From a virus: a DNA stretch of 44,399 nucleotides. The notes beneath the pieces are model-generated. The model was not told where the DNA came from, made no database searches, and saw only the letters and a program-made list of their open reading frames with translations. Each line of letters starts with the position of its first letter. The first letter of the stretch is position 1. Positions 1-44,399 of the stretch are shown here, one piece after another. A program made the translations under genes and the position numbers. The stretch is taken from positions 1-44,399 of IMG/VR virus record IMGVR_UViG_3300015190_000001; one strand, 5' to 3'.

Positions 1-127
1 GCTCCAGCAGGAAGGCTCGCGACTCTCCAGCGCCGTCACCGTAGGCTCCCACGTCGGCAAGGCCGCGTCCGTGGTCGAGCAGTTCGGTTCGGCCACCGCG
101 CAACTCAAGACCGGCCGGCACGCGGAC
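1..127. repeat. Terminal overlap copy 1 (identical to 44273-44399)
   Basis: Direct reading: gctccagcaggaaggctcgcgactctcc...ggccggcacgcggac occurs at both window ends. This is consistent with a circular assembly or terminal redundancy. Confidence 0.9.
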
Positions 128-826
128 ACCCCGCTGCTCGACCTGTCGCAAGACAAGCGTTGGGTCTTCCCGCTCGACTACGAGTGGGCGTCGCTCGTCG
201 ACAACGAAGACCAGCTGCGCGCCATCATCGACCTCACCAGCCCGTACGCTCGGGCCGGCGCCGCGGCGATGCAGCGCGCCAAGGACGACGTCATTCTGAC
301 GGCGATCTTCGGCACGAACTACAAGGGCGAGAACGGCACGACCTCCGAGTCGTTCAACACCACCGACTACCAGGTGGGTGTGAACACCGGCGGCACCGCC
401 AGCGCGCTCAACGTCGCCAAGCTCCAGTCGGCGATCCAGAAGCTCATGCTCGCGAACAAGGGCGAACTGATGGAGTCGGTCTACGGCGCCATCTCGAGCT
501 ACGAGCACGACTCGCTGCTCAAGGAAATCCAGGTAGTCAACAAGGACTACAGCAACAGCGCGGTCCTCGAAAACGGCAAGGTCAAGCGCTTCATGGGGGT
601 GGACTTCATCATCACCGAGCGCCTGACGATCACCTCGGGCAACCGCCTGATCCCGGTGTGGCTCAAGTCGGGCATGTACCTCGGCATCTGGAAAGACCTG
701 ATGACCGAAATCGGCCCGCGCGCGGACAAGTCGTACGCCACGCAGGTCTACCTGTGCATGACTCTCGGCGCCACCCGCACGCAGGCGGGCAAGCAGATCC
801 AAGTTCTCTGCGACGACCAGATCTAA
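2..826 (+). CDS. Major capsid protein, C-terminal part (gene starts at 44214 and wraps through the junction; 294 aa in total)
   Basis: The frame is continuous with ATG 44214 once the 127-bp overlap is collapsed. The layout resembles T7 gp10-type HK97-fold capsid proteins. It follows the scaffold gene. The ORF-track start at 71 is internal. Confidence 0.8.
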   Translation, partial: LQQEGSRLSSAVTVGSHVGKAASVVEQFGSATAQLKTGRHADTPLLDLSQDKRWVFPLDYEWASLVDNEDQLRAIIDLTSPYARAGAAAMQRAKDDVILTAIFGTNYKGENGTTSESFNTTDYQVGVNTGGTASALNVAKLQSAIQKLMLANKGELMESVYGAISSYEHDSLLKEIQVVNKDYSNSAVLENGKVKRFMGVDFIITERLTITSGNRLIPVWLKSGMYLGIWKDLMTEIGPRADKSYATQVYLCMTLGATRTQAGKQIQVLCDDQI

Positions 827-838
827 GGGGAAGCAGAC

Positions 839-1342
839 ATGGCACTCGTAACCACCGCGCAAAACGTCCTAGATCAAGACGCGACGCCCATCACCAAGAC
901 GAGCGTCCTCAAGAAAGGGGCGCCCATCCGCACCGCGCAGGGCTACATCGCTGCCGCCAGCATCACCGGCGGCACCACCGGGCAGTGGTACACCTTCGTT
1001 CGCGTGCCCGTCCGGGCGCGCGTCCTCGGCGTGTACTGCACGAACCCGACGACCACGTCCGGCGCCGTCAAGGCGGGCCTCTATCGCCCGAACGGCATCG
1101 CGATCTCGGACGCCGTGTTCGCGACCGCGTTCGTGCTCGGTGCGGCGAACAACCGCGCCAGCGTGGACACGGTTCGCACGCCGGTGCAGCGCAAGGACGA
1201 CCTGGCGACCGCGTTCGTCACGGCGATCAGCACCGCCGGCGCGACCGGCGACATGGAAGTCGACATCGCGCTGACCATCGCGACGGTGATCGGCACGCCG
1301 CAAGACGTGCTGGTCGAAGTCGACTACGTCCTGCCCGAGTAA
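839..1342 (+). CDS. Hypothetical virion protein (possible capsid decoration/cement protein)
   Basis: 167-aa ORF directly after the capsid gene. Beta-rich and Thr/Ala/Gly-rich. No recognisable catalytic motif. The functional guess is positional only. Confidence 0.6.
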   Translation: MALVTTAQNVLDQDATPITKTSVLKKGAPIRTAQGYIAAASITGGTTGQWYTFVRVPVRARVLGVYCTNPTTTSGAVKAGLYRPNGIAISDAVFATAFVLGAANNRASVDTVRTPVQRKDDLATAFVTAISTAGATGDMEVDIALTIATVIGTPQDVLVEVDYVLPE

Positions 1343-1354
1343 GGGCTGAAGTAT

Positions 1355-1378
1355 CCCGGCGCGCTTCGGCGCGTCGGG
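1355..1378 (+). other. Stable GC-rich hairpin (10-bp stem, UUCG loop) without a U-tract
   Basis: cccggcgcgc-ttcg-gcgcgtcggg, with one G-U pair. It lies in the gap after the capsid/decoration genes, positionally like T-phi of T7. There is no T-run, so it may be an attenuator or processing site. Confidence 0.5.
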
Positions 1379-1394
1379 AGCATCGAGGAACGGC

Positions 1395-1703
1395 ATGGCG
1401 ATTCCTACCGACTTCAAGGGTCCGACTCCGGCGGCGAACACCACGAAGTCGTGGAAGCTGTTTGGTTCGGCCACGGTCGGGTCTTGGGTTCTGGATATCG
1501 ACGGCACGCTTTCCGCCGCGTCCAGCATGATCCCTCTCGGCCCGAACATCGCGATCGTCACGAACGCGGCGTACACCAACGCGCAAGTCGTCGCGCTGGT
1601 GCAGGACTGGCTCAGTCGCATGGGCGCTTTCCATGACGGCGCTGGCGGGCAGAACGTCGAAACAACCAAGCAGGCTCTCGTCGTAGCGACGACCTGCACG
1701 TAA
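1395..1703 (+). CDS. Hypothetical structural-module protein
   Basis: 102-aa ORF, co-oriented in the head-tail joining region. No motif recognised. Confidence 0.55.
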   Translation: MAIPTDFKGPTPAANTTKSWKLFGSATVGSWVLDIDGTLSAASSMIPLGPNIAIVTNAAYTNAQVVALVQDWLSRMGAFHDGAGGQNVETTKQALVVATTCT

Positions 1704-1716
1704 CGAGGAGATCGAC

Positions 1717-1950
1717 ATGGCAGTAGCTGGTTGCGGTATGGCGGTGACCGATGGCATTCAACTCGTCGGTGGCGACGTCGTTTTCTTCACCGGGTCGGGC
1801 ACGCTGGACTCGAGCAACGTCGTTCAGGTGAACTTCGATACCACGGTCTTCAGCGGCACGGAAGGCAAGCTGCGTCTCGCCGCCGCGCTTCAACTGATCT
1901 CGGAGCGCATCGAAACCATCAAGGTGTGGCCGGTTTCCACGGCCTCGTAA
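1717..1950 (+). CDS. Hypothetical structural-module protein
   Basis: 77-aa ORF abutting the next gene (TAA then ATG at 1951). Confidence 0.5.
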   Translation: MAVAGCGMAVTDGIQLVGGDVVFFTGSGTLDSSNVVQVNFDTTVFSGTEGKLRLAAALQLISERIETIKVWPVSTAS

Positions 1951-2541
1951 ATGAGCCGCATCGTCCGCCCCCGTAGCACAATCGCCCGCCCGGCGGACGC
2001 CACCGCGTACGCGGCCGGTGACGAGATTTCGAACAGCGCGTCCGCTGGCTCAGTCGTGCGCGCCACGTTCGATATGCGCGGCCTCGAGCAAGGCAAGATC
2101 CTTTCCGCGCATCTCGATCTGACAACCGGCGACGCGTCGAACGTCGTCACCACGGCTTCGGACATCGAGCTCCTGATTTTCCGCACGGCCGACGTGCCGG
2201 CAGCGGTCGGCGACAACGTGACGAATCCGATCACCGCCGCGACGCGCGCCAAGGCTGTTGCGCGCTTCCGCTTTGACGACACCGGCTGGACTGGCGAACT
2301 CGGCACCGTTGCGGCCTCCAAGACGCAGGGCCAGTGGGTGATGCCGACGCTGGTGCAGCCGCTTGCGACGAACGTGCTCGAGTATCCGGTCTACGCTTTC
2401 AGCTATTCCTTCCTCACGGACGGCCAAGTTCTCGGCGCCACCGGAGCGCAGTTCACCGCCGTTCTACGCGCTCTTGCCGCGTGGACGCCTCTCGGCGTCG
2501 TCAACACCTTCGGCATCACCCTCGACATCGAAGTGCCGTAA
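1951..2541 (+). CDS. Hypothetical virion protein (beta-rich)
   Basis: 196-aa ORF immediately upstream of the tail tubular A-like gene. Confidence 0.6.
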   Translation: MSRIVRPRSTIARPADATAYAAGDEISNSASAGSVVRATFDMRGLEQGKILSAHLDLTTGDASNVVTTASDIELLIFRTADVPAAVGDNVTNPITAATRAKAVARFRFDDTGWTGELGTVAASKTQGQWVMPTLVQPLATNVLEYPVYAFSYSFLTDGQVLGATGAQFTAVLRALAAWTPLGVVNTFGITLDIEVP

Positions 2542-2553
2542 GGGAGGCCGCAC

Positions 2554-3141
2554 ATGGCGACCTCCAAAGTTGCAATCGCCAACGGCGCCCTGCAACGCCT
2601 CGGCGTTTCGCAGAAGCTCGAATCCCTGACGCAGAACAACCCGAACGCGCGGACGATGAACCTCGCGTTCGAGCCGACGCGCAAGGCGCTTCTGCGCAAG
2701 TACGATTGGGGCTTCGCGATCCGCCGCAAGTCGATCGCCGCGGACGGCGGTCAAACCGCGTGGGGCAGCCACAACCGCTATGTCCTGCCGAACGACTACA
2801 TCCGGATCATCCGCGATGACGAGTCGGGTTTCGAGGTCGACTGGAAGATCGAGTCCGATGCGGACATCGGCGTCTACATCGTCACCGATGACAAGTCGCC
2901 GCTAAAGGTCCGCTACCTCGCCGACGTCACCGATCCGAACTTTTACGATGCGCTGTTCATCGACGCGCTCGAGTGCGCTCTCGCGCTGAAGACGTGCAAG
3001 GAAGTGACCGGCAGCACCACGGCGAAAGACAGCATCACCGACGACTTCAACACCGCCATCGCGGAAGCGAAAAAGAGCGGTGCCATCGAGAAGGCAGCCC
3101 AAGAATCCCCCGAAGATAGCTGGATCACGGCGAGGAACTAA
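2554..3141 (+). CDS. Tail tubular protein A-like (T7 gp11-type adaptor/gatekeeper)
   Basis: 195 aa, close to T7 gp11 in size. The N-terminus (VAIANGALQRLGVSQKLESL..NPNAR) and C-terminus parallel the gp11 layout. It directly precedes a roughly 770-aa gp12-like gene. Confidence 0.65.
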   Translation: MATSKVAIANGALQRLGVSQKLESLTQNNPNARTMNLAFEPTRKALLRKYDWGFAIRRKSIAADGGQTAWGSHNRYVLPNDYIRIIRDDESGFEVDWKIESDADIGVYIVTDDKSPLKVRYLADVTDPNFYDALFIDALECALALKTCKEVTGSTTAKDSITDDFNTAIAEAKKSGAIEKAAQESPEDSWITARN

Positions 3142-5444
3142 TGGGCCGCGCCTCGAACATCCAGCACGCCTTCAACGCTGGCGAACTGAGCAGTCTCATG
3201 CTCGGCCGCCAGGACATCGCGAAGTACGCCTCGGGTCTGTTCGTTTGCCTGAACGGCCTGCCGATGGTGCAGGGCGGCTGGACGCGGCGCCCGGGCACGG
3301 CGTTCCTCCAGCAGACGAAGTTCCACGACAAACTCTCGCGTCTTGTCCCGTTTCAGTATTCGGTGACGCAGACCTACGTACTCGAGTTCGGGCACAACTA
3401 CATTCGTTTCTTCACGCTGCACGGTTTGCTCACGCAGGCGACGCAAAGCATCACCGCGATCACCAAGGCGAACCCGGCGGTGCTGACGTACGCCGGCGCG
3501 GATACGTACGCCAACGGCGATCGCGTCTACTTGAGCAGCATCGTCGGCATGACGCAGTTGAACAATCGCGAGATCAAGGTTGCGAACGTGAACGCTGGCG
3601 CGAACACGTTCGAGCTTCAGGACTCCGACGGCAACAACATCAACAGCACCGGATACGACACGTATACCTCCGGCGGCACGGCGGCGGAGATATTCGAGGT
3701 GACGACGACGTTCGCGCAGACCGATCTCGCCGAGATCCGCTTCGTGCAGTCGGCGGACGTTCTCTATCTCCTGCACCCCAACTTCCCGCCGAAGCAGCTT
3801 GTGCGGACCTCCGCGCTCGTATGGACGCTCTCGGACATCACCTTCACCGATGGCCCGTACGGCGAGACGAACACGACAACGACCACGTTGACGCCGAGCG
3901 CGGCAACCGGCGCTGGCGTGGTGCTCACGGCCAGTGCGGTGACTGGCATCAACAACGGGCAGGGGTTTCTCTCGACCGACGTCGGACGCTTCATTCGCTT
4001 GCGTGAAGGAACGACGTGGGGCTACGTCCTCATCACAGGCTACACGTCGACGACGGTCGTTACGGTGACTGTGCTCGCGACGCTCACGAACATAAACGCA
4101 AAGTCGACATGGCGCATGGGCCTTTGGTCGACCACGACCGGGTTCCCGTCCTGCGGCGCGTTCTATGAGGATCGGCTGTTCCTGGCAGGCTCCGCGCTTG
4201 CGCTGCAGCGTCTCGACGGCTCGAAGTCGAGCAGCTACACGAACTTCTCGCCCTCGGCCAATGACGGCACGATCGCCGCCGACAACGCGGTGGCGTTCAC
4301 CCTCAATTCCGACGACGTGAACGCGATCCGCTGGATGGCGCCGAACGAGAAAGCGCTCCTCGTCGGCACAAGCCGCGGAGAGTGGCTGGTGCGCGCGTCC
4401 TCACTTTCCGAGGCTGTGACGCCTACGAACATCAACGGCAAGCCCGCTTCGCGCCACGGTAGCGCCGAGGTGGCGCCAGTCAACGCCGGCAAGGCGACGC
4501 TTTTCGTGCAGCGCGCCAACCGCAAGGTGCGCGAGCTCGCCTACGTTTTCGAGGTCGACGGCTTCAAGGCGCCGGACATGAGCGTGCTCGCAGAGCACAT
4601 CACGCGCCCGAGCGTCAACGAGATCGTCTACCAGGAGCAGCCCCAGGCGATCGTGTGGGGCGTGCGCGGCGATGGCGTGCTGCTCGGCCTCACGTATGAG
4701 CGCGACCAGGAAGTCGTCGGCTGGCACCGGCACGAGCTCGGCGGTTTCAGTAATGCCGCGAAGACGCTGGTGCCGGTCGTCGAAAGTGTCGCGGTTGTGA
4801 CGGACCCGAGCGCGACGCGCGATGAACTGTACATGATCGTGCGGCGTTACATCAACGGCCAGTCACGTCGTTACGTCGAGTACATGAGCAAGCTGTGGGA
4901 GGTCGAGGACTTCCAGGAAGACGCCTTTTATGTCGACTGCGGCTGGACCGTGGTGAACTCACCTGCGTCCGCCAGCGTGACGGGCCTCTTTCACCTCGAG
5001 GGCCAGGAAGTCGGCGTCTACGTCGATGGCACGAAGCACCCGTCGCAGACGGTGACGAACGGCAAGATCACGCTCGGTCGCGCTGGCACGATCGTAACGC
5101 TCGGCTACTACTACAACAGCGACGGGCAGACCTTGCCGCTCGATGGCGGCTCACAGGACGGCTCCTCGCAGGGCAAGATCAAGAAGATCAGCCGCATCGG
5201 GTTCTGGCTGGTCGATACGCTCGGCCTGAAGTTTGGGCCGGACGCCGACACGCTGACCGAACTCATCGTTCGGCAGTGGGGCGACAGATTCGGGGAAGCT
5301 ACCCCTCTTTTCACCGGCGTCGTGCGCGAGCGCTTCGAGGGGGATTTCGACAAGCTCGGCCAGGTGTACTGGCGCGCGGACGGGCCGTTTCCGGCCGTGG
5401 TGCTCGCCGTGATGCCGCAGTTTGAGATTTCGGACGACAGCTAA
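3141..5444 (+). CDS. Tail tubular protein B-like (T7 gp12-type nozzle)
   Basis: 767 aa. The size and position after the gp11-like gene match. The N-terminus (..GGWTRRPGTAFL) is typical of podovirus nozzle proteins. TAATG overlap with the upstream gene. Confidence 0.7.
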   Translation: MGRASNIQHAFNAGELSSLMLGRQDIAKYASGLFVCLNGLPMVQGGWTRRPGTAFLQQTKFHDKLSRLVPFQYSVTQTYVLEFGHNYIRFFTLHGLLTQATQSITAITKANPAVLTYAGADTYANGDRVYLSSIVGMTQLNNREIKVANVNAGANTFELQDSDGNNINSTGYDTYTSGGTAAEIFEVTTTFAQTDLAEIRFVQSADVLYLLHPNFPPKQLVRTSALVWTLSDITFTDGPYGETNTTTTTLTPSAATGAGVVLTASAVTGINNGQGFLSTDVGRFIRLREGTTWGYVLITGYTSTTVVTVTVLATLTNINAKSTWRMGLWSTTTGFPSCGAFYEDRLFLAGSALALQRLDGSKSSSYTNFSPSANDGTIAADNAVAFTLNSDDVNAIRWMAPNEKALLVGTSRGEWLVRASSLSEAVTPTNINGKPASRHGSAEVAPVNAGKATLFVQRANRKVRELAYVFEVDGFKAPDMSVLAEHITRPSVNEIVYQEQPQAIVWGVRGDGVLLGLTYERDQEVVGWHRHELGGFSNAAKTLVPVVESVAVVTDPSATRDELYMIVRRYINGQSRRYVEYMSKLWEVEDFQEDAFYVDCGWTVVNSPASASVTGLFHLEGQEVGVYVDGTKHPSQTVTNGKITLGRAGTIVTLGYYYNSDGQTLPLDGGSQDGSSQGKIKKISRIGFWLVDTLGLKFGPDADTLTELIVRQWGDRFGEATPLFTGVVRERFEGDFDKLGQVYWRADGPFPAVVLAVMPQFEISDDS

Positions 5445-5837
5445 ATGGCTTATCCGAAAATGTCTGACGCTGATCGCAAGCACTATCGCGCGGCAGCAGC
5501 GAAGCGGTGGCGAGATAAAAATCCAGAGCGTGTGAAAGAAATTGCGCGCAAGTACCGAGCCGTTCGTGGAAAGGAAATGTCGCGAGAGCGGTATCTAAGG
5601 ACCGCTTACGGATTGACGACGACGGCTTTTTCAGCGCTGCTCGTCGGGCAAGGCGATGCCTGTGCTATTTGCCGAACGGACTCGCCGAACAGCCACGGTT
5701 GGTGTGTCGATCACGATCACGCCACAGGCAAAGTGCGCGGCATCCTCTGTCATTCCTGCAACAGCGGCATTGGCGCGCTGCAGGACAGCGCGACAGTCAT
5801 CGAAGCCGCCCTTAGCTACTTGCGGAGGGCGCAGTGA
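5445..5837 (+). CDS. Recombination endonuclease VII family (HNH-like) nuclease
   Basis: Motif CAICRT..(X)..CVDHDHATGKVRGILCHSCNSGIG is the Endonuclease_7 signature. It sits as an insert between tail and internal-virion genes. Confidence 0.8.
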   Translation: MAYPKMSDADRKHYRAAAAKRWRDKNPERVKEIARKYRAVRGKEMSRERYLRTAYGLTTTAFSALLVGQGDACAICRTDSPNSHGWCVDHDHATGKVRGILCHSCNSGIGALQDSATVIEAALSYLRRAQ

Positions 5838-6265
5838 TTCGTAACGTCGTGCCCTTCTGCCGCTGGCACTACCACTGGCTCGCCGAGCGCGGCCCGGCCG
5901 TAGATCAGGTTGGCAACGTGGGGAGAGATCCGGCGACGCTGGCGCTGCTCGAGCGCTGCAACACCTGGACCGGCGTCGTCGATGGCGACCCTATCGCCGT
6001 GGCCGGCACGATGGAACTCTGGCCCGGCCGTCACATGGCGTGGGCGCATATGAGCCTCGATACCGGGCCGCACATGCTCTGGATCACGCAGGAGACGCTG
6101 AAGCGGCTGGAGCAGTTGCGCGGTCGCGTGGAGCTTACGGTTCGCGCGGACTTCCTCGCCGGTCATCGGTGGGCGAAGCTGCTCGGGTTTGAAATCGAGA
6201 CGCCCTGCATGAAGCAGTACGGGCCGACCGGAGAAGATCACGTCGGGTATCGGAGGATTAGTTAA
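5834..6265 (+). CDS. GNAT-like fold protein in the T7 gp13 (internal virion protein A) position
   Basis: 143 aa. The C-terminal ..RADFLAGHRWAKLLGFEIE.. resembles the acetyltransferase-fold beta-alpha motif. GTGA overlap with the upstream gene. The assignment is positional plus a weak motif. Confidence 0.45.
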   Translation: MIRNVVPFCRWHYHWLAERGPAVDQVGNVGRDPATLALLERCNTWTGVVDGDPIAVAGTMELWPGRHMAWAHMSLDTGPHMLWITQETLKRLEQLRGRVELTVRADFLAGHRWAKLLGFEIETPCMKQYGPTGEDHVGYRRIS

Positions 6266-6735
6266 TGGCTGTCGCAATCCCCTTCATCGTCGCCGCCGCC
6301 GCAGTCGTGGGCGCCGGTGCGGCCATCCAGCAAGGCGAAACCGCCAAGGCTGCGGCGAACTACAACGTCAAAGTCAACCAGCAGAACGCGCAGATCGCGA
6401 AGCAGGAAGCTGAAGACCTGGCGGTCCAGCACGATCGCGAGACGTTCATGCGGCTCGGTTCCATCCGTGCTGCGCAGGGCAAGTCCGGCGGCAGTGGCAC
6501 AGAGGGCAGCGTGCTCGACGTTCTTGGCGACGCGGCGGCGCAGAGCGAGCTCGAGAAGCAATACATCAAGTACCGCGGCGCGCTCGGCGAGCGGCAGTTC
6601 AACAACACGGCCGGGTTGGATGCGTTCGCGGGCGAGCGCCAGCAGACGGCGGGCTATATGAAGGCCGGCAGCGAGCTCCTGTACGGCGCTGGCAACTACT
6701 ACAAAGCGGATTCCACGCTGAATCGAGGCGGCTGA
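6265..6735 (+). CDS. Internal virion protein (gp14-position), N-terminal transmembrane helix
   Basis: 156 aa. The hydrophobic start is MAVAIPFIVAAAAVVGAGAAI. TAATG overlap with the upstream gene. Synteny with T7-like ejection proteins. Confidence 0.55.
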   Translation: MAVAIPFIVAAAAVVGAGAAIQQGETAKAAANYNVKVNQQNAQIAKQEAEDLAVQHDRETFMRLGSIRAAQGKSGGSGTEGSVLDVLGDAAAQSELEKQYIKYRGALGERQFNNTAGLDAFAGERQQTAGYMKAGSELLYGAGNYYKADSTLNRGG

Positions 6736-6736
6736 G

Positions 6737-8305
6737 ATGCCGCTTCTTCCTACCGGCGGCTTCAGCGCGGAGCTCGGCCATCTGCCGATCAACGGCGGTC
6801 GGCGTGCGGATGCGGCGACCGACGACCCGACGGGTGCTGCGCTCCAGAGCGTCTCGCATACAGCGCAGCGCGCCGCGAACGCCTACGAGGAGCAGGTAGC
6901 GCAGGAGGAGACGCGCAAGGCGCAAGTCGGCCTGTCGGATGTTCGCGCTAGGGTCGCGAAGGAACTGGACGACGCGGCGCTCTCTGGCGCGGATACGGGC
7001 AAGATCCGCGAGAAGATGATGGCCGACATCGACAAGATCGGTGAAGGCTTCGCGACGAAGAAAGGCTCGTCGTCGGTGCAGATCGGCGCCGCAAACGCGG
7101 CGCTCATGTTCGATGAGCAGGCGAACCGCATCAACGTCCAGCGCGCGTTCTCGCAGGCAAAGGCGGACACAAGCAAGATCCTGAACAACGAGTCGGCGAT
7201 CATCGCGACTCAGCCGACCTACCTGCCGTTCGCCATCGAGAACCTGAACGCCGCGATCGACACCTACAGGATCAGCCCGGAGAAGAAGCAGGAGCTCAAA
7301 GACCACCTGACGAAGCAGTTGAATATGTCGGCGGTGCTGGCGACCATCCGCACCGGCGACCCGTCAGCAGTGGCGAAAGAGTTGTCTGCCGGCCAGTACG
7401 ATCTCAGCCCCGAGCAGCGCGAGCTTGCGCAGCACGCGGCGGTGTCGGAAAAGAGCCGCCGCGAGCATGAGGCGAACACCGCTCGCGTGGAAGAGCACCG
7501 CCAGCTTGTCGAGAGGAGCGAGGCGTCGGCCGACAACTACTCGAAGCAGATCAGCGACCGGAAGCAGAGCATCGCCGGGTTGAGCGAGGTAATCCGCGAC
7601 GATCCGACGCTAGAGCGCCGCACGCGCGAGCACCTGCAACTGCTCATTCAGCAGCGCACGCACGAGACGCAGAACGGCGAGAAGAAGTCGAACCAGGAGG
7701 TCTATCGCCAGTTGTACCTCGACGCGACGGCGCCCGACAGCGATCCGCGCAAGATCCTCAACGGCGACAAGATTTTCGCGGCGGCAGCGCGCGGCGACCT
7801 CAACGTCACCGACGCCGAGCGGCTGCGCAGCATCGTCGCCGGCCAGAAGGACGAGAACTTTCGCAAGATCGAAACCAGCATCAACAGCCTGTCGCGCGTC
7901 TACGACCGGGTTGTCAACGCCGATCCGCGTTTGCTCGGCCTTGATGCGGCACAAAAAGCGGAAGTCATCAACGACTATGCTGGCCGCATTCGCGACAAGG
8001 TTTCCGAGGCGCGCGCTGCGAACGACGCTCCCGGGCTGCGCGCCTTGTTCGACGTGAACAGCAAGGACTACGTTGGCTCGGCAGAGTTCATGCGCGAGTC
8101 GATCGGCCTGTCGCGCACGAAGATGAAGGACGCGCTGCCGCAGGCCGTGACGGTCACGACGCAAGCGGAGTATGACGCTCTTGAGCCGAACACCACGTAC
8201 GTTGACTCCAAGGGCGTGCGTGGCGTGAAGCAAGGCAAGGCGAAGAAAGCCGAACCGAAAGGTCCGACCGTCAGCGGCCAAATTTCTGACATGGCGGCGC
8301 CGTAG
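6737..8305 (+). CDS. Internal virion/ejection protein (gp15-position), helical and coiled-coil rich
   Basis: 522 aa, rich in charged helical segments. Assigned by synteny. Confidence 0.5.
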   Translation: MPLLPTGGFSAELGHLPINGGRRADAATDDPTGAALQSVSHTAQRAANAYEEQVAQEETRKAQVGLSDVRARVAKELDDAALSGADTGKIREKMMADIDKIGEGFATKKGSSSVQIGAANAALMFDEQANRINVQRAFSQAKADTSKILNNESAIIATQPTYLPFAIENLNAAIDTYRISPEKKQELKDHLTKQLNMSAVLATIRTGDPSAVAKELSAGQYDLSPEQRELAQHAAVSEKSRREHEANTARVEEHRQLVERSEASADNYSKQISDRKQSIAGLSEVIRDDPTLERRTREHLQLLIQQRTHETQNGEKKSNQEVYRQLYLDATAPDSDPRKILNGDKIFAAAARGDLNVTDAERLRSIVAGQKDENFRKIETSINSLSRVYDRVVNADPRLLGLDAAQKAEVINDYAGRIRDKVSEARAANDAPGLRALFDVNSKDYVGSAEFMRESIGLSRTKMKDALPQAVTVTTQAEYDALEPNTTYVDSKGVRGVKQGKAKKAEPKGPTVSGQISDMAAP

Positions 8306-11300
8306 TGGCCGGCTTCCTCGCGCCCGAGAGTGATACCGTAACGCAGCCGACCGCTACAACTGCGTTTGGCGATCCGATCCTCGGTACGACTGTTCCCGGC
8401 GGCCACCAGGCGCGGGACTTCGGCGACGCGTTCATCGCCGGCCTCCAGGCGTCCTCGGGCGGCCTCGCCAAGCGCGGCAAGTTGCCGGACATGGAGCTTG
8501 GCCCGGACTCCCCCTGGTATCACCGGCTCGCTTCCGGGGTAGGCCAGCTTGTCGGCGACGTGCCGGCGATGGTCGCCGGGGGCGTTGCGGCGCAGGTTGT
8601 TACCGGCGGCAAAGGCGGCCCGATGGCCTCGGCGGTAGGCGCCTTCGCCGCCCCGATGGCGCTGCGCGAGGCGCTGATCGAGGCGTACACCCATAACTAC
8701 GCGACGACCTGGGAAGGCGTGCAGGAGGTGGGCTTCGCCGCGGCCAAGGGGGGCGCCAAGGGCGCTGTGCTCGGCGCGGTGACGATGGGCGCTGGGCGTG
8801 TCGTGGCGCCGATCCTCGCGCCCGCTGGCAGGGCAGCCGTGGTGGCAGGGACCACCGGGGCCGAGATCACCGCCCTCACGACGACCGGCGCGGCCCTCGA
8901 AGGGCACATGCCGGCCTGGCAGGACTTCATGGACAACGCGATCCTGCTGGGGGGCGTGAAGGCGTCCGCGCACGTCGCGCGCGGGATGTACCACATCTTC
9001 GCCGAGACGGGGCGCACGCCAGAGCAGATCGCCGCCGACGCTAAGGTCGACCCGGCACTTGCCGAGGCGCTGAAGAACCCGCCGAAGCCGGGCGAACTGC
9101 CCCAGCCCTACGGCCAGATCGCGCTCGAGCAGCGCATCGAGTCGGCGCTCGACAAGGACGCGCGCCCCGAAGTGCTCCGCAAGAACATGACCGACGAGCC
9201 GCGCGCCTTGGAGCTCGACAAGGCCGATCCGGTCAAGTACGAGTACATCGCCGACGGCGAGACGGCCAGGGGCGTGCTGCGCGAAGTCACCGGGCTGTAT
9301 CAGGCCGAGATCAACGCGCAGACCCGCGGCGTCGTGCCGAATGCGACGACCGCCGCCGAGGGCTTGAAGCAGGTATCGGACGGCTCCATCGCACCGCACG
9401 TCATTGGCGAGGCTGGAAACGCGGCCGAGATCTATGCTCGAGCGCACCTGCTGCGCGGCGCGACCGCTCACGCCGTCGGTGAGTTCAAGAAGCTCGCCGG
9501 TATCCCTGAGGCGGAACTTTCGCCGGCCGCAAAGCTCTCCGCGCTCGCCGCCCTGGAGCGCGTCGCCATGCTCAAGGCCGAAGTCGAGGGTGTCGGCGCG
9601 GAAGCCGGCCGCGCCCTTCAGATCTTCCGCGCCATCAAGCGCGACCCGTCTTTCCTGGGCGACGCTGAGGGGCTGCTCAAGCTCGCCGAGCGCAAAGGCA
9701 AGCTGCAAGACATCGCGAAGATGGTCGCGGACATGAAAGACCCGGCGCAGTTGGCCGAGTTCTCGCGCCAGTACAACAAGGCGACGACGATGGAGCAAGT
9801 GATCGAGGGCTGGCGCGCGGCCATCCTCTCTGGTCCGCAGACGCACATGGCGAACATCATGGGCAACTTGACGAAGATGTTCGTCGAGATCCCCGAGAGC
9901 GTCCTCTCCGCATCGCTCTACGCGCTCGACAAGGCCGCGCACGGCGACCCGCTCACGCTCTCGCAGTGGAAGGCCCGCGCCTTCGCGCCGTACTACGGGA
10001 TCAAGCTCGGCTCGAAAGAGGCGATATTCGCAGCCGCCGAGGTCTGGAAGATGAAGGGCGCGTCCGTCGAGAAGGCCGACGTGTTCCGCGAGGCGATCCC
10101 CGGCAAGGCTGGCGAAGTCATCCGGCTGCCGTTCAGGGCGCTCCAGGTCGAGGACGTGCTGTTCCGCACCCTGGCCGAGCGCGCCGAAGCCTACAAGCTC
10201 GCGGTGGACCGCGCGGTGAAGGAAGGGTTGCACCCCGAGACGGCAGAGGGCCGCGAGCGCGTGACGCTCTATACCGGGCGCCCGGACTTCGGACTGGAAG
10301 CGAAGGACGCCGCAGCCGCCATCAAGCGAATCCAAGACGTCGGAGCCGAGTCGGTCTTCTCGCAGCGCCTCGGACCGCGCATGGAGATCGCGCAGCGCGC
10401 AATGGCCGGCAGCGCCTTGAGCTTCATCGTTCCATTCGTGCGGACGCCAGCAAACCTCGTGTCGTGGGCTTTGCAGCACACGCCGGGGTTGAACCTCCTC
10501 TCCGGCCGCTGGCGAGAGGATTTTTCTGCTGGCGGAGAAGCGCGGGCTCGCGCGGTCGCGCGCGTCGCGATCGGCACCGGCCTCGCGGCCACCGCGTACA
10601 CGCTCGCCTCCGATGGCTCGCTCACCGGCGGCGGAATGTTCGACAAGGAGGAAAGGCGAACGAAGACCGCCGCTGGCTGGCAGCCATACAGCATCAAGAT
10701 CGGCGAGAAGTATTACAGCTACCAGCGGATCGAGCCGGTGGCGAAGGTGCTCGGCCTCGCCGCGGACCTCATCGAACTTGATCGGAACACGACGGACAAA
10801 GAGGACAAGGCGAAGATCGCGACGATGCTCGTCCTCATGTTCGGCAACGCGACCGTGAGCACGACGTATCTCTCGGGTTTGTCGAACGCCATCCAGGCGA
10901 TCACCGACCCGGGCCGCTACGGCGAGAACTTCCTCGAGCAGTACGCTTCCTCGCTAGTGCCGAAAGCGGTCGGTCAGGTCGTGACTGCCGCCGACCCGCA
11001 CAAGCGCGAAGTGAACGGCATCTTCGACGCGATCCAGAGTCAGCTGCCATTCCTGCGCGAGAAGCTGCTTCCCAAGCGCGACGTGTGGGGCGAGCCGCAA
11101 AAGAACGATCGCTGGTTCGCCGTCCTGCCGGTGGCGACGAGCGATGTGAGCCAGGAGAAGGTTCGCACCGAGGCCGCGCGCTTGCACCTCGCTATCGCGG
11201 ACGCGCCGCGCTTCGCGATGGAGCGCGCACCCTTCAGCGCGAAAGAGAAGCGCGTCGATTTGACCGAGCCGCAGCGCGACATCTTCCGCGAGGTGAGCGG

Positions 11301-11547
11301 CAAGAACGCGATGGAGATTCTGGCGCCGATCGTGAACTCGTCCGACTGGAGCCAGATCCCCGACTTCGCGAAGGCCGAGGTCTACAAGAAGGTGATCGAG
11401 GGTGCGCGCAAGCAGGGCATGTACTCGGCGCTGCCGCCCGATGATCCGTCGCGCGAGAAGCTGCGCGAGAAGCTGATTGAGAAGGTCATCAAGCAGACAC
11501 GCGACGCTGAGACGAACGTGCCGGCCCCCGAACGGAGAGTCAAGTGA
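8305..11547 (+). CDS. Large internal virion/DNA-ejection protein (gp16-position)
   Basis: 1080 aa, with Gly/Ala-rich hydrophobic N-terminal segments. GTG start overlaps the upstream TAG. No lytic transglycosylase motif was recognised. Confidence 0.55.
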   Translation: MAGFLAPESDTVTQPTATTAFGDPILGTTVPGGHQARDFGDAFIAGLQASSGGLAKRGKLPDMELGPDSPWYHRLASGVGQLVGDVPAMVAGGVAAQVVTGGKGGPMASAVGAFAAPMALREALIEAYTHNYATTWEGVQEVGFAAAKGGAKGAVLGAVTMGAGRVVAPILAPAGRAAVVAGTTGAEITALTTTGAALEGHMPAWQDFMDNAILLGGVKASAHVARGMYHIFAETGRTPEQIAADAKVDPALAEALKNPPKPGELPQPYGQIALEQRIESALDKDARPEVLRKNMTDEPRALELDKADPVKYEYIADGETARGVLREVTGLYQAEINAQTRGVVPNATTAAEGLKQVSDGSIAPHVIGEAGNAAEIYARAHLLRGATAHAVGEFKKLAGIPEAELSPAAKLSALAALERVAMLKAEVEGVGAEAGRALQIFRAIKRDPSFLGDAEGLLKLAERKGKLQDIAKMVADMKDPAQLAEFSRQYNKATTMEQVIEGWRAAILSGPQTHMANIMGNLTKMFVEIPESVLSASLYALDKAAHGDPLTLSQWKARAFAPYYGIKLGSKEAIFAAAEVWKMKGASVEKADVFREAIPGKAGEVIRLPFRALQVEDVLFRTLAERAEAYKLAVDRAVKEGLHPETAEGRERVTLYTGRPDFGLEAKDAAAAIKRIQDVGAESVFSQRLGPRMEIAQRAMAGSALSFIVPFVRTPANLVSWALQHTPGLNLLSGRWREDFSAGGEARARAVARVAIGTGLAATAYTLASDGSLTGGGMFDKEERRTKTAAGWQPYSIKIGEKYYSYQRIEPVAKVLGLAADLIELDRNTTDKEDKAKIATMLVLMFGNATVSTTYLSGLSNAIQAITDPGRYGENFLEQYASSLVPKAVGQVVTAADPHKREVNGIFDAIQSQLPFLREKLLPKRDVWGEPQKNDRWFAVLPVATSDVSQEKVRTEAARLHLAIADAPRFAMERAPFSAKEKRVDLTEPQRDIFREVSGKNAMEILAPIVNSSDWSQIPDFAKAEVYKKVIEGARKQGMYSALPPDDPSREKLREKLIEKVIKQTRDAETNVPAPERRVK

Positions 11548-11894
11548 TCCTTGAACTCGGTGACGGCCGCGAGATCCCACTGCCCGACAGCATGCCGGAC
11601 GAGACGGCGCGGCAACTGAAGCGTTTGATCCTCACCCTCGAGGAGCGCGCTCGCACCGCCGAGTCCGAGGTGCGCCTTCTGCGGGATGAGATGGCCGCTT
11701 TGCGCAGCCAGGTAGCGACGGTCGCCGTCAAGCAGAACGACCACGCGCCGCTCGTTGATGCAATCGGCCGTATGCACGCCGACATCAAGACCGGGCTTGA
11801 CTCGGTGCGCGCGGCGGCGAGCGCCGATCGCATGATGGTGCCCGATGAGTACGGCGAGATGACGCGATCAAAGGTAGTGAAAAATGTCGGTTAA
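11544..11894 (+). CDS. Hypothetical coiled-coil protein
   Basis: 116 aa, GTGA overlap with the upstream gene, heptad-like helical sequence. Confidence 0.5.
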   Translation: MILELGDGREIPLPDSMPDETARQLKRLILTLEERARTAESEVRLLRDEMAALRSQVATVAVKQNDHAPLVDAIGRMHADIKTGLDSVRAAASADRMMVPDEYGEMTRSKVVKNVG

Positions 11895-13374
11895 AACTGC
11901 TGGCGTAGGCCATTTCCAAATCCCGACCGCCCCGGCGGCGGGCACGTCCGTCACGAGCGGCGCGGCGAACGTCTATACAACGACCTATGTGCAGCTAATC
12001 GCGAGCACGGCTGCGGCGCTCTACATCACGGGCATTTATGTGGAAGAAGCCGCCGCGACGGCAGCGACCTATATCTCTGTGCAACTTGCTACCGGGGGCG
12101 CGGGCGCTGAGACAATCGTCGGGCAATACCTCGTTGCGCCGTCCACGGGCAGCACGGTGACGCGCACCTACCGTCCGATCTTCCCGCCGATCCCCGTTGC
12201 GGTCTCCACACGGATCGCCGCGAAGACAGCGGACAGCGTGGGGGCGGCGGCGAAACTTATTACGCTCGAATGTATCGCGCAGTCGAACGTCGTGGACTCC
12301 GGCATCGCGGTCGGGACGGTGACGACGGTGACGAACCAGCTCACCGCCGCCGCGATTGCGGCCGGCGTGTGGCAGGACGCTGTGGCTGGCGACTTCACCG
12401 TCGCGAGCAGCGTCGGCAAGGCGCTCTACATCTCGAACGTCGCCCCCGGAGCAGCGGGCGGTCACATGATTTCCGGCTCCAACGCCGGCACGACTACCCT
12501 CGGCGCGCTCACGGTTACAGGTGTCACGACGCACACCGGGAACGTGGTGCTGTCGGACGGCCTGACGATCTCGGCGCCGAGCACGCTCAACCGGGCGGGC
12601 TTCGACATCGCAGGGAACGGCACGGGCGCAGCGATCAAGGCCACGGGTGGCGCGACCGGCATCGGAGTGAACGTCATCGGCGGCGGCACATCTGGCGATG
12701 GCATCAAGGTCACGACTACCTCTGGACACGGCCTCAACCTCGCGCCGGTCGGGACGAACATGCACGGCCTGCTCTCGACCGGCGGCAACGGCGGGGTGAG
12801 CGACGGCGTGAAGGCAGCGGCGGGCACGGGCGGCGTTGACTTCCGCGCGAACCAGACCGGCAGCATCACCGGCAACCTGTCAGGCAGCGTCGGAAGCGTA
12901 ACTGGCGCAGTTGGCAGTGTGACCGGCGCGGTGGGCTCGGTAACTGGGGCGGTGGGTAGTGTGACGGGCGCAGTTGGCTCGGTCACCGGAGCAGTAGGCA
13001 GCGTCACCGGCAACGTCGGCGGGAACGTGGTCGGCTCGGTGGCGAGCGTCACGGCGCGGGTTTCTGCAAACGTCGATCAGGTCGATGGGGCTGCTCTCAC
13101 GGCGCACGCCGCTGGCAAGATTCCGGCGGACGTTCTCACGGTCGCGGGAATGCTGCAGACCGCCCGTGATCTCGGCGGGCAGCTTGACGCCGCAGTCAGC
13201 ACGCGCCTCGCCACCGCCGGCTACACCGCGCCGGACAACACGAGCATCACGGCGATCAAGGCGAAGACCGACAGCCTCACCTTCACCGTCGCGAACAAAC
13301 TCGACGTCAACCTGCTGGTTGTGAACGGCGTGACGCTTGTCGGTGACGGCAGCGCGACGCCGTTCAACGTATGA
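11884..13374 (+). CDS. Tail fibre protein with GSVTGAV heptapeptide repeats
   Basis: 496 aa, Gly/Ser/Thr/Val/Ala-rich. It carries five perfect GSVTGAV units plus variants and sits in the tail module. Confidence 0.7.
   Translation: MSVKTAGVGHFQIPTAPAAGTSVTSGAANVYTTTYVQLIASTAAALYITGIYVEEAAATAATYISVQLATGGAGAETIVGQYLVAPSTGSTVTRTYRPIFPPIPVAVSTRIAAKTADSVGAAAKLITLECIAQSNVVDSGIAVGTVTTVTNQLTAAAIAAGVWQDAVAGDFTVASSVGKALYISNVAPGAAGGHMISGSNAGTTTLGALTVTGVTTHTGNVVLSDGLTISAPSTLNRAGFDIAGNGTGAAIKATGGATGIGVNVIGGGTSGDGIKVTTTSGHGLNLAPVGTNMHGLLSTGGNGGVSDGVKAAAGTGGVDFRANQTGSITGNLSGSVGSVTGAVGSVTGAVGSVTGAVGSVTGAVGSVTGAVGSVTGNVGGNVVGSVASVTARVSANVDQVDGAALTAHAAGKIPADVLTVAGMLQTARDLGGQLDAAVSTRLATAGYTAPDNTSITAIKAKTDSLTFTVANKLDVNLLVVNGVTLVGDGSATPFNV
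12883..13017 (+). repeat. In-frame tandem 21-bp repeat (about 6.4 units) encoding GSV + (GSVTGAV)x5 + GSVTGNV
   Basis: Units start at 12892, 12913, 12934, 12955, 12976 and 12997. The amino-acid units are identical while most wobble positions differ (for example ggaagcgtaactggcgcagtt, ggcagtgtgaccggcgcggtg, ggctcggtaactggggcggtg). Confidence 0.9.
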
Positions 13375-13565
13375 GCCTTCAGGCAGATGGCGTATGGAAG
13401 GGCGCGCTGTGGGCGCCCACGGTGTGGGCGAGCGGAGTCTGGTTCGAGAACGCAGCAGCCGCTACTCCTCCGGTGCCCGCCGTCGGCCAGATGGACTACC
13501 CGATTTCGTTCGTCGCGAAACAAAAGCGTAGGCGGCTGAATCCATTGCTGCTTCTCCTCGGATGA
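13371..13565 (+). CDS. Hypothetical small protein (Trp-rich GVW motifs, hydrophobic C-terminus)
   Basis: 64 aa, ATGA overlap with the fibre gene. Sequence GVWKGALWAPTVWASGVW. Confidence 0.45.
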   Translation: MSLQADGVWKGALWAPTVWASGVWFENAAAATPPVPAVGQMDYPISFVAKQKRRRLNPLLLLLG

Positions 13566-13583
13566 TTAACTGGAAGTGACCCT

Positions 13584-15317
13584 ATGACCGTAGCCAGCGC
13601 GCTTAATAGAAAAACCTTTACCGGCGATGCCGTCACCACGAGCTTCGCCACGTCGCCTGTCGTCTTCTTCAGTTCGGGCGATCTGGACGTCTACGTCGTC
13701 ACGACCGCTACCGGTGTAGCGACGCTCCTCACGGAGAATACGCACTACACGGTGACGGGTGGCGGCACCAGCCCTGCGGTCGGCACGGTGAGTCTCGCCG
13801 GCGGCTCCGCGCCATACGGTGCTCCTGCTGCGACGCAGACGCTCGTCATCGTTCGCAACATCGACATCCTTCAGGCAGTCGACTTCGTGCAGAACGACGC
13901 GAGCGACGCGGAAGTCGCCGAGGCTGCGCTCGACAGGATCACGATGATCGCGCAGCAGTTGAGCGCGCTGCAAGCGCGTTCGCTCGCGCTGAGCGACAGT
14001 GATGTCTCCGGTGCCAATCCGACGCTGCCGACCCCGGCGGTCGGGAAGCTGCTCGGGTGGGCGACCGGCCCGGTGCTTTCGAACTACGACCCGGCCACGT
14101 CACTTTCCGGCGTCTACGTGCCGACCGCGTTCATCGCCACGCTGCTCGACGATGCCGACGCCCTGACCGCGCGCACGACTCTCGGCGTGCAGACCTCCGC
14201 GCTGACGGAGGATGCAGCGCCGGATCTCGTCAAAGACTTCGTGCATGTGTACGACGCGAGCGCGTCGGCGCTGAAGAAAGACCGCCCGATCCTTCTCGGC
14301 GGCCCGAGCGAAGCGGTGGCGCTGCGAAACGGCTATCTCGACTGGACGGTGAGCGGCAACGCGCTGACGTGCGCGATCAAGACCCTCGCTGGCACCGACC
14401 CGAGCGCCACCGATCCGGTTTTCGCCCTCGTGCGCAGCGCGACCGCGACGACCGGAGCACCGTCCGAGGTAAAGATCACGGCGGCGAACAGCGTTGTCGT
14501 CTCTAGCGGTAGCACGCTCGGCACACGCAATGCGATCCCCTCGCGAGTGTGGGCGGTGCTGTTCGACGATGCTGGCACCTACCGCCTCGGCGTCATCAAC
14601 TGCCTGACGACTGTTGCTGGTGCGGGCGCGGGCAGCGATGTCACGGCGATCTACCCGCTCGAAGGATGGGGCATCGCCTCCAGCACTGCCGAGGGCGGCG
14701 CGGGCGCAGCCGATAGCGCGCAGACCTTCTACACCGGCACGGCGGTCACGTCGAAGGCGTACACGACGCTCGGCTACGCGACCTTCGAGAGCGGGCAAGC
14801 AACTGCCGGAACGTGGGCGACTGCGGCGTCGAGGAAGCATCTCCAGCGGCAGGGCGATCCGCTGCCGGGGCAAACGATTCAAGTGCAGCGCAATGACACC
14901 GGCGCGATGACCACTGGCACGACGCTGGTGCCGAACGACAACACGATCCCTCAGATTACTGAGGGCGATCAGTACATGACGCAGGCGATTACGCCGACGA
15001 GTGCGGCGAACGTGCTGAGTATCGACAGCGAAACGGAAGCATCGGCTAGCGCCAACAGCGTAGTCGTGTGCCTATTCCAAGACGCCACCGCTAACGCGCT
15101 CGCGGCGAAACGCTTCAACGTCGGCACTGCCGGAACTATCACGCCGCTGCGGTTGTACAAAAAAATACTATCTGCAGGAACGGCAGCAACCACGATCAGA
15201 GTGCGCGCTGGCGGAGGTGACGGTGCTTCGACGATCACTTTCAACGGCGTGGGCGGGGTACAGCAGTACGGTGCCGTCTATAACTCCTACACGGAAGTCA
15301 CGGAGATCATGGCATGA
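13584..15317 (+). CDS. Second tail fibre/tailspike-like protein
   Basis: 577 aa. The N-terminal approximately 130 aa (..FTGDAVTTSF..YVV..THYTVTGG..VSL..IVRN..LQ..DF..) resembles the conserved virion-attachment domain of podovirus spikes. The C-terminus is beta-rich. Confidence 0.65.
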   Translation: MTVASALNRKTFTGDAVTTSFATSPVVFFSSGDLDVYVVTTATGVATLLTENTHYTVTGGGTSPAVGTVSLAGGSAPYGAPAATQTLVIVRNIDILQAVDFVQNDASDAEVAEAALDRITMIAQQLSALQARSLALSDSDVSGANPTLPTPAVGKLLGWATGPVLSNYDPATSLSGVYVPTAFIATLLDDADALTARTTLGVQTSALTEDAAPDLVKDFVHVYDASASALKKDRPILLGGPSEAVALRNGYLDWTVSGNALTCAIKTLAGTDPSATDPVFALVRSATATTGAPSEVKITAANSVVVSSGSTLGTRNAIPSRVWAVLFDDAGTYRLGVINCLTTVAGAGAGSDVTAIYPLEGWGIASSTAEGGAGAADSAQTFYTGTAVTSKAYTTLGYATFESGQATAGTWATAASRKHLQRQGDPLPGQTIQVQRNDTGAMTTGTTLVPNDNTIPQITEGDQYMTQAITPTSAANVLSIDSETEASASANSVVVCLFQDATANALAAKRFNVGTAGTITPLRLYKKILSAGTAATTIRVRAGGGDGASTITFNGVGGVQQYGAVYNSYTEVTEIMA

Positions 15318-15592
15318 GCGCGATTCGCTGCATCTACCACGGCAAAGAGCCGAACTTCCCGGCCACCGACCAGCACCCGGATGCCGTGCGCTACAAGGTC
15401 GGCCTCTACTTCGTCGACGCGATCGGCGGCGAGCCAACGCAGGCCGAGCTCGACGCAGTCCTGAACCCGCCGCCTCCGCCGAAGAGGATTGCAGACGGCG
15501 ATCTCGCCGCGGTGCTGGTGACGAAGGGGCTCATCACGCAAGCCGAAGTCGATGCCGCTGTTGCGGCTGTGGCCGTCCCGAAAGGTGTGTGA
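15314..15592 (+). CDS. Hypothetical protein (possible fibre assembly/accessory)
   Basis: 92 aa, ATGA overlap with the spike gene. Confidence 0.5.
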   Translation: MSAIRCIYHGKEPNFPATDQHPDAVRYKVGLYFVDAIGGEPTQAELDAVLNPPPPPKRIADGDLAAVLVTKGLITQAEVDAAVAAVAVPKGV

Positions 15593-15828
15593 TGGACGGA
15601 TTCACGCCGACGTTCTTGCTGCAGCTAGTCCTGGTCATCGGCTCCTCCGGGGCGGTGTACGGGGCAATTCGCGCTGACCTGAACAACATGAAGCGAAGCC
15701 TCGACGAAGAGAGGCGCCTGCGCGAGAAGCACGAAACCGAGGACGACAGGACGCACCACGACATCCGCGACGAGATTGCCTCGGTCGTTATGAAGGTCTC
15801 CGTGATGGAAGGCAGGGCACTCAAATGA
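15592..15828 (+). CDS. Single-pass membrane protein (possible holin/antiholin-type)
   Basis: Internal ATG at 15592 of ORF 15217-15828 overlaps the upstream TGA by 1 nt. The 78-aa product has a TM helix (FLLQLVLVIGSSGAVYGAI) followed by a highly charged tail. Confidence 0.5.
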   Translation: MDGFTPTFLLQLVLVIGSSGAVYGAIRADLNNMKRSLDEERRLREKHETEDDRTHHDIRDEIASVVMKVSVMEGRALK

Positions 15829-16271
15829 AGGGGGGCGCAATGGCAAACGACGACTGGTTCGAGGGGCGACGCTGGAGCCTGTTTCATGGTGACGAGGAAG
15901 CGATGGAGCGCTGCTACTGGCGCCGCGTCGGGTTCGTCATGTTCGCCGCAGTCGCGCTCGCGGTCATCATCCTGCCGCTCCTCCTCGGCGGCTGCGCAAC
16001 GATTACCCCCCCCCCGCAGCCCAGCAAGTCTGCCTACGACGGGCCGCCGATGGTCACCACCGATGGCAAGGGCAACTCCATCCGGCTGACGAAGGCGCCG
16101 TGCCCGAACGTCTCGGGCTGGCTCTCGATGTCGGCCGCTGAGATGGTCTTCGAGGGCAAGCAGTACAAGGCGTGCTGGGTGATGGTCGGGACTGTAGTCC
16201 TCGTCTTCGATTCCAACGGCGACGCGACGCCGATCCCGGCGCAGGCGTTCAAGCCAGAGACGCAGGTCTGA
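15825..16271 (+). CDS. Putative lipoprotein (lipobox LLGGC); alternative start at 15903
   Basis: The ATGA-coupled start at 15825 gives 148 aa. The internal ATG at 15903 has RBS GAGGAAG and yields a canonical lipoprotein signal peptide (MERCYWRRVGFVMFAAVALAVIILPLLLGG|C). A C10 tract follows the lipobox. Confidence 0.6.
   Translation: MKGGAMANDDWFEGRRWSLFHGDEEAMERCYWRRVGFVMFAAVALAVIILPLLLGGCATITPPPQPSKSAYDGPPMVTTDGKGNSIRLTKAPCPNVSGWLSMSAAEMVFEGKQYKACWVMVGTVVLVFDSNGDATPIPAQAFKPETQV
16006..16015 (+). repeat. Homopolymeric C10 tract inside the lipoprotein gene
   Basis: gattaCCCCCCCCCCgcagc encodes T-P-P-P, four codons after the lipobox Cys. Confidence 0.9.
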
Positions 16272-16363
16272 CAAGTGAAGGTCTACCGCGGCTCTGGCTT
16301 CTGGAAATTCCGACCGTTCCAAAGTTGCAGCTACAGCTTCGACTTCACCGACGAGGAAGTGCC

Positions 16364-16807
16364 GTGCTGGTTCCACCGGACGATGCAGCGCTGGCTGCTC
16401 GGCTTCCGCTGGGAGAAGAAGTGATCTCGCTCCCAGACTATTTCATGGGTCGGGACCAGCAATTCCCTCTCGAACTCACGGACGAACTGCGCAGCAACGC
16501 GGCGAGCACCGTCGATCGCGTCAACCAACTCCTGGAAGCGTTCGGCGAGGAGCGCAAGGTGAACTCTGGATGGCGGCCGGCGGTCGTCAATGCCGCCACG
16601 CCGAATGCGGCGAAGAAGTCGAAGCACATGACCTGCCAAGCGTGCGACCTGTCGGACTACACCGGCTCACTAGATGCGTGGTGCATGAACAACCTGGAAG
16701 CGCTGGAGAGAATCGGCCTCTGGCTCGAGCACCCGGCCAGCACGCCGAACTGGTGCCACGTTCAAATCGTGCCGCCTGGGTCTGGGAACCGGGTGTTTCG
16801 CCCATGA
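16364..16807 (+). CDS. Endolysin, peptidase M15 (VanY/L-Ala-D-Glu peptidase-like) family
   Basis: Motifs SGWRP..N, KSKHMTCQACDL (H..D) and NWCHVQ (H) match the M15 zinc-peptidase signature. The start is uncertain: GTG 16364 (RBS GAGG), GTG 16421 (RBS GGGAG) or ATG 16445. The ORF-track start at 16172 overlaps the previous gene. Confidence 0.75.
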   Translation: MLVPPDDAALAARLPLGEEVISLPDYFMGRDQQFPLELTDELRSNAASTVDRVNQLLEAFGEERKVNSGWRPAVVNAATPNAAKKSKHMTCQACDLSDYTGSLDAWCMNNLEALERIGLWLEHPASTPNWCHVQIVPPGSGNRVFRP

Positions 16808-17127
16808 ACGAAGACCTCGCAGCTTGGATCTACCTCGCCACGCTGCTCTGGCCGCTGGCCTGCCTTACTTGGCTGCACGTCAAAGGCAAGGTCGATCTCA
16901 TGAGCTCGATCACCATCTCGAAGGACGGGAAGACCTATGTTGACGGGAAGAAGCTCGCCTACGTCGGGGCCTTCGCTGTCGCCGCCACGGCTTTCGCATA
17001 CCTCGCGGTGACGGACCGATTTACCGAGTGGTACGCCTCGCTCTTCCTTGCTGCTTTTGTCGGCGGCAAGTGGCTCGGTGACAGGGAGCAGCGCTTGAGT
17101 AAGCAGGCGGAGCAGGCGAAGCCATGA
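16804..17127 (+). CDS. Holin (three predicted TM segments)
   Basis: ATGA overlap with the endolysin stop. The 107-aa product has TM segments AAWIYLATLLWPLACLTWLHV, LAYVGAFAVAATAFAYLAV and WYASLFLAAFVGGKWL, plus a charged C-terminus. It lies between the endolysin and the spanins. Confidence 0.65.
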   Translation: MNEDLAAWIYLATLLWPLACLTWLHVKGKVDLMSSITISKDGKTYVDGKKLAYVGAFAVAATAFAYLAVTDRFTEWYASLFLAAFVGGKWLGDREQRLSKQAEQAKP

Positions 17128-17585
17128 CCTTCTTCCTGCTCTACTGGAAGCAGATCGCGGTGGCCGTATTCATTGCCCTGCTGGTCGGGTACGGGCAGAC
17201 GATGCGAGTCCAGCGGGACATTGCGCGCAACGAGTATTCGGACTTCCGCCGTGAAGTCGCCATATCCGCCCAGGCCGCCGCAGAAAACGCCTTGAAGAAA
17301 ACAATCGCCGACGAGAAACGGAAGGAAGAAGCCGATGCCAACAATCTACGCCTACGCAGCGATCTGGCTGTGCTTACTAAGCGGCTGCGCGACGCCCGCG
17401 CCAATAGCAACTTCGTGCCCGCCGCCCCCGCCGGCTCCGACAGTCCTGCTCGCGCCACCTTCGACCGAGAAGCCCTTGAGCGAGCGATACGAGCTTTCGA
17501 TTCAGAGGTTCAGGGACTCATTGACGAAGGCAGCCGCGCAGTAGTCGATCTCGACACTGCGAAGCGCTGGGCGCGAGAACGATGA
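17124..17585 (+). CDS. Rz: i-spanin (Rz-like)
   Basis: 153 aa with an N-terminal TM helix and a coiled-coil periplasmic domain. It contains an embedded lipoprotein ORF in the +1 frame. Confidence 0.75.
   Translation: MTFFLLYWKQIAVAVFIALLVGYGQTMRVQRDIARNEYSDFRREVAISAQAAAENALKKTIADEKRKEEADANNLRLRSDLAVLTKRLRDARANSNFVPAAPAGSDSPARATFDREALERAIRAFDSEVQGLIDEGSRAVVDLDTAKRWARER
17335..17544 (+). CDS. Rz1: o-spanin (Rz1-like), fully embedded in Rz
   Basis: 69 aa with lipobox LLSGC and a Pro-rich mature part (CPPPPPAP). The embedded architecture is classical. Confidence 0.75.
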   Translation: MPTIYAYAAIWLCLLSGCATPAPIATSCPPPPPAPTVLLAPPSTEKPLSERYELSIQRFRDSLTKAAAQ

Positions 17586-17899
17586 AGCGCCCGACCAGCC
17601 TGCGCATCATCGGCAAGGTTCACGAGATCGTGTACCTGCCGGCGGGTCAGGCTGACCTGAAGGATGGCGATGACACTTTCGCCGGTCGCATCAGCCACGA
17701 TTCCCTGCGGATATCCATCGAGGACGGCCAGCCCCTGGCAATCGAGCAGGACACCGTTCTGCACGAAGCCTTCCACGGCGTCGAGCGGGCGATGAACCTC
17801 GATCTGCCGGAGGACACGATTCACCGTCTCGCGACCGGCCTGCTTGCAGTGCTGAAGGACAATCCCTCATTCATCGCCTACCTACGGCGCAAGAAGTAG
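17582..17899 (+). CDS. Small HExxH-motif protein (putative minimal zinc metallopeptidase-like)
   Basis: 105 aa. HEAFH is at codons 61-65 (nt 17762-17776), preceded by a beta-rich segment. ATGA overlap with Rz. Confidence 0.5.
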   Translation: MKRPTSLRIIGKVHEIVYLPAGQADLKDGDDTFAGRISHDSLRISIEDGQPLAIEQDTVLHEAFHGVERAMNLDLPEDTIHRLATGLLAVLKDNPSFIAYLRRKK

Positions 17900-19081
17900 A
17901 TGCGCCCTCGATACCGCCTCGATCCGGGCCTCAAAGAGTACGCGACCGAAACGCAGAAGCGCTACATCGACGCCGTGAACGAGCACGGCTCCTACAGGGC
18001 CGCGGCGCGCGCGCTTGGATGCGCCTACACGAGCGTGCAGGGTGCTATCACCACCGTGGAGAGGGTGGCTGCGATGCGCGGGTTTGCCCCAAAGTACGAC
18101 ATGACCCACGCAGTCCCCAACCCGTTCGTGGTGAGGGGGACATCGACCCTGTACGACGAGAATGGCGAGAAGCGGCTGCAGTGGGTGAAGACGCGGCTCG
18201 ACGGCGAGCTCGCCGAGGCCGTCCTCAGAGAATTCGTCGAGCACCTCGTCGCCGACGCGAAGGGCCTCTCGCGCCTGGTCGAGCCGCCGAAGCGGGCGAG
18301 CGCCGACCTCCTGAACGTCTTCCCCTTCGGCGATCCGCACTTCGGCATGTACTCGTGGGCGGCGGAAACAGGGGATGACTTCGACACCGCGATCGCCGAG
18401 AAGCTGACCACCGGCGCCATCGACCAACTCGTCGCCAGCGCGCCCGCCGCGGACACCGCGATCATCCTGCCGCTTGGCGATCTGCTCCACGCCGACGACA
18501 CCCGCAACCGCACGCCGCAGAGCGGATTTGCGCTGGACGTCGACACCCGCTACCAGCGCGTCGTGATGGTCGCCCTCAAAGCCATCAAGCACTGCATCTA
18601 CCGCGCGCTCGAGAAGCACAATAAGGTCATCGCCCGCATCGTCGGCGGCAACCACGACCCGCACTCGTCCTTCGCCATCGCGATCGGCCTGGCCGAGCAC
18701 TTCAGCAACAACCCGCGCGTCACGGTCGACCTCTCCCCGAGCCTCTTCTGGTACTTCCGCTTCGGCAAAGTCCTGATCGGCTCGACGCACGGCGACAAGG
18801 CGAACGGGCAAGACCTGCTCGGCGTGATGGCGGCGGATCGGGCCGAGGACTGGGGGCAGACGAAGTACCGCTACTGGTACTGCGGCCACATCCACAACAA
18901 GAAGGTCATCGAGATGCCGGGCGTTCTGATCGAGTCGTTCCGCACGCTCGCCCCGAAGGATGCCTGGCACGCGGGGGAGGGCTACCGCGCCGGCCGCGAT
19001 TCCTACTGCATCACCATCCACAAGGACTTCGGCGAGGTCGGGCGCCACCGGTGCGACATCGCCATGCTGGAGGGCGCATGA
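17900..19081 (+). CDS. HTH domain fused to a calcineurin-like metallophosphoesterase
   Basis: The N-terminus (..QKRYIDAVNEHGSYRAAARALGCAYTSVQGAI) is HTH-like. Phosphoesterase motifs appear in order: GDPHFG, GDLLHADD, GGNHD, STHGD, GHIH. Confidence 0.7.
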   Translation: MRPRYRLDPGLKEYATETQKRYIDAVNEHGSYRAAARALGCAYTSVQGAITTVERVAAMRGFAPKYDMTHAVPNPFVVRGTSTLYDENGEKRLQWVKTRLDGELAEAVLREFVEHLVADAKGLSRLVEPPKRASADLLNVFPFGDPHFGMYSWAAETGDDFDTAIAEKLTTGAIDQLVASAPAADTAIILPLGDLLHADDTRNRTPQSGFALDVDTRYQRVVMVALKAIKHCIYRALEKHNKVIARIVGGNHDPHSSFAIAIGLAEHFSNNPRVTVDLSPSLFWYFRFGKVLIGSTHGDKANGQDLLGVMAADRAEDWGQTKYRYWYCGHIHNKKVIEMPGVLIESFRTLAPKDAWHAGEGYRAGRDSYCITIHKDFGEVGRHRCDIAMLEGA

Positions 19082-19242
19082 TCGAGCTCGACACGCCGGA
19101 AGGCCGGCAGCAGCTGCGCGAGTATTACGAGTCGATCGGCCTAGAGGTAGCCATCGGCGAGGTCTACTTCATCAGCCCAAGTCGACCGGCGGACCTAGAA
19201 CCGGAACAGCGTGAGGCTCATGGCAGTCGCCCGCGTTGCTGA
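19078..19242 (+). CDS. Hypothetical small protein (last gene of the late operon)
   Basis: ATGA-coupled internal ATG of ORF 19051-19242; 54 aa. Confidence 0.4.
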   Translation: MIELDTPEGRQQLREYYESIGLEVAIGEVYFISPSRPADLEPEQREAHGSRPRC

Positions 19243-19439
19243 TTGGGGAAGCCGCCGTTGGGCAGCGACCAGTCGACGATGAGAGGCGGATTTATCACGC
19301 GCTCGGCAAGGTGCCGTAGGTGTTCTCGCACGGCGGGGTGAGGATTCTTGTCGAAAGGAAGGAGCAACCGCCAATCGCGGCTGGCTGTCCTGCGCGCTCT
19401 GTGGAGAGAATACCAGCGTTCCCGCACTGTGGGTTCCAT
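19218..19439 (-). CDS. Hypothetical protein translationally coupled to the OMP moron
   Basis: ATG at 19439 overlaps the OMP TGA by 1 nt (TGATG). 73 aa, third-position GC about 68 percent. It is part of ORF-track entry 19218-19526. Confidence 0.4.
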   Translation of the reverse strand: MEPTVRERWYSLHRARRTASRDWRLLLPFDKNPHPAVREHLRHLAERVINPPLIVDWSLPNGGFPNQQRGRLP

Positions 19440-20008
19440 CAGAACCTGAACAGCGCCCCGACGGATAGGACCGTGATGTCGTCCTCGCCGGTGGCGGGGC
19501 CGCCGACCTCGTTGTACTTCTGCCATTCCGCGCGCACGGTGACGCGCTTCGTGATGTCGTAGCCGACGCCAAGGCCGTACACGAGCCCGGTATTCGTTTC
19601 TCTGTCGGTTCTGTTCACGGTCACCGTGTTGATCCTGACCTCCGTGCTGGCGCGGTAGGCGCCCAGGCGACCGTAGACCGAGAGCCGGTTAAGCGGCGAG
19701 TAAGAGCCGACGACGGACAGGTCGAAGGCGTTCGAGGACGCCGTGATCGAGCCGGCGGGGCCGGTGGCCTTCGCCTCACCGAGATCCGCGAAGGTGAGTT
19801 CGGCCGCGAAGTTTGGATGAAAGCGGTAGCCGCCGAAGACCTTCAGGGCGTCACTCTTGTCGTCGCAGGAGATGCCGGCGCCCGAGACGCCGTTGCACGT
19901 CGACTCCGCCTTGGACTGGCCGAGATGGGCCCCGGCGTAGAATGGCCGGTCTTGCGCGGCCGCCGCGGCCGAGAACACGGCGACCATCATTGCGAGCAGA
20001 ATCTTCAT
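19439..20008 (-). CDS. Outer-membrane beta-barrel protein (Ail/Lom/OmpX-OmpA-TM-like), moron
   Basis: Signal peptide MKILLAMMVAVFSAAAAAQD, alternating beta-strand pattern, and a C-terminal ..VGALFRF ending in Phe. Strong RBS AGGAGG. It is on the opposite strand to the late operon and next to attP. Confidence 0.75.
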   Translation of the reverse strand: MKILLAMMVAVFSAAAAAQDRPFYAGAHLGQSKAESTCNGVSGAGISCDDKSDALKVFGGYRFHPNFAAELTFADLGEAKATGPAGSITASSNAFDLSVVGSYSPLNRLSVYGRLGAYRASTEVRINTVTVNRTDRETNTGLVYGLGVGYDITKRVTVRAEWQKYNEVGGPATGEDDITVLSVGALFRF

Positions 20009-20160
20009 CGTGAACCTCCTATGAGGGGCGAACGATACCGCAGAAGTAAAGCGGCGTGTTTATCCCACAGTCCCATCCCCGCGCTGTCCCCGTTTCATGG
20101 CTCGACCGGCACCTTCCTGCACTGCAGCGCACTATGATGAGCGAATGCTCCGGCAGGTTC

Positions 20161-20217
20161 AGGGAGACTTAAAATCCCCTGCCGCAAGGCGTGGCGGTTC
20201 GAATCCGCCCCCGGGTA
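20161..20217 (+). other. attP core: 3' portion of a tRNA-Leu(UAA) (anticodon loop, long variable arm, T-arm, 3' acceptor strand)
   Basis: Elements read in order: cttaaaa loop (anticodon TAA), variable arm gcc-gcaa-ggc, T-arm ggcgg-ttcgaat-ccgcc, then cccgggt-a. No complementary 5' acceptor or D-arm lies upstream, and there is one A-C mismatch in the anticodon stem. It is a fragment, 20 bp from the 3' end of int. Confidence 0.7.
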
Positions 20218-20237
20218 CTCATAGCCGAAACAGACAC

Positions 20238-21206
20238 TTATGCCGCTTTCTTCTTCCTGAGTCGTCCCCGCCGCATCCCCGCGAGTTTCGGGAGGCTGTC
20301 CACCGCGGCGCGCAGGTCGCCCGGGAGCAGATGGGCATAGTGCTTCGCCGTGATGGCGATCGACGTGTGGCCGAGGAGGTCTTGCGCTGCCTTCAGGCTC
20401 TTCGTCCGCTGCACGACCCAGGAGCCGAACGTCCGCCTGAGGTCGCGGAACTGCAGCCAAGGCATCCCCGCCTTGCTACGGGCCTCCCTGTACGCCTCGC
20501 CGAGCTCTCGTCCTGTCAGGCCATAGGGGAAGTTTGCGGCGCTCAGGCCCCGCGGGAGAGGCACTACGCGCGGCTTTGAGGTCTTCCCCTTGGTGATGAC
20601 GATGGCCCCGTCTTTGAAGTCGTGCGGCTGCAGCCCTTGGAGCTCGCCCGAGCGGAGCCCGGTCATGGCAGCCCATAGGATCGCCTTGCGGGTACGGCCG
20701 CGAGCGGCGCCCAGCAGTTTGTCCGCCTGCGCCGGCGTGGCCTGGATGTACCGCGGCTCCTCCCCAGGCAGGAGGACTATCCGGCCGGCTTCGTCGTGCT
20801 CGAGCCAGCGCCATTTCCGGTGAGCGAGGCGGGCGACCCTTCGGAGGATGGCGAGGCGCCGGTTCACGGTGGCCGGCTTCAGCCCGGCGCCGGACTTGAT
20901 GACGGCTTCGGCAGCATCGGCGACCTGGTGGAGCATCCGGCCGCGGATCTGCGGGTAGATGGCCCTGACCTTGTTCTGCAGGTTGCGGTAGGACTTGAGG
21001 GACTTCGCCTCACCGCCTAGCCAGCGATCGATCGCTTCCTCGAGCGTGTAGGTCGGTAGTCGGCCAACGCGGCTATCTTCGATCCTCTGTGCAGTGCGGC
21101 GCTCAAATTCGGCAGCGTCCCTACGGCTTCGGAAAGAACGGCTAAGGCGTCTGCCGCCAAGTTGGATTCGGACTTCCCAGGTCGGTCCATGCCTGCGGAT
21201 CGGCAT
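20238..21206 (-). CDS. int: Tyrosine integrase
   Basis: 322 aa. Catalytic-box pattern: ..TGLRSGEL.. (R), ..FRDLRRTFGS.., ..LLGHTSIAITAKHYAHL (H, Y). Adjacent to the tRNA fragment. Confidence 0.9.
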   Translation of the reverse strand: MPIRRHGPTWEVRIQLGGRRLSRSFRSRRDAAEFERRTAQRIEDSRVGRLPTYTLEEAIDRWLGGEAKSLKSYRNLQNKVRAIYPQIRGRMLHQVADAAEAVIKSGAGLKPATVNRRLAILRRVARLAHRKWRWLEHDEAGRIVLLPGEEPRYIQATPAQADKLLGAARGRTRKAILWAAMTGLRSGELQGLQPHDFKDGAIVITKGKTSKPRVVPLPRGLSAANFPYGLTGRELGEAYREARSKAGMPWLQFRDLRRTFGSWVVQRTKSLKAAQDLLGHTSIAITAKHYAHLLPGDLRAAVDSLPKLAGMRRGRLRKKKAA

Positions 21207-21364
21207 TGTTCTAAGTACGCCTTCCAGTCGGACGGGTGAACCTTAACACAGCCGCGGATGCGGGTCGGTTGAAGGCGCCCCTCGACGAGGTCGCGCTTGA
21301 TGGTAGACAGCGACACGCCGGCCTTGCGCGCGCAGTCGTCGAGGCTGTAGAGCTCGTCGTTCAC
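21017..21364 (-). CDS. xis: Excisionase/MerR-type HTH DNA-binding protein; the ORF overlaps the int 5' end by 190 nt
   Basis: The N-terminus YSLDDCARKAGVSLSTIKRDLVEGRLQPTRIRGCVKVHPSDWKAYLE is Xis/AlpA-like. The open frame continues to 21017, inside int. Confidence 0.6.
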   Translation of the reverse strand: MNDELYSLDDCARKAGVSLSTIKRDLVEGRLQPTRIRGCVKVHPSDWKAYLEQCRSAGMDRPGKSESNLAADALAVLSEAVGTLPNLSAALHRGSKIAALADYRPTRSRKRSIAG

Positions 21365-21421
21365 GCTTTCGTCTTTGAGGAATTGCTGCGCACGTTGTCC
21401 GCCGTGTCTATAATCGCGCCG

Positions 21422-21640
21422 TCAGTTCGCATAGTGGTAGCCGCATGGCGCGCACAGCGGGCGGTTCTTCTCGTCAACGAAAAGGCTTGGCGCTCCGCAT
21501 TGGCAGCGCAGGCGAGTACCGGAGACGCACTCACGCTCCATGCGTTCGTCCATCTCGCGCGCCCGTTGCAGCTCTGCTTCGTGGTCGGCCTCGGTGCCGA
21601 ACCATTTCTCAAAATCGCTCCGCTCGATGGGCGCGCTCAT
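21422..21640 (-). CDS. Hypothetical zinc-ribbon-like protein
   Basis: C-terminal CQC..(X)..CAPC. The first ATG is at 21640. The ORF-track start at 21694 is a TTG. Confidence 0.45.
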   Translation of the reverse strand: MSAPIERSDFEKWFGTEADHEAELQRAREMDERMERECVSGTRLRCQCGAPSLFVDEKNRPLCAPCGYHYAN

Positions 21641-21722
21641 GGAATCAGGCCAATTACAGGCACGATAAGGCGTATCTCGCCAATATCTGGCCAATAGGCG
21701 CGGTTCAGGAGACGAGAGCCAA

Positions 21723-21839
21723 TCATCGGCGCTGCTCCTGCTTTTGGTTCTTGGCGTACATCTCGCCGAAGTGATCGCCGACAGAGAACATCAGGCCGAT
21801 CAATACCGCCAAGGCAATCCATCCAGTCGCGTCGTTCAT
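21723..21839 (-). CDS. Small membrane peptide (38 aa)
   Basis: MNDATGWIALAVLIGLMFSVGDHFGEMYAKNQKQEQRR. ATGA overlap with the stop of the upstream methylase gene. Below the ORF-track size cut-off. Confidence 0.4.
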   Translation of the reverse strand: MNDATGWIALAVLIGLMFSVGDHFGEMYAKNQKQEQRR

Positions 21840-22270
21840 CGAAGGTCTACCCTCGGGAGGAAGATGACAACGGCAACTGGGAACGGCGCTCCAGTCTCTG
21901 CCCCGGCGAACTTGACTCGCCCCTTCGGGAAGCGGATGTCAGATGCCTTGGCCGCGTATTCGTGCCACCACTCCGTATCGACGCGGGCAGGGACGAAGCA
22001 AACCACCAGCACGCCATTCTCGCGGCACTCGTCATAGGCTTTCTTCATCCAGTGGATGATGTCCTTGCCGTAGGGCGGGTTCATAAAGACTCGATGCCCC
22101 TTCCACGAATGCACTAGGCCGTTAGTCTCCGGGGTGTAGAACAGGTCGCACTTGGCGGTTTCCGCTACGCAGCAAGGGTCGAGCGTGAACTTGAACTCAA
22201 GGTCGAGGTAGTCGAACCACTCCTGCGGCGTCGCCCATGTCATGTCCTCGCTGGAAGCCATCACGCTCAT
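21836..22270 (-). CDS. dam: Phage Dam-type DNA N6-adenine methyltransferase
   Basis: WATPQEWFDYLDLEFKFTLDPC...FMNPPYG...VPARVDTEWWH...RFPKGRVKF matches the phage N6A-methylase family layout (NPPY). The start is placed at ATG 22270 (MSVMASS..). The ORF-track start at 22453 overlaps the upstream gene. Confidence 0.8.
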   Translation of the reverse strand: MSVMASSEDMTWATPQEWFDYLDLEFKFTLDPCCVAETAKCDLFYTPETNGLVHSWKGHRVFMNPPYGKDIIHWMKKAYDECRENGVLVVCFVPARVDTEWWHEYAAKASDIRFPKGRVKFAGAETGAPFPVAVVIFLPRVDLR

Positions 22271-22326
22271 AGTCGTGTTTGGCTCCGCCTCCAGCACGTC
22301 GGACGGGAATAGGGCGTCGGCCTTCC

Positions 22327-22647
22327 TCACGCCTTGAGGCTCCGGTATTCCACGGCGAGCCCGGCGGTCTTGGCCCGCTCGATTCCAAGCTCCATGCCGG
22401 GCGTGATACCTCGGTCGGTGTAGACCACTGACGCCTGCGCCACCGCTCGCCACGCGAGGCCGGCATCTATCCCATGCTGCCGCTCGCCGGGGACTTCATC
22501 ACGCAGGATTCCTGGCTGCGTGTAGAGGAGATGGCTGGCGATTGGCGCTTCGCCCCGGAGCAGGCTGTCGCGGACGCAGGCGCGGGCATAGGACACGTTC
22601 GCCTCGATGTCGCCAGCGTAGGGGCTTTCGATGATGACGAGCCTCAT
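22327..22647 (-). CDS. Conserved phage protein (DUF4406/nucleoside deoxyribosyltransferase-like?)
   Basis: 106 aa. The pattern MRLVIIESPYAG..N..YA..C......GE.PIASHLLY...D..ER..GI.AGL.W is recalled from phage families. This is a fold-level guess only. Confidence 0.4.
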   Translation of the reverse strand: MRLVIIESPYAGDIEANVSYARACVRDSLLRGEAPIASHLLYTQPGILRDEVPGERQHGIDAGLAWRAVAQASVVYTDRGITPGMELGIERAKTAGLAVEYRSLKA

Positions 22648-22681
22648 GCTCCGGCTTTCCTATCCAGAGGCGCAGCTATGG

Positions 22682-22897
22682 TCATACGATGACGATCCCG
22701 CGAGCCGTGTTCGGCATTCTTCGGATGTAGCCTTTGCGCTCGATTGCGCTAAGGTGCTGGTGGCATCCGTTCCACCACAAGTCGTAGTGCTCGGCTACCT
22801 CGCGCACCGTAGGCGGATACTTGTTCCGCTTGATGTGGCGCTTGATGAACGCGAGGATGCGCGCCTGCTTTGTGGTCAGAGGCTTCCGGCGCTTCAT
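22682..22897 (-). CDS. LexA N-terminal winged-helix DNA-binding domain protein without an S24 peptidase domain
   Basis: 71 aa. LTTKQARILAFIKRHIKRNKYPPTVREVAEHYDL..(X)..HLSAIERKGYIRR...ARGIVIV parallels the LexA_DNA_bind signature (LT.rQ..il.fI...GyPPt.rEia...HL.aLe.KGyI.r). Confidence 0.65.
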   Translation of the reverse strand: MKRRKPLTTKQARILAFIKRHIKRNKYPPTVREVAEHYDLWWNGCHQHLSAIERKGYIRRMPNTARGIVIV

Positions 22898-22933
22898 TTA
22901 GTTTCCTTCCGTGAACAGTCTGCGGCGTAAGAG

Positions 22934-23209
22934 CTATGCAATGCGCTCGAGGCCGTTGCGAAGATCGGCCAGCCGCTTGTTGAGCGCCTGCAAGTTGTCG
23001 AGCATGGCCGTCATGCAGACCATTGGCGTCGGCGGTGTGCCGCCCGCTCCCTTGATCGGCTGCGGCGTGCCGTTGATGCGGCCGAGCACGCCCTCGATGC
23101 GGTCGCACTCGTAGGAAAACGACTCGCCGAGCTTGTTCAGGCGCTCGGTGAGCGTGGCTTCGCGGGGGTTCTTCGCTTCGCTGGCTGTTGCGTAACCTTG
23201 ATCCGGCAT
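22934..23209 (-). CDS. Hypothetical helical protein
   Basis: 91 aa. RBS AAGGAGAAATGAC lies upstream within a 28-nt motif that is repeated at 24371-24398. Confidence 0.5.
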   Translation of the reverse strand: MPDQGYATASEAKNPREATLTERLNKLGESFSYECDRIEGVLGRINGTPQPIKGAGGTPPTPMVCMTAMLDNLQALNKRLADLRNGLERIA

Positions 23210-23210
23210 G

Positions 23211-23579
23211 TCATTTCTCCTTGGTTGAACTGCGTGATTCGTCTTGAGGTTGGCAGCGATACTTCTCGATGAAGCCTTTCACAATGTCGGCCATGTCCGT
23301 TTCGTTCGTCACCGTCACGCCGCCGAGGACTTGGCCGATGCCGAGGCCCTGGTCGTGAGCGCCGTAGATCAGGTCGCACCCGGTACACCACTCTATGATC
23401 TCGACCGCTTCCTTGAGCATCGCAGCGCAGTCCTGCTCTCCTCCTTCCGGGAGCGGCGCTTCAGCCCCAGGGCCGACAAGCTCGTCGAGGATCTCTCTTT
23501 TCGTCAGGATGATCTCGCCGGTCTGATCGCGCAGTCCTTCTGGCGTGAGATAAAGGGACGAGCCTTGGAATTTATTCAT
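23211..23579 (-). CDS. Hypothetical protein
   Basis: ATG at 23579 is ATGA-coupled to the upstream stop; 122 aa. The ORF-track start at 23714 overlaps the upstream gene. Confidence 0.5.
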   Translation of the reverse strand: MNKFQGSSLYLTPEGLRDQTGEIILTKREILDELVGPGAEAPLPEGGEQDCAAMLKEAVEIIEWCTGCDLIYGAHDQGLGIGQVLGGVTVTNETDMADIVKGFIEKYRCQPQDESRSSTKEK

Positions 23580-23803
23580 GGCTGCGAATCTCCAGCGAGG
23601 CGCTTCTGTTCGATCTGTTCCTTGAGTCCCTTGATGCCGTTGGCGCATTCCTGCGCAGCCGTCGTTGCCGCCTGGTTGCCCTGCGCCGCGTAGGCTTGCG
23701 ACAGCTTTTCGCAAAAGGCAACGGCGGTATCGAAGGCGATGCCAGATCCAGCGGCCATCGCCGTAGCAGCCATGCCGCGAGCCAGTTCGCCGATGTCGCT
23801 CAT
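23576..23803 (-). CDS. Hypothetical Ala-rich helical protein
   Basis: 75 aa, with overlapping stop/start at both ends. Confidence 0.5.
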   Translation of the reverse strand: MSDIGELARGMAATAMAAGSGIAFDTAVAFCEKLSQAYAAQGNQAATTAAQECANGIKGLKEQIEQKRLAGDSQP

Positions 23804-23991
23804 GTGTTTCGCTCCTCTATGTCGGACGGTGCATGGAGTTCAGCGTGAAGTTTCTCGACGCACTCATTGCAAATATGGCCGTATAGGCCTACCAGCAACT
23901 TCGGCACGCAGCGGGACTCTCGCTCGCAAAATGAGCAGGAGCGTCTTTCGCGGTAATGAAGCTCGTCGCCTGTGATCCATCTGTTCATCAC
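23800..23991 (-). CDS. ClpX-type C4 zinc-finger (ZBD-like) mini-protein
   Basis: 63 aa. CSFCERESRCVPKLLVGLYGHICNECVEKLH parallels the ClpX N-terminal zinc-binding motif (C.FCgk.......li.g....IC.eCv). Confidence 0.55.
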   Translation of the reverse strand: MMNRWITGDELHYRERRSCSFCERESRCVPKLLVGLYGHICNECVEKLHAELHAPSDIEERNT

Positions 23992-24079
23992 GATGTTGCC
24001 TTTAGCACCCGATGCGGGCGCATAACGAGTTTGTATTCGATGCCTTCATGCTTTACCCAGAAGTCGCACCATCCGCCGC

Positions 24080-24370
24080 CTACACCGCTGAGTCTAGGCG
24101 TGACGAGGCGTGCATCAGGCGAGACGAAAGCCCTTCGGCGTAGGAGATCATGTCGGCCATCCTTCGCTCGATGGTGTCAGGCGACGGCGCTGTCTCCTCC
24201 TTGGAAACGTCCTGCGGCACCGGGCCGAGGATACGGTCAGCGACCATCTCCAGTCGGTTAGCGAGTTCGTGACAGCCAGCGAGCGCCCTGTTCAGTTGCT
24301 CGATCTGCATGGCGAGTCGCGGCCTGTCGGATACTGCTTTGGGCGTGGGATACCCTGTTGGATTGTTCAT
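24080..24370 (-). CDS. Hypothetical helical protein (possible distant paralogue of 22934-23209)
   Basis: The start is placed at ATG 24370, behind the strong RBS AAGGAGAAATGAA; 96 aa. Confidence 0.5.
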   Translation of the reverse strand: MNNPTGYPTPKAVSDRPRLAMQIEQLNRALAGCHELANRLEMVADRILGPVPQDVSKEETAPSPDTIERRMADMISYAEGLSSRLMHASSRLDSAV

Positions 24371-24405
24371 TTCATTTCTCCTTGGTTGAGTGCGGTGATA
24401 TAGAC

Positions 24406-24456
24406 CGGACACGAAATTTGTCCGTGTTCCTTTGAATGCGGACAGTCATTTTGTCC
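24406..24456. promoter_or_regulatory. Two GGACA-N7-TGTCC inverted repeats (24406-24424 and 24440-24456)
   Basis: cGGACAcgaaattTGTCCg and GGACAgtcatttTGTCC have centres 33 bp apart. They lie in the only sizeable gap of this part of the leftward operon. Confidence 0.5.
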
Positions 24457-24658
24457 CGGCTCCATTAGTGGAAGCCGCAACGACAGTCACCTTCTCGACG
24501 GTGATCCATCCTTGACGGCGATGCCTGGCGAACTCGCGCTCGCCTCCAATCCAGTTGATCCCTTGGGTCACGCACTCTCGGCGCGTCATCTCCACGAAGA
24601 TCGGCGGGCGGTTCGTGTTGAACAGCGCCCACATCTTGTAGACGCGCTTCTTAGCCAT
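24446..24658 (-). CDS. Hypothetical protein
   Basis: 70-aa ORF in the operon context. Confidence 0.5.
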   Translation of the reverse strand: MAKKRVYKMWALFNTNRPPIFVEMTRRECVTQGINWIGGEREFARHRRQGWITVEKVTVVAASTNGAGTK

Positions 24659-24682
24659 TGGCGTTCTTTCTATCTGGACGAT

Positions 24683-25297
24683 TCATTGAGTCGCCTGCAG
24701 GGCCGCGCTTAGCTCGCCCATGCTTTCATGCGCTTCTGCGACTGCCTTCTCTACGGCGGTCGGCACGAGCTGCAGGTCTTGCGAGATGCACTCGTTCCCC
24801 CATGCGTCCCAGCCTAGGCGGTTTGCGCGGGCGAACAACTCAATCCGCGGTGACGGGGAAACGCTCTCGATGTAGGCGAAGGACGCGCCCGGCTTGGCGC
24901 TGTGGCGCTCAGGCTTGGGGCTCTCGATGATGTTCGGCAGGTAGCGGGCAAGCGGAAAGACGCACTTCTCGCGGTAGCCGAACAGCAGCGTTTGCGTCCG
25001 ATGCACGAAGTAGTTGCCCTGCCCGGACGCCTTGATCCAGTGGATCGGGGCGAGGTACTTGAAGCCCCACGCCCGCATGACCTTGAAGCCGTCCTCCAGG
25101 TGCTGGTTCGTCGTCCAGAGCCACAGGTGGCACTCCGGGAGAGCTATGGCGGCTACCTTCATTGCGCAGATCGCCTCGATGCTCATCGTCGGGTAGTCGA
25201 GCGCAGGCGCACCCATGCCGCCCTTGACGCGCTTGCGCTTGCCGCCGAGGGACAGATCCCAGGGCGGGTCGGCAACGATGGTGGCGTAGCGGCTCAC
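24683..25297 (-). CDS. MT-A70 family N6-adenine methyltransferase
   Basis: IVADPPWDL (DPPW catalytic motif) lies near the N-terminus; 204 aa with the typical MT-A70 layout. Confidence 0.8.
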   Translation of the reverse strand: MSRYATIVADPPWDLSLGGKRKRVKGGMGAPALDYPTMSIEAICAMKVAAIALPECHLWLWTTNQHLEDGFKVMRAWGFKYLAPIHWIKASGQGNYFVHRTQTLLFGYREKCVFPLARYLPNIIESPKPERHSAKPGASFAYIESVSPSPRIELFARANRLGWDAWGNECISQDLQLVPTAVEKAVAEAHESMGELSAALQATQ

Positions 25298-25500
25298 GTC
25301 CCTTGATTCCTCTTGATCGGCCTGCCGTTGTGGTCGAAGCGAGCGTCGTCCAGCAGCTTCACGCCAGCGCGTTCAAGGTGGCCCATTACAACCTCCAGCA
25401 GCAAAGCATCCCGTTCGCCCTCTTGGAGCAACGACCAGGACGTAATCGCACCGCCGCGAGATTGGTAAAGATGCCAAGCGAGCATTTCGTTTTCGGTCAT
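25294..25500 (-). CDS. Hypothetical protein
   Basis: 68 aa, overlapping stop/start with its neighbours. Confidence 0.45.
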   Translation of the reverse strand: MTENEMLAWHLYQSRGGAITSWSLLQEGERDALLLEVVMGHLERAGVKLLDDARFDHNGRPIKRNQGT

Positions 25501-25835
25501 GCACCGGCCCCCTTCTTATCTAGCGGTCGCATGGTGATCTTCACTCGCACCGGGAGCGGCATCCGCCAGCCATGAGGCTCGGTGCGTAGGTCTTGGCGCT
25601 TGGCGATGTAGCCGTGCGTCTCTTTGATCCACGCTGCCGCTTCCTTGCGCGTGTCGAACAGCGCGGGCAGACCTTTGTGGAACATGACGTGCTTGCGCTC
25701 GCCATCGAGGCTGCACTTGGAGCGCCACAGCGCGCCCCATCGCTCGAATATCGTGACGCCCTTCACTCGCTCGTCCTGTCCAGAGGTGCGACGGGGAGCG
25801 GCATTCGTCAGCGACGTACACGAGATCGCCGACAC
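25497..25835 (-). CDS. Hypothetical protein (alternative GTG start at 25766)
   Basis: 112-aa ORF, overlapping stop/start with the downstream gene. Confidence 0.45.
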   Translation of the reverse strand: MSAISCTSLTNAAPRRTSGQDERVKGVTIFERWGALWRSKCSLDGERKHVMFHKGLPALFDTRKEAAAWIKETHGYIAKRQDLRTEPHGWRMPLPVRVKITMRPLDKKGAGA

Positions 25836-25874
25836 CCAATGAGCGGTCTGGGGTAGACGAGTGCGATTGTTTGG

Positions 25875-26171
25875 TCATGAGCAGGCCCTCCCTCTGAAAC
25901 GTGGCCTTTCGGCAATGGTTTCGTCCCTGATCTCCTCGGCCCTCGACTTGTGCCGATGGTCGTCTCCCGCGTTGTTCGCGCTCACGGGATGCCTCTTCAG
26001 CAGCGCCGCAAGCTTGCATTCCTTGTTGTGGTGGCGCGATGTCTCACCGTTTGGCTTGTCGAAGCCCAAGCACACCGGGCACTTCGAGTAGATGACCGTC
26101 GTGAACTCTATGGAGCGCAGGATTTCCAGCGCTTCCTTAAGATCGTCGTTCTTCTCCGTGCTCGCACTCAT
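25875..26171 (-). CDS. Hypothetical protein with CPVC...H..C metal-binding-like pattern
   Basis: 98 aa. Confidence 0.45.
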   Translation of the reverse strand: MSASTEKNDDLKEALEILRSIEFTTVIYSKCPVCLGFDKPNGETSRHHNKECKLAALLKRHPVSANNAGDDHRHKSRAEEIRDETIAERPRFRGRACS

Positions 26172-26368
26172 GGAATCCTCTTGATGATGTCGGACTTGCG
26201 AAAGCCAACGCTGGCCGGTTTCTGCTGGTTATCCATCGCCGCCTCGAACTCTTCCTTGCGGCAGACAGAAACCACGTCGCCCCAGTCCCGCACAACGACG
26301 CGGCAGATCGGTCCTTGCGCGGATTCCAAGGCCACTGTCTCGCCAACGTTGTAGTTGCCGTCAGTCAA
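26168..26368 (-). CDS. Hypothetical small protein (TTG start)
   Basis: TTG at 26368 is preceded by AGGAG at 7-nt spacing and overlaps the upstream TGA (TTGA). The longer ORF-track version (to 26473) has poor third-position GC in its extension. Confidence 0.4.
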   Translation of the reverse strand: MTDGNYNVGETVALESAQGPICRVVVRDWGDVVSVCRKEEFEAAMDNQQKPASVGFRKSDIIKRIP

Positions 26369-26547
26369 AGCACCGCTCCTAGCTTCCAAAGGGCGCGGCT
26401 GCGCTCCATCAGCCGCTTTGCAGCTAACGTCGTAGCGCGTCGTCCTTGGGGCGTCCTGGCGTTCATGTGCCACAGGTAGGCAACACTCGCGTCCCTGATC
26501 TCGCGCAAGAGCCTGCCGCGACGCTGAAGGCGGTTGTGCTGGGTCAC
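26365..26547 (-). CDS. Hypothetical basic small protein (GTG start)
   Basis: 60 aa, GGAG 7 nt upstream, good third-position GC. Confidence 0.4.
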   Translation of the reverse strand: MTQHNRLQRRGRLLREIRDASVAYLWHMNARTPQGRRATTLAAKRLMERSRALWKLGAVL

Positions 26548-26609
26548 GCTCTGGCTCCAGTCCCGAAGATAAGAGACATCACGTTGGCTCCATCCCTACC
26601 TATAAGACA

Positions 26610-26984
26610 TCAGGAATCGCTGCTCGACGAACTGCCGGAATCGCTCGATCCGCTGTCGCTGCTGGACGAGCTGGAATCGGATGACGACGAGGACGAATCG
26701 CTGGAGCTGCTACGGCTATCGTCGCTCCACGAACTGCCAGCGCCGGCCCCTACCGTGTCTCCACCGCCACCAGCGAAGGCCGGGGTGTCGTCCACCGGGG
26801 CGCTGTGCGAATGGCCCGAGAAGCCACCACCGAGCGCGTAGCCGATGATGGCGGGGGTAAGCCAGTCGCTATTGCTGTGCGACGCCGGGATGCTGCTGGA
26901 CGTGCCACGAACATTGCAGCGGGCGCAGTTGCGGATGTCCTCGACCCTGCGGACTACCTTCTGGCAATCGGTGCATTTGAACAT
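26610..26984 (-). CDS. Zinc-ribbon protein with Gly-rich segment and Ser/Asp low-complexity tail
   Basis: 124 aa. The N-terminus has CTDC..(X)..CARC. The middle has IIGYALGGGFSG...GGGGDTVGAGAGSSW. The C-terminal approximately 40 aa are almost entirely S/D. RBS AGGGAGAA. Confidence 0.6.
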   Translation of the reverse strand: MFKCTDCQKVVRRVEDIRNCARCNVRGTSSSIPASHSNSDWLTPAIIGYALGGGFSGHSHSAPVDDTPAFAGGGGDTVGAGAGSSWSDDSRSSSSDSSSSSSDSSSSSSDSGSSDSGSSSSSDS

Positions 26985-27020
26985 TCGATTCTCCCTATGA
27001 AAACTTGCGCAGCAATCTAC

Positions 27021-27170
27021 CTAACCGCGTTGATTTTGTTCAGCATTGCCCTTGGCACCCGGAAAGCCGGAACCCGCCGGAGTCGAACCAGCGCCTCGCG
27101 TTTTGAGGGACACGACTCCCTTAGCTTTCGCCTTCGCGCGCTCTCCGTGAGCTTGGGTTCCGATGGTCAT
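27021..27170 (-). CDS. Possible small basic protein (49 aa)
   Basis: ATG at 27170 lies behind GGAAGGTGG. It fills an otherwise empty 225-nt gap and is below the ORF-track cut-off. Confidence 0.3.
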   Translation of the reverse strand: MTIGTQAHGERAKAKAKGVVSLKTRGAGSTPAGSGFPGAKGNAEQNQRG

Positions 27171-27210
27171 GCCGCCACCTTCCAGCCGAGGTCCTCGTGG
27201 ACCCAGCAGT

Positions 27211-27441
27211 TCACGACCGCCCGTTCTTCTTCGGTAGCGTTTTCACCTTCTGCGAGCCGAAAAACTCCGGCAAGGTGCGCGGCGTGCCGAACGCTTTGAA
27301 CGCCCGGAGCTGCACATCGGCATTGCGCACCATGACGGTCCCGGCGCGCGAGATGGCGTTCAACCGCTCGGGCTTCGCTTTGCCCGCGCGCAGTTTGTAG
27401 ATTTCGTCCCCGATTACCCTATTCAGTTCTTGCAGATCCAC
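27211..27441 (-). CDS. Hypothetical protein
   Basis: 76-aa ORF. Confidence 0.45.
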   Translation of the reverse strand: MDLQELNRVIGDEIYKLRAGKAKPERLNAISRAGTVMVRNADVQLRAFKAFGTPRTLPEFFGSQKVKTLPKKNGRS

Positions 27442-27766
27442 ATTTCATCTCCTGTTTTAGAGTTTGCAAAAGGTCAACCGCGACACACACTTCTACTGGC
27501 GTGTCCTGCGTTAGCCATAACCGGCGTCGCCAGAACCGCGCCGTTGAAATCTGAATATCCAGTTCGTCCAAAGATGTCGGCCGCACCCCGTACCGTTCAC
27601 GGTCGGCGTGATATAGGCAAAATTTCCGCGCGGTTTCGGATAGCAAACGAGCGGTAAACCTCCGCATCTTCATCCGCTCGCTCTTGCGAGCAAGGACCGT
27701 ATCCTTGTTCGCCAGATACCAGCGCCGACCGGCGCGAGCTTGATTTACTTTGTTCGCATACGGCAT
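27419..27766 (-). CDS. Hypothetical basic protein
   Basis: 115 aa. The N-terminal RRWYLANKD..V..R motif resembles the leader repeats seen in EndoVII/HNH-associated proteins (compare 5445-5837). Confidence 0.45.
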   Translation of the reverse strand: MPYANKVNQARAGRRWYLANKDTVLARKSERMKMRRFTARLLSETARKFCLYHADRERYGVRPTSLDELDIQISTARFWRRRLWLTQDTPVEVCVAVDLLQTLKQEMKCGSARTE

Positions 27767-28216
27767 TTATGCGACCCTCGCGAACTCGCCGTAGTGCTGG
27801 CGCTCGCCCGCGCGGCGCGCGGCCACGGCTTCGTCCTGTGTCTGAAATCTACCCAGCAGGAGGGATTTCTTGCCCACCTTGATCTGCGCGACCCAGCGTA
27901 GGCGCGTCTTGCAGAAGTGGACGCCCCTGGTCCCGCTTGAGTTGTTCGAGCGCAGGCCACTGTTCATGCAGTTCTGTCCGGCGGTGACGATGCGGAGGTT
28001 CTCGCGCCGGTTGTCCAGCCGGTCCCCGTTGATGTGGTCCACCAATTGAGCGTCAGCAGCTCCGACAATCTCGCGGTGGACATAGTCGCGGCCCTTGCCG
28101 CGCACGCCACGCCCCCGGAGGTACCCGTTCGCGTTGACGTAGAGAGGAACGCCGACGTACCGCAGGGCGTCCTCCACATCCATTTGCGCTTCTTGTCCGT
28201 CGATTAGAAATTTCAT
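27767..28216 (-). CDS. HNH endonuclease with AP2 DNA-binding domain (homing-endonuclease type)
   Basis: VDHINGDRLDNRRENLRIVT..QN is an HNH_3 motif. SGTRGVHF...RWVAQIKVGKKSLLLGRFQTQDEAVAARRAGERQHYGEFA is an AP2 motif. ATG at 28216 is ATGA-coupled. Confidence 0.8.
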   Translation of the reverse strand: MKFLIDGQEAQMDVEDALRYVGVPLYVNANGYLRGRGVRGKGRDYVHREIVGAADAQLVDHINGDRLDNRRENLRIVTAGQNCMNSGLRSNNSSGTRGVHFCKTRLRWVAQIKVGKKSLLLGRFQTQDEAVAARRAGERQHYGEFARVA

Positions 28217-28551
28217 GCAGCGTTCCTCAGTCCAAGGCGTTCCTGAATGTCTTCGTTCAACCACGCCAAAAGCCCATATTCGCTGCCGTGCGGTACGTGG
28301 TAGAGCGAGACGAACGCCTTCGAGCCCATGCCATGCAGCCCGGCGCCGCCGCGGTGGTGGCCGCCGTTCGACTTGCTGCCGCACAGCGGCGCCACCAGCC
28401 AGTTGTTCTGCCGGCTCGAGCCCTCGCCGAGATGGTGGACTTCAGTAGGCAGACCTTCGTCGAGGTTCGGGAAGCGCTTGCAGATGAGGCACTTCATCGA
28501 CTTGATGAGCCCCATGTAGCGCGACTCGGCGGCGGTGGCGGACTGGTTCAC
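28213..28551 (-). CDS. HNH-type nuclease, Ref/DUF968-like (recombination-enhancement-like)
   Basis: CLICKRF...PTEVHHL..G..(X)..VAPLC....GGHHRG..GLHG.G..AF. GTG at 28551 overlaps the upstream TGA (GTGA). An alternative ATG is at 28515. Confidence 0.55.
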   Translation of the reverse strand: MNQSATAAESRYMGLIKSMKCLICKRFPNLDEGLPTEVHHLGEGSSRQNNWLVAPLCGSKSNGGHHRGGAGLHGMGSKAFVSLYHVPHGSEYGLLAWLNEDIQERLGLRNAA

Positions 28552-29339
28552 GCAGCCACTTTCTCGAAGCTGGTGGCGAGCTCGCTCTTCGCCTGCCAGT
28601 AGTGGAGGAGGGCGTAGAACATCACCCACCCCTTCGCGAGTTCGTCTTGCGAAAGCTCGACCACGCGCGCAACGCCAGGATGCGTCACGCTCACGAACAC
28701 GATCGCTCCTCGAGCTTTCACGAACTCCATGCCGTGCCGATAGGCGGCGATCTGCATGGCGTGCTCGTCGTAGGTCTTCAGATCGTCGTCCGGGCCGAAC
28801 TCTTTCGTCTTGAAGTCGACGACGAACTCAGGCGACGTACAAGCGAGGTCGATCTTTCCGCCAAAGCCAGACGGATGTGCGAACGACTGTTCGACCATAC
28901 AGCAATCCCACTCGAGACCGAAGTGCTGGTCGATCGCCGCGCATGCTCCCTGCACATGCTTCTCGTAGGCGGGGTCGACATGCTCGTTCTGCAGGTGCCC
29001 CTGGATGGCCGCATGGATCGCGGTTCCACGATCGGCGGCCTTCCTTCCTTGCTCTTTGGAATCCTGCGCCACGCGCGCGAGCCACTCCTTCTCCGTCTCG
29101 GCGATATTTCGCGGCAGGGTCAGGCCGGACATCAGCAGCTGCTCGGCCTTCCATCTCTCCAGCCCCGGCGCCGCAGCGCACCTGATGATGCTCGTGACGG
29201 ACGGAACCAGCTTCAGCTTCCGCGCATCCGCGAGCGTGGTCGGACGCATGTGCCCGGCCTTTGCCTTGACTTCGTAGGCAGGTGCCCCGGTACGGGTGTA
29301 CCAGTGAAGACTCTCGGCGACGTGCGGAACGGCGCTCAT
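28548..29339 (-). CDS. PD-(D/E)XK exonuclease (RecB/Cas4/YqaJ-like)
   Basis: 263 aa from ATG 29339. Motifs: GTAIHAAIQ, GKIDL...VVDFKTK (D..D/E.K), QIAAY. Confidence 0.7.
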   Translation of the reverse strand: MSAVPHVAESLHWYTRTGAPAYEVKAKAGHMRPTTLADARKLKLVPSVTSIIRCAAAPGLERWKAEQLLMSGLTLPRNIAETEKEWLARVAQDSKEQGRKAADRGTAIHAAIQGHLQNEHVDPAYEKHVQGACAAIDQHFGLEWDCCMVEQSFAHPSGFGGKIDLACTSPEFVVDFKTKEFGPDDDLKTYDEHAMQIAAYRHGMEFVKARGAIVFVSVTHPGVARVVELSQDELAKGWVMFYALLHYWQAKSELATSFEKVAA

Positions 29340-29974
29340 CAGAACGGGACGGACTCTTTTCCCGGCTGGCCGTTGTTCTCGCTCCACGGAATGTCATCTT
29401 CCATGTCATCGAACTTCCCCGGCGCCTTGCCGTTTCCCTTGGTGCGCGCCTTGAACTCGTCGGACTTCTCGATGATTTCGCGGATACCCTTGGGCATCGC
29501 GTCGAACGCCGCCTGGTCCCACTCCTCGATCCAGAAAGCCGAGGACGGATTGACCTGCGGCTTCACCTCGATCCCCTTGGGAAGCGCGGCCACGGCCGAG
29601 ACCTTGACCTTGCCCTTCTCGTTGGCGATGAGGGTCACCATGCAGGGCTTGCCGAGGATGTTCATGAGATCGAACTTCTTCATCTCCGCATCGGTGAATT
29701 GGCGTCCACGCCACGCCTCGAGGTGCGCCCGAAGCGTCGCCTTCTCGTTCAGGCTGTTCGTGTAGAAGTGCGAGACGATGTACGGCTTGCCGTCATCCAT
29801 GAGTTCGGTCGGCAGCTCCCAGGTGATCAACACCTGGTTGCGGACGTTCGGCTGTCCTTGATACTCGCCGTGCTGCGTGCCGAGGTCGATCATGCGAACG
29901 CAGCGCGCGACATGCGTTCCTGTTGGCGGCTGCTTGAAATCACCGCCACCCGAGTCTTGTGCGTATCTGCCCAT
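29339..29974 (-). CDS. Putative ssDNA-binding protein (DUF669-like) with acidic C-terminal tail
   Basis: ATG at 29974 lies behind the strong RBS AAGGAG at 6-nt spacing. The C-terminus FDDMEDDIPW....VPF is reminiscent of SSB tails. It is paired with an exonuclease. Confidence 0.55.
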   Translation of the reverse strand: MGRYAQDSGGGDFKQPPTGTHVARCVRMIDLGTQHGEYQGQPNVRNQVLITWELPTELMDDGKPYIVSHFYTNSLNEKATLRAHLEAWRGRQFTDAEMKKFDLMNILGKPCMVTLIANEKGKVKVSAVAALPKGIEVKPQVNPSSAFWIEEWDQAAFDAMPKGIREIIEKSDEFKARTKGNGKAPGKFDDMEDDIPWSENNGQPGKESVPF

Positions 29975-30023
29975 CAGTATCTCCTTGTAAATTCCGAGTC
30001 GTTTCTCTTCTGCTTCGTACTGA

Positions 30024-30206
30024 TCAGCCCACGCTTGCTGTTCTGGCGTGAGCATCGAGTTCTTGCCTGAATTGCTTTGAAATCCCCAAATGAGCAGCAA
30101 GGCGCTCCGCTGTTCCCTCCAGGCCGTGTTTGTGAACGACCGCGAGGCAGTCCAGCTCCTCGCGCATCCGTTCTTGCTCGGCTTGATAGCCTTCGTCAGT
30201 GGTCAT
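30024..30206 (-). CDS. Hypothetical small acidic protein
   Basis: 60-aa ORF. Confidence 0.4.
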   Translation of the reverse strand: MTTDEGYQAEQERMREELDCLAVVHKHGLEGTAERLAAHLGISKQFRQELDAHARTASVG

Positions 30207-30505
30207 GCGGCTCTCTGGCTTTCTGCGTAGTCCTGCTGCATCGCGGCGGCGAGCTCGGTGACAAGATCTGGATGGGTGCGAAGGAACTTCTCGATCAGCG
30301 CCTCGGCGTATTTGCGGGCCTTATCGCTGCCGGCGCTCGGGTCGCTGATCGCGGTGAGGAACAGGCTCTCGAACTCCGAGACCGCCCAGCGGTAGTTGCC
30401 GTCGATCTCCGCGTCAAGCAGGTCGCGGAAGATGACTCCGTTGACCTTGCCGCCGTCGAGAAACCTCTCGACCAAGGCTTCCTTTGCTTCCTGTGCGAAA
30501 GTCAT
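30203..30505 (-). CDS. Hypothetical helical protein
   Basis: 100-aa ORF, overlapping stop/start. Confidence 0.5.
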   Translation of the reverse strand: MTFAQEAKEALVERFLDGGKVNGVIFRDLLDAEIDGNYRWAVSEFESLFLTAISDPSAGSDKARKYAEALIEKFLRTHPDLVTELAAAMQQDYAESQRAA

Positions 30506-30756
30506 TCGTTTCTCCCGTCAGCCCGCACGCAGCGGGTGTTCTTGGCCGTGATCTGGCCGTGCTGCTCTTGGTAGGCCCCGACCGTCACGTAGTCGCAGGG
30601 CATATGCAGGCGCTTCAATTCGTGCGCTGGCTCGAAGATGGGGCGCGGCCCCTCCATCGCCGCGCGGTAGGAGACCTCGGAGGACTGGCGATCGACGATG
30701 CCGACGAAGCAGGCGGCGGCGAGAATGAAGGCGAGGGTGAGGCAGGCGCGGATCAC
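30502..30756 (-). CDS. Small secreted/membrane protein (GTG start)
   Basis: GTG at 30756 overlaps the TGA of the preceding mini-ORF (GTGA). The signal-like start is VIRACLTLAFILAAACFVGIV; 84 aa. Confidence 0.45.
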   Translation of the reverse strand: MIRACLTLAFILAAACFVGIVDRQSSEVSYRAAMEGPRPIFEPAHELKRLHMPCDYVTVGAYQEQHGQITAKNTRCVRADGRNE

Positions 30757-30845
30757 AGCAGCACCGCCGCCCACACGGTCAGGACGAACAGGACGGCCAC
30801 CGCCGTCTGCGGTTCCATCAGCCTGAAGGAGTCGTTGATGCCCAT
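30753..30845 (-). CDS. 30-aa hydrophobic peptide, first ORF of the leftward early transcript
   Basis: MGINDSFRLMEPQTAVAVLFVLTVWAAVLL. The ATG lies 8 nt downstream of the putative PL -10 hexamer. Confidence 0.4.
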   Translation of the reverse strand: MGINDSFRLMEPQTAVAVLFVLTVWAAVLL

Positions 30846-30853
30846 GCCGACGT

Positions 30854-30882
30854 AAGATACACGCAACGTGTAAATCACGCAA
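30854..30882 (-). promoter_or_regulatory. Putative leftward early promoter (PL-like) with embedded operator
   Basis: On the minus strand: TTGCGT, a 17-nt spacer, then TATCTT. The spacer contains the palindrome TACACgttgcGTGTA (30858-30872). It is nearly superimposable on the PR-like promoter. Confidence 0.6.
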
Positions 30883-30891
30883 GCACAGTTT

Positions 30892-30970
30892 GTGTATGTG
30901 CCGTACACAGGCTTACTAATGCCTGACTAGTCTTGTAGGGTAATCGGCTACAGAGGTGTAGCTAGGTGTA
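30892..30970. promoter_or_regulatory. Additional operator-like half-site cluster (OL region)
   Basis: GTGTAtgtgccgTACAC lies at 30892-30908. Direct AGGTGTA-gct-AGGTGTA lies at 30954-30970, abutting the repressor stop codon. These use the same TACAC/GTGTA half-sites as the promoter operators. Confidence 0.45.
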
Positions 30971-31375
30971 CTACTTCAATGCCTTGCTGCGGTGCGGGCC
31001 CTTACGAACCTCTTGTGACAATCTTTCATCAGGCACCGGCTCGCGGTAGGCCATCGCCAGCACCTCGATCCGCCGCGAGTACTCGTTACGGTCCTTCTCT
31101 GGCAGGGCGCGGAAGTTCCGAAGCAGCTCGTTTTCTTGAACGGTCATCTCTCCGGCCTCCTCATCCAGACATAGAAGGTAAGAGGCATTAACGCCCAAGA
31201 CCTTGGACAAGGCAAGGGACTCTTTTATTCCAAGACTACGGATTCCCTGCTCGTAGTTGGACAGCCTGGATGGGGAAAGGAAGCCGCTCACGGCCTTGGA
31301 CAGATCCTCCAAGGTCATCTTTTTATCCCGGCGTGCGATGGCTAGGCGCTTGCCGGATTCCTTTTTGTAATTCAT
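30971..31375 (-). CDS. cI: CI-like repressor, XRE-family HTH, no S24 autoprotease domain
   Basis: From ATG 31375, 134 aa. GKRLAIARRDKKMTLEDLSKAV...SRLSNYEQGIRSLGIKESLALSKVLGVNASYLL is an HTH_3 motif. The C-terminal approximately 65 aa are helical with no Ser/Lys dyad pattern. The ORF-track start at 31477 would run through the operator region. Confidence 0.7.
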   Translation of the reverse strand: MNYKKESGKRLAIARRDKKMTLEDLSKAVSGFLSPSRLSNYEQGIRSLGIKESLALSKVLGVNASYLLCLDEEAGEMTVQENELLRNFRALPEKDRNEYSRRIEVLAMAYREPVPDERLSQEVRKGPHRSKALK

Positions 31376-31435
31376 ACCGATAGACGCTACAGCCGCCACC
31401 CAGCTCAGTCTTTCAACTTTTTGTGTAGGTAGTGC

Positions 31436-31464
31436 TTGCACGACATACACAGGTCGTGTATAAG
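31436..31464 (+). promoter_or_regulatory. Putative rightward early promoter (PR-like) with embedded operator
   Basis: TTGCAC, a 17-nt spacer, then TATAAG. The spacer contains TACACaggtcGTGTA (31446-31460). The cro ATG follows 11 nt after the -10. Confidence 0.6.
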
Positions 31465-31475
31465 GTCGTTCAAGC

Positions 31476-31652
31476 ATGCGACTCCCCGACTACATCGACC
31501 AGATCGGCATTAAGCGCTTCGCCAAGCAATTCAAGGTGAAGCCCCGCACGGTCAGCTCGTGGAAGCGCATGGAACGCCGTCCCCGCCCCGAGAAAGCCCA
31601 AGAGATCGTCGAAAAGACGCCGGTGACGATGGAAGGGATCTACGGGGCATGA
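31476..31652 (+). CDS. cro: Cro/YdaS-like HTH regulator
   Basis: 58 aa (below the ORF-track cut-off). MRLPDYIDQIGIKRFAKQFKVKPRTVSSWKRMERRPRPEKAQEIVEKTPVTMEGIYGA. It is divergent from the repressor, with the typical ..VS.W.r....P...a..I motif. Confidence 0.65.
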   Translation: MRLPDYIDQIGIKRFAKQFKVKPRTVSSWKRMERRPRPEKAQEIVEKTPVTMEGIYGA

Positions 31653-31658
31653 ATTCCC

Positions 31659-31712
31659 CCCCGCCCGGTTCAGGCTTCCTCCTCCTCTCGCTTTCCGGGC
31701 GGGGTTTCTTTT
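31659..31712 (+). terminator. Candidate intrinsic terminator after cro (tR1-like)
   Basis: A perfect 10-bp GC stem, ccccgcccgg (31659-68) with ccgggcgggg (31695-704), encloses a 26-nt pyrimidine-rich loop and is followed by tttctttt. Confidence 0.5.
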
Positions 31713-31725
31713 CCTGGCTCCCTGC

Positions 31726-31935
31726 GTGATCGAGATGACACGCGAGAAACGATCAGAAATCGTCCGCTCACGCATCACGCCCTCAATGCGTGAGCAGTTG
31801 GAGCTCGATCTTCGAGAGAGAAGCAACGTCCTTTCCATTTCCGATTACCTCTTCGAGCTGGTAGAGGAACGGCTGGCTACGAGGGCGATCCGGGTAAACC
31901 GTGTCCAAGTGAGTAAGCGCATTGGCAACCAATAG
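31726..31935 (+). CDS. Ribbon-helix-helix (CopG/MobC-like) small regulator
   Basis: ..RSEIVRSRITPSMREQLELDLRERSNVLSISDYLFELVEE.. fits a beta-strand/helix/helix pattern. The start is GTG 31726 or ATG 31735. Confidence 0.5.
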   Translation: MIEMTREKRSEIVRSRITPSMREQLELDLRERSNVLSISDYLFELVEERLATRAIRVNRVQVSKRIGNQ

Positions 31936-31947
31936 CGCATTTTTTTT
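31917..31947 (+). terminator. Intrinsic terminator
   Basis: gcgcattgg-caa-ccaat(a)gcgc followed by aTTTTTTTT. It overlaps the stop of the RHH gene. Confidence 0.65.
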
Positions 31948-32100
31948 GGGCCGGGCGAGGCCAGTTGTGGCCGCTCGTGTCCGCAGGAACTTCTAACGGG
32001 GCAGCCTCGATCAAGGTGCTGCCCGAGTCCCACCACTTGGAACAGCGGCCCCGACCATAAAACAAGAAAGGTGGGAGCGGGGTAGTGGTGGGAGCAGTGA

Positions 32101-32772
32101 ATGAACTTCTACAAGCATCACCTAGGGGACTATGACGGAGCTACGGCTCATCTGTCATGGGAAGAAGACCTCGCCTACAGGCGGCTCTTGAGCGTGTACT
32201 ACCGCAGGGAATTACCGCTCCCAAAGCAGCCCAGCGAGACGTTCCGCCTCGTCAGGGCGACTACTCGAATACAGAAGGAAGCAGTAAGCCGAGTCCTGGA
32301 AGAGTTTTTCCATGAACAGGAAGACGGTTGGCATCAGAAACGTGCCGACGAAGAGATAAAGGCATACCAAGAACAGTGCCAGAAAAACCGTGAAGTTGGA
32401 AAGCTTGGAGGTAGGCCAAAGAAAACCGTTGGGGTTTCTGTAGAAAACCATGAAGGTTATGAATCGGTTTCCAGAAATAACCCTAACCAAGAACCAAGAA
32501 CCAAGAACCAAGAACCAGAAAAGAAGCAAGGCGCATTCGCGCTGCCTGACTGGGTTCCTGAAGAACCGTGGAAAGCATGGCTAGAGGTTCGATCTAAGAA
32601 CCGAGCCCCGAATACACCGAGGGCTTTGGCTATCGCGGTCAGGGAACTCGATCGCCTTCGCGTCGCTGGTCAGGATCCGGTGGCGCTGCTCGAGAAGGCG
32701 ACCCTTAGCGGCTGGCGGTCGATCTGGCCGCTCAAGGACCAGCCGGCGGCGCCGGTCAAGGTGGACCGATGA
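32101..32772 (+). CDS. DUF1376 (YdaU-like) replication-module protein
   Basis: MNFYKHHLGDYDGATAHLSWEEDLAYRRLLSVYYRRELPLP is the hallmark DUF1376 N-terminus. It precedes the primase-Zn and helicase genes. Confidence 0.75.
   Translation: MNFYKHHLGDYDGATAHLSWEEDLAYRRLLSVYYRRELPLPKQPSETFRLVRATTRIQKEAVSRVLEEFFHEQEDGWHQKRADEEIKAYQEQCQKNREVGKLGGRPKKTVGVSVENHEGYESVSRNNPNQEPRTKNQEPEKKQGAFALPDWVPEEPWKAWLEVRSKNRAPNTPRALAIAVRELDRLRVAGQDPVALLEKATLSGWRSIWPLKDQPAAPVKVDR
32485..32518 (+). repeat. Tandem heptanucleotide repeat (AACCAAG)x4 plus a partial unit inside the DUF1376 gene
   Basis: aaccaag units at 32485, 32492, 32499 and 32506, then aaccag. They encode NQEPRTKNQEPE in the linker. Confidence 0.9.
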
Positions 32773-33185
32773 GAGCCGAAGAGTTCGTCTCGCGGCTCGT
32801 GAAGGTCCGCCGCACTGGGCCAGGTCGATGGGTTTCCTGCTGCCCGGCCCACGAGGATGATCACCCGAGCTTCACCATTCGCGAGCTCGAGGACGGCAGG
32901 ATCCTCACGCATTGTTTCGCCGGCTGCAGCGTGGAGGACGTCGTCGCGGCGGTCGGTGTTTCGGTCTCCGATCTTTTCCCCGAGAAGCTGATCGAGTACG
33001 CGAAACCTTTGCGCCGTCCGTTCCCGGCCGAGGATGTGCTGGCCTGCCTCGAAATCGAGATGCAGATCGTGGCGATTTGCGCTGGCGACATGGCAGCCGG
33101 CAGGCCGCTGGCAGAGAAAGACAAGGTTCGCCTTGCCGTTGCGCAGGAGCGAATCTCCGAGGCTGTGAGGTTTGGCCGTGGCTGA
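32769..33185 (+). CDS. Primase-type zinc-finger protein (CHC2/primase-helicase Zn-ribbon-like)
   Basis: WVSCCPAHEDDHPSFTIREL.DGRILTHCFAGCSVEDVVAAVGVSVSDLF. ATGA overlap with the upstream gene. Confidence 0.6.
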   Translation: MRAEEFVSRLVKVRRTGPGRWVSCCPAHEDDHPSFTIRELEDGRILTHCFAGCSVEDVVAAVGVSVSDLFPEKLIEYAKPLRRPFPAEDVLACLEIEMQIVAICAGDMAAGRPLAEKDKVRLAVAQERISEAVRFGRG

Positions 33186-34128
33186 CGCACAGCGAGGGGC
33201 GACTGTCTTGGACCTCGCGGCACGCGCGGCGGCGGTTATCCGTGGCGACAGCATTCCCTGGGAGAAGTACCTCACGCCGGAAGACAAGACCCGCATCGTT
33301 CCTGCCGAGTCGATAGCGGAGGAGGGTACGAAGCGGCTGATGATCGCGCCGGAGAATGAGCGTGGCCTGACGTTGCCGTGGGCGAAGGTGAGAAACGATG
33401 TCCTGATCCGTCCCGGGAAGCTGGCGATATGGGCTGGCTGGACGCACCACGGCAAGACGCAGATGGTGAAGCAGTTGATGCTCCACGGAATCAGCACCTC
33501 GGAGAAGTGCCTGGTCGCCTCTATGGAAGAAGAGGTGGTCGACGTGTGGGCGGACATGGCGACGATCGCCTGCGGTGCGCAGGAGCCGAAGTTGCGCGAC
33601 CTCAAGCGGTTCACCGAGTTCGTGCGAGGAAATCTCTGGTTCTACGACCAGCACGGAATGGTCGACGCGCGAAGGATCCAGGCCCTTATCAGATACGCCG
33701 CGGCCGAGCTGAAGATCACGCACGCCGTAATCGACTCGCTGATGATGCTCGCGCTTGATCGAGACGACTACGAGGCTCAGGCCAAGTTCGTGGGCGAGCT
33801 GAAGACCACGGCGAAGGACACCGGCGTCACGATCCACCTCGTCGCTCATATGCGAAAGCGCGAGGGGAAGGGTGGTGATGAATCTCCAGGAACTATCCAT
33901 GACATTTCCGGCGGTCACGAGATCGGGTCGAAGGCCGACTACGTGTTCATCGTCTGGCGAGACAAGAAGCCGAATGCGCAGCCGTCAACGATCCTGAAAG
34001 TGGACAAGCAGCGCGGCCGAAAGAACTGGGTTGGCACGGTGGGTCTTAATTTCCACGCGCAGTCGAGGCAGTTTGTCGAGGACGTACATCCGATGAGGTT
34101 CTGGAATGAAGAAGAACAACCATTCTGA
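33172..34128 (+). CDS. DnaB/T7 gp4-like replicative helicase (RecA-fold domain)
   Basis: Walker A GWTHHGKT, Walker B HAVIDSLMML, and later ..IHLVAHMRK...ISGGHEIGSKADYVFIVWR. Confidence 0.75.
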   Translation: MAVADAQRGATVLDLAARAAAVIRGDSIPWEKYLTPEDKTRIVPAESIAEEGTKRLMIAPENERGLTLPWAKVRNDVLIRPGKLAIWAGWTHHGKTQMVKQLMLHGISTSEKCLVASMEEEVVDVWADMATIACGAQEPKLRDLKRFTEFVRGNLWFYDQHGMVDARRIQALIRYAAAELKITHAVIDSLMMLALDRDDYEAQAKFVGELKTTAKDTGVTIHLVAHMRKREGKGGDESPGTIHDISGGHEIGSKADYVFIVWRDKKPNAQPSTILKVDKQRGRKNWVGTVGLNFHAQSRQFVEDVHPMRFWNEEEQPF

Positions 34129-34273
34129 AAATCACGAGAAGGCGCCGCAGTGCGCGGCGTTCGTGCGCGCCATGCGAGAGGCGTTCGGCCATGACCAAGT
34201 TACGGTTTTGTGGGTGAAGGAGGGGGATTTTGAGCTTGGCGAACCCTACGGAGAAAGAGGCGAGCCGCGATAG
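34106..34273 (+). CDS. Possible small protein (55 aa)
   Basis: ATG at 34106 after GAGG. Third-position GC is about 70 percent. It overlaps the helicase end by 23 nt and is below the ORF-track cut-off. Confidence 0.35.
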   Translation: MKKNNHSENHEKAPQCAAFVRAMREAFGHDQVTVLWVKEGDFELGEPYGERGEPR

Positions 34274-34511
34274 ATGCGGAACCTGCGTACACGCGACGGA
34301 AGTGAAAGCCAAAACGGGGACGTTGCTCGGCTTCATCCGCTGCGTTCATCTACCGCAGTGGCAATGGCATGCGCCGTGGCGACCATGCCAATTCGAGAGG
34401 TCTCGCTATGAGCGACGAGCCGATCAGCCTGAAGGAGATGCGCAAATTTCACGCGATGATTCGGGACATCGCGAAGCAGGTGAGGTGGGCGGGCGAGGTC
34501 ATGGAGCCTGA
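34230..34511 (+). CDS. Possible Cys-rich small protein; its 3' 104 nt overlap ninB out of frame
   Basis: CGTCVH...CVH...PC pattern. Third-position GC is good up to about 34408 and poor afterwards. Confidence 0.3.
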   Translation: MSLANPTEKEASRDRCGTCVHATEVKAKTGTLLGFIRCVHLPQWQWHAPWRPCQFERSRYERRADQPEGDAQISRDDSGHREAGEVGGRGHGA

Positions 34512-34761
34512 CGAGTGGAAGCTGATCATCTTCGCTGGTGCCTACGGGCAGAACGTGATCAGCAACCCAATGGTTGGTTTTCCGGGGGCGCCGAACTTCA
34601 TCATCAGGAACAAACGCCGAACAAGAGGCCTGACCGTGTCTACCGCGGCCGAGCTCATCACGCAACTGTACGCCTTCGGGGCTGAGAACGGAGTGGAGTG
34701 GACGGACCCTGAATGGGTGGCGATGCGCGCGCAGGAAGCGAAGGAGGCGGCGCGTGCGTAG
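34408..34761 (+). CDS. ninB: NinB/Orf-family recombination mediator
   Basis: MRKFHAMIRDIAKQVRWAGEVMEPDEWKLIIFAG...ELITQLYAFGAENGVEWTDPEW parallels lambda NinB (..NRKLWACLGDVSRQVEWHGRWLDAESWKCVFTAA...ELLELIQAFGTERGVKWSDEA). The lambda sequence is recalled from memory. The product is N-terminally shorter than lambda NinB. Confidence 0.65.
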   Translation: MSDEPISLKEMRKFHAMIRDIAKQVRWAGEVMEPDEWKLIIFAGAYGQNVISNPMVGFPGAPNFIIRNKRRTRGLTVSTAAELITQLYAFGAENGVEWTDPEWVAMRAQEAKEAARA

Positions 34762-35044
34762 GGCCGCCAACAAGGACAAGAACCAGGCCGAGATCATCGA
34801 CGCCCTGAAGAAGGTGGGCGTTTCCGTCGAGATCATCAAGCAGCCGGTCGACTTGCTCATCTGCTGTCGAGGCGAGACGAGCCTCATGGAGATCAAGAAC
34901 CCGGACCGCACCAGCGACGACCCGAAGTCGCGCCTGACCGAGGCGCAGATCAAGTTCATCGAACGCTGGCCAGGAAAGATTCACATCGTTCGTTCAAAAG
35001 AAGAAGCGATCCGCGAAGTCCTCGGAGAAAAGGTGCTCGCATGA
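34754..35044 (+). CDS. PD-(D/E)XK (VRR-NUC-like) nuclease, putative Holliday-junction resolvase
   Basis: 96 aa. ..NQAEIIDALKKVGVSV...VDLLICCRGETSLMEIK....LTEAQIKFIERW (D...E.K). Confidence 0.55.
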   Translation: MRRAANKDKNQAEIIDALKKVGVSVEIIKQPVDLLICCRGETSLMEIKNPDRTSDDPKSRLTEAQIKFIERWPGKIHIVRSKEEAIREVLGEKVLA

Positions 35045-35457
35045 ACCTTGCAGACGGCCCACGCCTTTACTCGAAGGGCTATAGGAACCGAACTCCGACC
35101 GAGGAGATCCTGCCTCAGCACCGCGAGGTTCATGCACGCTTGGTCCGATGGGGGCTGTGGGCTGGTGGTCGTTCCAGGAGCCGCAGCCTAATCTCGATCG
35201 AGAGCCTATACCGGAAGGAATCCAACACGCCCGCGAGCACGGCGCCGCTTTCAGCGGACCCGCAGGTTATGGAGATGGAGCGTGCGGTGATCAGGCTGCC
35301 TGAAGCGCACAGGCTGACCGTGCGCCTGCTCTACGTGAACCGATGGGCCCCGGTGTCGATCTGCCAGCGCACGAGGATGCGCTATGAGGCTTGGCCGCAA
35401 CACATCGCGACGTGCAGGGCCATGGTGGTCAACCTGTTGCGTCGTCATTCCGCTTGA
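35041..35457 (+). CDS. Late-gene regulator, antiterminator Q-like
   Basis: 138 aa. RLVRWGLWAGG...(X)...MEMERAVIRLPEAHRLTVRLLYVNRW fits the layout of Q-type/sigma-r4-like late regulators. It is the last gene before a 136-bp gap and the packaging genes. Confidence 0.45.
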   Translation: MNLADGPRLYSKGYRNRTPTEEILPQHREVHARLVRWGLWAGGRSRSRSLISIESLYRKESNTPASTAPLSADPQVMEMERAVIRLPEAHRLTVRLLYVNRWAPVSICQRTRMRYEAWPQHIATCRAMVVNLLRRHSA

Positions 35458-35593
35458 CCACTATCCGTAGTAGGCGCACAATCCTCCTTACAACTCGCCC
35501 CTGAACGCGCTCCCCGCGCGCTACTCGATGCCAAGCGTCGGGTAGCTCTATTACCCAAAACCCACAGCAATAGCGCCCGAGCGCACAAGCGCC

Positions 35594-35782
35594 ATGGATC
35601 TATTCGCCATGACAAACAAGAAGCGCCGGGTAAACGGCGCCACACAACTCGTCCGTGCCTGCCTCGCGCCCGGCTGCAAGCGGCTGACGCTGCGCGGCCT
35701 CTGCGGCCTCTGCGGCCCATGCTTCACCACCGAGAAGCTGCGCCGCATCTTCGCCGGCATCGCCGCGCAGGATCGGCACTAG
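35594..35782 (+). CDS. Hypothetical basic Cys-rich small protein
   Basis: 62 aa. CLAPGC...GLCGLCGPC. High third-position GC. Confidence 0.45.
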   Translation: MDLFAMTNKKRRVNGATQLVRACLAPGCKRLTLRGLCGLCGPCFTTEKLRRIFAGIAAQDRH

Positions 35783-35784
35783 GC

Positions 35785-36039
35785 ATGCCGATCTACGGCT
35801 ACCGCTGTACCTGCGGCTGGTCCGGCGATCTCTTGATGACGGTCGACGCTCGAGACGGTGCTCTTTGCCCGAACTGTCAGCGATGCCCGGAAAGGCTTCC
35901 ATCGGCGCCGCTCTTCAGGTTCGCAGGCCGCGTGACATCAGGAGGCGGACCGGACAAGTTCACCGCCGACATGCTCGGCATTCCCCTACACGACCTACCA
36001 GCGGGGCTAAGGACAAATGCCAACGACCTCAAGGATTAG
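35785..36039 (+). CDS. FmdB-family (CxxC_CxxC_SSSS) zinc-ribbon protein
   Basis: MPIYGYRCTCGW....(X)..ALCPNCQRC. The start is at the internal ATG 35785 of ORF 35719-36039. Confidence 0.6.
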   Translation: MPIYGYRCTCGWSGDLLMTVDARDGALCPNCQRCPERLPSAPLFRFAGRVTSGGGPDKFTADMLGIPLHDLPAGLRTNANDLKD

Positions 36040-36547
36040 CGAGGCAACCCGCGAGAAGGTGCGCAAGGCGTGGCCGGCGATACTCGACGCCCTGGCGGAT
36101 GGCTCGTCCGTGAGCAAGGCCCTCAATGCACATGGAATAAGCCGCGGCGTCATCAGCGCCTTCATCGCCTCCGAGCCTGACGCCAGAACGGAGTGGGAAA
36201 CAGCGAAAGAGGTAAGCGCCGAGGTGCTGTTCGACGACCTCCTCGAGCTCACAAACTCCCGCTTCGAGAGCATCGACCCAACAAGAGCCCGCGCCACAAT
36301 GGACAGCCTCAAATGGCTGGCCGCCAAGAGAAACCCAAGGGTCTACAGCGACCGCTCCCAGGTCGACGTCAACGTCAAGACAATCGACCTCACCAAGATC
36401 ATCTCCGAAGCCCACAAGCGCCTCGCCGATGGCCGCAGGGCCCTCCAAGCAGGGAGAACCATCGAAGTGCTGCCAGTCCGAACAGAAGAGACGACCGAAG
36501 TGGTGAATGGACTGGTCGAAAGGGCTGCGATAAGGGTCGATGGCTAA
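36017..36547 (+). CDS. terS: Terminase small subunit
   Basis: 176 aa with an N-terminal HTH-like segment. ..SLKWLAAKRNPRVYSDRSQVDV.. is typical of small-terminase families. It lies upstream of terL. Confidence 0.65.
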   Translation: MPTTSRISEATREKVRKAWPAILDALADGSSVSKALNAHGISRGVISAFIASEPDARTEWETAKEVSAEVLFDDLLELTNSRFESIDPTRARATMDSLKWLAAKRNPRVYSDRSQVDVNVKTIDLTKIISEAHKRLADGRRALQAGRTIEVLPVRTEETTEVVNGLVERAAIRVDG

Positions 36548-36722
36548 TTACCCACGCTGCGCCACCTGTCCGCTCACCGGCATCAAGAAAGTGGTGAACT
36601 CCGCAGAGGAGGAACGCGCATTCGTCTATGGCCCAGCACTGTGGCTTCTTCGGCCAATCTGGTGGCTGGTGACTGCGATGGCTAATTACAGGCGCTCGCC
36701 GATTGCGCCCACGCGCGCGTAA
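36540..36722 (+). CDS. Hypothetical small protein (uncertain)
   Basis: 60 aa, flanked or penetrated by the 14-bp repeat cgatggctaattac (36538-36551 and 36676-36689). Confidence 0.3.
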   Translation: MANYPRCATCPLTGIKKVVNSAEEERAFVYGPALWLLRPIWWLVTAMANYRRSPIAPTRA

Positions 36723-36874
36723 GGCCTGACCGGCAGCGATGGATCTCGCGACCAGGCGCACAGTTCGGGCGGCAGTTGACCTTTGCGCTGCGCCGCCGCA
36801 ATGCGATGGATCGCGCAAGTGATGTCGAGATAATGCTCGTAAGCACATGATCCCGCTCGTTTGGTGCAGCGCAT
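36686..36874 (-). CDS. Possible antisense small ORF in the terS-terL gap (uncertain)
   Basis: 62 aa from ATG 36874 (RBS GAAGG). Third-position GC is about 67 percent. It converges on 36540-36722. Confidence 0.25.
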   Translation of the reverse strand: MRCTKRAGSCAYEHYLDITCAIHRIAAAQRKGQLPPELCAWSRDPSLPVRPYARVGAIGERL

Positions 36875-36905
36875 GACAACCAACCTTCATTATGTCAAAT
36901 GCGCT

Positions 36906-36947
36906 AAGTGCTTGAGCGCGCTAGCCAAGTGATTGAGCGAGCTAGGC
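36906..36947 (+). repeat. Tandem 21-bp direct repeat (18/21 identical)
   Basis: aagtgcttgagcgcgctagcc / aagtgattgagcgagctaggc. Confidence 0.85.
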
Positions 36948-37000
36948 ATCCTGCGCCAGGTGATCGGCAAGCACACCGGCCCCTGGCGAGCATTTGCCGA

Positions 37001-37025
37001 GGGGGGGGTGCCGGGTGGGTAGGGG
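37001..37025 (+). repeat. G-run cluster (G8, GGG, GGG, GGGG), a G-quadruplex-type motif
   Basis: ggggggggtgccgggtgggtagggg on the sense strand of the late transcript. Confidence 0.7.
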
Positions 37026-37120
37026 CCGGAAACGCCCGCCAGCACCGGCTGCGGGGGTGATGCTCTCCCCGTCCGCGTAGAAATTTAGAAAAAAAGTTTA
37101 GGAAATGAAGGTGGTGCCTG

Positions 37121-38704
37121 ATGGGGATGCTGGGGAGTCCTGATCAGGAGGCGGAGATCATGGCGCAGGTGTTGTCCTTCCGGTCGGACCCGGTTGGGTT
37201 TGTGCTGTGGTCGTATCCGTGGGGGAAGGAGGGCTCGCCGCTGGCCGGGGTGAAGGGGCCGCGGGATTGGCAGTTGGAGGAGCTCGAGGCGATTGGGGAG
37301 CATGTGCGCAGGCAGGAGGCGGCGTGCGCGGGCGGGTTGCCGACGGAGATCTGGCGCTCTGAGTATTCGAGTGGTCGTGGCCCTGGGAAGTCGGCGCTGT
37401 TCGGGATGGCGGCGCACTGGCACTTCAGCACGCACATTGGGTCGACGACGCAGGTTTCGGCCAACACGGAGACGCAGCTTCGGACGAAGACGTTCCCGGA
37501 GTTTGCGAACTGGTTCGGGTGCGCGGTCAATAGGCACTGGTTCACGATCGAGGCGTTGGCGATCCAGCCGGCGCCGTGGCTGTACGAGTTGATCGGGAAG
37601 CTCGAGCAGGAAGGCGGGTTGGGTTTTGTCCCTGAGAAGTGGTTCGTTCGTGGGCAGAACTGGACCGAGGACAACCCGAGCGCTTACGCGGGGGAGCACA
37701 ACCAGCGCGGGCTGATGCTGCTCTTCGACGAGGCGGCGGGGATTCACGCGGAGGTATGGAACACATCCGAGGGGTTCTTCACCGAGGTTAACCCTTATCG
37801 CTTCTGGATGGCGGCGAGCCAGATGCGCAACCGCTCAGGGCGTTTCTACGACATCGGCCACGACAAGCAGCTTGGCGAGGGCTGGCGCTTTCGGACGATC
37901 TCGACGCGCGGAATGGCTGGTGTCGACCAGGCGTTGATCGAGTCGCAGATCAAGCGCTACGGGCCTGACTCCGATTTCGTGCGGGTCGAGATTGACGGCC
38001 TTGCGCCGAGGACGAGCGAGGACCAGTTCATTCCCTGGGACACGGTGCGTGCCGGGCAGCAGAACGAGCTCGCGCGGGACTACGGCGAGCCGCTGATTCT
38101 TGGCGTGGATCCAGCCCCTAGAGGGAAGACGTCGTGGCGGTTCAGGCAGGGCAGGAACGCGCGCGACTGCGTGGGAGCCGCAACGTTCGGCGCGTGGTAC
38201 GCCCTGGACAACGTGCAGATCGCCGAGAAGATTCTTGAGTTCGATGCGAAGTTCAGGCCCGACTACATCTGCATCGACTTCGGTATGGGCACCGGGGTCA
38301 TCGACATCCTGAAGCGAAAGCGCACGAACGGCCGGTTGCTCGAGGTGCGCTTCGGAGATCAGGCACACGACAAGCACGGCGAGTTCGCCACGCATGCGGC
38401 GGAACTGTGGGCGCGGGTTCGTGCCTGGCTGCCAGGCGCGATGGTCGAAAAGGACGACGGCTCCAAAGGAACTCTTTCGCATCAACTGACCGACCGCGGC
38501 TGGCGCTACTCGCAGCGCGAGGACGGGAAGAAGATCCTCGAGACGAAAGACGACATGGCGCGCCGCGGCGTTTCATCGCCCGATGACGCGGATGCGCTCG
38601 CTTGCACGCACGAGTTGGTTAACCCTCCGCGCATCGATCGGCCGGTGCGCTCGGGCATGCAGAAGATCGCCGAAGGGGTTGGGCAAAGCCCCTTCTTTGA
38701 TTGA
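37121..38704 (+). CDS. terL: Terminase large subunit
   Basis: 527 aa. Walker A-like SGRGPGKSALFG and Walker B-like MLLFDEAAG, with a C-terminal nuclease-type region. RBS GAAGGTGG. Confidence 0.85.
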   Translation: MGMLGSPDQEAEIMAQVLSFRSDPVGFVLWSYPWGKEGSPLAGVKGPRDWQLEELEAIGEHVRRQEAACAGGLPTEIWRSEYSSGRGPGKSALFGMAAHWHFSTHIGSTTQVSANTETQLRTKTFPEFANWFGCAVNRHWFTIEALAIQPAPWLYELIGKLEQEGGLGFVPEKWFVRGQNWTEDNPSAYAGEHNQRGLMLLFDEAAGIHAEVWNTSEGFFTEVNPYRFWMAASQMRNRSGRFYDIGHDKQLGEGWRFRTISTRGMAGVDQALIESQIKRYGPDSDFVRVEIDGLAPRTSEDQFIPWDTVRAGQQNELARDYGEPLILGVDPAPRGKTSWRFRQGRNARDCVGAATFGAWYALDNVQIAEKILEFDAKFRPDYICIDFGMGTGVIDILKRKRTNGRLLEVRFGDQAHDKHGEFATHAAELWARVRAWLPGAMVEKDDGSKGTLSHQLTDRGWRYSQREDGKKILETKDDMARRGVSSPDDADALACTHELVNPPRIDRPVRSGMQKIAEGVGQSPFFD

Positions 38705-38731
38705 CCCGACACAACCGTATCGAGAGCTTCC

Positions 38732-38953
38732 ATGTCCAGCGTAAACATCCCAAGTCCGACTCCACCGCCTCAGTCGCCGATGGACGACCCGGAAGCGGTG
38801 CGTCAGCGCCAGATCAAGTCCGACAATGCGATTGCTGAAGCGAAGGCAACAGGCCGCGGCTCGACCATCGTCGCTGGTGCGCAGATCGCCCGCGACCGGC
38901 AGGCGACCCATCTGCAGGCGCGCATGAAGGCTGCGCAGGATCTCGGGCTGTGA
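38732..38953 (+). CDS. Hypothetical head-module protein
   Basis: 73-aa ORF. Confidence 0.45.
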   Translation: MSSVNIPSPTPPPQSPMDDPEAVRQRQIKSDNAIAEAKATGRGSTIVAGAQIARDRQATHLQARMKAAQDLGL

Positions 38954-39186
38954 AGCTCGGACGGCAAGGCGACGCGAAGGTGGACCCGGCGCCAGGTGCG
39001 CTCAAGCCGCGGCAGCGTTTGCCGGCGGCAATCAAGGCGAAGGTGCATCGGTTCATGGCGCGCGACAAGCATCAGTTGCCGCGAAGCGTGCAGCCGTTGA
39101 ATCCAGGGTTCGCTCTCCTCGAGCGCATGCGCGCGGAGAAAACAACAAAGGTGCGCGGTGAACGCGCGAAAGTGAGGGGGAAATGA
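38950..39186 (+). CDS. Hypothetical basic protein
   Basis: 78 aa, GTGA overlap with the upstream gene. Confidence 0.4.
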   Translation: MKLGRQGDAKVDPAPGALKPRQRLPAAIKAKVHRFMARDKHQLPRSVQPLNPGFALLERMRAEKTTKVRGERAKVRGK

Positions 39187-39509
39187 GCACTTCGGACAAA
39201 GACAACTTCAAGACAAGTTCCGCGCTTAATCGGACTGCCGCCTTTTTTGGCGACGATCGCGCCGACACGTCGGACCAGACGAAAGCAAAGGAAGACGCCG
39301 CCAGGCGAGCGGCTGCCGATGCGGCGGCCAAAGCGGCGGCAGCCGGCAGGGTGCCTGACCCGATGCAGTTCGAGACGCGCCGGCAGGACTATAGCAACGT
39401 GGCAGCCGCGGCGGGCGCACAGCGCACCGGTAGCGACGCCGACCTCCTGGGCTTCGTAGGATCGCGGGCGCGTCGCGCCGGCGCCGCTCGCCGCATCCTG
39501 GGCGACTAA
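39183..39509 (+). CDS. Hypothetical Ala-rich protein
   Basis: 108 aa, ATGA overlap with the upstream gene. Confidence 0.45.
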   Translation: MSTSDKDNFKTSSALNRTAAFFGDDRADTSDQTKAKEDAARRAAADAAAKAAAAGRVPDPMQFETRRQDYSNVAAAAGAQRTGSDADLLGFVGSRARRAGAARRILGD

Positions 39510-41147
39510 GTGAGCGATCTCACGCAGTTCCACATCCAGCGTCTCGGGACGCTTCGTACCGACCGCGCGAACTGGAACTCCCAATGGGAGGAGGCGGCCG
39601 ACCGGGTGATCCCGGCGCACCGTTATTCCTTCACCGGCCCGCTCGCGCAGCGCCAGGAGGGTCAGAAGAAGACCGAGCTCCAGTTCGACTCGACGGCCGC
39701 GCTCGCCGCGCAGAAGTTCATGTCCGTGATCGAGTCGATCGCAACACCGCAAGGCTCGGTGTGGGCGCAGTTGAAGCCCCTCGACGCGGTGCTCCGTCGA
39801 AACCGCGCTGTCCGCATGTTCTTCGATCAACTCGCCGAGACGCTGCACAACTATCGCTACCACCCGGTCGCGAACTTCGTCGGCAACAGCCAGCAGACCT
39901 ACCTCTCGCTCGGGGTGTACGGCAACGGCATCCTGTTCATCGACAAGCCTGAGAAGACGCACGGCCTGCGCTACCGGAACATCCACCTTGGCGAAGCGTA
40001 TTTCGTCGAGAACCACGCGAACATCGTCGACACGCTCTATCGCGTGTTCCCGATGACAGCGCGCCAGATCGTCGACAAGTACAGCGAGCGCGGCGACACC
40101 GTGCCCGAGGCCGTTCAGGAGATGGCGAAGAACGCGCAGCAGATGGACAAGAAGCACGACGTCCTGCACTGCGTCTATCCGCGCGCGGACTACGACCCGC
40201 GGCGCATGGACCCGAAGGGTAAAAAGTTTGCCTCGGTTCACATTTTCATCGAGTCGCAGGATCTCCTGCGCGAGTCTGGCTACGACGGCTTCCCCTACGC
40301 GGTGACGCGCTACACCCAGGCGAGCGGTGAAGTGTACGGCCGCGGCCCGGCGCAGTTCGTGCTGCCGGCGATCAAGGTGCTGAACGAGCAGAAGAAGACG
40401 GCGCTGAAGCAGGGCCATCGCATCGTCGACCCGGTGCTGCTTGCGCACGATGACGGCAACCTCGGCAGCTTCAGCCTGAAGGCCGGGTCGTTGAATGCCG
40501 GCGGCATCAGCAAGGACGGCAAGAAGCTGATCGACGTCCTGCCGACCGGCAATCTTGCCGTGAACGACAAGATGATGGACATGGAGAAGACGGTCATCAA
40601 CGACGCCTTCCTCATCAGCTTGTTCCAGATCCTCGTCGACACCCCGACGATGACGGCGACGGAGGTGCTCGAGCGCGCCAAGGAAAAAGGCATGCTGCTC
40701 GCGCCAACCTCCGGGCGCATGTCCTCGGAGTTCCTTGGGCCGATGATCGAGCGCGAGATCAGTCTTCTCGCCGCGCAGGGCCGACTGCCGAAGATGCCGC
40801 AGATTTTGATCGACGCTGCGATCGAGTATCGCATCGTGTACGACAACCCGCTCTCTCGGATGGCGCGCTCCGAGAAAGCGGCAGGTTTCATGCGTGCACT
40901 GTCAGTGGCCGCCGAGTATTCAAAAATGACGGGCGACGTCGAGCCGTTGGACTGGTTCGATTTCGATGAGGCCATGCCGGAAATTCTGGACATCCAAGGA
41001 GCTCCGACCTCGTGGACGCGCACCCTCGAGGATGTCCAGGCTCGTCGCGGCTCCCGCTCTCAAACCGCACAGACGCAGCAGATGGTCGAAGCGGCGCCAG
41101 CAATGGCCGCCGTTGCCAAGTCAATGCCGAAAGGTGCTCCCGCCTGA
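39510..41147 (+). CDS. Portal (head-to-tail connector, T7 gp8-like)
   Basis: 545 aa with the size and N-terminal pattern of podovirus connector proteins. It lies between terL and the scaffold gene. Confidence 0.75.
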   Translation: MSDLTQFHIQRLGTLRTDRANWNSQWEEAADRVIPAHRYSFTGPLAQRQEGQKKTELQFDSTAALAAQKFMSVIESIATPQGSVWAQLKPLDAVLRRNRAVRMFFDQLAETLHNYRYHPVANFVGNSQQTYLSLGVYGNGILFIDKPEKTHGLRYRNIHLGEAYFVENHANIVDTLYRVFPMTARQIVDKYSERGDTVPEAVQEMAKNAQQMDKKHDVLHCVYPRADYDPRRMDPKGKKFASVHIFIESQDLLRESGYDGFPYAVTRYTQASGEVYGRGPAQFVLPAIKVLNEQKKTALKQGHRIVDPVLLAHDDGNLGSFSLKAGSLNAGGISKDGKKLIDVLPTGNLAVNDKMMDMEKTVINDAFLISLFQILVDTPTMTATEVLERAKEKGMLLAPTSGRMSSEFLGPMIEREISLLAAQGRLPKMPQILIDAAIEYRIVYDNPLSRMARSEKAAGFMRALSVAAEYSKMTGDVEPLDWFDFDEAMPEILDIQGAPTSWTRTLEDVQARRGSRSQTAQTQQMVEAAPAMAAVAKSMPKGAPA

Positions 41148-41680
41148 AACTAAACATTGGTTGTGGCGGGCGCAAGCTCGACGGCTGGATCAACGTAGAC
41201 GCGCAGGCGATGGAAGACCCGGACGTGGTTGCCGATCTGACAGCACCCTGGCCGTGGCCGAATGACTCGGTTGACGAAGTGGAGGCTTCGCACGTCATGG
41301 AGCACATCGCCCCAGGCGAGCCGTTCTTCCACTTCATGCGCGAGCTCTATCGCGTGTGTAAGTCCGGGGCGAAGGTGAACGTGACGCTGCCGCATCCGTC
41401 ACATGACATCTTTCTTAATGATCCGACGCACATGCAGGCGATCATGCCAGGCACGCTGGCGATGTTCTCGAAGCGATATGTTGAAGCGCTGGCGGCGAAA
41501 GGCGACAAGCTCACGCCGTTCTACAAATACCTCGGGGTGGACTTCGACATCAAGACGGTGCGCTATACGTTCGACCCGTCGATCGACAAGAACGATCCCG
41601 AGATCGAGTGGAAGGCGAAGCATCTGCGTAACGTGGTCTTTCAATGGAGCACGACCTTGACGGTCGTGAAGCCAGCCTGA
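41144..41680 (+). CDS. Class I SAM-dependent methyltransferase (Methyltransf_11/23-like); probable non-canonical CTG start
   Basis: (L)KLNIGCGGRKLDGWINVD....VVADL...WPWPNDSVDEVEASHVMEHI......FMRELYRVCKSGAKVNVTLPH. The only canonical upstream start (GTG 41012) adds 44 Arg/Ser/Gly-rich residues inside the portal gene. CTG 41144 overlaps the portal TGA and has AAGGTG 7 nt upstream. Confidence 0.7.
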   Translation: MKLNIGCGGRKLDGWINVDAQAMEDPDVVADLTAPWPWPNDSVDEVEASHVMEHIAPGEPFFHFMRELYRVCKSGAKVNVTLPHPSHDIFLNDPTHMQAIMPGTLAMFSKRYVEALAAKGDKLTPFYKYLGVDFDIKTVRYTFDPSIDKNDPEIEWKAKHLRNVVFQWSTTLTVVKPA

Positions 41681-41937
41681 ACGAACTATTCGAGAAAGCG
41701 CGCCGGTTTCTGCAACGACGCCGCTACGCATATCAGCAGACGTTCAAGGGACCGCTCGCGGAGATCGTGCTGCGCGACCTCGCGCAGTTCGGCATGGCCG
41801 GCGAGTCGACCTTCCACGACAACGAGCGTGTGCAGTCGAAGCTCGATGGCCGGCGCGAGATGTGGCTGCGTATTGCGCACCACTTGAAGCTGACCGACGA
41901 CCAGCTTTGGGCGCTCTACGACGGAAGGGACGTCTGA
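41644..41937 (+). CDS. Conserved hypothetical protein
   Basis: 97 aa. ..LFEKARRFLQRRRYAYQQTF....VLRDLAQF.........DGRREMWLRIAHHLKLTDDQLW is a pattern recalled from other podophage/prophage head modules. Confidence 0.5.
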   Translation: MEHDLDGREASLNELFEKARRFLQRRRYAYQQTFKGPLAEIVLRDLAQFGMAGESTFHDNERVQSKLDGRREMWLRIAHHLKLTDDQLWALYDGRDV

Positions 41938-42950
41938 TGTACCGCGAGGGACAAGTCGTAACGACCGACGTCCACAATTTCGTGATGAACAACGCCGCGC
42001 TCGGCGACATGATCTCGTCCTTGCCCGCGGTCGTCTTCGCGCGCAAGTTCTATCCCACCGAGCCGATCATGCGCGTGTGGGTGCCACCGTGGCACATCGC
42101 GCTCGTCGAGCACCTTCTGGCTCCATACGGCGCCTTCCAGGTTCGCGATCTGCTGAAGTTTCCGCAGAAGCAATCGGAGCGCGAAGGCTGGCGCGGCCCT
42201 GACGGCGAGGACAAGGACCAGGCGATGTCCTACAACGGACTCGTGTACGACCAGCACACGCGCTGCCGCGTTCACATGGTCGACTACGCCTTCGGCACCC
42301 TCATCAATGCGCGCCCCGAGACGATGGAGGAGCGCTGCTACCCGACGAAGGCGTCGCTCGGCCCGCGGGTGATCGAGGAGGAGTACGTCGTTTTCCCCGT
42401 CGGAGCGACGAGCGACAACAAGCTCTTTCGCGCTTCCGTCATGGGACCGATCATGCGCTGGTGCCAGTCGCACGGCTACAGCGTCGTCATCACCGGCACG
42501 AAGACGAGCCACACGCAGACCAAAGTGGACGGCGCGCTGAAGGCGATCGTGATGCGCGAGCAGACCGACATGCTGCCGGCGGACGTCTTCACGTCCGTCA
42601 AGGACTGGCGCGAGAAGACGACGCTCCTCGAGTTGCGCGATCTTCTCGGGCACGCTGCCGCGGTAGTTGGTGTCGACGGCGGCACGCTGCACCTGGCCGG
42701 GACGACGGACGTGCCGATCGTCTTCGCGAGCGGCACGACGCTGCCCAAGCACCGCTACATCCCGCGCCACGGCAGCCACGAGTTCCGCGCCCGCTACGTC
42801 GGGCCGCGCAACCTTGAGTGCGCTGGCTGCCAGTCGAACTGGCCGATGACGACCCTGCATTTTACGAAGTGCGTGTACGGCGACAACGCGTGCATGGAGC
42901 TTCTGCACCCCGACGATTTCACAAACGGTCTGAGAGAACTCGGACTGTAA
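41937..42950 (+). CDS. Glycosyltransferase family 9 (heptosyltransferase)-like protein with C-terminal four-Cys cluster
   Basis: 337 aa from ATG 41937 (TGATG overlap). The N-terminus has ..LGDMISSLPAVVFARKFYP.. The C-terminus has ..TTLLELRDLLGHAAAVVGVDGGTLHLAGTTDVPIVFASGTT.., the GT9 nucleotide-sugar-binding signature. It ends with ECAGCQ....(X)..KCVYGDNAC. Confidence 0.65.
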   Translation: MYREGQVVTTDVHNFVMNNAALGDMISSLPAVVFARKFYPTEPIMRVWVPPWHIALVEHLLAPYGAFQVRDLLKFPQKQSEREGWRGPDGEDKDQAMSYNGLVYDQHTRCRVHMVDYAFGTLINARPETMEERCYPTKASLGPRVIEEEYVVFPVGATSDNKLFRASVMGPIMRWCQSHGYSVVITGTKTSHTQTKVDGALKAIVMREQTDMLPADVFTSVKDWREKTTLLELRDLLGHAAAVVGVDGGTLHLAGTTDVPIVFASGTTLPKHRYIPRHGSHEFRARYVGPRNLECAGCQSNWPMTTLHFTKCVYGDNACMELLHPDDFTNGLRELGL

Positions 42951-42975
42951 CTACGGCCCCTTGAAAGGATAAGCC

Positions 42976-43830
42976 ATGACGACTGCTGCACCAGCACCCG
43001 CCGCTCCAGCCGCAACCCCTGCCGCGCCCGCTGCCGCACCGGCCGCTGCTCCGGCGGCGAACGCCCCCTGGCACGGCTTCACCGAGCCTGCCGACGTGCA
43101 GTACATCGAGAACAAGGGTTGGAAGGCACCAACAGACGTCATCAACGGCTACCGCGGCGCCGAGAAGCTGATCGGCCGCGACCCGTCGACCCTGCTCGTC
43201 ATGCCGCGCGCCGACGATCCGGCTGGCTTCCTGCAAGTGATGGACAAGCTCGGGCGCCCGGCGTCGCCTGACAAGTACGAGTTCGCGAAGCCAGATAGCG
43301 GCATGGCGCTCGATGATGGCTACGTGAATTGGGCGCGCGGCACCTTCCACGAGCTCGGCCTGCCGGCGCAGACCGTGAAGGCGCTCACCGGCAAGCACAA
43401 TGAGTACATCAAGGGCGTGATGGCGAAGCAGGAAGCTGACTACAGGCTCTCCGTCGACACCGACAAGAAAGCGCTTCTCGGCGAATGGCGTGACGGCCAC
43501 GAGCGCAAGATGAACGCGGCCTCCGCTGCGGCGAAGGGACTCGGCTTCACGCCCGAGATGATCGACTCGATCGAGCGCACGGTCGGCTACGCCGGCACCT
43601 GGAAGTTCTTCGCGGATCTCGGCACGCGCATGGGCGAGGACAACTTCGTCGCCGCCGGCGACAAGACCCGCAGCTTCGGCGGCGTCACGCCGGAAGAAGC
43701 GAAGAAGCAATGGGATGCGATGAAGATCGACCCGGTGGCGACGGCCGCGCTGAAGGACACGCAGCACCCGGGCCATGAGGCGGCGAAGAAGAAACAGTCC
43801 GATCTGTTCAAGATCATGTATCCGGCGTGA
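42976..43830 (+). CDS. Scaffolding protein
   Basis: 284 aa with an Ala/Pro-rich N-terminus and a helical, charged body. It lies immediately upstream of the capsid gene. Confidence 0.65.
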   Translation: MTTAAPAPAAPAATPAAPAAAPAAAPAANAPWHGFTEPADVQYIENKGWKAPTDVINGYRGAEKLIGRDPSTLLVMPRADDPAGFLQVMDKLGRPASPDKYEFAKPDSGMALDDGYVNWARGTFHELGLPAQTVKALTGKHNEYIKGVMAKQEADYRLSVDTDKKALLGEWRDGHERKMNAASAAAKGLGFTPEMIDSIERTVGYAGTWKFFADLGTRMGEDNFVAAGDKTRSFGGVTPEEAKKQWDAMKIDPVATAALKDTQHPGHEAAKKKQSDLFKIMYPA

Positions 43831-44018
43831 GGCCGACCGCCGCGGTGACGCAGAAGGAGCCTCTCGATGCGGTGCAGGTTCGCCTGCGCTGCGTCGAGGC
43901 GGTGGCGTGGTCCGGTGTTTCCGGCGCGCACAAGGACGGCCACGTCGCGGGGATTCTTGATGCGGCGCAAAAACTTGCTGACTGGGTGCTTGAAGGGAAG
44001 AAGAAACAGGAGCGGTAG
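43827..44018 (+). CDS. Hypothetical small protein
   Basis: 63 aa, overlapping stop/start with the scaffold gene. Confidence 0.4.
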   Translation: MRPTAAVTQKEPLDAVQVRLRCVEAVAWSGVSGAHKDGHVAGILDAAQKLADWVLEGKKKQER

Positions 44019-44020
44019 CG

Positions 44021-44066
44021 CCTAGCTATTAGGAAGCACCTAGCGATAGGAAAAGTGTGGTATACT
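44021..44066 (+). promoter_or_regulatory. Possible internal promoter before the capsid gene: two CCTAGC-N-TAGG mini-palindromes plus an extended -10 (TGgTATACT)
   Basis: cctagctattagg (44021-33), cctagcgatagg (44039-50), and TG at 44058-59 followed by TATACT at 44061-66. No good -35. Confidence 0.35.
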
Positions 44067-44153
44067 AGAAGTTGTGGTAGGCACGACGGACAAGGCTGCA
44101 TCTAGCCCCCGTCAAGTAGCAGCCGACCGCAAGCGGCCCCCGAAAGGGATAAG

Positions 44154-44190
44154 CCAGGCGGCACCAGCCGATCGGTGCAACTGGGTTTTT
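44154..44190 (+). other. Structured element in the capsid leader (interrupted hairpin followed by GTTTTT)
   Basis: ccag-gcg-gcacc-agccgatc-ggtgc-aa-ctgg then gttttt, located 24 nt before the capsid ATG. Confidence 0.4.
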
Positions 44191-44213
44191 CCTGACAATT
44201 TTCGGAGGCTGAA

Positions 44214-44399
44214 ATGCCCGCCGCAATCACCACCGCATCAGTACAACAGTACAAGGCGAACGTCGAGCTCCTGCTCCAGCAGGAAGGCTCGCGACTCTCC
44301 AGCGCCGTCACCGTAGGCTCCCACGTCGGCAAGGCCGCGTCCGTGGTCGAGCAGTTCGGTTCGGCCACCGCGCAACTCAAGACCGGCCGGCACGCGGAC
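44214..44399 (+). CDS. Major capsid protein, N-terminal part (continues at window position 2)
   Basis: ATG 44214 follows RBS GGAGG (44204-08). MPAAITTASVQQYKANVELLLQQEGSRLSS... continues in frame into the overlap. Confidence 0.8.
   Translation, partial: MPAAITTASVQQYKANVELLLQQEGSRLSSAVTVGSHVGKAASVVEQFGSATAQLKTGRHAD
44273..44399. repeat. Terminal overlap copy 2 (identical to 1-127)
   Basis: Direct comparison of the two window ends. Confidence 0.9.

Follow-up and report, generated by a model that had tools for sequence, protein, structure and literature searches.

We identified, between the portal and scaffold genes of a temperate podophage, a cassette built around a glycosyltransferase (GT9) with a C-terminal four-cysteine (Cys4) finger. 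Profile matches, the predicted fold and residue conservation make a solid case that GT9 is a GT-B enzyme of the heptosyltransferase superfamily with its catalytic residues intact. Our best guess for the cassette as a whole, at a probability of roughly 0.4, is that it is a late-expressed glycan-decoration module that would bring about late glycosylation of a phage protein. The window (the entire 44,399-nucleotide stretch that was analysed) is a complete genome of 44,272 bp, circular by a 127-nt overlap between the contig ends, and the phage is known only from metagenome data, with no isolate. Its one clear conversion-type gene, an OmpA-like barrel, adjoins the integrase on the opposite strand.

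The head operon runs on the + strand from the portal gene (39510-41147), a T7 gp8-type head-tail connector (PF12236, E 2.5e-96; phrog_332, E 3e-124), through a methyltransferase gene (MT, 41144-41680), a gene for a Bbp19-like small helical protein (41644-41937; PF25181 Phage_Bbp19, E 1.9e-10; phrog_4437) and GT9 (41937-42950, 337 aa) to a scaffold-like gene (42976-43830; phrog_3742, E 1.7e-34) that is syntenic in all loci, and on to the major capsid protein (MCP) gene, whose start at 44214-44399 runs on at window positions 1-826 of the circular contig and whose homologues carry PF19821 Phage_capsid_2. With PF12236 as the upstream and phrog_3742 as the downstream anchor, the portal-scaffold interval holds three ORFs, all co-oriented, just where the original prediction had placed its cassette. 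The stop/start coupling to the head genes that it described can be read directly from the sequence and recurs in relatives: the portal stop overlaps a CTG codon in CTGA at 41144-41147, and the Bbp19 stop overlaps the GT9 ATG in TGATG at 41935-41939. The latter overlap is 1 nt in four of four distinct gene-called locus types, and by this evidence GT9 is translationally coupled to the upstream Bbp19-like gene. A scan of the + strand from 39500 to 43000 found neither promoter-like nor terminator-like sites. A synteny survey of related phages, suggested at the outset, recovered the order portal-[MT]-Bbp19-GT9-scaffold-MCP in ~70 loci.

The predicted GT9 assignment and GT-B fold both held up. The protein clears the gathering cutoff of PF01075 Glyco_transf_9 (36.4 bits, cutoff 22, E 4.5e-9) in a match limited to the C-lobe (residues 146-268), within which the C-terminal signature peptide LLELRDLLGHAAAVVGVDGGTLHLAGTTDVPIVFASG occupies residues 230-266. 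An AF2 model (pLDDT 87.6, pTM 0.89) has the two Rossmann lobes of a GT-B enzyme, with the first Rossmann strand beginning at residue 12, and a Foldseek search with this model returned TibC (E 4e-13, TMq 0.63-0.66), then WaaF (1psw, 7e-11) and WaaC (2h1h, 1.5e-9); TibC is also the best match in a sequence search of solved structures (E 0.0014). There are 328 close homologues, and dN/dS for GT9 is 0.16-0.25. Residues D24, T158, K162, D247 and H252 and the four cysteines are invariant in 39 close homologues (alignment A2), as are the G-D motif, D-x-G and the four cysteines in 44 diverse family members (alignment A5). Asp24 (codon 42006-42008, + strand), which lies in the N-terminal G-D motif and is the predicted catalytic base, aligns with Asp13 of WaaC and with the TLGD motif of the bacterial autotransporter heptosyltransferases (BAHT; TibC Asp-110); TibC Thr-226 and Lys-230 align with the donor-binding T158 and K162, and TibC Arg-286, an adenine contact, falls one residue from the invariant R234.

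By alignment, an invariant C-x2-C...C-x6-C finger defines the family and appears to occupy the place of the BAHT iron finger (TibC, Aah). Of 149 new distant representatives checked, nearly all that are full-length keep this predicted metal-binding knuckle (C295-x2-C298-x13-C312-x6-C319; 42819-42893, + strand), and in hhalign the GT9 family matches a BAHT at 92% probability (E 6.5e-7) with the CxxC motifs co-located within 3 residues. AF2 confidence over the finger region is 61-77, and the x2/x13/x6 spacing differs from the x2/x15/x11 of the BAHT finger (Cys-339/342/358/370 in TibC), which is a feature of BAHT and not of LPS heptosyltransferases (PMC4358343). GT9 further resembles BAHT in its GT-B catalytic core, in the conserved catalytic Asp and phosphate-binding Thr and Lys, in the apparent insertion of the finger at an equivalent C-lobe place within a similar H-D-F...C context, in a predicted beta-hairpin (residues 194-203) that sits where the TibC 'thumb' lies, and in being a cytoplasmic, soluble-type enzyme.

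The TibC/Aah relationship that had been proposed nevertheless stands only in part: TibC is the closest solved structure, but GT9 is not itself a BAHT, scoring 28.7 bits on TIGR04414, where the cutoff is 200 and a genuine Pantoea BAHT reaches 587, lacking the N-terminal beta-barrel and carrying D-x-G-x-x-H in place of P-S-G-L-S-W. In alignment A3 BAHT has ~85 N-terminal residues more than GT9 (the TibC barrel is residues 1-97), and Trp-305, a sugar contact in TibC, is replaced by the invariant His252 of a WaaC-like motif. GT9 is, moreover, phage-borne, with no autotransporter found in the phage genome. A dodecameric ring is a further BAHT trait. With WaaC and WaaF it shares the Pfam GT9 family, the N-terminal G-D catalytic motif, the donor motif D-x-G-x-x-H-L-A and a similar length (~320-350 aa); it differs in the Cys4 finger and hairpin insertion, in an N-lobe that is not basic (pI 6.2 vs 10.0 in WaaC and 9.4 in WaaF) and in lying in a phage head operon, not a waa cluster. 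Equivalog status as LPS heptosyltransferase I, II or III was rejected (37.3 vs 185.3 bits for TIGR02193, 25.3 vs 134.6 for TIGR02195 and 19.6 vs 170.2 for TIGR02201). In profile comparison the Cys4-finger family is about equidistant from BAHT (E 6.5e-7) and WaaF (E 4.8e-6), and its N-lobe pI ranges from 5.5 to 9.7.

Profile searches also upheld the methyltransferase assignment (Methyltransf_11, 21.9 bits, cutoff 21.2, E 2.8e-4; phrog_6636 'methyltransferase', E 9e-12), and an intact N-terminal glycine-rich motif I (LNIGCGG) places MT among class I SAM-dependent, Methyltransf_11-like enzymes. On comparative evidence, MT (178 codons) probably starts at the CTG that overlaps the portal stop. Of 16 distinct MT loci, 5 share the CTGA overlap, and one of these (L010) allows no other start, since a TAA closes the frame eight codons upstream and neither ATG, GTG nor TTG lies between. 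The codon right after the CTG also opens the conserved motif I (KLNxGCG). In homologues of 176-180 aa the start codon directly precedes KLNxGCG, and the JGI gene call P0121 (156 aa, ATG at 41210) would drop the motif. A family-specific motif, PHPxHD...DPTH, is invariant, dN/dS is 0.12-0.24, and the best PDB relative, 3dli, has an unknown substrate. MT is an accessory partner of the glycosyltransferase, present in ~41% of GT9 loci (ahead of Bbp19 in 26 of 63) and in L081 placed after GT9. A functional link between the two is plausible, since MT is found on either side of GT9 and distant family members pair with non-orthologous methyltransferases, TylF-type O-methyltransferases and pyruvyl transferases.

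The cassette had been described as a single 1.8-kb insertion, which holds for MT and GT9 and fails for the ORF between them. The Bbp19-like gene is, on comparative evidence, an ancestral resident of the portal-scaffold interval and not part of the insertion, because more distant relatives without GT9 or MT retain portal-Bbp19-scaffold-capsid; GT9-less relatives L001, L002, L082, L083 and L087 likewise keep Bbp19 between portal and scaffold (alignment A4). Read this way, MT and GT9 are separate insertions on either side of a resident gene, with GT9 fixed directly 3' of it. The notion of GT9 as a sporadic moron does not fit its distribution: all sampled relatives (~70 loci) whose portals are at least 57% identical carry it. 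In a portal-anchored sample it is present in 9 of 9 loci at 62% identity or more and missing from 5 of 5 whose portal identity is 48% or below and whose sequence continues beyond the portal gene (L082, L083, L085-L087; L084 ends at the portal and is outside this count). GT9 identity does not track that of portal or MCP; L031 and L032 show 87% identity in the portal and ~90% in MCP but only 61% in GT9, which suggests either module exchange or faster, host-facing evolution.

The Cys4-finger GT9 family, as delimited by sequence, is large and previously undescribed, comprising at least 890 clusters at 50% identity, so far seen only on phage-sized contigs (<100 kb); no member was found in 50,697 GenBank phage records. 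Distant members are coupled to a non-orthologous Methyltransf_11 protein, a TylF-type O-methyltransferase, a polysaccharide pyruvyl transferase (once fused) or a hexapeptide acyltransferase. Distant members also lie amid early or DNA-metabolism genes, which means that the family overall has no fixed tie to virion genes. The phage of one such member also encodes PagL, an LPS-modifying lipid A deacylase, and the neighbourhood of the distant member in L102 includes a CTP_transf_like gene, a DNA ligase gene and a weak match to UDG.

If the cassette is a glycan-decoration module, GT9 would, judging from gene order only, be a late cytoplasmic product made alongside the head proteins; its donor would most likely be a nucleotide sugar of the host, on family analogy ADP-heptose, and it would O-glycosylate a phage-encoded late protein that ends in the virion. 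MT would be made at a low level by termination-reinitiation where its start overlaps the portal stop, and its role would be to methylate the sugar once GT9 has transferred it, and the finger, by analogy with TibC, may bind metal in the service of oligomerisation and/or acceptor recognition. Virion decoration is favoured by the coupling to the head operon, the lack of an internal promoter-like or terminator-like site, the sugar-tailoring partners and a mycobacteriophage precedent. Against it stand the WaaC-type D-x-G-x-x-H, the missing BAHT barrel, the near-equal profile distances to BAHT and WaaF, the early-gene settings of distant members, the varied N-lobe pI of the family and the substrate that had been proposed, a Gly/Ser/Thr fibre (11884-13374), which the closest GT9-positive relative lacks at the syntenic site and which is thus not a conserved partner. 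Virion glycosylation by a cassette of this gene content is already on record: according to PMC11600133, which cites Freeman 2023, an O-methyltransferase gene with three tandem glycosyltransferase genes downstream in cluster O mycobacteriophages modify capsid and tail tube proteins. As described in PMC11600133, PMC12619734 and PMC11256854, through which we cite Freeman et al. 2023, the cassettes of clusters O and F resemble ours in joining phage glycosyltransferase and O-methyltransferase genes whose products modify capsid and tail-tube proteins; the likeness is one of gene content, the hosts are Actinobacteria, and the function is experimentally demonstrated there and inferred here.

It is unlikely that the cassette instead remodels a host envelope glycoconjugate late in infection (the inner or outer LPS core, or some other glycan with heptose), as the second hypothesis of the original prediction had it, with the glycosyltransferase adding a sugar, MT capping it, and the changed receptor sparing progeny from debris or blocking superinfection. 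The WaaC-type sugar motif would suit such a role, as would the best NCBIfam match (LPS heptosyltransferase I, E 1.8e-9, though far below cutoff), an hhalign match of the family to WaaF that spans 234 columns with the N-lobe included, the PagL gene in the phage of a distant family member, and the temperate lifestyle. However, GT9 is embedded and translationally coupled in the head operon with no promoter-like site found; on that account it would go unexpressed in lysogens and would act for no more than the last minutes ahead of lysis. Core transferases of the cytoplasm change newly made LPS only. The Cys4 finger is a BAHT trait (PMC4358343), and the conversion-type outer-membrane-protein gene is next to the integrase rather than the cassette. 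The acceptor (N) lobe, acidic to neutral where those of WaaC and WaaF are strongly basic, also speaks, weakly, against an LPS-like role.

The slot directly after the portal often encodes capsid-targeted accessory proteins. GT9 could accordingly be cargo or an accessory protein apart from virion decoration, packaged via the portal into the next host, for example, or acting on a small molecule or a cytoplasmic protein of the host, with operon position reflecting packaging or timing and not substrate. The place of the gene in the portal-scaffold interval, the divergence of GT9 in L031 and L032 and the early-gene setting of family members in other phages are all compatible with this, yet we found no targeting signal and no homology to known ejection proteins in GT9, and the recurrent sugar-tailoring partners point to a built-up glycan, not a single regulatory modification; we regard it as improbable. 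Least credible is glycosylation of a modified base in phage DNA: phage GT-B enzymes, with a cytidylyltransferase, do decorate 5hmC with mono- and di-heptose (Pyle et al., bioRxiv 10.1101/2023.12.21.572611), and the neighbours of the L102 member would fit, but a 5hmC pathway is required and the window ORFs scanned include N6-adenine methyltransferases (Dam, MT-A70) and no cytosine-5 methyltransferase, TET/5mYOX enzyme or hydroxymethylase, MT falls outside DNA methyltransferase families, the Foldseek matches favour TibC, WaaF and WaaC over T4 beta-glucosyltransferase, and a head-operon site is atypical for replication-coupled modification.

Returning to decoration of a phage protein, we put forward, tentatively, a more specific proposal: Cys4-finger GT9 enzymes may be a phage-specific sister family of the autotransporter O-heptosyltransferases, O-glycosylating phage structural proteins with a sugar that partner enzymes then methylate or pyruvylate. 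If true, no virion glycosylation system would have been described before this one for phages that infect Gram-negative bacteria. With at least 890 clusters at 50% identity it would also be widespread, and would have escaped notice so far because no cultured phage carries one.

The GT9 glycosyltransferase gene (41937-42950, 337 aa) sits in the packaging/head operon of a complete circular phage assembly, as judged by an exact 127-nt terminal overlap (1-127 is identical to 44273-44399). The unique genome length is 44,272 bp, and the major capsid protein (MCP) gene spans the circular junction, starting at 44214, continuing at 1 and ending at 826. The operon, on the plus strand, begins with an Sf6-like TerS gene followed by TerL (37121-38704), two small ORFs, the portal gene (39510-41147; PF12236, E 2.5e-96), a class I SAM methyltransferase gene (MT, 41144-41680), a Bbp19-like gene (41644-41937; PF25181, E 1.9e-10), GT9 (PF01075, E 4.5e-9), a scaffold-like gene (42976-43830), a small ORF and the capsid gene. 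The original prediction described MT, the middle ORF and GT9 as a cassette between portal and scaffold that is coupled to the head genes; its coordinates, the peptide it quoted, the four cysteines and both overlapping junctions all match the sequence. The stop/start overlaps, CTGA at 41144-41147 and TGATG at 41935-41939, uphold that coupling. A scan of the plus strand found no promoter-like or terminator-like site inside the cassette, and GC content across it is unremarkable.

The phage is temperate, a lifestyle supported by a tyrosine integrase gene (20238-21206, minus strand), and it also encodes an HTH repressor-like gene. Two N6-adenine DNA methyltransferases are encoded apart from each other on the minus strand of its early region, one Dam-like (PF05869, 21836-22453) and one MT-A70 (PF05063, 24683-25297). 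Adjoining the integrase is a gene for an OmpA-like, 8-stranded outer-membrane beta-barrel (19439-20008, minus strand; PF01389, E 7.5e-27) that looks like a classic lysogenic-conversion moron and, in its placement, is unlike the GT9 cassette. An endonuclease VII gene (5445-5837; phrog_2914, E 1.3e-30) separates a tail gene from the genes for the internal virion proteins; since the same position is empty in the closest relative, locus L093, this is probably a mobile nuclease.

The cassette had been read as a three-gene insert, and this does not hold for its middle gene. We compared the seven head-module proteins of the window by tblastn with 72 related loci, gathered from IMG/VR and GTDB by looking up exact proteins and scanning for patterns. 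The order portal-(MT)-Bbp19-GT9-scaffold-MCP was constant across these loci, at identities to the window proteins of 45-83% for GT9, 57-87% for portal and 61-90% for MCP. A second sample was anchored on portal and hence unbiased for GT9; here GT9 was present in 9/9 loci with portal identity of at least 62% and missing from 5/5 loci at or below 48% that extend past portal (another, L084, ends at portal and is uninformative). GT9 and MT are both missing from Caudoviricetes MW202898, Ralstonia phage DU_RP_II and Burkholderia phage BcepC6B. The first two have the order portal-Bbp19-scaffold-MCP; in BcepC6B portal is followed by a gene annotated as similar to BPP-1 Bbp20, and no Bbp19 match came up there with tblastn. 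Since relatives without GT9 and MT keep the Bbp19-like gene between portal and scaffold, it is a native resident of the head module. On this comparison of gene order, GT9 was inserted and then fixed in a single clade. MT is an accessory gene; 26 of the 63 informative loci have it between portal and Bbp19, and the divergent locus L081 has it 3' of GT9.

Bbp19 stop and GT9 start overlap by 1 nt in all gene-called loci, and dN/dS values of 0.12-0.25 (approximate NG86) indicate purifying selection on each of GT9, MT and Bbp19. GT9 and MT have nonetheless diverged out of step with the structural genes on either side: in L031/L032 portal is 87% and MCP ~90% identical, yet GT9 only 61%, while elsewhere (the L008/L012 comparison) portal is at 71-74% and GT9 at 78-83%. 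This mismatch between GT9 identity and portal or MCP identity suggests exchange or recombination within the module, or faster evolution. For the Bbp19-like protein itself, a PDB profile search gave chance matches only, and a single-sequence model (pLDDT 55) was unusable.

The JGI gene call for MT (P0121, 156 aa) begins at ATG 41210, a start with which the protein would lose SAM-binding motif I; homologues are 176-180 aa long, with the N-terminus one codon ahead of K-L-N-x-G-C-G. Across 16 distinct loci, the codon before motif I is ATG or TTG in some, and in others ATA with TTG or GTG preceding. Five phage loci (the window at 41144-41147, L008, L010, L031 and L062) have CTG at the MT start, each time as CTGA overlapping the portal stop TGA. 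In L010 the CTG must initiate MT, because the frame is closed by a TAA eight codons upstream and offers no canonical start in between, and in the window a good Shine-Dalgarno sequence (AAGGTG) lies 7-8 nt upstream of it. MT would then be translated by termination-reinitiation coupled to portal, probably at a low level. It is this recurrent overlap that leads automatic callers to truncate MT. A portal-MT fusion by -1 frameshift is unlikely, there being no slippery heptamer before the stop and, in locus L059, a separate ATG for MT after the portal stop.

The best solved relative of MT is 3dli, an uncharacterised structural-genomics methyltransferase (E 2.2e-5), and the surroundings of cellular MT homologues showed no consistent gene context. 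One such homologue (46% identity; bacterial contigs L088/L089/L090 of up to 131 kb, ~7001-11954) adjoins a Methyltransf_23 gene, a gene for an 860-aa TPR and GT9-domain protein, and a type IV pilin gene; this cluster may be a pilin glycosylation locus. The GT9 domain of the TPR protein shows no specific relationship to the enzyme of the phage (hhalign probability 2%).

AlphaFold2 (39-sequence alignment) gave a confident two-lobe GT-B model of GT9 (pLDDT 87.6, pTM 0.89). In a Foldseek search of the PDB it ranked first with the autotransporter O-heptosyltransferase TibC (E 4e-13, TMq 0.63-0.66), followed by the lipopolysaccharide (LPS) core heptosyltransferases WaaF (E 7e-11, TMq 0.57) and WaaC (E 1.5e-9, TMq 0.57). 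TibC was also the sole significant PDB match by sequence (E 0.0014); a PDB profile search with the close-family alignment, too narrow a profile, returned only WaaC at E 0.4. In TibC, Asp-110 is the catalytic base, and Thr-226 and Lys-230 contact the beta-phosphate (PMC4358343). These align with D24, T158 and K162 of GT9, and Arg-286 falls next to R234 in the alignment; in place of Trp-305 GT9 has H252, part of the WaaC/WaaF-type motif V-D-G-G-T-L-H-L-A. D24, T158, K162, R234 and H252 are invariant in the close family, as are C295, C298, C312 and C319. Aligned by hhalign with a genuine bacterial autotransporter heptosyltransferase (BAHT) from a Pantoea plasmid, a sequence that came from a non-significant tblastn match (E = 4) against plasmids, the family scored 92% probability (E 6.5e-7), with CxxC motifs no more than 3 residues apart. 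The finger is spaced x2/x13/x6, against x2/x15/x11 in TibC and the Pantoea protein; at the place of the TibC 'thumb' insertion the model has a predicted beta-hairpin (194-203). The predicted GT9, TibC-like enzyme with a Cys finger is borne out.

The enzyme is not, however, a BAHT, as had been implied. It lacks the N-terminal beta-barrel and reaches 28.7 bits with the BAHT equivalog TIGR04414, whose cutoff is 200. By hhalign the family is about equally near to WaaF (E 4.8e-6) and BAHT, and GT9 falls under every equivalog cutoff for LPS heptosyltransferases. What kind of enzyme it is, and that its gene was fixed in the head operon during evolution, we regard as established. It departs in a well-delimited way from the known enzymes of its kind, and its genomic setting is both conserved and unusual.

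When 1.84 billion cluster representatives were searched exhaustively with HMMER, the matching proteins numbered 890 at E ≤ 1e-3, 380 at E ≤ 1e-10 and 79 at E ≤ 1e-30. Nearly all full-length distant members of this Cys4-GT9 family keep C-x2-C-Q-[ST]...H-D-F-[RK]-x-C-x-Y-x-D-x2-C, and among 44 diverse members (~25-45% identity) only the G-D motif, two Gly, one Thr, the donor-site Asp and the four Cys are invariant. The best 120 relatives of the broader alignment are all on contigs of at most ~95 kb and are named only by automatic 'ADP-heptose:LPS heptosyltransferase' labels. Scanning GTDB species genomes yielded five short MAG contigs and no isolate, and the family has no PHROG match. Among 50,697 GenBank phage records, tblastn with GT9 and two distant members found no true member, only host WaaF contamination, and megablast of 39000-44399 against GenBank phages gave no match. 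GT9 folds in phages are not unprecedented as such, since BFVD holds other, distantly similar phage GT9-like models; a literature search found no paper describing this cassette.

Distant members recur beside sugar-tailoring genes. L097, of the same head lineage, has a 418-aa member and a non-orthologous Methyltransf_11 between its TerS/integrase genes and TerL. The glycosyltransferase P0405 is stop/start-coupled with a TylF-type O-methyltransferase; in L101 a polysaccharide pyruvyl transferase directly follows the glycosyltransferase, and in L096 it is followed by TylF, Methyltransf_23, a hexapeptide acyltransferase, a pyruvyl transferase and Methyltransf_11. In L098 (L098/L099, 8001-9917) Cys4-GT9 and polysaccharide pyruvyl transferase domains are fused in a 638-aa protein, which adjoins a GT2 protein and a PKD-domain protein. 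The early region of an 88-kb phage contig (L102, 3682-17368) carries a distant Cys4-GT9, a 73-aa ORF, a pyruvyl transferase and Methyltransf_11, together with genes for a CTP_transf_like nucleotidyltransferase, DNA ligase, a weak UDG match and the lipid A deacylase PagL. Such recurrent partners argue that the family installs a sugar that is later methylated, pyruvylated or acylated, and the pairing supports a shared pathway for MT and GT9 in the window.

The original observation is thus confirmed and its interpretation partly supported. We tentatively favour, at a probability of roughly 40%, O-glycosylation by GT9 of a late phage protein in the cytoplasm, most likely a virion component. The gene sits among the head genes and is translationally coupled to them, the conversion-type OmpA-like gene adjoins the integrase away from GT9, and the nearest characterised relative modifies a protein and has a four-Cys finger at the corresponding place. 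A weak argument is the pI of the acceptor lobe (6.2, against 9.4-10.0 in WaaC/WaaF); this charge discriminates poorly, as N-lobe pI ranges from 5.5 to 9.7 across the family. Mycobacteriophages set a precedent: their capsid and tail-tube proteins are modified by cassettes that combine an O-methyltransferase gene with glycosyltransferase genes (PMC11600133, PMC12619734).

A fibre encoded at 11884-13374 had been put forward as substrate. We reject it as a conserved, dedicated partner, since the syntenic site in L093 is without it: there the fibre and its upstream small ORF are both missing and the internal virion protein gene is directly followed by a spike homologue. The fibre-like protein (region 11544-13374) has six or more tandem GSVTGAV heptads and no PHROG match. 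The missing fibre, the donor motif of LPS-enzyme type and the distant members among early genes all count against a virion-protein acceptor. Late remodelling of host LPS would agree with the family name of GT9, but the gene would be off in lysogens and on only shortly before lysis, and we consider this unlikely. Somewhat less probable still is that GT9 is cargo, or acts on a host protein or small molecule. Glycosylation of DNA has a heptose precedent (bioRxiv 10.1101/2023.12.21.572611) but is very improbable here, no hydroxymethylated-base pathway being found among the window ORFs scanned.

Whatever the target, these results define a large family, seen on phage-sized contigs, with a conserved predicted metal finger and recurrent sugar-tailoring partners, and with neither a cultured representative nor a specific annotation. 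For BAHT, these are the first clear relatives not tied to autotransporter loci, a point relevant to the origin of the iron finger. If the virion is the target, glycosylation of the phage particle would extend from mycobacteriophages to phages of Gram-negative hosts, with a chemistry that also differs, namely a GT9/BAHT-like enzyme, probably transferring heptose, and methyl or pyruvyl tailoring; this would be relevant to phage stability, immune or receptor recognition, and phage engineering.
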